Below the pieces are notes generated by a model, which worked only from the letters and a program-made list of their open reading frames with translations, ran no database searches and had not been told where the DNA came from. Shown here piece after piece: positions 1 to 64,000 of a DNA stretch of 64,000 bases. The position numbers and the translations under genes were made by a program. Position 1 is the stretch's first letter, and every line of letters starts with the position of its first letter. Origin of the DNA: Octopus vulgaris (Eukaryota); contig OX597816.1 of assembly GCA_951406725.2 (NCBI GenBank), positions 137,082,001 through 137,146,000 on the forward strand, given 5' to 3'.

Positions 1-52
1 TATATATACATGTGTGTGTGTATATGTATATGCATGTATATGTGTATGTATG

Positions 53-83
<31 letters not shown>

Positions 84-116
84 ATGTAGATATATGTATG
101 TATATGTGTGTGTGTG

Positions 117-161
<45 letters not shown>

Positions 162-433
162 GTGTGTGTGTATGTATGTGTGTATGTATATGTGTGTGTG
201 TTGAGAATTTCCTTATTTACCTAAAATTCTATTCTTCTATATAATTTTATATTTTTTTATTATTTTTTTAATTCTTTTTTTATTCTTTTATTTACTCTTC
301 TAATTTACCACTGACTCCTTGACCACTCCCCAAGTATGATTTTTTTGCGCTATGCCTACCCCCAAAAAGTCCCCCACCACCACCCCTATAAACCTGCCTA
401 AATGTATAAATGCCAATACAATTCTTGTTAACT

Positions 434-484
434 AGCTTCCTGAAGATTTCTCTTGAATGAAACAGTTCTAGTCCTGTAGAAGCT
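434..484 (+). ncRNA. Type I hammerhead ribozyme motif
   Basis: AGCTTC-CTGAAGA-tttctcttgaat-GAAA-cag ttctagtc ctg-TA-GAAGCT. Stem I 6 bp, canonical core, GUA site. Confidence 0.75.
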
Positions 485-499
485 CCTTCTATATAATAA

Positions 500-551
<52 letters not shown>

Positions 552-773
552 ATGTATATTATAGGGAAAGATTGAGAGAGACATACGCATACGCATACTC
601 ACACACGCACATGATCTCACACACACAGACACTCACACATATCTATCTATCTATATATATAAATGCGTGTGTGTGTATGCGTGTTCGTGTGGGTAGTGTG
701 GGGATGTGTGAGGATATATATATATATCCTCACACACTACCCACACGAACACGCGTACACACACACACATTTA

Positions 774-831
<58 letters not shown>

Positions 832-1157
832 CAGAGTGACACTCACGCACCCATACACATGTACACATCCCCTCTCCGTCTAAGCACACATGCCAATACG
901 CACACCCACAGCCATCCCCATCCAGTCACACAGCCACACCCACGCATTCTCACATCCTCTTAGCACTGCCTCAGCCTCTGACTGACTACTGACCCTTCCA
1001 TCTAGGCATACATGCAAACACGCATACACACACACACACACACTTCTACACCCATCGATTCAAACACCTATAGCTGCTGACCACACCGAACGAAATTAAC
1101 ATACACGTACACAGATCCTACAGCACAGACGCACACGCACACTCGCACAGACACAAA

Positions 1158-1197
<40 letters not shown>

Positions 1198-1658
1198 AAC
1201 ACTCAAACACACAGACTACGTACACAAACATGCACACAGTTACTACCAACCACACTCACGCGCTACACCCCACACACATAACACACTCACACACACACGC
1301 TACCACGCACACACACGTAGTACCGCACACGCTACCATACAATAAAGGCGCTACCACACACACGCTAACACACACACATGCTAACACACACACACACACT
1401 GACCATTTTCAGACTTTCCAGTCCCAGAAAGCGCTTTTTCTTCATTCCTTCTACTACCGATCACTTCAGAAATGTAACGCATGTGATTAATGGCGATCTT
1501 GTTTCTCCTTCGTCTTGGACTTTCCTGCTTTTGCTGTTTTCGAAAAAGAGCTATGTTTCAAACTTAAAACTACTACTTTTTTCTTTCTCTGAGCGTCTTA
1601 CTAATACATTTTCCACACATTTTCACACATTTTCTTTTTGTCTGTGTCTTTTGGAAAT

Positions 1659-1727
<69 letters not shown>

Positions 1728-2064
1728 CACGCACACACATGTATGTATCTTAATAATATTTGTATATATATATATATGTATGTATATGCATGTATATATA
1801 CATATACATATATAGTAATACATATATAAAGTGCATGTATATATGTATACATATATATGCATATATATACACACACATATATTTATGTATTTATATAGTG
1901 TATGTATATATAGTGTATGAATATATATATATATATATGTATATATACACAGACACATATATATATATACACACATACATTGTTGGCATCCTTTTTGTCT
2001 CGGGAGACAATGGAGTTGCGCATAAAATAGTCTAGTCCGGCTTTTACATTTCATGTCCTGATAC

Positions 2065-5000
2065 ATTTCCTGCTGTGGCTATGTAGTCATATCCTGGACA
2101 AATACTCCCTCTGGCAGGTACCGCAAATGTAGCGAAGACTGTTCCTGGCTGGTTGTAATGCCATTGTTTCTTGTTGACGTCTTTTCTTGTCTTTCCATTT
2201 CTCTTATCTCTCTCTGTCACTCCTTTGTGTTCCCTCTTTTACGGCACGTCGCCAATCTCTACGGTTGCCGGCAACTGCTTCCCAACCGCTAATATTGATG
2301 TTGCAGGCCTTCATGTCCCTTTTGCAAACATCCTTGTAACGTAAGAACGGTCTACCCACAGACCTAGTACCCCTAGCAAGCTCTCCGTAGAGAATGTCCT
2401 TGGGGATTCTGCCATCTTTCATACGGCTAACATGCCCAAGCCATCTCATACGTCTTTGTGTGAGGAGTGTAAACATGCTTGGTATTCCTGCTTGCTTGAG
2501 GACATCTTTGTTGGGGATATGATTCTGCCATTTGATGCGGAGGATTTTCCGGAGGCAGCGCAGGTGAAAGATGTTTAGGCGACGCTCTTGGCGTGTGTAT
2601 AGCGTCCAAGTCTCACTTCCATACAGTAGAGTGCTAAGTACACATGCCTGGTAGATCTTCATTTTCGTGGTCTTGGTCAGCTTATTGTTGTCCCATGCCC
2701 ATTTGGAGAGTTGGGCCATCGCAGCAGCTGCCTTGCCAATGCGTATATTGAGCTCAGCGTCAAGGGATAGGTTGTAGATGACTGTAGAGCCAGGATAGGT
2801 AAACTTCTCCACCTCTTGTAATCTGTGGTCTCCAATATGTATGTTTGGGATGTCCGATGTAGCCTGATCCATGATGCTGGTCTTCTTAAGACTGATAGCT
2901 AAGCCAAAGTCGTTACATGCTTGCTCAAAACAGTTAATGAGCCTTTGGAGGGCTTCTTCTGTGTGTGATACAAGAGCGGCATCATCAGCAATTAGCATCT
3001 CCTTGATCAGGACGTTTCTGATTTTGGTCTTTGCACGCAGGCGCGAGAGATTGAACAGTTTCCCGTCACTTCTACTGTGCAGAAACACTCCATCATCTGA
3101 TGTCTGAGAGGCATGTGAGAGTAAGAGCGAGAAGAAGATGCCAAATAATGTAGGAGCGAGGACACAACCTTACTTTACCCCGTTTTTTATTTGGAAGGTG
3201 GCTGATATTGAACCATTGTGCTGTATGGTGCCTTGCATATCATCATGGAAAGACTTGATGATCCTCAGCAGCTTTGGTGGACATCCGATTTTTTGGAGCT
3301 GGATGAAGAGGCCTGTTCTGCTTACCGAGTCAAAGGCCTTTGTTAGATCAATGAAGGCCATATATAATGGCATTTTCTGCTCTCTGGACTTCTCCTGAAA
3401 TTGGCGTATGGAGAATATCATATTAATAGTTGATCTGCTTCTTCTAAAGCCACACTGCGATTCCGGATAGATTCGAGAAGCAAGTAGTTGTAGCCTGGCC
3501 ACGATAACGCGAGCAAAGGTCTTTCCAACAGTGCTTAGAAGAGATATTCCACGGTAATTGTTACAATCACCATGGTCACCTTTGTTTTTGTAAAGCGTAA
3601 TGATGTTAGCATATCCTGAGGGACTGTACCCTTTTCCCAGCACTGACACAGAAGCTCATGAAGGTGCCGAAGCAGGATGGTGGTTTTGCCGGCTTTGATG
3701 ATCTCTGAGGGAATGCCGTCTTTTCCCGGAGCCTTGTTTCTTGCTAGGGAGTCAATAGCCTTGGTGAGCTCTGCTATAGATGGCGGACTGTCAAGTTCGC
3801 ACATGACTGGCAAGATCTTGACACTCTCGACTGCAGCCTCAGCCACTGTAGTCTCCCGTGAGTAGAGATCCTGGTAGTGCTCCACCCATCTATCATTTGC
3901 TTGCTTTGATCCCTGATGAGATCTCCAGTAGTTGATTTCAGAGGGGCTGACTTGGTTGCGGATGGACCGAGGGCCTTCTTCAAACCGGCATACATCCCAC
4001 GGGTGTCGCCCCCGTCAGCAGCTGACTGGATACTCTGACAGATTTCCTGCCAATACCTATTTGCACAGCGTCTGGCTGTCAGTTGGGTTTTATTTCTTGC
4101 CTTTCTGAGTTCTTCGAGTGACTTTGTAGAAGAATCACTCTTGTATTGCATCAGAGCTGCACGCTTTGCTTCGATAACTGGCTCCAGCTCTGAGAGCCCA
4201 GCATTGAACCAATCTGGGTTTTTCCTTTCTCTCATGCCGAAAGTATCTATTGATGTCGTATGCAAAGCTTCCCTGATATAATTCCACCTACCTTCAGCAG
4301 AGGAGGTTGGACAGCTAGTGAGGGCAACCTCGATAGAAGCAGCAAAACATTTTCGCAGTGTAGGGTCCGAGGTTCTGGCAGTGTTAATGCGTGGTCGGCC
4401 CACTTTCTTGGAGTGATGGACTCCTTTAGGCAGAATCCTCACCCTACTTCTAATTAGTGAGTGGTCTGTGTCACAATCCGCGCTGTGGTAACTGCGGGTC
4501 AATAGAATAGAATTCAGAAAGGATCTCCGTGTAATGATGAGATCCAGCTGATGCCAGTGGTGAGATCTTGGATGTCTCCAAGATGCCTTGTGGGATGGCT
4601 TGTTGGTAAAGAATGTGTTTGTGATGCAGAGGTTATGGTATGTGCAGAATTCGAGTAGTCTCTGACCATTGTCATTCATGTTGCCAATACCAAAGTGTCC
4701 AACACAAATGGTCCACGAATCATGGTCAGATCCCACGCGAGCGTTAAAATCCCCTAGAAGGTAGATATTTTCAGTTGTTGGTATATTTTTTATGACACAG
4801 TTGAGATCTTTGTAGAACTGGTCCTTGGTCTCCTCTGAGCTGTAGAGAGTGGGAGCATAGATACCGAGTAGATGTATTGAGCCAGAAGAAGTCGAGAGGC
4901 GCAGTGAGAGGATACGCTCAGTGCCTCCTGATGGTGGTTCTATTGAGGAGAGTAATGAGTTTCTCACTGCAAAGCCAACGCCATGCTGACGAGGTTCTTC

Positions 5001-5825
5001 TGGATCGCTTCCCTGCCAAAAGAAGGTAAAATCCTGTTCTTTGAGTTTGCCGTTTGAGGGAAGCCTTGTCTCCCGTATCCCAGCAATGTCTATGTTAAGC
5101 CTCTTTAGTTCACGGTCAATGATGGCCGTTTTCCTTGTGTCTTCAACCCTAAGTAGATCATCAGATATTCCAGGGCACAAAATCCTGACATTCCAGCTTG
5201 CCAACCGCAGGACTGGTGTTTTCTTGTCTTTTAGTTGTTTGCCTGGTGCAGAGGTTGCAGGCCGCTTTTCAAGTCATACTCTTAGCTCCAAGCACCCAAT
5301 GAAGCAGGCGGCTTGTGGCGGGTCAGCACCTTATTAACTGGAGGCTGCCCAGCTTGAGGTGGGCAGTAGCTAACCAACAGGACACGGAAGTCTCTCCCAC
5401 CGTCAGAGGTAACCCGTAGCGCCCATATTTTACGCCAATCTGAATGGACTTATCACTCGTGACTGTTACCTCCCGTGTTGTTTCTGCAGCTTTTTTACAG
5501 CAGCACTGAAGTGTCCTCTCCAGTTTTGCGCAGGCCTGGGCTAGAGATAAGAAAGTCCTGGGTAGCCCAATCGTCAGGTTTCCTCTCTCGACCTTGCTGA
5601 TGTAGTCCAAAGGAGTGCAGAGCATTACGTTTGGCACCAGCTTGGTTGCAGGAGCTGCCGGAAGAGTGTCGAGTCGAACACTAAACCGCCTTCGGGGCTC
5701 CACTCCGGATTTCTTTGAAGATTGTCTCCTTTCCGCAACCCTGGATAGGGGCCCATACCGGAGCCAGCTGAGCCCGGAACTCGTGTCAGGCAGGATCGTC
5801 ACTCCCTGTGCGCTACCCACTACCT
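2065..5825 (-). mobile_element. Near-full-length RTE-clade (BovB-like) LINE, frameshifted
   Basis: APE endonuclease (ASWNVR, GDFNARVG, TDHSL; 3774-5204). RT fragments (KAPGKDGIP, QCGFR, FIDLTKAFDSV, LIADD, LLYGSETW, RWLGHV). Terminal CxxC..HxxxC remnant near 2070-2140. ~600-nt 5'UTR. Confidence 0.92.
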
Positions 5826-5907
5826 TTTCAAGTAATGTTAAATTATTATTAGATTTTTCATTCTTTTTCCTACGTTTGTTTTATATATTTATTTTTAACC
5901 ACTAATA

Positions 5908-6258
5908 TTCATCATCATCATCAGCAGCAGCAGTTGTAGTAGCAGCAGCAATATCACTATCAGCAGTAACAGATGCAGTGGTAACAGCAGTTGTAATGGC
6001 AGCAGCAACAGCAGCAGTAGCCGTAGTGGCAGCAGCAACAGCAGCAGCAGCAGCAGCGCTGGCAGGATGAGCAGCAGCAGCAGCAGCAACAGTGGTAGCA
6101 ATAGCAGCAGTAGTAGTGACGGCAGCAGCAGTAGCAGCAGCAGTAGTAGTAGCAGCAGTAGTAGCTGCAGCAGCAGCAACAGCAGCAGCAGTAGCAGTAG
6201 TAGTAGCAGAAGTTGTAGCAGTAGTAGTAGTAGCAGTAGTAGCAGTAGCAGCAGTAAT
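5908..6258. repeat. Degenerate (GCA/GTA)n trinucleotide array
   Basis: Runs of gcagcagca and gtagtagta. Confidence 0.9.
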
Positions 6259-6573
6259 AGTATACATACATATATATAGCTTTTTGCTTCACTTCATTTC
6301 ATAGGGCCAAGGGAGGGGAATAAAGAGAGGGAGGGAGATTGAAAAAGAGAAGAAAAGAGATAAGAAAGAGAAGGGGAGAGAATAGAGAGATATCCGGTAT
6401 TGGTGGTGGGTGTGGGCGGGCGCACAGCGAACAAGGGTCGGTCGGAATTAAGCAAGGGGAGAAGCGAGTAATTTACTTAACGGAATTCTAAGAGATGGAG
6501 CTAAAACTATCCTTTGAGTGGTCATTGAAAATGGTTCGCTTACGGAAGAGAAACAACAACAAGCTGTCAGTAA

Positions 6574-6647
<74 letters not shown>

Positions 6648-7168
6648 CATTCGTACAAATCCACTCAAACACACAAACAGCCGGATATAGATGTATACAC
6701 AAATACATATATGCACATATATTTAAACATAAATGCGAAAAGTTTGTTTGCTTGTCTGGTTTTGGCATTGGAATGGGTTAAAGGGCACTAGATCCCGTCG
6801 GATTGACTCCAAAATGTACAGGGACATGTAAAATGAGGTGAGGATGTGAATGGGCTAAGTTAGAAATCCCTATCTTAAAAGGTTTGGTTACTAGGGCAAA
6901 AAACGCACACTTTGACAAGTCTTCTCTCATTCTCTTATCTGCTTGTCTTCCTCCATCTATCTCTCTTTCCTCCCTTCCCTTCAATTTCTCTCTATAACGT
7001 CGTTTGAAAGCGTCTACTATCTTTTCCCCGCCGCCTTCGCTAGCGCTGTCACCCCTTTTCTCCCCACCTCTATCATGAATAAGATATTTATTGGGTTAAT
7101 TTATATGTGTGTGTGTGTGTTCTATATATAAATATGTATATATACTGTATATATACAAAGTGTATATA

Positions 7169-7246
<78 letters not shown>

Positions 7247-7280
7247 TAGTTTTTTGTATACATTTGTATATATAATGCGT

Positions 7281-7313
<33 letters not shown>

Positions 7314-7320
7314 ATGCGTA

Positions 7321-7374
<54 letters not shown>

Positions 7375-8487
7375 GTGTGCATTATGTGGTCGGTTGAGCT
7401 GAAAATATGCACACCTAAGTTAAAAGTGTCGGCGAGTTTGTATGGCAACTATTTTTTTTCCTCAAATGAAAGGCGTGACCTCTAGGACAAAATTACTCTT
7501 CTTATATAATGTGGCCCAAGTAGACCCGAATGAAATCGGGTTATATTAACCAAAATGTGAAAAGGGGTCTAAATGGGGCTGGAAGGGGATTAAAATTTAC
7601 AGGAGCGGGTGTTTAGAAATTCTCTGTTACATCAAGCTAAAAAATTTGCGCCAGCCTTTAAATCTTCAATGTGTTGCCATCCATGATGAAGAAGTTTTGA
7701 ATGCTTGCCATGATGAGTCTACTGTCGTGAGAGAAAATCACTTCAAAACTTGGTGTTTAAGAATTTTCTTTTACATCAAGTTAAAAATTTTACGCCAGCC
7801 GTTAAACTGCCACTACGTTGCTGTCGTCGTTAAGAAATGCCAGCCATGGTGACTCTACTATCCCCAGATTGTATCTCTTCAAACTTTGGTTTCCAATATT
7901 TTTTTTTTATTCAGCTCACAAGTTCGTCTGTCCCTTTTAAATGTTAGTGTTTTGCTGTCTGCCTTGAAGCAGACCTTTCCGTTGTCTGATATTTATGATT
8001 GATCTTTCTAAATATTTTATTTCTCAACTTACTCAAGATCTTTTGTTGTTTATAAATAGGAGATAGATAGATAGAAAAAGATAGAGAGTAAGAGAAAGCG
8101 AGGGAGAGTCCGTGAGAAAGAAAGAGTAAGAGAGTGGGAAAGTGAGAGAGAAAGGAGAGAGAAACAAAGAGGGAGAATGTGGTGATAAAAAACAGAAAGG
8201 AAGCAAGTGAAAGTAACAACCACACTCTTACTTGCGTGTAGAGCGTGTCACTTTAAGCTAATATATATATATATATATATATGTATATGTATACATGGCG
8301 AGATAGACATATGTGCACATGTAATCATGGAAAATCTATGTTCATACATGAGTATACTGTGGGACAGATAATCATATAAATATTTACAGATATATGTGGA
8401 CATACCAATGAATAGTAAAAAAGAGATTGCTCTGTCAAATGCAATGCTTGCTTTTTCTGAAGTAACCATTGTGTTTATATATATATA

Positions 8488-9113
8488 CTAGCAGTATCGC
8501 CCGGCGTTGCTCGGGTTTGTAAGGGAAATAACTATATAAGCATTTTTAGAGAGTTATAGCCAAAAAATGCATAAAAATGGAAAAAATATGATGGTAAATT
8601 TTTTGAAAAATCGTTGACTCATCGTAGACATTTTTAGAGAGTTACTTCCCTTATATAATAGCGAAAAAATGCATTAAAATGGAAAAAAAACGATGGTAAA
8701 TTTTTTTTAAAATCGTAGACTCATGTAGACGCTTTCTTAGCCATTTCTGTTTTGGTGTCTTCAAGCCATGAAGTCGTTGTTCTAAAAGAACGCTGGTCTC
8801 CTTGACAACGCATTACGACGTTGATTTCCTTGCACTCCCTTCCCCACAGGTGCAGGTGTGAGCGTGGACGCCAACTCCGCCGCCATCGACACACGAAAAA
8901 TTATGCATTAAAATGGAATAAAAAATGATGTTAAATTATTTTTAAAATCATAGCCTCATCGTAGACGCGCGCTAATACTCAGACGGGCTCGATATGAATC
9001 ACGACTATAAGCTACCCGAATTTGGTTAAACTGCACCGCAAAATGTGGGAGTAGTTAGGAATCTAAATCGAAGGGGACAGACACTCACACAACTACAGTT
9101 TTATATATATAGA
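8488..9113 (-). mobile_element. Non-autonomous Helitron-like element
   Basis: Minus strand begins TC(TATATATATAAAACTG) and ends CCCGAGCAACGCCGGG hairpin ... CTAG, inserted between A and T. Confidence 0.7.
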
Positions 9114-9124
9114 TATACATAGCG

Positions 9125-9392
9125 CAGTAGTGGTGAGATGTGACAGCAAAGAAAAGCATACATTCACTCTCTGCATGCAATTAGACTCGGAAAGTTCGTG
9201 AGGAACCCATTGACCCAATTTGCTGACTTTTCCGATAGCACACAGGTCTCAATGAATGGTTGAATGACCAAATCCAAGCTTCTCTGCTAGTTCCTCAACA
9301 GTTACGATGAGATTTTGTTCCACCAGGGTTTTCAGGATGTCCTTGTCGAGTTCTACAGATCTTTCAGGATGAGGCTCGTCTTCTAGGCTGTT
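9125..9392 (-). mobile_element. Mariner transposase fragment
   Basis: Minus-strand translation LEDEPHPERSVELD...KVSKLGQWVPHELSE (WVPHEL motif). Confidence 0.8.
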
Positions 9393-9838
9393 CCAATATA
9401 GCTTTGAAAAAAATAGCTGTTAAAATCGAAATGCACTCTTCAAAACTTGCACTATGAATAAGGACAAGATAAAATTACTACCTGCTTTTATAGCAATTTA
9501 ATATAAGTAGTTTATCCCATTCCCCTCTGACTTTTAGTTCAAGCTGTTGAAAAAACCGCATTATTATATATATATACATACATACATACATACATACATA
9601 TACACACACACTCTCTCTCTCACACACATGCACACATTTATATTCTGTTATTCTTTTATATGTTTCAGCCTTGAGGTTGTGGCCATGCTGGATCATGTGT
9701 GTGTGTGTGTGTCTATCTGTCTGTCTGTCTGTATGTATATATGTATATGTATGTGTGTGAACAATAATATTTTCAACAGAAGTGTTGCAAATGTATCTGA
9801 TTGTTCTCAAGCTTCAATACTGTGTGTGTGTGTGTGTA

Positions 9839-9869
<31 letters not shown>

Positions 9870-9936
9870 ATGTATGTATGTATATGTATGTATGTATGTA
9901 TGTATGTGTGTATGTATGTGTGTGTGTATGTATGTA

Positions 9937-9967
<31 letters not shown>

Positions 9968-10447
9968 ATGTATGTATGTATGAGTGTATGTTTACTTTAT
10001 TACTAACACAAGCCAGTACAGTTATTTAATGTAAAGTCTTCCTCAAATCACTATCTCTGGCTATTTACTCTCTTCCAAGAACATTTTCACTCACACTTAT
10101 GTGTTAGCTTCCCATACATTTTACTCATGTATCTATCAGCGTGATAGAGAGAAACAAATATTACATCTAGTTTCACTTTATTCGTTGCCCACTGTGTGTG
10201 TGCGTTTGCGTGTGGTGTAAACCAGACTAAGAAAAGCATTTGACACACACACCAGAATGTGAGTTTTCTGTAAATTTTGCTTAATTGGAGTTTAAATTTT
10301 AAAAACTGGACCTGGCATGACGCGATGCATTGTACTCTTAAAAATGGTAGGTAAATTGTAATTGAAGAAATCCTATATTGTAGATTTGTATAACTCCCGA
10401 AGGGAGGCAGATAAAATCTGCCTTTTATAATAAGAGATATATATATA

Positions 10448-10640
10448 TTTCTTTACTGACCACAAGGAGCTAAACACAGAGGGGACAAACAAGGACAGAC
10501 AAAGGGATTAAGTCGATTACATCGACCCCAGTGCGTGACTGGTACTTTATTTATCGACCCCGAAAGGATGAAAGGCAAAGTGGACCTCGGCGGATTTGAA
10601 CTCAGAACGTATCGGCAGACGAAATAATACGGCTACTCAT
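10448..10640 (-). mobile_element. SINE family B, 5'-truncated
   Basis: Colinear with 27381-27580. Confidence 0.8.
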
Positions 10641-10666
10641 TTATATATATATATATATATATATAT

Positions 10667-13649
10667 ACTTTGATACTTTGATACTTTGATAGGTTTCGGC
10701 CATTATTGGCCCAGGCCATGTCTAACTTAATAGCACCACCTGGTGAAGTCTTTCAAGTCAGAATTTGGGCACTATGGCCCACTCAAGTAGAGAGTTATTG
10801 TTTACAGAGACATATCCGGGTGTAGGGGGTTTATCCGGGATTTCTTGAAGGAATCTGTCCAAAGACTTCTTGAACCCTATAGGGTCAGTTTCTGTTTTAA
10901 TGTGTTTTGGTGTAATGTTAAAGAGAGCGGGGCCAATTGAGGTGAAATAATTGTGCCGTATTGTTGTTATGAGATGAGAGTGCGATTTTTGTTTTGGGCG
11001 GATGGCACGGGGCCCAAGCCTTGGATGTACCTTAAAGGTGATGCCAACATCATTTGGGCAATGCTGATGGAATATTTTCCACATCATGCAGATGATGTAG
11101 CGCTCACGACGACATTGGAGAGAATAGAGTTTTAGCTTTTCTAGTCGACCCCAATAGTCGAGGCCTGTCATGCCATCTATCTTTTTTGTGATTGCCCTTT
11201 GAGGTGCTTCAACTTTTATGATACCTTGTATTGTGTGGGGAGACCACAGTGGACAACAGTATTCAAGGTGGGATCGGGCAAAAGTGGAGAAGAGAAGGAT
11301 AATGGTGTGGATATCTCTCGACTGGAAAGTTCTGAGAATCCAGGAACACATTCTGCGGGCCATGTCAACTTTGGTGTTTATATGAGTGGCCCAGCTTATG
11401 TTGTTGTCCACAATTACTCCCAAGTCTCTGATGTTGTTGGACGCCGCGAGAGTTTCACCTGAAGGAAGGGAGTATGGGAGTTTCAGGGCATCCTCTTTTC
11501 CAAAGTGGATTAGCTCAAATTTATCCTCGTTCAGCAGCATATTGTTTTTTTCTGCCCATTGGATAACAGCCAGTAGATCTGACTGAAGGCATGTCCGGTC
11601 ACTCGCCTCATTTATGACCTTCTGTAGCTTGGAGTCATCTGCAAAGATTTTTATGTTGCTGTGCTTGATGATGTCATTAATGTCATTAATGTAAATGATG
11701 AAAAGAAGTGGGCCCAGCACAGTGCCTTGCGGAACGCCACTACTGACTTTGGCTGGGCTTGATTTTACCCCTTCAACTACAACATGTTGAGATCTGTCTG
11801 TCAGGAAACACTTGATCCATTTCAGTAACTTTCCAGAGACACCAATGTTGGATAGTTTTTTCAATAGGATCTTGTGATCGACCCTGTCGAAGGCCTTACT
11901 GAAATCAAGGTAGATGACATGGGTGTTGGAGCCCTCTCCCAAAGCTCTCAAAATGTCCTCAAAGTGATGCAGGAGCTGCGTTAGGCAGTCCCTTCCATTA
12001 CGGAACCCATGTTGGTTGGAGATCAGCCGTCTGTTGCTTTCCAGAAATTGGGTTATTCGAGATCTCACCACCCTCTCAAATACCTTGATGATATGAGAGG
12101 TGAGTGAGATCGGACGGTAATTCACTGCAAGGGACTTGTTTCCCTTTTTGAAAACTGGGACAACAGACTGGGACAGAAGGTTTTTTGGAATATAGCCAGC
12201 ATCCAGTGAGTTCTCCACAGATTAGTTGGTGTCGAAACACCTTCAGGACACAAGCAGGGAACCTATCGGGGCCTACTGCTGAATTGTGTTTTATTTCGTT
12301 TATCGCCGCTAAGACATCAGGGGCAATAAACGTTATGTCCGATATAGTGTGTTGGGGGTTGACATCACTGATACAGCCCAGATCGGCCATATCAGGATTG
12401 CTGAAAACAGAGCAGTATTGTTTCTGCAGTATCTCGGCCATGGATTTGGCATTATCTTGGAGAGTGCCAGTTTTGTCAATTAGAGGGCCTACAGTGGAGA
12501 CAGTGACCCTGCGTTTCCTCGCATATGAAAAGAACACTTTGGGGTTGAGTTTGATTTTTTCAATGGCCCACTTCTCCTCAGCTGATCTTTGGTTATTGAT
12601 GAGGGTCTTCATGCATTGTTGGATGTTATATTTTTTGGATTCAAGCAGTGCGATAGCCGTCGAATGTGTGTGTTGCTGTTGGCAGTACTTTAGTTTGTTA
12701 ATTTTTTTGTTTGTTCTTTTTATTTTTCTGATAATGGTTTTTCTGTTTTGGGGGATTCTGCACTTTTTGTTCACAGGTCTTGGTGGGGAGTGTTTTGCAC
12801 ATATGTCTGTGACGGTGTCTACAAAGATCTGCCAAGATGTTTTATGGTTGGTGGAGATGTGTGTATGTGTAAAGGACCAGTCAACATTTGATAGCTCGTT
12901 CCTGATTGCATCCCAGTTGGCTTTATGGAGATCCATGTTGTCAAATGGGTGGGCTGGAGGAAGGTCACTAGGATTAGCTTTCGGCTGGTGGAATTTCATG
13001 TTACAGAGAACCATGTCATGGTCTGAAAGAAGGGTTTTTTCCACTGTAACGTTATGTATAGTGTTAGTGTGGTTACTAAACACTAGGTCCAAAATGTTCT
13101 GATGTCTTGTTGGTGCAAGGACAAGTTGGGACAAGAAAAACTCATTCGTAAAGTCGAAAAGTGACTCCGCTGCTTCTTTGTCAGCGGTTGAGGCGGGAGT
13201 GCTTGGTTTCAAACAGTTTGTAGTCCAGTCAACACAGGGTAGATTGAAGTCTCCCATCATGAGTATGTTGCTAGAATGGCACTGTTGAAGAAAGCACTTA
13301 ATGCTGTTGAGGCATTCTTTAAAGCACAGTATGGGTGTTTGGGGCGGCCTATAGAGCCCAATTACTGTCAGGTCATTGGCTTTGTTGTGCATGGTGACTG
13401 ATTCACAGTAGCCGTTGGAGAATATACTATTTCCATCTGCCGTAAATGAATCATGCAGGAAAATGGCAGTTCCACCCTTCCTCCTGCCGATACGATCCGC
13501 GCGGATGGTTGTGAAATTCTTCACTCTCACTTCGGCTTCCAAGTGGGAGTTGTCAAGGTGGGTCTCAGTGAGAATGAAGAAAGGGATGTGGTGTGAATGG
13601 TTACCAACCCAGTCTTCAATGAATTGGACCTTCCATTTTTGTGCATTGA

Positions 13650-13650
<1 letters not shown>
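10667..13650 (-). mobile_element. 5'-truncated CR1/L2-group LINE (ORF2: APE + RT) with (ATCAAAGT)3 tail
   Basis: ORFs 12076-13542 (YRPP, MGDFN, SDH) and 10758-12218 (QHGFR, YLDFSKAFD, GVPQGTVLGP, FADD) are joined by one frameshift. Short tandem-repeat tail at 10667-10690. Confidence 0.92.
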
Positions 13651-13685
<35 letters not shown>

Positions 13686-13912
13686 GAAATATTAAAATAA
13701 CTAAGTCTCTCTAAAAGAGAACAGCGGCAGCGTTCCCGGAAAATAATAGTTATCGCCATACTAATATGGCATTCTTATAAAAATAAGAAAAAAGCTGTCC
13801 GCTTATTAGCTCCATGAGGCCATCGCCTTAAGTTAGCTATTTGATACACAAACTGTATCCATATAACCTTCGAACAAGGGAGGTCAGTCGCTCCACTACT
13901 ACTTGACCGGCA

Positions 13913-13954
13913 GCTACAGACGCGTTTCGGGGTATTGCCCCTTTTCAATGCAGC
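13913..13954 (-). ncRNA. Minimal type I hammerhead, U3-A8 variant (tandem copy 1)
   Basis: GCTGCA-TTGAAAA-GGGG caata CCCC-GAAA-CGCG-TC-TGTAGC. Palindromic stem III ACGCGT. Confidence 0.7.
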
Positions 13955-14274
13955 GTAGCCAGCCAGTAGGTGTCGCTTCCGACAATCTCTGTTCGATGGT
14001 TTTATTTACCTAGTTTCGGTGGAATACATCCACTTGTTTTCAATAATAGAAATATTAAAATAACTAAGTCTCTCTAAAAGAGAACAGCGGCAGCGTTCCC
14101 GGAAAATAATAGTTATCGCCATACTAATATGGCATTCTTATAAAAATAAGAAAAAAGCTGTCCGCTTATTAGCTCCATGAGGCCATCGCCTTAAGTTAGC
14201 TATTTGATACACAAACTGTATCCATATAACCTTCGAACAAGGGAGGTCAGTCGCTCCACACTACTTGACCGGCA

Positions 14275-14316
14275 GCTACAGACGCGTTTCGGGGTATTGC
14301 CCCTTTTCAATGCAGC
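14275..14316 (-). ncRNA. Minimal type I hammerhead, U3-A8 variant (tandem copy 2)
   Basis: Identical to 13913-13954, one repeat unit away. Confidence 0.7.
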
Positions 14317-14559
14317 GTAGCCAGCCAGTAGGTGTCGCTTCCGACAATCTCTGTTCGATGGTTTTATTTACCTAGTTTACGCGTCTGTAGCTGCCGGTCA
14401 AGTAGTGTGGAGCGACTGACCTCCCTTGTTCGAAGGTTATATGGATACAGTTTGTGTATCAAATAGCTAACTTAAGGCGATGGCCTCATGGAAACTAATA
14501 AGCGGACAGCTTTTTCTTATTTTTATAAGAATGCCATATTAGTATGGCGATAATATTAT

Positions 14560-17960
<3,401 letters not shown>

Positions 17961-18011
17961 AGAAATATATATATACATGTATATATATACATGTATATAT
18001 ATATACATGTA

Positions 18012-18050
<39 letters not shown>

Positions 18051-18062
18051 ATATATATATAT

Positions 18063-18094
<32 letters not shown>

Positions 18095-18097
18095 AAT

Positions 18098-18137
<40 letters not shown>

Positions 18138-18312
18138 CTTTAATTTTATTCTTTAATATTTAAACAGAATTGTTACTTCAGAAAAAGTAAGCATTGCATT
18201 CAACAGAGTAATTTCAAATGCAAAGAGTTAGTTATATTTTGTCGCTTTATATTTCTGCTAGTCATTGGTGTGTCCTCATACGTCAATCTCACCATGTATA
18301 TATACATAATAC

Positions 18313-18360
<48 letters not shown>

Positions 18361-18555
18361 GAAATATTAAAATTACTAAGTCTCTCTAAAGGGGCAATAC
18401 TCCGAAACGCGTCTGTAGCTGCCGGTCAAGTAGTGTGGAGCGACTGACCTCCCTTGTTCGATTATATATATATCATAGCTATAAGGCGATATGGAGCTAT
18501 AAGCGGACAGCTTTTTCTTATTTTTATAAGATGCCATATAGTATGGCGATAACTA

Positions 18556-18591
<36 letters not shown>

Positions 18592-18596
18592 CATAC

Positions 18597-18664
<68 letters not shown>

Positions 18665-18833
18665 CATAAGGGACTAAAGCCATCTGAATATGGCTAGGGA
18701 CAGGGCAGGGTGGTGGGGGTGTTACTGTTGCATTTAGCCCCAGGCGAACATCGACGTCGCCAGATAGGCCCGACATAATCACGGTGTCCTTTAACCTGCA
18801 AAGGGAGATAATTCCCCGATGAAGCGGAAACCA

Positions 18834-18879
18834 CACACGGACCATGGTTTCAAGGTGTATTGCCTATCGTCAACGTGTG
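18834..18879 (-). ncRNA. Minimal type I hammerhead in left arm of the same foldback
   Basis: Reverse complement of 18987-19032. Confidence 0.72.
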
Positions 18880-18986
18880 GTAGGCCTCTTCGAACAGATT
18901 TTCGAAATCAGCAAGTGTATTTTGCTTGAAAATCTATATATGAATATCCTGCAGAGTGAGATTTCGTCGAGGAAGCGGAGGCCTAC

Positions 18987-19032
18987 CACACGTTGACGAT
19001 AGGCAATACACCTTGAAACCATGGTCCGTGTG
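18987..19032 (+). ncRNA. Minimal type I hammerhead in right arm of a foldback
   Basis: CACACG-TTGACGA-tAGG caataca CCTt-GAAA-CCATGG-TC-CGTGTG. Palindromic stem III ACCATGGT, GUC site. Confidence 0.72.
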
Positions 19033-20631
19033 TGGTTTCCGCTTCATCGGGGAATTATCTCCCTTTGCAGGTTAAAGGACACCGTGATGGTGTCGGGCCT
19101 ATCTGGCGACGTCGATGTTCGCCTGGGGCTAAATGCAACAGTAACACCCCACCACCCTGCCCTGTCCCTAGCCATATTCAGATGGCTTTAGTACCTTATG
19201 TTATCGAGCAGTTACTGTCTATATCTCTTTTAGAGAATTATTATTGCTATATATATGTTAAAAACAGAAAAACGAACGTGAAGACGTGCACAAGAACTAT
19301 ATCTACACCTATAAAACAGTCCTAGGACGAAAATTGCATGCACAGTTTGCTTTGACGGTTAATGGCGGCCAAAGTGAAGCTGGGATCGAGCTGAAAATTG
19401 GCAGGGATACTAAATACGTGCTGATGATGAGACCCACGATGCTTAAAATTCGCAAGCTATTAAGATGAAGCTATCGATTCAAGGTGGCCCAGAGCCCCTC
19501 TAGATTTGTGCGATTTGCTTTTAATGCCCAGCAGCATGCACTGCAGGCTGTTTTGCTTAATAAACATACATTTTGTCGCGAAATTCCGGCTACTAGGAAA
19601 CGATTTTTCATTGTGATAAAACAAGTGCTTTTTGCCCTCATTTTCTTTTTAATCTTTTTATAAAATTGAAAGGATTTCATCTATTTATTTCTGCTGTCCA
19701 CTTACAACACTGATTCAGTTGACTAGGAAAACTATACCTGATGAATATCCAATACCAAACTATCTTAATCTACATATTGAAACTGCATTTAACTTTGGCA
19801 AGCTTACCTTTACCTATTCTGAGTTATTTGAAAGGTGATGTCCCCTTCCCTCTATTCTGTTTGTAGATACCTTTTTTTTTACCTTTGATACCGTTGTTTC
19901 ACTTTAAGGATGTTTCTTTACCCATCCATTATGATATTTCATCTGCTGTCCATTGTTTCAAATACGTTTTAGCATTGTCATTCTGGCCTTTTTTAAACAC
20001 TCACATATGGCTCGTCCCAAAGAATCAACCTTTAAATAAGAGTTTTGCTTTCACTAACGAATGCCATACGTATCTTTCAGGAAGCTCCATACCAATTTAA
20101 CTTTATGCAGCATTCGCTGTTAGTTTATGTGCACTCTATGTGGGAAGATAGAATGAAGGGGCTTTTGTTAGCTTTTCTCTCCGAAAAAATAGCTCCCTTT
20201 GCTGTTGAAAAAAATAAACTCGCAGAGGGGAATTTTCAACTTCTTCCTTCAATTTCCTTACGCCATTTATGTGGCTGGTTCTGACAAGAAATGTCGCTTT
20301 CATGTAAAACAACTATATTTTGTAGTCATTATCCGTAATCTATTCCCCAAACACTTCAGTAGCTCTACTTTACATGGCTTGCAAACTTATATGTTCTATG
20401 ATAATCAAAGTGCATCGACCTCCGCAATAACCAGCTTTCAATTTGATTTTCCGTTCCTAGGTTAATCGGAAACAGATTGCCATGCTACACATAAACTTTC
20501 TCGGTAGTTCAATTATTTGGTGAAAACAATACTAATAATAATTTGCTTTCTTTAAGCAAATTAAACCGTCCAAAGGACGGATGCGTTTGCTAGTTATTAC
20601 AATAATTTGACGCTCGGCAAAAGGAGAGATT

Positions 20632-20667
20632 TGTTAACCTTTCGAACATAGCTCTTCGTCGGAAACA
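20632..20667 (-). ncRNA. Degenerate hammerhead-like motif
   Basis: tgttt-CCGACGA-aGAGC tat GTTC-GAAA-ggtt-aaca. Same family as 37402 and 60750; a more decayed relative lies near 1535-1570. Confidence 0.45.
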
Positions 20668-21656
20668 GGGAAGTCCAAAGAGAAAAAAGGAAAAATAAGA
20701 AAAAAATCGCCAACAATCCACGTGCGGTTACATTGCTGAAGTAACCAGAAGTGGAAGGATAAAGAGAAAGTGGTTTCTGCGACAGGGTTGTGTGAAGATG
20801 GTCTGTACGGGTATGAATATGTGGTAGTGTGTACGGGGTGATATTGAGTTCCCTCTTGGACTCCACGCAAACACTTTCTTTCATACCTTTAAAAAAAAAA
20901 CATTTTATTCTATTATATTTGTTTCTTTTTTTTATCTATTTTAGTTACTGATTTATTTATATAATCCTTTTTCCTTTTTGTTATTTTAGTTTTTATGTTT
21001 TTATTATTTATTTTGTACCTTAAAATTTTTTTTATATTCTTCTGTCTTTATTTTTTAAGTTGTATGTTTAATTAATTTCATTCATATACACACACTCATA
21101 CACACACTTTCATAGCACGCACACCTATACACACACACGCACATCTCCATACACACTCACACACACACACATGCACAACCACACCCGCTCCCACATATAC
21201 ATATACGCAAACACACAGACACATAAACGCTAATAACAACACTAGTATACACACACCTTTTGTGCGTGTGTATGTAAATATATATGTGTGTGTGTATATA
21301 TGTATATGTATGTGAGCATGCATATATAGATATAGATTCATATATGTGTATGTGTATATATGTCTATATCTATGTATATATATGTATGCGTGTATGTATG
21401 TATATATATATATATATACATGTAGATATTTACACACACACACACACATACTTACATACATACACACACACACACATACTTACATACATACACACACACA
21501 CATATATATGTGTGTATGTGTAAATATGCGTGTGCATACATATATATCTGTGTATAATTCTATGTCCGGTTTTTTGTTTGTGTTTGAGTGGGTTTGTGTG
21601 AATGTATGTATATGTATGCATGTTTGTATATATATGTGTGTGTGTGCCTATCTATG

Positions 21657-21732
<76 letters not shown>

Positions 21733-21949
21733 AAATATATACATATGCATATATATATATATACATATATATATATATTCATACACTATATTTTTTATAT
21801 ACATGCACTATATATATGTGTATATAAATATGTGTGTATATATATATATAAGTATACATATATACATACACTTTATATATATATGTATTAATATATATGT
21901 ATATGTATATATACATACATATATATGCATATGTATATATATATATATA

Positions 21950-21985
21950 TATACACACAAATATTATTAAGATACATACATACAG

Positions 21986-22018
<33 letters not shown>

Positions 22019-22040
22019 CATATATACATACATACATACA

Positions 22041-22071
<31 letters not shown>

Positions 22072-22960
22072 GTATATATATATAATCATTTAAAAAAACC
22101 GACAAAATGAAAACGTTTGGCCTTAGCACAAACAACGTATTAGTCAGACGCCCAGAGTTCTTTATCGAAAACAGGAAAAGCAGGAAAGTGCAAGACGCCG
22201 GAGAAACAAAATCACCATTAATCACGTGCGTTACATTTCTGAAGTGATCGGAAGTAGAAGGAATGAAGAAAAAATGCTTTCTGGGACTGCAAAGTGTGAA
22301 AATGATCATTGTGTGTGTGTGTTAGCGTGTGTGTGTAAATGTGTGTGGTAGCGTTTTTCTGTATGGTAGCGTCTGTGGCACTAACTGCGTGTGTGTGTGT
22401 ATGTGTGTGTGTGCGCGTGGTAGCGTGTGTATGTGTGGTGGTAACTGTGTGTGCATGCGTTATGTGTCTGGTGTAGCGAGTGACTGTGTGTGTGTGGTAC
22501 TAAATGTATGCTTGTTTGTGTGCGTAGTCTGCGTGTGTGTGCGGTCGGATCTGTGTACGGGTATGTTAATGTCGTTCGTAGAGGTGAACAGCTATAGGTG
22601 TTTGAATCGATGGGTGAGGAAGTGTGTGTGTGTGTCTGTGCGAGTACTTTTGTGTGTGTGTGTGTATGCGTGTTTGCATGTGTGCATGGATGGAAGGGTC
22701 AGTGTAAAGAGGATGTGAGAATGAGCGGGTGTGGGTGTGTGAATTGATGGGAAGGGCTGTGTGTGTGCGTATTGGCATGTGTTCGTAGACGGGGAGGGAA
22801 TGTGTATATGTGTGTATGTGTGCGTGTGTGTGTCACTCTGTCTGTCTGTCTTTTGCTGTATATAGATATGTGCATGTGTACGTGTGTTCGTGTGGGTGTA
22901 TGTGTGTATATATATATATGTGTGTGTGTGTATGTGTATGCGTATGTCTCTCTCAATCAT
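21950..22960 (-). repeat. Diverged inverted copy of the CA-rich repeat at ~560-1770
   Basis: Shared non-microsatellite blocks (ttcttcattccttctact..cgatcacttcagaaatgtaacgca; cacatgccaatacgcacac). Confidence 0.75.
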
Positions 22961-22989
22961 TCCCCATAATATATATATATTATATATAT

Positions 22990-23026
<37 letters not shown>

Positions 23027-23036
23027 AATACACACA

Positions 23037-23107
<71 letters not shown>

Positions 23108-23149
23108 ATATTATATTTATTATTCATATACTCGATTCTCTTTCTAGCC

Positions 23150-23337
23150 AAAGATGTCTCAATTTCAAAATGAAATATGAAAAAAAAAAGACGTGATTTT
23201 ATACGCTTAGCGAGCGTATAAAATCATGCGTATAAAAGGGGCTCTAAAATACACATTGAAATTAAAACGAGTAAGCAGCTACACTTCAAGAACCATAGTC
23301 CTTTCCATGAAAGAAAAAGTTCAGCAAAACTTAGAGA
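23150..23337 (+). promoter_or_regulatory. Promoter/5'UTR of paralogue 1 with TATAAAA at 23231 (second copy at 23217)
   Basis: Sequence block and TATA-to-ATG spacing are conserved with paralogues 2 and 3. Confidence 0.6.
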
Positions 23338-24825
23338 ATGGTATCCAGAGCATTTTATATTATTTTATTAATTACATTAACGGTGAAGAGTGAAAATAAT
23401 ACGGTTGGAAATGTTATGAAAACGATTGTGTCGGAATACAGTAATTCGACGTCAACTGATAACAATTTCTCTCCGTGGTTTTTTGAACAAATGATAAAAC
23501 TCTTAAACTGCGGTCCTTTACCGAAATTAAACAACAGTCAAATACAATATACTTTGAAATGGGAAGAGGAAAAAATACACCTGCAACAAAAGTGCAACCG
23601 CAATTTTGAAGCAAGCGTAGAGAATATGGCCGATATTATTTGTTGGAATGGTAAATGGATGTATGAAGATAAAAAATGTAAGTTAATAACTTGCCCGATT
23701 TTTCCTAAACCTGCAAACAGTTTCATGATAAATGTTGCATACACATATAACTCTGCTATTCGCTTTTCCTGCCTGTCTGGTTATATTTTACGAGGAAACA
23801 ATTCAATACGTTGTCAAGAAAATAAACAGTGGTCGTCTCTCCCACCAGTTTGTGAAACTATTAAATGTCTCCCACTGCATCCACCCAAACATGGCAATGT
23901 AAACAATACAAATGGAGTTGAAATTAACGAAACAATTCATTTCACTTGCTTAAAACCTTATAGTCTGAAAGGTGAATCTGTATTAACTTGTCTTCAAGAC
24001 GGTAGCTGGAATTTTCCGACACCTGTTTGCACTTTGAAATGTGTTGTACCTGAAATTGCTGGCAGAGTTGTGACTATTTCTGAAGGTACAATTTTAAAAC
24101 CAAGAACCTTAATCAATCAAGGAGAGAAAGTGTTATATTCTTGCAAACGATCCTTCATTCCTGTCGCATTTGGAGTCGTTCAATGCTTTTCAGGTAAATG
24201 GTATCCAGACATACAGTGCAGAAAATCGTGTAAAATTGAGAAACGAAACGGATTGAATTTTATTTTGTCACATAATTTTTCAGTTATTGAATATAGCTGT
24301 TCTGCTGAAGAAACATTGTTGGGATATTCTAAAAGAACCTGTTTAGAGAATGGAACGTGGAGTGGAAAACTTCCACGGTGTGTAAAGAGCTGTCAATTGT
24401 TACCCGTGTTTGGCATGTATAGCTACCGAAATTCAGACACTTTGCAATATCTTCCGTTTGGCAGCACAGTCTTAGAAAACACGAATGTTATTTATTCGTG
24501 TGAACTTCCTAATATGAATAACTCCAACGATAGTGTGATATGTCAAAATGGTGTATTGACCCCCAAACCACGCTGTTCACATAGAAATATTCATCTGATG
24601 TATTCCAGAGTCATGTTTACCCATAAATCGTCAGACTATTATGTTTGTGAAACAAAATACACTTGCGAATTTTTTGGTTACAGACAGAAATCATGCACTA
24701 GTAGTAAGTGTGCATTTTTTAGTAACGATCTATGTGCCAACATAGACTTTAACAATGCAACATCAGAAATATATATTAGTGCAAAGACTACTAATTGTTG
24801 TGCTATGCAATGTTATGATGATTAA
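23338..24825 (+). CDS. Intronless secreted multi-Sushi/CCP protein (signal peptide + 6 CCP + Cys-rich C-terminal domain), paralogue 1, 495 aa
   Basis: Uninterrupted ORF. Hydrophobic N-terminus MVSRAFYIILLITLTVKS. Six C..P..C..G....C...W....C modules (e.g. CPIFPKPAN..FSCLSGYILRGNNSIRCQENKQWSSLPPVC). No TM segment. TATAAAA 107 nt upstream. Confidence 0.9.
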   Translation: MVSRAFYIILLITLTVKSENNTVGNVMKTIVSEYSNSTSTDNNFSPWFFEQMIKLLNCGPLPKLNNSQIQYTLKWEEEKIHLQQKCNRNFEASVENMADIICWNGKWMYEDKKCKLITCPIFPKPANSFMINVAYTYNSAIRFSCLSGYILRGNNSIRCQENKQWSSLPPVCETIKCLPLHPPKHGNVNNTNGVEINETIHFTCLKPYSLKGESVLTCLQDGSWNFPTPVCTLKCVVPEIAGRVVTISEGTILKPRTLINQGEKVLYSCKRSFIPVAFGVVQCFSGKWYPDIQCRKSCKIEKRNGLNFILSHNFSVIEYSCSAEETLLGYSKRTCLENGTWSGKLPRCVKSCQLLPVFGMYSYRNSDTLQYLPFGSTVLENTNVIYSCELPNMNNSNDSVICQNGVLTPKPRCSHRNIHLMYSRVMFTHKSSDYYVCETKYTCEFFGYRQKSCTSSKCAFFSNDLCANIDFNNATSEIYISAKTTNCCAMQCYDD

Positions 24826-25901
24826 TGTACATAAAATTTATGTTTGTTCTTGCTGCAATCTTTACATTCAGTTATGACATCGCATAACATTCAGTTATGA
24901 CAACGTAATGGAAGTCGTTGTACTTACGCATATGTGCTTGTTCCTGACATTTATCGTAATATATATAATTGGAAACAGACGTAAAATTTAAACTCGCCTT
25001 ATAAACCGGCCTTTCAGTCAAAATGTACACATCAGTAAACTGAGAAGACATTTTTAACAACTTAAAATTGCATTCGTTGTGGCACTCAAGTATCACGGGG
25101 ATCTTTGATACTAATTTCTATTTATCACGTCCCAGGAGGGTATGTTTTCAAGAGAAAGTATTTGAACTTGACCGTCAATTCCAAGATCAGTGTAGTATAA
25201 TTCATATGAGTTTTATATTTGTTATTGGCGCTCTCTTTGCCACTTCCCCTCTCTCATTGCTGAGTGCTTTCATGTGTTTACACAAACAGATTATTATAAT
25301 ATTATTTGGCCCCGTGCCGACAAAAATGACGGCTAACTGGGTAATTTTTCAGAGTAACACCTGCACGATTTTCGCAAAGAAAAAAAAAAAAAACTCGGAT
25401 TTTTTTGCTTGGAATCAAGTACACTGTCCTCCTAATATGCTGCAAATCCCTTATTTTGGTTCGAGAATAGTTTGTTTAATAAAATGGAGATTATGATTTT
25501 GAAAAGAAAAAAATTCCTTTTCCAGTATTTGATTTCTTTATTTTTAAAATTTCTTTTGTTTTTATTTAACTTTCCTTCAAAAGATTTTCTGCTTCATGTA
25601 CTAAACAAGCAAGATTGTGATTGAGAAATAAAAATCCAAATTTTAATATTTTGATTTTATTGTTTCCTTCTCTAATTTTGATAGTTTTTTTTTCTTTCTG
25701 ACTATTGTTTCGGAAACGTTTCCCAGACTCACTCCTTCAAACAGATTTAAACGTAAAATATTACGGTTATGCGAAAATAGAATTTTTACAAATTCAGCAG
25801 CTTCATCGGATTTGGTGTATTTTAAAATATAGCTGCTCACAAATACATGCGTGCGCACATGTAATCGTGTGTGTGTGTGCACGAGTGTGTACATACATAC
25901 A

Positions 25902-26849
<948 letters not shown>

Positions 26850-27380
26850 TCTATATCCAAATTGAAGGAGTAGAGCAGGTAATATCCTGGCTACATATGT
26901 TTCTTATCTAGCAGATCCTCTGATATAATAATAACGAGGGGGACGCAACAATCTACGCATCTGGCTGATGAGACCTTAATTATATAATGGTTACATTGAC
27001 GATACGGAATTTCGAGTTAGGTCGCTGAAGATAAAATTTGAAACTTTCAAATTTGTTTCTTCCTACGAGTTAACTTGGGATTCTATATCGACAATGTGAC
27101 CTTTACCCAATTAAGGTACCTTCACCCTAATAAATAGGTAGCTGAGTACCTGTCGATGAGTAACTATCATAACAGGATCTGAAGAAATATATGTAGCTTG
27201 GATTTTACACACACACACATATACTCACTCAGTCGAAGCACTTGATTTTTTTCACCGTACGACTTCCATCATCCCACTACCAAGTTTGCCATCACCCTTT
27301 CCTTCCTTATTCATCTATAAATCCCTCCCTTTCTCATTCATATGCTGTGATGGAGCTTATCGAACCTCGATATGATATAT

Positions 27381-27613
27381 TTCTTTATTTCTTTATTGCC
27401 CACAAGGGGCTAAATACAGAGAGGACAAATAAGGACAGACAAAGGGATTAAGTCGATTGCATCGACCCCAGTGCGTAATTGGTACTTGATTTATCGACCC
27501 CGAAAGGATGAAAGGCAAAGTCGACCTCGGCGGAATTTGAACTCACAACATAACGGCAGACGAAATACGGCTACGCATTTCGCCCGGCGTGCTAACGTTT
27601 CTGCCAGCTCGCC
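27381..27613 (-). mobile_element. tRNA-derived SINE family B (Meta-domain-like core)
   Basis: Minus strand ggcgagctggcagaaacg...gagttcaaattcc...gtcgactttgcctttcatcctttcggggtcgataaa..gtacc. Decayed copies lie near 27040-27180, 29500-29640 and 63640-63785. Confidence 0.8.
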
Positions 27614-27871
27614 ATATGATAAAAGCCAACAACCTTCGACGGCAACAAATAATTATCGTTCCTGTTGATCCGGAACGTTGATTTAATACCTACCACGGAC
27701 TGCTCCATTGTCACGCATCTGTGACCTTTTCAACGACACTTCATTTCCGTGTGTGTTCTTGTTCCACTAACTCCATTTCGTTCTTCTAAGACAGGTATCC
27801 TTATGTGCGCATGCGTTTGTGTCCTTGTTTGTGAGTGTGTGTGTGTATGTATGTGTGTGCGCGTATGCTTA

Positions 27872-27903
<32 letters not shown>

Positions 27904-27922
27904 AGTGTGTATGTGAATGTGT

Positions 27923-27965
<43 letters not shown>

Positions 27966-28214
27966 CTTGTGTGTGTGTGTGTGTATGCTTGTGTGTGTGT
28001 GTGTCATAGTTTTTAGCAGCAGTGTGGCCTTCCCTTCAGCAGCCCCATCCTGCTGTCCCGAGAAAAAATGGTACAAAATCTGTATTCCTCCGTGTATGTG
28101 TGTTCGCCAACGGTGTTGCCATCGTGATGGTAGTTGTTGATATTGCCATCTTTGGCACCGCCGCTGCTGTTGAATGTGTTAGTAATGTTGTTGACATCAT
28201 CATGTGTGTATGTA

Positions 28215-28264
<50 letters not shown>

Positions 28265-28364
28265 GGCTCGCTTCGTATGTATCCATGCCCTTTATATACT
28301 TTTATTTGATAATCGAACGGTGTGAGTTAAAATCATTTTTTTCAACAGGGACCTAAGCACAACA

Positions 28365-28609
28365 ACACCGGTTGTCAAGCGGTGATAGGGGTACAGACAC
28401 AAAGACGCACACATACACACACACACACATGCACACACACATATATATGTGCGACGGGCTTCTTTCAGTTTCTGTCTATCAAATGCACTCACAAGGCTTT
28501 GGTCGGCTCGAGGCTATAATAGAAGACTCGTGCCCAAGGTTCCACACTGTGGGACTGAACCCGGATCCATATGGTTAAGAAGTAAGCTTCTTAACACGCA
28601 GCCACGGCT
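28365..28609 (-). mobile_element. SINE family A, partial (duplicated at ~62586-62752)
   Basis: gacgggcttctttcagtttc...gggactgaacccgg...gcagccac. Confidence 0.78.
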
Positions 28610-29655
28610 ATATAAATAAATAGTTTTATTGTAGCTGTGGTTCCCTGTCTGTTGCACCATCTCAGCTTCTATTTGTAGAACACTCTTTATCCCTCAAGAA
28701 GCTTACTTCCACAAATCAATAACCTACCAACTTGCCGTCATTCCTTACAATACATACTTATTGTATATAATACAACCCTTCTTTATCCCTCGCCTCCCAC
28801 AACGATGCGTCATTAACATGCAATCCTCACACCAAAGCTGCACTGACTTGGTGAACAAAGTCCGCGAAAACATACTCCAATGGTGGTGATACAAATCTAA
28901 AGGACTTCAAAAGCATAGAGTAAAGGAAATAACATCTATCAAAGCAACAACGAATCTCTCTCGTTGCCAAGAAGTTAACGCACTTAAAACTTTGAAAATC
29001 GCGACTACTGCTCGGTTTCACCATCGCTGACAATCTATGTTGGTGGTGCTCTTCAGGATTAGAAAATATTCAGTCTGAAACATTACTAACCATCCACAAA
29101 TGCCAATGAAATATTCTTTGCAGCACTGCTCTCACCCATACAGCAGCGCAGCTGTTACACGTAGAGATATCTTAGAACACATCTAAACATCTAAGACACT
29201 CGACTCATGAGCCACTCACAAGCCGCTACTAAGTTCACTCCAATATCTGACCCACAGATATATTTCATCTCTACCTGCGTTTTCTACCATTATTCCAATG
29301 AACTTAACTCGTTAAAACTTCCTGGTTTTGTATCACCTCCATTAGCCCACATTTGATCATTTGGTTATCCATTTGGTGTCCATTGATTCAGGCCTGAAAT
29401 AATCACATTCTCCTGGCATTTCTGACTAAACCAGAAGCTCTAAATATTGTTGTATATAATGGTTTGTTATTTAGGCATAAGATCAATAATTTTGAGAGGA
29501 TAGGATACATCGACAACGTAACTTAAATGTGGTGCTTTATGTTGTCGACCCCGAAATGATGATTAGCAAAGATGATCTTGACGGGATTTGTACTCAGAAT
29601 GTAAAAAGTCGGAACAAATACTACAAGGAATTTATTTCAATGTTCTAAGGTAATA

Positions 29656-30919
29656 TCAGGTTATCCCATAAGTTCTGTCCGATTTTACCCTTTTTAAAAT
29701 AGTATTTTAGAATGTCTAATGGAATTAAAAATTATTTTTATGCATTTGTGTACATTTAAACTAATTAAATATTATTTTATAGAATAATAGAATTAAAATT
29801 TATTTGATTAAAACCCTTTCTAACATGGAAATATTCAAAGAACATTTAAGGCACATAATGAGTACAAAAAAGGAAACTCTGCAGCCGAAGCGACTCGAAA
29901 CATACACTAAATTTATGGGAAAGAATTCTTGAATGAAAGAACTTGCGGAAGATGGTTTGCAAAATTCAGAGGAAGAGATTTCAACCTTGAAGATGAAGAT
30001 CGAAAAGGATATCCAGTTGAGTTTCATAAGCTTCTTGAGGCAATACTTGAAGAAAATCCTGCATTATCAGTTGAAGAATTGGCAATAAAGTTTAGTTCAA
30101 ACCATGCAACTGTTCATAGTCATCATCAACAACTTGGAAAGGTTCCCAAACTTGGAAAACTGGTGCTTCATAAATTGTCCGAAAGCAACCGCAAATCCCG
30201 AGGTGACATCTGCTCTTCTCTCCATTCTTGCGAACTCATTTCATCCTTTTTGAATAGACTTGTAACTGGTGACGAAAAATGGATCTTCTATCGAAATGTT
30301 AAACGTCGTAAACAGTAGCTTGGTAAAAGGGGAAAGGCTCAACCACAACCGCGAAGGGAACTTCATGGAAAAAGAGTTCTTCCCTCTATCTGGTGGGATT
30401 GCAAAGGTGTAATTCACTTTGAATTGTTACCATTTAATGTATCAATCAATGCTCAAGTCTACTGTCGGCAATTAGAGCGTTTGAACCAAGCTTTGAAGAA
30501 AAAGAGACCTACTTTAGTGAATCGAAAAGGAGTGATGTTTCATCAGGACAATGCGCGACCCCATACTGCAAAGATCTCATCACAGAAGATCGAAGAGCTT
30601 GTTTGGGCAGAAATTCATCATCCGCCTCATTCAACGCGACCTTGCTCCTTCAGACTACCATTTGTTTCGTAGTTTACAGAATCATTTGGGGGACATAACT
30701 TTCGTAAGCCAGGAGGAGGTCGATATTGACATTTCAGAGTTCTTTGCTTTGAAACCAAAAAAGTTTTACATTGATGGGATAAAAAAACTTGTAAATAGAT
30801 GGAAGGAAGTCATAGATAATCAGGAAAAGTACATTGGTGATTAAATTTCAATTAAATATAACATTCGATCACTTGTTTTCTTTATTCAAAATTCGGACAG
30901 AACTTATGGGACGACCTGA
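29656..30919 (+). mobile_element. Full-length, inactivated mariner (DD34D) transposon
   Basis: TIRs tcaggttatcccataagttctgtccga / tcggacagaacttatgggacgacctga, flanked by TA dinucleotides. Transposase 29825-30844 has VTGDEKW, HQDNARPH and DLAPSDY motifs, with stops and frameshifts. Confidence 0.93.
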
Positions 30920-31065
30920 TATAATTCGTAAAACATGTAAATTAGTTTGTACAAATAGGGTGCGCACCACTGGTTTGCTATAACGTAAGCCAGACATTTA
31001 AAAATCATTTTTGGTCAAAATCCCGCCTACTATGTTCATATACTCTAATCTCTCTTTAACCAATA

Positions 31066-31238
31066 ATGTCTCAATTTCAAAATAAAACTGAACGAAATTG
31101 TTTTGAGTGGATTGGAGGAAATGAGCGTTAGCGAGCGTATAAAAGGCTCCCTAAAAAAACATTGAAATAAAACAAATGAACAGATACACTTTAAACACTA
31201 CAAGTCCTTTTCATGAAAGAAAAAGTTTATGAAAACTT
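31066..31238 (+). promoter_or_regulatory. Orphan copy of the Sushi-gene promoter/5'UTR, truncated just before the ATG
   Basis: atgtctcaatttcaaaat...gcgagcgTATAAAAgg...cactacaagtccttttcatga...aaaact matches the other promoters. No CDS follows. Confidence 0.6.
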
Positions 31239-31262
31239 TTGTATATTATTAAATAAAACATT

Positions 31263-31334
<72 letters not shown>

Positions 31335-31339
31335 TATAT

Positions 31340-31608
31340 ACGTACCCACCTCTACATGTATATATACACGCATATATGGGTACAGGACACCAAAAAAACG
31401 TCGAACACAATGAGAAACGAAAACACGAACACAAAACCAAGGAACTGGACATTTTTCTTAAACAACAGAAAAATAGAGTACAGGACAAATAACACAAGGA
31501 AAATTCCCCTTCGTGTTTATGTTTTCGTTTCTCATTGTGTTAGACGTTTTTTTTTTGGTGTCCTGTACCCATATATGCATGTATATATACATGTAGAGGT
31601 GGGTACGT
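31340..31608. repeat. Foldback of a dispersed repeat (another copy at ~60985-61170)
   Basis: acgtacccacctctacatg...gaaaac pairs with gttttc...catgtagaggtgggtacgt. Confidence 0.8.
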
Positions 31609-31696
31609 ACATATATATATATATATATGCATATGTTCTATTTATTAATATATTATATGACGGAACGCACGCATCCATTTCTAAGTAAGATTGTTC

Positions 31697-31748
<52 letters not shown>

Positions 31749-31831
31749 GCTGAGGATGTAGTATGAAGACACGTAACCAGGCAATGTATATACTTCTATA
31801 TGTATATACTTTGTGAAAACGAAATACGCAC

Positions 31832-31870
<39 letters not shown>

Positions 31871-31987
31871 TATACATATAATGCACTTATATATGTTTAT
31901 ATATATGTATGTGCGTGTATGTGTGTCAAGCAAAAGCCCCACCTACTTACATTTTTTTCATATACACTATTTCCGTTCTAATTAACT

Positions 31988-32167
31988 ATGTCTCAATTTT
32001 AAAATAAGACAGAACAAAATTATTTATTGCTGACTGGAGGAAAAGAGGGTTAAGGAGAGTATAAAAGACCCCCCAAGAAGACATTAGAATGAAAGTGAAC
32101 AAGCGACTACACTTTAAACACTACAAGTCCTTTTCATGATAGACAAAAGTATATAAAAACTGAGAGA
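31988..32167 (+). promoter_or_regulatory. Promoter/5'UTR of paralogue 2, TATAAAA at 32060-32066
   Basis: Homologous to 23150-23337 and to the reverse complement of 58006-58190. Confidence 0.6.
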
Positions 32168-33646
32168 ATGGTATCCAATACATTTTATTTCCTATTCTTT
32201 ATCTTATTCACAGTGAAGAGTGAAAATAATACAGTTGCAAATGTTATGAAAAAGATTGTGTCGGAATACAGTAATTCGACGTCAACCTGCAACAACTTTG
32301 CTCCGTGGTTTTTGAACAAATGATAAAGCTCCTAAACTGCGGTCCTTTACCGAAATTAAACAGCAGTCGAATTCAATATACTTTGAAATGGGAAGAGGAA
32401 AAAATACACCTGCAACAAAAGTGCAACCGCAATTTTGAAGCAAGCGTAGAGAATACAGCCGATATTATTTGTTGGAATGGTAAATGGATGTATGAAGATA
32501 AAAGATGTAAGTTAATAACTTGCCCTACTTTTCCTAAACCTGCACACAGTTTCATGATAAATATTGCATACACATATAACTCTGTTATTCACTTTTACCT
32601 GTGTTTCTGATTATATTTTACGAGGAAACAATTCAATACGTTGTCAAGAAAATAAACAGTGGTCGTCTCTACCACCAATCTGTGAAATTGTTAAATGTCT
32701 CCCACCGCATCCACCCAAACATGGCAATGTAAACAATACAAATGGAGTTGAAATTAACGAAACAATTCATTTCACTTGCTTAAAACCTTATAGTCTGAAA
32801 GGTGAATCTGTATTAACTTGTCTTCAAGACGGTAGCTGGAATTTTCCGACACCTGTTTGCACTTTGAAATGTGTTGTACCTGAAATTGCTGGCAGAGTTG
32901 TGACTATTTCTGAAGGTACAATTTTAAAACCAAGAACCTTAATCAATCAAGGAGAGAAAGTGTTATATTCTTGCAAACGATCCTTCATTCCTGTCGCATT
33001 TGGAGTCGTTCAATGCTTTTCAGGTAAATGGTATCCAGACATACAGTGCAGAAAATCGTGTAAAATTGAGAAACGAAACGGATTGAATTTTATTTTGTCA
33101 CATAATTTTTCAGTTATTGAATATAGCTGTTCTGCTGAAGAAACATTGTTGGGATATTCTAAAAGAACCTGTTTAGAGAATGGAACGTGGAGTGGAAAAC
33201 TTCCACGGTGTGTAAAGAACTGTCAATTGTTATACAAGTCTAACATACATAGCTACCGAAATTCAGACACTTTGCAATATCTTCCATTTGGCAGCACAGT
33301 CTTAGAAAACACGAACGTTACTTATTCGTGTGAAGTTCCTAGTATGAATAACTCCAACGATAGTGTGATATGTCAAAATGGTGTATTGACCCCCAAACCA
33401 CGCTGTTCATATAGAGATATTCAGCTGATAGATTACAAAGTCAGTTTTACCAATGGATTGGAAAATTATTATGTTTGTGAAACAAAATACACTTGCAAAT
33501 TTTTTGGTTACAGACAGAAATCATGCTATTGGGATAGTTGCAGGTATTATCGATGTGTCAAAATAGGCTTTAACAATGCAACATCAGAAATATATATTGA
33601 TGCAGAGGTTGATACTTGTTGTACTTTGAGGTGTGAGGATGATTAA
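32168..33646 (+). pseudogene. Paralogue 2 of the Sushi/CCP gene, disrupted by a -1 and a +1 indel in T-runs (pseudogene or assembly error)
   Basis: ATG at 32168 gives MVSNTFYFLFFILFTVKS. T5 instead of T6 at ~32309-32313 causes a premature TGA at ~32321. An extra T at ~32594-32597 restores the frame into ORF 32564-33646. The span of 1479 nt equals paralogue 3. Confidence 0.8.
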
Positions 33647-33699
33647 TATCAAACTCTTTTTTACTTGTACTTTAAATTTATGCTTACGTTTTTGCATGC

Positions 33700-33705
33700 A
33701 ATAAA
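33700..33705 (+). terminator. Candidate polyadenylation signal AATAAA of paralogue 2
   Basis: AATAAA ~54 nt after the stop. The equivalent site in paralogue 3 reads AATATA. Confidence 0.35.
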
Positions 33706-34448
33706 ACGTATTCCATCGCATAACATTCAGTTATGACAACGTAATGGAATCCATTGAATTTACTCATATCTGCTGGTTTCTGACATTTATCATGAAATAA
33801 ATAATTGGATACAATCGTGTAATTTTAACGCTTTTCAATCTTTAACAAAATTTTCATTGTTTCTATTTTTGCTTGTATCTTACTATTTTATGCATCACAT
33901 CGAACATAGTTTATTGCATTTTCGAGTCACTCGATGTTTGCTTTTAAGTAGACTATTTTGGTGGATCTGGATTAGTTTTCAATGAACTGTTCGTTACGAA
34001 TTTATGTAATATTTGAGGGTGCTCAGCTGTAGTGAAGCGGAAGCATGTTTGTGTTTGTTTTGTAGTGCAAAAACGTACAGTTATTCAATAACCTTTTGTG
34101 TTAAAAGTGTTGTGTAGAGCCAGATTTATGTTTATCATATCTATAGTAAATAGTATTATACATCATCAGAACCATAGTTCCATTACTCGCCTTCCTGTCA
34201 AATGTACTAATCAGGAAATTAGTAGAAATCACTAATAGCTTAAATTTGTGTTCGCTGCGGCTCTCAAGTATTACGGGGGTCTTTGATACTAATTCCTATT
34301 TATCATGCCTGAGGAGGGTATGTTTTCACCGAAAGTATTTGGGCTTGCATTGACAATTCCAAGATTAGTGTAGCGTAATTCATAAGATGTATTTTGTATT
34401 TGCTATTAACAGGGTAAGACACAGTTCTATGAAATTCAACTGTGTTGG

Positions 34449-34551
34449 GTACTGCGTGGCACCTTGGGCAAGTGTTTTCTACTATAGCCTCGGGCCGACC
34501 AAAGCCTTGTGAGTGGATTTGATAGACGGAAACTGAAAGAAGCCTGTCGTA

Positions 34552-34601
<50 letters not shown>

Positions 34602-34810
34602 TGTGTATGTTGTGTGTCTGTGTTTGTCCCTCTAGTATTGCTTGACAACCGATGCTGGTGTGTTTGTGTCCCCGTTACTTAGCGGTTCGGCAAAAGAGAC
34701 CGATAGAATAAGTACTGGGCTTACAAAAAGAATAAGTCCCGGGGTCGAGTTGCTCGATTAAAGGCGGTGCTCCAGCATGGCCGAAACAAACAAGTAAAAG
34801 AGTAAAGAGT
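34449..34810 (+). mobile_element. SINE family A, 5'-truncated
   Basis: actgcgtggcaccttgggcaag...ggcggtgctccagcatggccg...gtaaaagagtaaagag. Confidence 0.85.
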
Positions 34811-34924
34811 AATGCATATGTGTTCTCTTTGTTATCTAATTAAAGGCATACCAGTGAAAACGACGAGTTCTCCTCTTGTTATTTACATCCATTTTCTTCT
34901 CATACATACATACATACAACAATA

Positions 34925-35043
<119 letters not shown>

Positions 35044-35560
35044 TGTCTAGTGAATGTTTTAAAAAAAGATGGGTGAATGTAGCAAGGATGGCACGTATGA
35101 ATGACGAAGCCACCTTGACTATGATTCTATGAACCGTAAAAATTAATACAGAGAGTTGCTCATTTGCAAAAAAAAAAAAAAAAATATAACATGTGACTTC
35201 ATTGACCGAGGTTACCGTGGTCTTTTCCGTAGGCTTTTCCTTCCACGGGTAAACCTCACCTGTCCTCCCCTTTACACTTCATATTGACATTTCTGTGATT
35301 ACGATCCCTATTGATCAACTTTTTTTTCCTCATCCCTTTTCTTTTTTTCTCTCTCCCTCACTTTTTAAAAAATCCTCCCCTTTTTTTGTCCTCTTTCTTT
35401 CCTTTTACGATCCCTTTTGATCGAAAACCAACCCCCTTTTTTACCCCCAAAAGAAAAGCTCTACCTTGTAATTTGTTCTGTCTATATGCAGCCCTGTGTG
35501 GCTAATAAAGAAACATATCTATTTATCTATCCATCCATCCATCCATCCATCCATCCATCC

Positions 35561-35634
<74 letters not shown>

Positions 35635-35639
35635 AGTAG

Positions 35640-36720
35640 AAACAGAAAAGAGGAATTTCGATTATCCCCACGTGGTGAGTTGTAATGTATATAAGAAATT
35701 AAAAAGGAAAATACGCACACTTACATAGTTTTAATATAATTTTTAATATATCAACCGGTCTCGCAATCGCTATTCATGATATCATGTTTTACTTATTTGA
35801 ATATATATTTTTTCTTAAGAAGAAATTCTGTCCATGTTGTGTGTGATGAAATTCACGAGTGAATGACTTCACAAGTAGATAAATAAAGGGAGGTAATTGG
35901 TTGTCGTTATTATTGTTATTGTTGTCGGTAAGGAAGATAACTGTTCAGCTTTCGGTAATGGGTGGGGAGGATTATATATGTGTACAGACAGAGACAAGTT
36001 TAAAAAACCTTGTTTTGCAGGGGATTTATGTACAGTGATGTAATCGTGAATTGAAATATGTAAAAAGATAAAAGTTGGTTATGCGTGCATATTAAGACGT
36101 GTTTACTATTTTTCAATGAAAAAAGTTTCTTTATTTAAACGTTCTAGTTGAGAGATTGCGTCTTTGCACTGGTAGAAAGGGAAGCCCGTGAAATTTGGTT
36201 TGATGTTACCTGCACATTTTTCTATATGTTCACTGAGAAGAATTTGTCTGTATTAGGGGAAACGGATTTGCTCTTTATGTAGAGTGGTTCTCTTTCTCAA
36301 GGTCATACTCGTTTGTCCAATATAGTGGTGTCCGTAACCCGAGCAGGTTATTACATAAATTAGGTTCTCAGAGGCCCAAGTGAAACTAATTTTAATTGTA
36401 AATCTCTGTCCTTGTTGGAAAAGGAAATCCGAACCTTCAAGCAGGTTGGGGCAGGTTCCACAGTTTGGGCGTCCACATTTTTCAACCGTTGGTTTTGTGG
36501 TTGTTTTGTAGTGTTTTGTGTCTAATTGTTTGGCACGTTTAATTCCCTCGTCGATAAGTGAGGGTGGATATTGTCTTTCAATAAGTGTTGTTTTGAGGTC
36601 TTGAAGACGAAGGTCCCGAGTTGTTCTATCAGACACTATTGTGCAGATCCTTTTTGCTAAATTGAAAGGGATGTTTATTTTGATGTGTTTCGGGTGGCAT
36701 GAGTTAAAGAGAAGATATCA
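35640..36720 (-). mobile_element. Penelope-like element 3' part (GIY-YIG) with downstream terminal repeat region
   Basis: ORF 36253-36636: CGRPNCGTC...NLIYVITC....YIGQT...R...H. Degenerate hammerhead downstream at 35748-35782. Confidence 0.75.
35748..35782 (-). ncRNA. Degenerate hammerhead-like motif downstream of Penelope ORF
   Basis: ATATC-ATGAATA-gcgattgc-GAGA-CCGG-TT-GATAT. Stem I and the ACCGGT palindrome are intact; the core is mutated. Confidence 0.45.
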
Positions 36721-37161
36721 ATATCTTCTCTTTAACAATATCTTCCAATTTGTTTTTAATAAAATGGAGATTATGATTAAAAAAAAACCATGCCTGTTTC
36801 ATTATTTGATTTTTTTCATTTTTAGAATTTGTTTTGTTTTTATTTGACTTTTATTTGAAAGATTTTCCTGTTTTATGTACCAAACAAGTAAGGTTGTGTT
36901 TGACCAAAGAAAAAACAAAATTATCGTAAATTTTGATACTTTAATTTTATTGTCACCTCCTCTAATTTCGGTAAGTTTTTTTATTTTTGACTATTTTTTG
37001 GAAACGTTTCCTAAATTCACTCCTTTAAAGATATTTAGACGTGAAAGATTATGATTATGCAATAACAGAATTTTTACAAATTCAATTGTTTCATGGGATT
37101 CGGTACGTTTTAAAACATACCCGCTCACAAATATATGCACGTGCGCGTGTAGATACACAGA

Positions 37162-37206
<45 letters not shown>

Positions 37207-37401
37207 ATATATATTTTAAGTCCAGCAAATTTCAAGAAATTTGCTGGACCTTTGTAGGATTTAAAAAAATTTTTCTGGGTCGTTTTTTTGGGGAGGTCAC
37301 CTTGTATGTATGTATGTATATATGTATGTATGTATGTATTCGTTAGCTACTGCACGCATTTTTTTTCTCTCCTTCTTTCTGTGTTTTTCTCTCTCTGTGT
37401 A

Positions 37402-37439
37402 TCTTTCTGTTGAAGAGCGTAGGCTCGAAACGTTAAAGA
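37402..37439 (+). ncRNA. Minimal hammerhead-like motif
   Basis: TCTTT-CTGTTGA-aGAGC gtag GCTC-GAAA-CG-TT-AAAGA. Palindrome AACGTT; core position 6 is non-canonical. Confidence 0.5.
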
Positions 37440-37535
37440 CTTATTTTATTTATATTTCCTGAGCGCCATACTAATACAATTGTTCGTTTGTTTTCCACCT
37501 GCCTTCGTCTTTTGTTTATTTTCATAAAGCTTCCG

Positions 37536-37604
<69 letters not shown>

Positions 37605-37944
37605 TTCTTGGAAATGGATGCGTGGCGTTGAATCAAATAATAATATAAATAATATATATATGCATATATGGGCACTCATATTGTCGTTGAATGCTCGAAA
37701 TGAGGAGTAGATAGACAGCAGACGATTGATGAAGGGTTGTTCTCTGTGTTACTTGCCCTGCTTTCCATTTCTCTCTCTTTGTTTGCATATTTAACTCATT
37801 TGTTACAGTACTCCATGTTGTATACACAGTTGGCGACGTCCTGTACACATATATGCACATATATATTATTCATATCATATATATATATACGTATATATAC
37901 TATTTATATCATATATATGTATACGTATATATATTATTTATATC

Positions 37945-37976
<32 letters not shown>

Positions 37977-37990
37977 GAATTTTAAGTAAT

Positions 37991-38258
37991 ATAGTATTAT
38001 TACCGTTATTTACAGTAATAATAGGAAGGCTAGCAAGTTCACACCTTTACAGGTACAATATAAAGTAATTTAAGATTAGGTCAGGTATGTAGTACCACTT
38101 GCAATAATCAGAGCCAATGCTAAAAAACCTCCATAAAAATTACGATAAAGATACACACGAGCAATGCAATGAGCATTTTAGTTACTTTATATTGTGCCTG
38201 TAAAGGTGTGAACTTGCTAGCCACCTTATTATTACTGTAAATAACGTTAATAATACTA
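37991..38258. repeat. Foldback with ~77-bp arms
   Basis: tagtattattaccgttatttacag...ataaagtaa pairs with ttactttat...ctgtaaataacgttaataatacta. Confidence 0.8.
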
Positions 38259-38740
38259 CTTTATTTAAATTTTTCTTGTTTACAATAGTTTCTTTTAAAC
38301 TTTTAAAGTTAGGAACGCACACGAGCTGACGTAATGAATAATTTAGAAATAGATGTTAAATGCTGTTTTCAACTGATAGTCGCAAAGTAGTTTTGTCATG
38401 CAAAGCGTGAAATCAATTCGTATTGAAATATGAATTACTTATCCATGTATTCGAAGCAACGGTAAGGAGGTGTCAACATTTCAGATGATGCGTCGGTCAG
38501 ACACAGCACCGACTGCTGCAAAAGAGAGTATATCCACTGAAACCTTTTCGGTGCGTTCAAAAATCACATAACCCTCGCGGGTTAGGGCCTGAAATAATCC
38601 AAACAGACACATAGCATGTTGCTTAGTCGAATTAGCCCATCATTTAATCCACAAATGTCTTGTTGTCAATGCTGCACTTTCCCATATCACCTATTTCAAC
38701 ATAACTGTAATAAATTATATACAAATTATGCCATTTTAAT

Positions 38741-38768
38741 CCCGAGCAACGCCGGGTATCTGAGCTAG
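38741..38768 (+). mobile_element. Helitron-like 3' terminus
   Basis: cccgagcaacgccgggtatctgagCTAGt: the same hairpin plus CTAG as at 8488. Confidence 0.6.
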
Positions 38769-38804
38769 TATTATTATTATATGATTGAACACCACGCATC
38801 CTCT

Positions 38805-38853
<49 letters not shown>

Positions 38854-38982
38854 ATATATATATATATATATTTAGGGTGAATACTTGATAAATGTAAGCA
38901 CCTGTATATGCCAGCTAGTGGCATAGGTGATAGGATATATGTATCAAATGAAATAAATGAAAAACAGGACGCAAAGGATTTT

Positions 38983-39074
38983 GCGGTACATATGTTTCGC
39001 GTTTATAGAACAACTTATTCTTACATCAATGCATAATTGATATAATAGATAGATCAAAAACCTTCTTCAGCCGC
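38983..39074 (-). ncRNA. Type I hammerhead with long stem II insert (decayed copy)
   Basis: GCGG-CTGAAGA-[~65 nt]-GAAA-CATATG-TA-CCGC. Confidence 0.6.
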
Positions 39075-39363
39075 GTACAATTGCTACACCAAAGACTTTA
39101 TATATATATATACTCGCTGAGAATGACGTATGAAGACACGTAACCATGCAATGTATATACTCGTATACGCGTTTACTTTGGAACAGCTAAACATATAAAC
39201 GCTTATACATAGATTTTGACATACTAAAGAATTGTTAAAGGATAAAGTGAAAAAATATAATTAATCTTTTACGATTCCGATTAATCTGTCAAGTCCAAGG
39301 CTTATTTATTCAGATTCTTCTAAATTAACCGTGCATCATTTCATAATTTCCAGATTTTGAAGA

Positions 39364-39403
<40 letters not shown>

Positions 39404-39700
39404 TTTGAAATGACGTTTTGGAATAAGTGAGAGAAGCTGTATCGGTTCAGTTTAAACATGAAGCAGTTAAAATATTTCGACCTGATAATGCTACTGTGTG
39501 AAAGGAAATAGATAGATAAATAGGTAGCTAGATAGGTAGATAGATAGATCGATAGAGAAAAGTAAGAAAATAAGGATTCTATATACCCATATAGGCCCGT
39601 ATAGATACATATGCATGAGAAAGTGATTATATAGATATATATAAACAGTACACATAAGCGTGCTTATATGGCAACATAAAATGTTATTATGTATGAGAGA

Positions 39701-39731
<31 letters not shown>

Positions 39732-39996
39732 AACGTGTATATATGGATATAGAAAAGGGAGAGTATATGACGGGCTTCTTTTAGTTTCCGTCCACCAAAT
39801 CCATTCTGAAAGCAAATCTTTTCCCTTTGAATGGCAGATTGAGAAATTAATCTTTTGTAACTAAACACTTTAAAACTTCGGACACTAGTAGAATGTGTCA
39901 TATAAAACAACTTTTACTCTTAGCATTTTTGAGAAAAGTTTCTATTTACGAAGTTATTTCGTATTAAAGTTGACGTATTTCGGTAATTTCAACCAA

Positions 39997-40630
39997 TCAA
40001 TGACGTGTATTCAGCTGAATAAAATTATTGCTGTTGTTTGTCAACAACATCTTCCGGCGGTGTATATTTCGTTTGTCACTGTTATTTATGACATTTCATC
40101 TCAGTTACGTTTGTATGCATAAATGAGTGTATCTGAAGCATGTATACTTCATATCACCACCATAATCCTGTTTTTCAGCTACTATTTTCAGAGACTTTCC
40201 CCCCTCCCCCTCTAATTTCTTCATTTTCGCTTTTTCCGTAACTCTAACCCTAACCCTAAAATCCTAATCCTAAAATCCTAGCCCTAAATCCCTGACCCTA
40301 CCCTAAGACCCTAACCCTAGCCCTAAAACCTTAACCCTAACCGTAAAATCCTAATCCTAACCCTAACCCTAACTCTAAAACCCTTAAGCTAAAGCCCTAA
40401 CCCTAACTCTAAAACCCTAACCCTAATGCCCCAACCCTAACCCTAAAGCTCTAACCCTAAAATCCTAAAAGCCTAACCCTAACCCCAAAATCCCAAAAGC
40501 CTAACCCTAAAACCAGTACAAATGCACGAACGATGTTATAAATAACAGTGACAAACGAAATATACACCGCCGGAAGTTGTTGTTGACAAACAACGGCAGT
40601 AATTTTATTCAGCTGAATACACGTCATTGA
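39997..40630. repeat. ~100-bp inverted arms enclosing a degenerate (CCCTAA)n array
   Basis: Arms at 39997-40095 and 40533-40630; telomere-like repeats at ~40237-40512. Confidence 0.85.
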
Positions 40631-40687
40631 CTGACTTGATGCTTCAACTTAAGTACCTTATTCAAATGAATCTTAATTATTTCTGAT

Positions 40688-40737
<50 letters not shown>

Positions 40738-40739
40738 TT

Positions 40740-42116
40740 TATTTTAAGCAGCAGAAAATTCAACAAAATCTGTTACTCTGAGTTTCTCGTTGCCGTTCAT
40801 CAGACAGTTTTTGCTAGAATGGAACATATATATTAATTCAATCTATACTCTTACAAACGCTACACCTTTAAAAAGAAATGGACTTGTTTGATTGGCCCTT
40901 TAGAAAAAACGGTCAATCTTCGAGCGATAAACAAAAAGGTCAAAAATATATGTATATATATATAAAAAACTTATAAAAATTATAAAATCCGAGGAAAAAA
41001 CCGAGGAAAAAACCTATTGCCGTTAATGAAGACAGTACAGATTAATGCATAGAAATTAAACCTGTTATAAATACTGCAATACATATTTATATTAAAATCC
41101 ACATATATATATCAACATACACAAAAGGATGCGCGTAAACGCCATACATACATATACAGACGTATGAATATGAATCTAAATTATACACATAAAAGCATGT
41201 GTACATATATTCACGCAAACCGTCTCGCACGCAAGCTAAAATTCATCTATGTAGCAATTCTCATATACTGAGCAAGGAGGGGGAACGAAAGAAAGGGAAA
41301 GAGAGAAAAAAGAAATGAAGGAGGGGTGGGGAAAACTTGTAGCGATATTATTGGCATCTATAGAGGCCAGTATACATACACAAGTTTGAATTGATACATA
41401 TACATACCGTCGTGTGTATGCGTGCTTACGCACAAGCATACTTTCACTTACACATACACAGATACGCATGCTTACAAATATATATGCTTTGCTATATACA
41501 AACTTATATAAACATTCTAAATTTGACAACATTGCTTTTTTTAAAAAAAACATTGCTTTTAAAAAATGGGTGCATTAATAAAAATATATACGAAAGACAT
41601 ATAAAATAAAATATAACATCCTATTTTGGGTCATTTATAAATAATCAAGGTAATATAAATAATCAAGGTAATCTTATGCAATACAATAACATGAAAACAA
41701 AGTTTGTAGGTTTTTCCTAATATATATGTAGAAACAATAAGACTTTGCTATATGTCCGTCGTAGCGCTCAAGAGTCAAAATCAAAATCAAAAAATCAAAA
41801 TACAAAATATATACTCTATCCATATGGTATATTTATATTCGACATTTTAAATTTAGCCGTGTGCCTACATAAGTTCATTAATTCACTTCTTTGATTCAAA
41901 GAATTATTGTCTTTGAATAATATGTGCATTTTTTCTAATAAGCAGAGCCTGCACTTGAAATTATATTTGTAAGCTCCATGCCTGTATGGTGCCGCCCTGT
42001 CCAGAATGCTCCATGTCACGTTGAAAGGTGGGGCTTCCTTTTCTTTTAGTTCCCAGACATATTTTGCTAGGCTGGTTTTCTTTCTGTTCTCTGGGTATTT
42101 AAAAGAATTCTTATGA

Positions 42117-42118
<2 letters not shown>
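40740..42118 (-). mobile_element. Penelope-like element 3' end (GIY-YIG C-terminus + terminal repeat)
   Basis: HKNSF...TSLAKYVWELK...WSIL...CRLCLLEK...LNQRSEL...CRH. Intact hammerhead at 40770-40807. Confidence 0.7.
40770..40807 (-). ncRNA. Minimal type I hammerhead, canonical core
   Basis: CTGT-CTGATGA-aCG gcaa CGa-GAAA-CTCAGAG-TA-ACAG. Confidence 0.75.
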
Positions 42119-42172
<54 letters not shown>

Positions 42173-42214
42173 TTGTTTGTTTGTGTGTGTGTTTGTATGT
42201 ATATATTGCATTTA

Positions 42215-42567
42215 CCACTGCGTGGTACCTTGGGCAAATATTTCTGGTATAGCCTTGGGGTGACCAAAGCCTTGTGAGTGAATTTGGCAGACGGAAACTG
42301 AAAGAAGACTGTCGTATATCCATGTATATGTGTGCGTTTATGTGTGTGTCTTTGCGTCTGTCTTCGTCTTCCCTGCATCACCTGATAACCGATGTCGGTG
42401 TGTTTACGTCGCAGTGACTTAGCATTTTGGCAAAGCGAACGATAAGAAAAGTAATAGGCTTACGATGAATTAGTCTTGGGGTCGATTGCTTTGACTAAAA
42501 ACCCTTTAAGGCGGTGCTCCAGCATGGCCGCAGTCAAAATGACTGAAACAAGTAAAGAATAAAAGAA
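42215..42567 (+). mobile_element. SINE family A, 5'-truncated
   Basis: Same body and 3' stem-loop tail. Confidence 0.82.
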
Positions 42568-43149
42568 TATATTGGGAGATAAACAGATAGATAGCTGTCA
42601 TGAATAATAATAATAACAAATGAATGAGTTGAATGGGTTGAATTATTTAGATGACTTCATTCAACATTCAGGTTATGAGAATCTCTGAAAATTTCAACTT
42701 CATCTTCAAAATATTGCTTGTGCTTATCTTATGACACAGTCATTACCGAAGTTGGATCTCTAAAATATATTGATTACTTCCCGAACTAACGTGAGCAAAG
42801 TGTGGAAAATGACTACACAATTATAAAAAGATGATTTTAGAAGGATTAGAGCAATCAACAGCAAATACAGGAGAAAAGGTGCAGGTATGACTATGTAGTT
42901 TAAGATGTTTCTCAAACACGTGGCTTATATATGTTTCTCAAACACATGGCTGCATGCCACTACTGGGTCCAATAGTGGTATGTATCTCCTATGGTAGTCG
43001 CAGGTCAACAAAAGGTCTCCATGTGAGAGGATATGGTTAATGGAAAGTGAAAGAATCTTTTTGTACACGTACACACAAAGATAATTAGTCAGATATAGAT
43101 ACACACACAAACACAAACACACACAAACATACAAAATAATAAATAAATG

Positions 43150-43387
43150 TTTCCGTCTCGAGCCATGAGGGCCGGTTTCCTGGTTTCAATGGAGTATATA
43201 TACCCCACCTGGACAGGACTCCGGTCCGTCGCAGGATTACTCATTTTTGTCAGCTGAGCGGACTGGAGCAACTTGAAACGAAGAGTTTTGTTATAAAAAC
43301 GCTACGCGTCGCCCGGTCCAGGAATCGAAACCACAAACTTACGATTATGAGACCAACAGCCTAACCACTATGCCATATGGCTCCACA
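43150..43387 (-). mobile_element. tRNA-derived SINE family C
   Basis: Minus-strand head TGGCATAGTGG...GGTTTCGATTCC (A/B boxes) followed by an unrelated body. Confidence 0.65.
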
Positions 43388-43493
43388 CGCATACATTTCC
43401 TCACGTTTATATGTGTATATATAAATTTATATATATATATAAATATATATATATATAGGTATATATACACATATACATATTCTTATACAGACA

Positions 43494-43534
<41 letters not shown>

Positions 43535-43587
43535 TCATTTATATATATATATATATATACTCTTTTATATATATATATATATATATG

Positions 43588-44017
43588 ACTGTGGCTATGC
43601 TGGAGCACCGCCTTTAGTCCAGCACATGGACTCAAGGACTTATTCTTTGTAAGCCTAGTACTTATTCTATCGGTCTCTTTTGCCGAACCGCTAAGTTACG
43701 GGGACGTAAACACACCAGCATCGGTTGTCAAGCGATGTTGGGGGGACAAACACACACACAAACATATACACACACATGCACACACACACACACACACACG
43801 TACACACACACACACACACATACACACAAACACACCCACACATCCACACATATGACGGGCTTCTTTCAGCTTCCGTCTACCAAATCCACTGACAAGGCTT
43901 TGGTTGGCCCGAGGCTATAGTAGAAGACAGTTGCCCAAGGAGCCACGCAGTGGGACTGAACCCGGAACCATGTTGTTCGTAAGCAAGCTACTTACCACAC
44001 AGACACCTCTACACCTA
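43588..44017 (-). mobile_element. SINE family A
   Basis: Colinear with 59412-59848. Confidence 0.85.
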
Positions 44018-44019
44018 TT

Positions 44020-44103
<84 letters not shown>

Positions 44104-44195
44104 TTAATAAGGGTGAGAGAATTAGATACTAATTTAATAGTATATATATAACCTTTTGGAGTGCTAGAGTGAGCCATATAGTGACCACTCTCTTA

Positions 44196-44266
<71 letters not shown>

Positions 44267-44284
44267 TATATATATATATATACT

Positions 44285-44318
<34 letters not shown>

Positions 44319-44503
44319 ATAAATATTAGGGAATAAATCCAAATTTACAAGGAAAAATCAGATTTAAGATTGAATCCAATTTTATAGTAAAATATTATAT
44401 TATAATAAATTAGAGACAAAACCACTATTATGCAAAACAAACAAAGAAAGACTTAAGCCAATACATAAAATAATTTATATAAATTAAAATTTAACAAATG
44501 AAT

Positions 44504-44555
44504 AACCACTACGATCGTTTCGTGTCAGCACATCTTAGACATTCTTCAGGTGGTT
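44504..44555 (-). ncRNA. Type I hammerhead, canonical core (left inverted arm)
   Basis: Reverse complement of 46726-46777. Confidence 0.8.
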
Positions 44556-46620
44556 TCTAAACCTAAAATATAAAATATAATCAATATTTTTACGATATAA
44601 ATATCTATATAATCTAAATAAACTCTATTATTGAATATGATTATATCGAAATCGACTATAATGTTAATTATTAACTTTAATTTATAAGGTAGAAAATCCA
44701 TATGCTAATATCCATTTTAGTCTATATCTACTTATATAGATATTTGAAATAACTAATATATATAAATTATCAATGAAAATATATATAAATATTATAATCA
44801 AGATCTAAAATAGACTCTATAAACGATTGTATATAATGAAAACCTAATATATTTAATTTCTCATATTTAAAGATGAAATAGCTAATTTCAAAAAACAAAA
44901 TATATATATATATACACACATGCTCATGCACCTATATACATGTATGTATATAAACACATCCAAATACGCACACAAACTCACACACACACATATACATCTA
45001 CACACACACATAAACATATAGACACAGATATATCCATAATGCAGCCCTACACCTCTACACATCACATATTCATACTCTCACACACACACATACAATCACT
45101 CATTCATAAACACATACTCTCAACAGGACACTAACACAGAGGAGAAATAACATCCAGTATCCGCAGATACTCAACCACATACTTATAGAAATATTTCATT
45201 CTTAGTAAAATAGTATTAAATACTATATACTATATATATGTAATAAACATATATAAATACGTAAACAAACACACACACACATATATATCTATACATACAC
45301 AAATTTAGTAAAATAGTATTAAATACTATATACTATATGTATATAACATATATAAACTCGTAAACAAACACACACACACACACATATCTATACATACACA
45401 AACCCATACAGACACGGATATGTTCTAAATGCAGCCCTATACCTCTACACATCAATTATGCACACCCGCACACACACACACACATACAATCACTCATACA
45501 TAAACGTATGTACACTGCAATACACTAACACATAGAAGAAATAACACCAATAGCCACATATACACAACCACAAACTTATAAGAATATTCCTTACTCAGTA
45601 ATATAGTATTAAAAAATACTATAAGTACTAATCAAATTATGAATGGGAAAAATTATCTAATAAATTATGCTATTATATTAGACATGGCCTAAATCATCTT
45701 AAGTCGAAACCTATCTATTTATCAAAAATTTATCTAAATTATTTAATAACTAATAACATAGAAAATTACGATAAATAGATCATTACATAAACAGCAAGAT
45801 TAACATAAGCAGAATATTATTACTCATAAGGCTAATACAATATTAACAATTTGGAGATAAAAAAAAACTTACCTTCTTAGCGAGTTATAAACTATGAAGT
45901 AATTTGAATCACAATACATCTTAAACAGCGTTTAAGAAATTACATTATAAACAGAAAATAGAATAAAATATTAAATTCTTTGCGCGTGAGGAACCAACGT
46001 TATTAAAGATTATGAATGGAATATTATATGTTTATCATTGTAAAAGGAATGAATTCACAAAAGAATAAAATCTCTCTATACTATAGTATTCAATAATAAA
46101 TAAAACAACCATTATAAACGAAATCCATCTAATGATCAAAAACCACCCATTCCCAAATACACAAAAAAACCTATATAACAATCCCCCCACATATCATAAA
46201 TCACCTCCCACACACCCCATCACATACAAACTAGTACTCATAACAAATACATCCATACCAATTAAAAATTCACAGTACAACCACACACACGTACACACAA
46301 TTATACAAGAAAACATCCAAACATATACATGCACATACATACATACACACACACACACATACACGCACAAACATGCATATACACACATACACAACCCCAT
46401 ACATACACCCATACATACACATACACACACACACTCACATACATTCACACACACATACACACACATATGTACACCCCCCCACACCCATACACATATACAC
46501 ACTCATACATACATATACGTTTATGAATGAGTGATTGTACTCGCGCGCGCGCGAGCATGCACAAGCAATGTGCAGAAGTATAGGATGCACTATAAACACA
46601 TACATACATACATACATACA

Positions 46621-46655
<35 letters not shown>

Positions 46656-46725
46656 GGGTACATTTAGATTATATAGATATTTATATCGTAAAAATATTGA
46701 TTATATTTTATATTTTAGGTTTAGA

Positions 46726-46777
46726 AACCACCTGAAGAATGTCTAAGATGTGCTGACACGAAACGATCGTAGTGGTT
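46726..46777 (+). ncRNA. Type I hammerhead, canonical core (right inverted arm)
   Basis: AACCAC-CTGAAGA-aTGTC taagatgtgct GACAc-GAAA-CGATCG-TA-GTGGTT. Palindromic stem III ACGATCGT. Confidence 0.8.
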
Positions 46778-46881
46778 ATTCATTTGTTAAATTTTAATTT
46801 ATATAAATTATTTTATGTATTGGCTTAAGTCTTTCTTTGTTTGATTTGCATAATAGTGGTTTTGTCTCTAATTTATTATAA

Positions 46882-46958
<77 letters not shown>

Positions 46959-46961
46959 TCA

Positions 46962-47380
46962 TTTGACTGTGGCTATGCTGGACCAACGCCTTTAGTCGAG
47001 CTTATGGACTCCAGGACTTATTCTTTGTAAGCCTAGTACTTATTCTATCGGTCTCTTTTGCCGAACCGCTAAGTTACGGGGACGTAAACACACCAGAATC
47101 GGTTGTCAAGCAATGTTGGGGGGACAAACACACACACAAACATATACACACACATGCGCACACACACACAAACACATCCACACACCCACACACCCACACA
47201 TATATATATATACATATGACGGGCTTCTTTCAGCTTCCGTCTACCAAATCCACTGACAAGGCTTTGGTTGGCCCGAGGCTATAGTAGAAGACAGTTGCCC
47301 AAGGAGCCACGCAGTGGGACTGAACCCGGAACCATGTTGTTCGTAAGCAAGCTACTTACCACACAGACACCCCTACACCT
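46962..47380 (-). mobile_element. SINE family A (local duplicate of 43588-44017)
   Basis: Shares private substitutions with the 43.6-kb copy. Confidence 0.85.
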
Positions 47381-47383
47381 ATT

Positions 47384-47545
<162 letters not shown>

Positions 47546-48474
47546 GTATGTATGTATATGTATAAATATATATATACTACATATGTGGAAAATCGGTGTG
47601 TGTTTGTGGAGTTGTTAGCTAACTCCTCCTACGTCGTTTTATCGATTTTGATGCAACTTGACACGTGAGTAGAACCTATGCCTGGAAACCTCATGGCATA
47701 CTCATATTGTTGAAAAATCGATAATAGGGCCCCTGGGAGCGACCCTTATATATATCTAATATATTTCATTTTAACAGTCAAGGGAAATAACCCATGAATT
47801 TTCCTAAATCATTTGGTATAAATTAAACTGAGTATGCTTATCTTTAATTATTTGAACTGTTAGAGTTATTTTTGGCAATTTATCCTGTACAACCCTTAAA
47901 CAAGTAAATAGTATTTTCTGAAGCAATAGATCCACTTATTTCCGTTAGTGTTATTCACGAATATACCAATACTAGCGCCGCTGAGAGTAGTATTCTCTGA
48001 AAACACACAAAAGCTCTTTTCAGAGTTATTTATTTAGAATTGTTATTATCTCATATCTGATTTGCCTATTATTACGTAACATGCTTCACGATTTTAGTAT
48101 ACATACCTTATTAGTATTTCCTCCTAAGTTCTACATACTCTGGGAACGCTTTAAAACCCTTTTCGGGGCAACTTTATTTGAATTCTTACTATCGGGTAAC
48201 TAATTTCCTGTTATTACGAAACTGACTTACAATTTGGGTATTCATAAATTATTGGGAATTCCTAAAAACAAGATCCTGTGTAAGACAGTTCGGTATTCTT
48301 TGCAAATGCACAAAAGGGATACATACTTTGAACATACTTGAGAGAGCACATATGAAGATCATCAGAAAGGTCGGCATGAGATATATATATATATATGGGC
48401 TGGATATATCGGTGGATATATGAGCGGAAAGATATATGGATATATATATATATATATATACACATGATGGTCGG

Positions 48475-48539
<65 letters not shown>

Positions 48540-48545
<6 letters not shown>

Positions 48546-48903
48546 ATGTGTCCATTTGAACCGCTGGTCACAGCACGCTGTCCACTCCTCTCTGGATCGC
48601 GCCTTTCTCATCCACATGATCCCAATCGTCCTCCTGAAATCGTAATTCCACCGTCGTGGAGGTCTTCCGGGTGATCTTTTCGCTCACGCGGGTACCACTC
48701 GACAACTGCGTGCGTCCACCGATTATCGGTGAGCCGGGCGACGTGTCCAGCCCATCTATACTTGCTGCGTGTATACTCTGCGATGACATCTCTCATGCCG
48801 GACTTCTTTCTGATGATCTTGCTACTTATGTGCTCTCTCAACGAGATACCAAGCATTGACCTTTCCATGGCTCTTTGAGCCGTTACCAGTCTTTGCTCTT
48901 CTC
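48540..48903 (-). mobile_element. 3' fragment of a second RTE-type LINE
   Basis: MERSMLGISL...RWAGHVARLTDNRW..VVEWYPR, typical of RTE ORF2 C-termini. Confidence 0.75.
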
Positions 48904-49331
48904 TCTTATATATATATATTGTATAAAGGGCCTTTGATGCAAGTCTAATAAAGTGCCTTTCTAATGTCTAAAACCGCAAAGATTACGTGATTTTCACTTA
49001 GAATTTTCGCGTAAACTGACGTTGAAAATGGAGATGGTACGGAAACATTTGTAACTTATATTAAAAAATGTGTTGAGGTATTTTCCTTTGTCTTCTTTAG
49101 ATTAGATTGTCTGCTCTTCGCCAACTCTATATGACGGTACAATCGTCACCTGATGTATTCCAGTGTTGGCTTCCATTTCGATAGTGCTTATACCCTAGTA
49201 TTCGGGTCGAGTGCTTCTCTGTAAAAACCCCAACTTCACACTCAAGCTGAACTATGTCTATGTATATGTATATATGTGTAGATATGTATGTTTCATATAT
49301 TAATGTGTGTATATTAATGTATATATATACA

Positions 49332-49390
<59 letters not shown>

Positions 49391-49422
49391 AGAAGGTTGA
49401 AAAAGAACACACGAGTTGATAC

Positions 49423-49762
49423 ATATGGAAAAAATAGTCAAGGTAGAAAATGCTAAAATAATTTTATAAAAAACATTTCAGTACAGATTTCAGCCATTGA
49501 GACATTTTTCAACTGTCAGTATGGAAAACAATTGAATTTTTTAAACAGAATATTTGCATAGTGTTCAAATACAAGGAAAATGCCAACTGTATTTGAACAC
49601 TATGCAAATATTCTTTTAAAAAAACATTTCTTTTAATTTTTCCAAAATTTAATTGTTTTCCACACTTAGACTTGAAAAAGTCTCAATGACCGAAACCAGT
49701 ACGGAAATGTTTTTTATAAAATTATTTTAGCATTTTCTACCTTTTCTACCTTGACTTTTTTT

Positions 49763-49768
<6 letters not shown>
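49423..49768. repeat. ~350-bp palindrome with degenerate U3-A8 hammerhead motifs in both arms
   Basis: Arms centre on ~49575-49587. Motif cag-TTGAAAA-..gtctcaatg(a/g)c.-GAAA-....-TA-ctg at 49479-49515 (-) and 49668-49704 (+). Confidence 0.75.
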
Positions 49769-49830
<62 letters not shown>

Positions 49831-49899
49831 GAACAATTACTTTGAAGCATTGTGTAGAATATATTGTACAAAATGTGGTAGCTTTATGAAGCACATAAT

Positions 49900-51050
49900 G
49901 CTAACCATTATAGTTAGTAACACCTATTTTCTGTATAAGGGTGTGACTTACAAACAGACGTCCGGCCTACCTATATGATCTAGCCTTTCAGGCCTGCTGG
50001 CCATCATTTACATGCATAAGCTAGAACGCACAGCACTCAACACCTGCCGCACATGCATCTTCTTCTCCACATACATTGATGGCATCCTTATCATCACATT
50101 GAGACGAATCCGGAACCCTCTCTCTACTCGACTTTCAACTCAGGATCACAGAGGAGGGCTCCATATTTACCAAATTCTACAGAAAAGCCGCTAGCAGAAA
50201 ACTTTTCGTCCACTACCAATCAGCCTTATCCACCAGAGCCAAACAACGCATACGTGAGAAACGAGATTGCATGTATAAACAACAATTGCAGCAAAGTGAC
50301 CTACAAAGCCGTCAACACCAAGCAGTTCATCAGAGACCTAACTCTGAATGGCTACCCAGCATCTTAAGCCAAATAACGGCGCCTAAAGAACATCAGGGTC
50401 AATAAACCGTTATACTACCAATTCCAGCACGTGCTTCCTAAAGCTACCACATTTTGAAGACAGAACTACTGCAGCGATACAACACTCAGTCCGCAGAGGA
50501 CTCGACACACAGATAGTGTACACTTAGAAAAGCTCTGTCCAAGAACAACACCTCTCATTACTCCGAAGAGTGCACATTATTGAACTGCCCCATGAATGAC
50601 CCTGAATTGTGCCAGAGGACCTACCTTGCATACGAGGTCATCTGTGGAAAATGTGGCGCATCGGACATCGGAAGCAAGACAAGAAAACTGTATATACGCA
50701 TAAAGGAACAAATGCAGGCTGACACTTCTGTGAAGAAACATCTGCGAAAGTGCCAGACCCAGGAATCCACAGTGCACATCAGGGGAACACAGCGAAGCAG
50801 GGGCAACCTTAGAATTTCTGAGGCCATTCTCATACACCATAGGGAACCAAATATCAACAACAGAAGAGAGTTACAGGAAGCTAGCTGGTTGCTATAGCAA
50901 CACCTTTCCGCGCATGTCCACTCCACACGCTCTCACACACACGCATATCGGCAACATTCGATAATTTCTTGATAATGGGGTCATAATCCCGAAGCACTAC
51001 ATCAATTCTTATATTTGTTTTTTGTGATTTGTCTTGCATTTACTCGCATT
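49900..51050 (+). mobile_element. Degenerate Penelope-like element (RT remnant + GIY-YIG)
   Basis: YKQTSGLP..SSLSGLLAIIYM and TYID RT-like motifs. ORF 50580-50897 AYEVICGKCGASDIGS..R.L..RIKE...EAILI...PNIN. Hammerhead-like TTGATAA..GAAG at 50969-51000. Confidence 0.7.
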
Positions 51051-51160
51051 GTTCTGATCTTTCGCACGATCCGTCGCTTTTTATATTTTTGAATTTATTG
51101 CGTTTTTAAATTTTGCAATCTATTTTTTTCGAGAATTCTATCTTTGAATCATTTTGGAAT

Positions 51161-51870
<710 letters not shown>

Positions 51871-52089
51871 TATATAATCATATAATAACAATTTACTTGG
51901 AAGGATGTACATAAATATGTATATATACATACATATATGAGTACGTGCGTTCAATCATAATAACAATTTAATAAATAAATTATATGCATACATACATATA
52001 TGTATATCTACATCTATATATATATATCTGTAAATGTATATATATATGTATGTATCAAATGAAATAAAAAACAGAACACAAAGGATGTC

Positions 52090-52181
52090 GCGGTACACAT
52101 GTTTCGAGCTTTATAAAACAACTTATTCTTACATCAAATTATAATCGACGTAACAGATAGTTTAAAGCCCTCTTCAGCCGC
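52090..52181 (-). ncRNA. Type I hammerhead with long stem II insert
   Basis: GCGG-CTGAAGA-GGGCTTTA...TAAAGCTC-GAAA-CATGTG-TA-CCGC. Confidence 0.7.
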
Positions 52182-53463
52182 ATGCAATAGCTACATCAAA
52201 GACTTGTATCACATTATGGAAGGTCTGAGAAAGAACATTTGGTATTATTTATAATGGTAGGTAAACTGAGTATCACTGAGAAAGTATGTTTGTAAATCTT
52301 CATAATCAAATGGGTGTACAGGGTATTATTGGACTCCAAAAATCCATCCATACCGTTTTCTCACTCAATATAGAGTGAATACTGGGTAGATTCCGGTTGG
52401 GTTCATTCCTCTTGTAAGGGAAGGAAATAAGGAGGATTTAAATCCACATCTTTGTCTATATATCTACCTTCTCTATAATGTTGCCACTTGATATGAAAAT
52501 TTTTGTATTAATGGAAAACCTCTATAATTGGCTGAGGAGTGCTCAGCATTTTAAAACTGTTGTCATACTTACAACATTTAATAAAATGATGTAGTACGAA
52601 ACGATCGTACCAAATTACCGGAGTCATTCTTGTTGCTTATTTTGATTATATATATATATATTTATATATATATACACATACATACATACACAACACCAAC
52701 ACATACATAGATACACACACACACACACATGTGCACACACAGGTACATACATACACACACATACATACAAACAGACACACGCATATGCCCTCACACACAT
52801 ACGCACACACATATATACACACACACATATACGCATATATATACATATACATATATACATGTGTGTGGGTGTGTGTACACTTCCACTCGTACATACGTCC
52901 ACGCATGCATACGTGTAAATCTCAAAAAGTATAAATCTTCATACCTATACGCCCGAGGATTCATTCATACACACGCAAAAACATCACACCTTCTAAATAT
53001 CTATCTTGAATTTGGGGATGTAACATTTTAAATTAATTAGCAAGTTAATAATTAAGTGTAAGGGTAAAGTAAACGGTAAATTAGAAAAAAGTAAAAAAAA
53101 TACGGTAAAATTAGAGAAAAAAAGTAAAAAAGTAAAAATAAAGATAAAAGTAAAATCAGAAAAATCTCAGAAAAGATAGGAAAAAGATGGGAAAAAAATA
53201 AGAAAGAATAATAAGAAAAAAGAAAACTAGGAAAACATAGGAAAAAAATAGGAAAGGAAAAATTAGAGAAAAATTAGAGAAAAATCATAAGAAAAATAAG
53301 AAAGGTGAGAAAGATACATTAAATAAGAAAAATTAAGAAAAAGCACAACATCAATGTACAGAAGCAGAGATTAGAATGGAAAAGAGAATCGAGAAATGCT
53401 GGAGATAACAATGTTGTAAATGACTATGAAGATATTACAGTGGAGAATTAAGGATTATGAAAT

Positions 53464-55070
53464 TTAAGCCTTATAATATTTGAAAGTATTAGTTAATTTA
53501 TGCATAGAAGATGGTCTAAATTCAGATCTTTTATTAATTAGTTTGTTTTTATCTTTGGATTTAATGATTTTTAGGAGTTCTATGCAACATAGCTGGCACC
53601 CTGTTCTATTATTTTTATAAGACGCAGCTGATCCGATAATGGACCACCTAAGGCTAAATTCGATATTATTGTCCTTAAGTTCCCAAATTTTTCTTGATAA
53701 TGATGTACTACTAGCCTTGTGTTTGAGCCTAAAGGATGACCGGTGGTTATAGAATCTAGATTTCCAGATGGATGAGCACCCAATGTATGTAAGAATGTTT
53801 GCTTCAGTAATTACTTCATAGGAATGAACTACATTTTTAGCTAAGAAATTTCCATGTAAAGGACAGGCTGTTGCATCCACACAATTGCATCCGAATTACC
53901 ATTTCCCGGCTGTCTGTTATTAATCTGTGGACAGATAATTTCGGTATGGTTGTTGTCAAGGTTGCTATTATGGTAGATAGAAGCTCCGCTAATATTTTCG
54001 CCATTGTTACTGCTATTATCACTATTGGTGCTATTTAAGTTGTTCCGGCCTATATTTCTTCTACTTCCAGTACCGATATTGGATCTATCTTCTACATTTC
54101 TATTATTGCTAGTTATATTGCTATTACAATTGGTATAATTAAATTCACAATTATTATTCGATGTGGACTGAGTTATCACATTAAAAGTTGTAATAGTATT
54201 ATCTTCATTAGTTATATAATTATTGGGTATAAGATTATCTCCGTTATTGTAATGGGTGTTGTTACTAGCTGTTTCAATATTGCTATTACTATCCAGATTA
54301 TTATTGTTATTATATTGGCTGTTACTATTATTAATGTGGCTATAGTCATTATCAACATTAAATTCGCTGTTTAGGGAACTACTGTTATTTATCTCTAAGT
54401 TGTCAGCTTGGCGGTTAGGTATCGAAGTTATAGGGGTAATGCTTTGGCTATTGTTATTAGTTTGGCTACTACCAATGTTAACACCTGGACTGTTGGGGTT
54501 TGAATGATCATTATTATTTACTCTCAAAGTAGCTGTTCTAATTTTAATATTATTATGTTTAGCTATGAGACAGCTCATGTTAGGTAGAGTTGAGTATGAT
54601 ATCCTAATAGTTTTATTTGAAAAGATACTCCTATATTTATGAGTGGGTGGGAAGTTATTGGAAATTATTGAAAATATTTTTTTGCATAATTTACCCTTAA
54701 CCGCTATATTATATGGTATGTTATACCATATATAGTTACGTAATCTACTGTTCTTACTCCTGTGTCTTCTAATATTATCTGTGCTACACTCATCGGTAGG
54801 GTTTTCATTAACTAAATTTCTATTGGTGCGATTTCTATGTTTGTTTCCTAGTCTTGTTTGAATTTAAATTTGAATTTGTATTAGTTGAATCTGTGTTTTT
54901 ATTGCAACTAATACAAATTCAAATTTAAATGAATGGTTTTGGAATCCTTAGTTCGTTTATATGATGAAGTTTTATTGATGACGGATGTTCTAGGCGGTTC
55001 ATCATATGATTTTTTGCCGAAAGATATTTTCTGGGGGTATCCAGCACTAGAGAGGGCTTGGTTATAATGA
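53464..55070 (-). mobile_element. Penelope-like element 3' part with Asn-rich inserts and GIY-YIG endonuclease
   Basis: CPLHGN...VVH....YIGCSS.WKSRFYNH..SF...TSLSRKIWELK...WSII...CQLC..E...INKRSE. Upstream YNQAL..AGY and ISYS..PNM segments. Confidence 0.75.
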
Positions 55071-55694
55071 TGCGCATATATATATATATATATACATCTC
55101 TCTATATACACACGCGCACGCGCACGCACGCCTACGCACGCACGCACGCCCACGCACGCACGTCCACGCACGCACGCCCACGCACGCACGCCCACGCACG
55201 CACGCCCACGCACGCACGCCCACGCACGCACGCACGCACACACACACTTACACATACGGACGCGTGCATATGTTCAATACCGTGTATGTTTTCAAACATG
55301 TCAAATCCGATGAAACAATTCAATTTAGGAAAATTCTGTTCTTGCATGATCATGATTTTGACGTCTAACAATGTTCAAATGAATGAAACTGGGAAACCTT
55401 TCGAAAATATTTCAAAAGAAAAAAATTCACGGATATTAGAGAAGGAGAAATTAAAATATTGACATTGGGGATTTTAATTGTTTTTTATTTGCCGTATCGC
55501 AATTTCGCTTATTTCACACACAAAACAGAAAGATCTTTCGAATGAACCAACTCCAACAAATTGTGAAAAAGGATTTATTTTCTTTCAAATCGTAATTTGT
55601 AAACTAAATAATTTCCTAGTCGAATGTGCTTAAAAAGATTAACACAGACACACACACAGACACACACACACACACAGACACACACACACACACA

Positions 55695-55829
<135 letters not shown>

Positions 55830-56526
55830 TCGTATTTTACTGTGGAACCCGAACTAGCAAAAACCATAATAAAATAGAGTGAAACTGGGTTAACAAAACT
55901 CTACAACTCTTTCTATCCAATGGTTTTTTCCAACCCAATACGTACACGTACATGGTTATCTATTTCGAGTTCCTCCATTGAAAACGAATTATTTCACGCC
56001 TCTCAAAGTTACCAATTGTTATGGTATAAACAATATGTGTGTATGTGTGTCTGCCCGTAGCTACATAAATATACAAACATATGCATATGTGGTTTATTTT
56101 AATATTATTATCATTCATTTGTGTAAGTAAATGAAAGTATTCAGTATCTTTTTTTCATAGATCTGTGTCTCACCGCGCCAATAACAAATATAAAATTCAT
56201 CTTATGAATAACACATGCAAGTTCAAATACTTTCTCTTGAAAACATACCCCGCAGAAGTATGATAAATGGAAACTAGCGTCAAAGATCCTCATGATACTT
56301 GAGAATTACAATGAACGCAGTTTTATATTATTAATAATATCTTCTTAATTTGCTAATGTGTACATTTTGACAGAAAGGCGTGATAAATGTCAGAAACAAG
56401 CACATATCGATAAGCACCAAGAATTCCATTACGTTGGCATAACTGAATGTCATGCGATGGAATACGTTATATTGCATGCAAGAACATACGCATAAATTTA
56501 AAGTACAAGTGAAAAATAGTTTGATA

Positions 56527-58005
56527 TTAATCATCATTGCACTGCATAATACAACAACGATCAACGGTGTCTTTAACATATATTTCTGATGTTGCATTGT
56601 TAAAGCCTATATTAGCACAAATAAAATCCTGACAGTTTGCCCAATCGCATGCTTTCTGATTGTAACCAAAAAAATTGCAAGAATATTTTGTGTCACAAAT
56701 ATTATATAACCACCATCCATCGTTGAAAGTAAGGTTGGAACCTATCAGCTCGATATCTCTATATGGACAGCGTGGTTTTGGGGTCAATACGCCATTATGA
56801 CACATCACAAACTTGTTGGAGTTCTTCACGTAAGGAAATTGACATGAATACGTAATATTCGTGTTTTCTGGAACCGTGCTACCAAATGGAAGATATTGCA
56901 AAGTGTCTGAATTTCGGTAGCTATATATGTTAGACTTGTATAACAATTGACAGTTCTTTACACACCGTGGAAGTTTTCCACTCCACGTTCCATTTTCTAA
57001 ACATGTCCTTTTAGAATCTCCCAACAACGTTTCTTCAGCAGAACAGCTATATTCAATAACTGAAAAATTATGTGACAAAATATAATTTAATCCATGTAGT
57101 TTCTCAATTTTGCACGTTTTTCTGCAAAGTATGTCTGGATACCATTTACTTGAAAAGCATTGAACGACTCCAAATGCGAGAGGAATGAAGGATCGTTTGC
57201 ACGAATATAACACTTTCTCTCCTTGATTGATTAAGGTTCTTGGTTTTAAAATTGTACCTTCAGAAATAGTCACCACACTGCCAGCAATTTCAGGTACAAC
57301 ACATTTCAAAATGCAGACAGGTGCCGGAAAGCTCCAGCTACCGCCTTGAAGACAAGTTAATACAGCTTCACCTTTCAGACTATAAGGTCTAAAGCAACTG
57401 AAAGAAATTGTTTCGTTCACTTTAATTTCATTTATATTGTTTACATTGCCATGTTTGGGTGGATGCAGTGGGAGACATTTAACAATTTCACAGATTGGTG
57501 GTAGAGACGACCACTGTTTATTTTCTTGACAACGTATTGAATTGTTTCCTCGCAAAATATAATCAGAAAGGCAGTAAAAGCGAATAACAGAGTTATATGT
57601 GTATGCAATATTTATCATGAAACTGTGTGCAGGTTTAGGAAAAATGGGGCAAGTTATTAACTTACATTTTCTATCTTCATAAATCCATTTACCATTCCAA
57701 CAAATAATATCGGCTGTATTCTCTACGCTTGCTTCAAAATAGCGGTTGCACTTTTGTTGCAGGTGTATTTTTTCCTCTTCCCATTTCAAAGTATATTGAA
57801 TTCGACTGTTGTTTAATTTCGGTAACGGACCGCAGTTTAGGATTTTTATCATTTGTTCAAGAAACCACGGAGTATAGTTTTTGCAGGTTGACGTCGAATT
57901 ACTGTATTCCGACACAATCTTTTTCATAACATTTGCAACTGTATTATTTTCACTCTTCACCGTGAATAAGATAAAGAAAAGGAAATAAAATGTATTGGAT
58001 ACCAT
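56527..58005 (-). CDS. Intronless secreted multi-Sushi/CCP protein, paralogue 3, 492 aa
   Basis: Uninterrupted ORF colinear with paralogue 1: signal peptide, six CCP modules, 8-Cys C-terminal domain ending CNDD. TATAAAA 108 nt upstream. Confidence 0.9.
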   Translation of the reverse strand: MVSNTFYFLFFILFTVKSENNTVANVMKKIVSEYSNSTSTCKNYTPWFLEQMIKILNCGPLPKLNNSRIQYTLKWEEEKIHLQQKCNRYFEASVENTADIICWNGKWIYEDRKCKLITCPIFPKPAHSFMINIAYTYNSVIRFYCLSDYILRGNNSIRCQENKQWSSLPPICEIVKCLPLHPPKHGNVNNINEIKVNETISFSCFRPYSLKGEAVLTCLQGGSWSFPAPVCILKCVVPEIAGSVVTISEGTILKPRTLINQGEKVLYSCKRSFIPLAFGVVQCFSSKWYPDILCRKTCKIEKLHGLNYILSHNFSVIEYSCSAEETLLGDSKRTCLENGTWSGKLPRCVKNCQLLYKSNIYSYRNSDTLQYLPFGSTVPENTNITYSCQFPYVKNSNKFVMCHNGVLTPKPRCPYRDIELIGSNLTFNDGWWLYNICDTKYSCNFFGYNQKACDWANCQDFICANIGFNNATSEIYVKDTVDRCCIMQCNDD

Positions 58006-58190
58006 TCTCTCAGTTTTGATATACTTTTGTCTGTCATGAAAAGGACTTGTAATGTTTAAAGGGTAGTCGCTTGTTCACTTTAATTCTAATGTCTTCTTGA
58101 GGAGTCTTTTATACTCTCCTTAACCCTCTTTTCCTCCAGTCAGCAATAAATAATTTTGTTGAGTCTTATTTTAAAATTGAGACATAGTTA
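58006..58190 (-). promoter_or_regulatory. Promoter/5'UTR of paralogue 3, TATAAAA at 58107-58113
   Basis: Closely similar to the paralogue 2 promoter in reverse orientation. Confidence 0.6.
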
Positions 58191-58661
58191 ATTAGAGCGG
58201 GAATAGGGTATATGAAAAAATGTAAGTAGGTGGGGCTTTTGCTTGACACACATACACACACATACACACACATACATATATATATGTGCGTGTGTGTGTA
58301 TGTGTGTGTATGTGTGTGTATGTGTGTCAAGCAATATATATATATATATATATTTCGTTTTCACAAAGTATATATATATAGAAGTATATACATTGCCTGG
58401 TTACGTGTCTTCATACTACATCCTCAGCGTGTATATATATATATATATACATACATATATACATACATATATATATATAAATATATATATATGTATATGT
58501 ATACATACATACATATATATACATATATATATATGCATATGTATATATATATATACATACATACATACATATATATTTATATATATATATGCATATATAT
58601 ATAAATATATATACATATGCATATATATAAAGATATGCATATATATATGTATATATATATG

Positions 58662-58696
<35 letters not shown>

Positions 58697-58720
58697 TGTA
58701 GTATATATATATAGTATGTA

Positions 58721-58784
<64 letters not shown>

Positions 58785-58787
<3 letters not shown>

Positions 58788-59283
58788 ATGAAGACACGTA
58801 ACTGTATGTTTATACTTTGTGAAAGCGAAATATACAAACGCTTACACATAGATGCTGACATACCAAAGTATTGTGAAAAGATGAAAAAAATATAGTTAAC
58901 CTTTTACGATTCCGATTAATCTGTCAAGTCCAAGGCTTATTTATTCAGATTTTTCTAAATTAACCATGCATCATTTCATAATTTCCAGATTTTGAAGATG
59001 AGATTACTTATTTTTGAAATGACGTTTTGTAATAAGTGAGAGAAGCTGTATCGTTTCAGTGTAAACATGAAGTAGTTAAAATATTTCGACCTGATAATGC
59101 TTATGGGTGAAAGGAAATAGATAGATAAATAGGTAGCTAGATAGGTAGATAGATAGATAGATAGAGAAAAGTAAGAAAATAAGGATTCTATATACCCATA
59201 TAGGCCCGTATAGATATATATGCATGGGAAAGGGATCATTTAAATATATACAGACAGTACATATAAGCTTGCACATATGGCAC
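58785..59283 (+). repeat. Duplicated block homologous to 39125-39672
   Basis: gtatgaagacacgtaac...ttttacgattccgattaatctgtcaagtccaaggc...ataggcccgtatagat is shared. Confidence 0.85.
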
Positions 59284-59411
59284 TATGACAAAACCCTCCT
59301 TGGGCAAAACGGGAACCGGACAAAAGACCCCTAGGAGAAAATCCCCTTAGATAAAAGCCCCTCGGACAAAAGTCTCTTAGTTAAATTGCGGAAGCAGACA
59401 AACACCCCTTT

Positions 59412-59630
59412 TCTCTTTTCTCTTACTTGTTTCAGTCATTTGACTGCGGCCATGCTGGAGCACCACCTTTAATCGAACAACTCGACCCCGGGACACATTC
59501 TTTTGTAAGCCCAGTACTCATTCTGTCGGTCTCCTTTGCCGAACCGCCAAGTAACGGGGACATAAACACACCAGCATCGGTTGTCAAGCAATGCCAGGGG
59601 GACAAACACAGACACACAAACACACACACA

Positions 59631-59685
<55 letters not shown>

Positions 59686-59848
59686 GACGGGCCTCTTTCA
59701 GCTTCCATCTACCAAATCCACTCACAAGGCCTTGGTCGGCCCGAGGCTATAGTAGAAGACACGTATCCAAGGTGCCACTCAGTGGGACTGAACCCGGAAC
59801 CATGTGGTTGGTAAACAAGCTACTTACCACACAGCCACTCCTGCGCCT
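59412..59848 (-). mobile_element. Full-length tRNA-derived SINE (family A)
   Basis: Head aggcgcaggagTGGCTGTGTGG...GGTTCAGTCCC (A/B boxes), internal microsatellite, 3' end ggtgctccagcatggccgcagtcaaatgactgaaacaagtaa. Confidence 0.88.
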
Positions 59849-60749
59849 TATATTTTTTGGTTATTCTTCGTTTTTTTTATTTTCTAATTTTTTTTTTTTA
59901 CGTGTTTCAGTCATTGTGCTGCGATCATGCTGGGACACCACCTTCAGGAATTTTTAGTGAACTGTATCAACCCCAGAAATTTTTATATTTTCTTACCTGT
60001 TTCAGTCATTAGACTGCAGCTATACCGGGGCAACGCCTTGAAGAATTTTTAGTTACAGAAAAATCAGCATTTTAAAATTTAAATCTTTAGTCTTTTGCTT
60101 TCTTCTCTCTGCACTTACCTTTTGAACTGTCTCATGCCGTTCAAGGTCTAACAGAATTATGGCGCCAAAGTCTAGTCGTTCAAACGTACTTTTTATCGTT
60201 TCTGTCTTTCTACACATTTCTTGAAGTAAATGCTTATCCTTTAGTTAGAATTCAGACAATATGTACATTAAGTAGTAGAGAGTCTTGTGCTCTGTTATTC
60301 TATTCAACTTATATTTATTTTCTCCTCCTCTCCCCTCCTCTTCTCCTCTCCTTCCTTCTCCCCCTTCTCTCCCCTCCTCTTCTCCTCTCCTTCCTTCTCC
60401 CCTTCCCCCTCCTCTTCTCCCCCCTTACCTCCCCCTCTTCCCTCATCTCCCCTCTCTACACTACACCATACGACTTTACACATCACATCATATATACATA
60501 CACACGTCCAGACCTCTCATACGCACTAATACTCTCTCATACACACACATACACACTCTTCTCATACACACACACACACACACTCTTATGTTGGAGCGAG
60601 GTCATTTAACCCTATTATCTCCCCTAATTTCGGTCTTGCGTCTCACGTTTGATCTTTGACTTCTGGCCGAAATCAGATCGCCATGTTGATTCGCTAGCCT
60701 CTGCACGCATTTTTTTCTCTCCTTCTTTCTGTGTTTTTTTCTCTGTGTA

Positions 60750-60787
60750 TCTTTCTGTTGAAGAGCGTAGGCTCGAAACGTTAAAGA
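60750..60787 (+). ncRNA. Minimal hammerhead-like motif (copy of 37402-37439)
   Basis: Identical motif inside the same ~200-bp repeat. Confidence 0.5.
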
Positions 60788-60915
60788 CTTGTTTTATTTA
60801 TATTTCCTGAGCGCCATACTAATATAATTGTTTGTTTGTATTCCACCTGCCATCGTCTTTTGTTTATTTCCGTAAACCTGCCTTCGTCTTTTGTCTATTT
60901 TCATAAAGCTTTCCG

Positions 60916-60983
<68 letters not shown>

Positions 60984-61190
60984 TTGTGTTAATTGTCCTG
61001 TACTCTATTTTTTTGCTGTTTTTTAAAAAAATGTCCAGTTCCTTTGGTTTGTGCCTATGTTTTTGTTTTTCGTTTCTCATTGTGTTCGACGTCCTTTTGG
61101 TGTCCTGTACTCATATATGCGTGTATATGTACATGTAGAGGTAGGTGCGTACATATATGTTTATATATATGCATATGTTTAATTTATTTA

Positions 61191-61246
<56 letters not shown>

Positions 61247-61499
61247 TATTTTTCTTCACTCGTTTTTTAGTGGTCTAATTTGTTTTATGTCCATTGTCAC
61301 GCATCTGTGACCTTTTCAGCAACACTTCGTTTCCGTGTGTGTTCTTGTTCCACTTACTCCATTCCGTTCTTCTAAGATATGTATCCTTATGTGCGCATGC
61401 GTTTCTGTCCTTGTTTGTGAGTGTGTGTGTATGTGTGTGCGTGTATGCTTGTGTGTGTGTGTATGCTTGTGTGTGTGTGTGTGTATGTATATATATATA

Positions 61500-62150
61500 A
61501 CTTAACTTAGAATAACTTAGAAAGGTTTTGGCCAGTATTTGCCCAGACCCTGTCTAACTTAATAGCACCACCTGGCGAAGTCTTTCAGTTCAGGATTTGG
61601 GCACCAAGGCCCATTCGAGCAGAGAGTTATTGTTTGCGGAGACATATCCGGGTGTGGGTGGTTTGTCCGGTACTGTTTGAAGGAATTTGTCCAAAGACTT
61701 CTTGAATTTTGTGTGGTCAGTTTCTTTTTTGACGTGTCCTGGTGTAATGTTGAAGAGAGCGGGTCCAATTGAGGTGAAATAGTTGTGCCGTATTGTCGTT
61801 ATGTGATGCGATTTAGATTTTTGTTGTGGACGGATGGCACGTGGTCCAAGCCTTGGATGCATTTTGAAGGTGATGCCAACATCATTCGGACAGTGCTGAT
61901 GGAATATTTTCCACATCATACAGATAATGTAGCGTTCACGGCGTCGTTGGAGTGAATACAATTTCAGCTTCTCTAGTCTACCCCAGTAGTCAAGGTCTGA
62001 CATGCCATCTATCTTTTTTGTGATTGACCTTTGGGGAGCTTCAATTCTCATAATATTTTGTTTTGTGTAGGGAGACCACAGTGGACAGCAGTATTCAAGG
62101 TGGGGTCGGGCAAAAGTGGAGAAGAGAAGGATAATAGCGTGGGAATCTCT
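61500..62150 (-). mobile_element. 3' fragment of a CR1/L2-group LINE related to the 10.7-13.6 kb element
   Basis: ORF 61590-62219 contains HLEYCCPLWSP...DKPPTPGYV, nearly identical to 10758-12218. Short repeat tail near 61500. Confidence 0.88.
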
Positions 62151-63798
62151 CATATATATACACATATATAAATACATATATATATATCTATATATATATG
62201 TGTGTGTGTGTGTATGCATATATATATAGTTTTTAGTAACAGTGTGGTCTTCCCATCAACTCCATCCTCTCACCCCATTGGGCAGCTGCTGTCCCGAGAA
62301 AAAATGGTACAGTTTCTGTATTCTTCTGTGTATGTGTGTTCGCCCACGGTGTTGCCATCGTGATGGTAGTTGTTGATATTGCCATCGATGTCACCGCCGC
62401 TGCTGTTGAATGTGTTAGTAGTGTTGTTGACATCATCATGTGCGTATGTATTTCTGTGTGTGTGTGTGTGTGTGTGCGTGTATAGACTCGCTTCGTATGT
62501 ATCCATGCCCTTTATATACTTTTATTTGATAATCGAACGGTGTGAGCTAAAACCATTTTTTTCAACAGGGACCTAAGCACAACAACACCGGTTGTCAAGC
62601 GGTGATAGGGGTAGAGACACAAAGACGCACACACATGCACACATACATATATATGTACGACGGGCTTCTTTCAGTTTCTGGCTATCAAATGCACTCACAA
62701 GGCTTTGGTCGGCTCGAGGCTATAATAGAAGACTTAACTTGCAGCCACGGCTATATAAATAAATAGTTTTATTGTAGCTGTGGTTCCCTGTCTGTTGCAC
62801 CATCTCAGCTTCTATTTGTAGAACACTCTTTATCCCTCAAGAAGCTTACTTCCACAAATCAATAACCTACCAACTTGCCGTCATTCCTTACAATACATAC
62901 TTATTGTATATAATACAACCCTTCTTTATCCCTCGCCTCCCACAACGATGCGTCATTAACATGCAATCCTCACACCAAAGCTGCACTGACTTGGTGAACA
63001 AAGTCCGCAAAAACATACTCCAATGGTGGTGATACAAATCTAAAGGACTTCAAAAGCATAGAGTAAAGGAAATAACATCTATCAAAGCAACAACGAATCT
63101 CTCTCGTTGCCAAGAAGTTAACGCACTTAAAACTTTGAAAATCGCGACTACTGCTCGGTTTCACCATCGCTGACAATCTATGTTGGTGGTGCTCTTCAGG
63201 ATTAGAAAATATTCAGTCTGAAACATTACTAACCATCCACAAATGCCAATGAAATATTATTTGCAGCACTGCTCTCACCCATACAGCAGCGCAGCTGTTA
63301 CACGTAGAGATATCTTAGAACACATCTAAACATCTAAGACACTCGACTCATGAGCCACTCACAAGCCGCTACTAAGTTCACTCCAATATCTGACCCACAG
63401 ATATATTTCATCTCTACCTGCGTTTTCTACCATTATTCCAATGAACTTAACTCGTTAAAACTTCCTGGTTTTGTATCACCTCCATTAGCCCACATTTGAT
63501 CCTTTGGTTATCCATTTGGTGTCCATTGATTCAGGCCTGAAATAATCACATTCTCCTGGCATTTCTGGCTAAACCAGAAGCTCTAAATATTGTTGTATAT
63601 AATGGTTTGTTATTTAGGCATAAGATCAATAATTTTGAGAGGATAGGATACATCGACAACGTAACTTAAATGTGGTGCTTTATGTTGTCGACCCCGAAAT
63701 GATGATTAGCAAAGATGATCTTGACGGGATTTGTACTCAGAATGTAAAAAGTCGGAACAAATACTACAAGGAATTTATTTCAATGTTCTAAGGTAATA

Positions 63799-64000
63799 TC
63801 AGGTCATCCCATAAGTTCTGTCCGATTTTACCCTTTTTAAAATAGTATTTTAGAATGTCTAATGGAATTAAAAATTATTTTTATGCATTTGTGTACATTT
63901 AAACTAATTAAATATTATTTTATAGAATAATAGAATTAAAATTTCTTTGATTAAAACCCATTCTAACATGGAAATATTCAAAGAACATTTAAGGCACATA
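63799..64000 (+). mobile_element. 5' end of the same mariner insertion, present through segmental duplication
   Basis: Same left TIR, TA and upstream flank as at 29656. Confidence 0.88.

Follow-up and report, generated by a model that had tools for sequence, protein, structure and literature searches.

Gene conversion and hybrid genes have been documented among the CCP paralogues CFH and CFHR1 (PMC1626556), and partial gene conversion has been proposed for two octopod gene clusters, those of tyrosinase and reflectin in Argonauta argo (PMC9635652). The clustered Sp185/333 genes have been described as mosaics with microsatellite flanks (PMC3342357), and architectures that combine SRCR and Sushi domains occur in sea urchin and starfish (PMC10855680). 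Among openly visible papers, we found no description of an octopod sushi/head family or of its conversion. The locus described here lies in Octopus vulgaris, in a 64,000-nt stretch (the window) of animal DNA that is rich in microsatellites and contains remnants of LINE, SINE and mariner elements, and it holds three related single-frame sushi-repeat genes, copies 1, 2 and 3 (Table 1).

Table 1. Coordinates of the gene copies, of the segments of copy 2 and of associated features in the window.
Feature	Position	Strand	Description
Copy 1	23338..24825	+	Intact ORF of 495 aa without introns; N-terminus hydrophobic, then six CCP-like modules with 24 Cys and a head with 8 Cys
Partner tract in copy 1, likely donor	23877..24388	+	Residues 180-350, CCP3-CCP5
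Duplicated intergenic segment	27704..29857	+	Repeated at 61290-64000; about 4% diverged to 28590, then 7 mismatches/1260 bp
Promoter-only remnant of a fourth unit	31035..31238	+	Matches the three promoters at 73-77%; not followed by coding sequence
Copy 2 upstream flank and promoter	31746..32167	+	Copy-3-like; 12/217 differences in 31950-32167 vs 73/216 to copy 1
Copy 2	32168..33646	+	Mosaic coding region, two one-base frameshifts, stop at codon 52
First frameshift and premature TGA, copy 2	32309..32323	+	T run at 32309-32313 one base shorter than in copy 1; TGA at 32321-32323
Second frameshift, copy 2	32597..32599	+	One extra base
512-bp identity run in copy 2	32707..33218	+	Switch zones 32691-32738 and 33179-33218
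Copy-3-like patch in copy 2	33219..33250	+	9/9 informative sites; derived Y356 and S358 common only to copies 2 and 3
Older copy-1-like segment in copy 2	33251..33406	+	5/156 to copy 1, 24/156 to copy 3
Head of copy 2	33407..33646	+	Hypervariable loops, conserved 8-Cys framework; predicted SRCR-like fold modelled on copy 1 head
Copy 3	56527..58005	-	Intact intronless ORF, 492 aa, inverted
Second copy of the intergenic segment	61290..64000	+	Leaves the window inside the start of a mariner element

The intact proteins of this family begin with a hydrophobic N-terminus and have no hydrophobic segment at the C-terminus, and for this reason they are likely to be secreted. Sushi was the only Pfam domain detected in the copies (E 8e-30, three stretches), Foldseek gave matches to CCP proteins (E 6e-18), and the cysteine pattern places the six four-Cys modules at residues 58-114, 119-172, 177-231, 235-294, 298-348 and 352-413. 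The stalks of the three copies are 85-93% identical to one another and their heads 51-56%. Four family proteins used as tblastn queries against the window revealed no coding copy beyond these three, and neither the copy 1 nor the copy 3 protein is present in the protein collection by exact look-up.

Eleven relatives were found at E<=1e-5, with Octopus bimaculoides, O. sinensis and Argonauta hians as named sources and 48-80% identity to copy 3; in the searches made, the family appears restricted to octopods (Octopus, Argonauta). Several members occur in other octopod species, and the single open frame of the genes described here extends over 100% of the full-length relatives. When a profile was run against 1.84 billion representatives, the best 150 matches were dominated by long SVEP1-like repeat proteins, and among these 150 only three octopod proteins, already known, aligned beyond a few CCPs. 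Searches with a head profile returned nine octopod members among longer proteins, all previously found, and one additional O. bimaculoides fragment among shorter ones; the ESM Atlas yielded no usable match (0.89 Sushi, 0.76 pestivirus E2). In one relative, P0010, another N-terminus comes after a CCP block, as if a gene model had merged two neighbouring gene copies; P0010 was excluded from all alignments because of the repeated N-terminus.

The window also contains other repeats and mobile-element remains. At 39994-40633, inverted arms of 101 bp (95%) surround a degenerate array that resembles telomere repeats (18 CCCTAA units within 40200-40520), and at 44397-46884 inverted arms of 223 bp, 99.6% identical, lie 2 kb apart and probably mark a non-autonomous DNA transposon of young age. 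Local direct repeats that are almost perfect measure 337 bp at 13680-14378 and 176 bp at 51161-51787, broken LINE reverse transcriptase/endonuclease frames are found on the minus strand at 2204-5273, 10758-13710, 14827-17237 and 61590-62255, and the fragments at 36253-36717 and 53464-53895 are ones that we take to be GIY-YIG-like.

The original prediction had presented copy 2 as a gene whose promoter, signal peptide and CCP1-2 resemble copy 3 and whose stalk carries a 512-bp tract identical to copy 1. Both statements were borne out in a three-way DNA alignment of the copies, in which informative sites were counted for each segment. Such sites place copy 2 with copy 3 rather than with copy 1 by 67 to 6 in the promoter, 21 to 2 in the signal region and 16 to 6 in CCP1-2; copy 2 differs from copies 3 and 1 at 5 and 24 of 143 positions in the signal and N-terminus, and at 15 and 25 of 395 positions in 32311-32706. 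Throughout the following 512 positions copies 1 and 2 show no mismatch, and the run is bordered by a mismatch at each end; copy 3 differs from copy 2 at 37/512, and all informative sites (37/37) join copy 2 with copy 1 and none with copy 3. The sequence then turns copy-3-like for 32 bp, with one difference from copy 3 and ten from copy 1 and with nine informative sites to none, before a 156-bp segment in which 21 informative sites go with copy 1 and 2 with copy 3. These two switches had been read from the motifs NCQLLYKSNI and MNNSNDSVICQNG, both of which were located, as were PICEIVK and, in copies 2 and 3, MVSNTFYFLFF. Copy 2 had further been said to end in a head of its own, which is true of part of it only: 12 head sites are private to copy 2, but 35 are copy-1-like and 24 copy-3-like, with 14 different in all three copies, and the head differs from that of copy 1 at 50/240 positions and from that of copy 3 at 61/240.

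Because the switch points fall within zones (Table 1), the 512 bp are the length of an identity run and not of the exchange, and the exchanged piece measures 440-528 bp. Zero differences bound the divergence of the tract below 0.6% (95% bound). The longest run shared by copies 1 and 2 takes in 37 of the 215 polymorphic CDS sites, compared with a maximum of 23 in 100,000 permutations; when the stalk alone is permuted, the run is 37 of 130 sites and the maximum 20. The max-chi2 value of 92.3 was reached in 0/10,000 permutations and puts the main switch between 32690 and 32739. At silent sites of the tract copies 1 and 2 differ at 0/118, an outcome with P about 2e-5 at the flanking rate.

Segment-wise protein trees comprised the three copies, with X placed in copy 2 where its frame breaks, together with 10 of the 11 relatives and one fragment; rows of <60% coverage were dropped. 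The topology of these trees changes at the tract. Residues 1-179 join copy 2 with copy 3 (UFBoot 96), residues 180-350 join copy 1 with copy 2 (97), and CCP6 does the same (80); in the head tree no grouping among the copies is resolved. Derived residues found in copies 2 and 3 only (4N, 11F, 13L, 24A, 356Y, 358S) lie on both sides of the tract, those found in copies 1 and 2 only are 193G, 330Y and 393M, and copies 1 and 3 have none to themselves. Two residues are common to all three window copies and absent from every other octopod protein compared, a sign of homogenisation within the species. The recurrent ectopic exchange in the stalk that had been proposed is thus supported by the tree switch, by tracts of layered age (0% and 3.2%) and by the two residues confined to the window copies. 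In tests on six of the eleven outside proteins, all of them from other assemblies, a max-chi2 break was detected in 5/60 triplets after Bonferroni correction and in 12/60 at p<0.01, a signal that regional rate variation could imitate or add to; shuffling is probably a trait of the family. O. sinensis P0004 was considered as a patchwork of copies 1 and 3, without significance (p 0.61, 0.07).

Additional copies of neighbouring DNA are present in the window. The promoter-only remnant of a fourth unit stops just short of where the start codon would lie and continues into an AT microsatellite. The two copies of the intergenic segment change abruptly from about 4% divergence to 99.4% identity (28598-29857 vs 62741-64000, p 5e-6), which points either to another conversion-like event, here in non-coding sequence, or to a duplication of very young age. 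Since the second copy leaves the window, another gene unit may follow after 64000, and hidden donor paralogues are plausible. The flank upstream of copies 2 and 3 is partly repeated, with no gene attached, at 39099-39673 and 58770-59282. A decayed mariner occupies 29654-30921; it has terminal inverted repeats, its transposase is broken, and its left end recurs at 63800-64000 within the duplicated segment.

The offsets of the two frameshifts in copy 2, which the original prediction had not mentioned, cancel, yet the frame between them ends at codon 52 from the ATG. The mosaic yields no protein as assembled because it is frameshifted, and in this state copy 2 is probably a young pseudogene. Its frame would have been lost recently, since the head cysteines are intact and no in-frame stop appears when the sequence is read in the frame of copy 1. 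Both frameshifts are at homopolymer or paralogue-discordant positions, which are typical of polishing errors. Local indel noise looks low, with a single indel counted across 7,487 bp that comprise intact ORFs and near-identical duplicates; by a crude estimate, two indel errors in 967 bp of copy 2 would have P 0.008 (0.16 at the upper bound).

These sites bear on the possibility that the perfect identity, and perhaps both frameshifts, are a product of assembly or polishing in which reads of copy 1 overwrote a similar stretch of copy 2. The complete lack of differences in the tract fits this account, as does the position of the indels, and a duplicate of 99.4% identity at the edge of the window is a hint that repeats were left unresolved. 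It would, however, explain the identity alone and not the mosaic. Reads of copy 1 could remove no more than a few mismatches where copy 2 already resembled copy 1. The low local indel noise speaks against two such errors in copy 2, and base 32706, at the boundary, encodes a proline that is present in other octopod members. The adjoining 156 bp (33251-33406) are not the result of assembly collapse, because they are copy-1-like yet not identical, with five differences and private changes. We hold an artefact to be improbable. Still less can be said for purifying selection or chance as the keeper of the identity, which we regard as practically negligible: CCP4-5 are indeed the most conserved modules, but purifying selection cannot explain the tract because copy 3 differs there at 12/118 silent sites (12 of 37 differing sites in all), no permutation in 100,000 reproduced the run, the identity would have P 6e-8 even at 3.2% divergence, and copy 2 is frameshifted.

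The direction of exchange and the origin of copy 2 as a whole offer more room for disagreement. With 37/512 differing positions relative to copy 3, the tract exceeds the background between copies 2 and 3 (20/538, p 0.014) and is similar to that between copies 1 and 3 (48/539, p 0.37), and this favours copy 1 as the donor; silent sites give no direction (12/118 vs 7/110 and 15.5/111). Copy 2, with 13 private codons and an intermediate position throughout, is the likely recipient. The reverse transfer from copy 2 to copy 1, or the derivation of both from an unseen paralogue, perhaps with copy 3 as a recipient too, seems to us unlikely on balance but deserving of some weight. In the tract tree it is copy 3 and not copy 1 that groups with O. 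sinensis P0004 (77), a putative counterpart of copy 1 whose head is nearest copy 1 (68%), and copy 3 has 69 private codons and a CCP6 that groups weakly with another lineage (65), so that copy 1 or copy 3 may also have been recipients. The promoter remnant and the duplicate that leaves the window suggest more units than are visible here, and other species have several members; the total divergence and the intermediate codons of copy 2 nevertheless argue for copy 1 as the source. An anti-Lepore hybrid, in which unequal crossover joined the 5' half of copy 3 to the 3' half of copy 1 and conversions came later, appears rather improbable. It would agree with the gene order (copy 1, hybrid, copy 3), with the copy-3-like 5' half, with a silent divergence of copy 2 in CCP6 plus head that is copy-1-like (dS 0.07 vs 0.30), and with a distal 3' flank nearer to copy 1 (52 vs 34 sites). 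Yet at least three switches are present, the 3' UTR is copy-3-like over its initial 40 aligned bases (12 vs 2 sites), and copy 3 is inverted; moreover, divergence is 21% between the distal 3' flank and copy 1 but 5.5% between the 5' flank and copy 3, so the two halves of copy 2 are not of one age. A single unequal crossover fits neither the several switches nor the 3' flanks, which are only 79% identical.

Real and recurrent gene conversion is thus the explanation that we prefer and consider fairly probable on comparison of the copies: copy 2 is a mosaic of copy-3-like and copy-1-like segments, likely built by repeated conversion between tandem paralogues. In the latest event, 440-528 bp of copy 1 (CCP3-5) would have been copied into copy 2, recently enough to leave <0.6% divergence. 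Strand invasion would begin and resolve in the conserved stalk, so that stalk segments are traded among copies, and the head loops, being too divergent or selected to differ, would leave each copy with its own binding surface. The frame of copy 2 would have been lost recently as well. In the least certain step, the proteins would act as secreted, glycosylated rods (11-12 sequons) that display an SRCR-like recognition head in skin mucus.

For the head itself, sequence comparison with Pfam and PDB gave nothing: the Pfam SRCR profile found no match at E<=5 in 13/13 heads, and a search against PDB sequences none at E<=10. The SRCR motif occurs in none of the 162 collected proteins. An AlphaFold model of the copy 1 head (82 aa) reached pLDDT 68.5 and is without helix; four other models remained below 55. 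Foldseek with this model gave weak matches, the first being the SRCR domain of SCARA1 (E 0.92). A comparison with 48,161 chains by VIA-align yielded 23 rows at Z>=2, of which the top 20 are SRCR-domain regions spanning 69-79 of the 82 residues; the best row has Z 5.2 (below 8, a range that the tool calls common), rmsd 3.1 and 74/82 residues aligned. By protein name and range, these regions come from enteropeptidase, TMPRSS13, hepsin, TMPRSS2, CD6, CD5, SCARA5, CD5L, CD163, factor I, LOXL2 and Pit54. The structural matches thus belong to a single family and cover the whole domain, and we lean towards an SRCR origin of the head, as a degenerate SRCR-like fold predicted from the model.

In six full-length members, 35/81 head columns carry three or more states, compared with 0-2 per module in CCP1-5 and 9/64 in CCP6, and the variation is clustered at about 419-435, 454-468 and 481-486, between invariant framework residues (C, FFGY, FNNATSE); each of the three window heads has eight Cys. 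The proposal that the head escapes homogenisation agrees with this far greater variability, but it fits the framework of copies 1 and 2 less well. Head codons that encode the same residue differ silently at 1/44 between copies 1 and 2 and at 5/42 and 7/39 in the other pairs, from which it follows that the framework of copies 1 and 2 is closely related and that change is concentrated in the loops. In a codon model, omega between copies 1 and 2 is about 3.7 in the head (p 0.011) and 3.5 in CCP6 plus head (p 0.002); the other head pairs give 0.67 and 0.93 and the three-way comparison 1.3 (p 0.43), with 24 rows tested, and stalk pairs with copy 3 give 0.5-0.6. These values suggest diversifying selection on the head, although micro-conversion of framework patches would produce an equal pattern. 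The tail of the copy 2 head (residues 470-495) is 85% identical to P0162, and as a cross-species partner this protein received no support from the whole-head tree.

In a skin-mucus proteome of O. vulgaris, one high-confidence spectrum among the matches listed, VVTISEGTILKPR, was assigned to 12 proteins from other species, the first of which is named 'complement factor H-like' (PMC10138644). This peptide maps to CCP4 within the tract and is preceded by arginine in copies 1 and 2 and by serine in copy 3. It shows that some family member reaches the skin mucus of the octopus and says nothing on an immune role, which we infer from the mucus detection together with the weak fold match. One could tentatively go further and see here an octopod mucosal recognition family, with a positively selected, hypervariable, SRCR-derived head on a stalk of six CCPs encoded without introns, in which conversion swaps stalks and promoters while copies are born and die, as a counterpart of the factor-H-related and SpTransformer families; this broader view we hold more doubtful than the mosaic origin of copy 2.

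Few diversified recognition families are known in cephalopods, and this one is readily testable, with single-exon genes and small heads. Whole-gene trees and short-read mapping would mislead in this sushi-gene cluster. Names such as 'complement factor H-like' are automatic. Factor H and other RCA proteins are secreted chains of CCPs alone, encoded by a multi-exon gene with about one exon per CCP, whereas the octopod proteins have an 82-aa non-CCP head and an N-terminal helical segment. Judged by architecture and gene structure, the octopod family is not the factor H family. The value of the locus would lie in a clean, base-resolved example of exchange and in the exposure of an uncharacterised family, mislabelled by automatic annotation, with a hypervariable head of likely SRCR fold.

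Human CFH/CFHR1-5 (RCA) are likewise tandem, secreted CCP-repeat paralogues that trade segments by conversion and non-allelic recombination (PMC1626556); unlike them, the octopod genes are intronless, carry a non-CCP head and exchange segments in the stalk instead of at the C-terminal binding end. The echinoderm SRCR/Sushi proteins also combine CCP and SRCR domains in invertebrates (PMC10855680), but the octopod head is shorter (82 aa), escapes the Pfam profile and is SRCR-like by predicted fold only. Sea urchin Sp185/333 (SpTransformer) genes are similarly clustered and mosaic, with microsatellite-rich flanks and with conversion and segmental duplication proposed as their source (PMC3342357); the two families have no common domains, the octopod genes are without the presence/absence patterns of elements, and immune function is shown for Sp185/333, whereas for the octopod genes it is a proposal. 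The mechanism is textbook and has been proposed earlier for octopod tandem clusters. The Argonauta argo clusters, too, are octopod tandem paralogues with a near-identical segment amid diverged sequence, including one inverted reflectin member (PMC9635652). They encode other proteins, however, and at the present locus the breakpoints are resolved to <50 bp, two partners alternate along one gene, and a variable head is kept.
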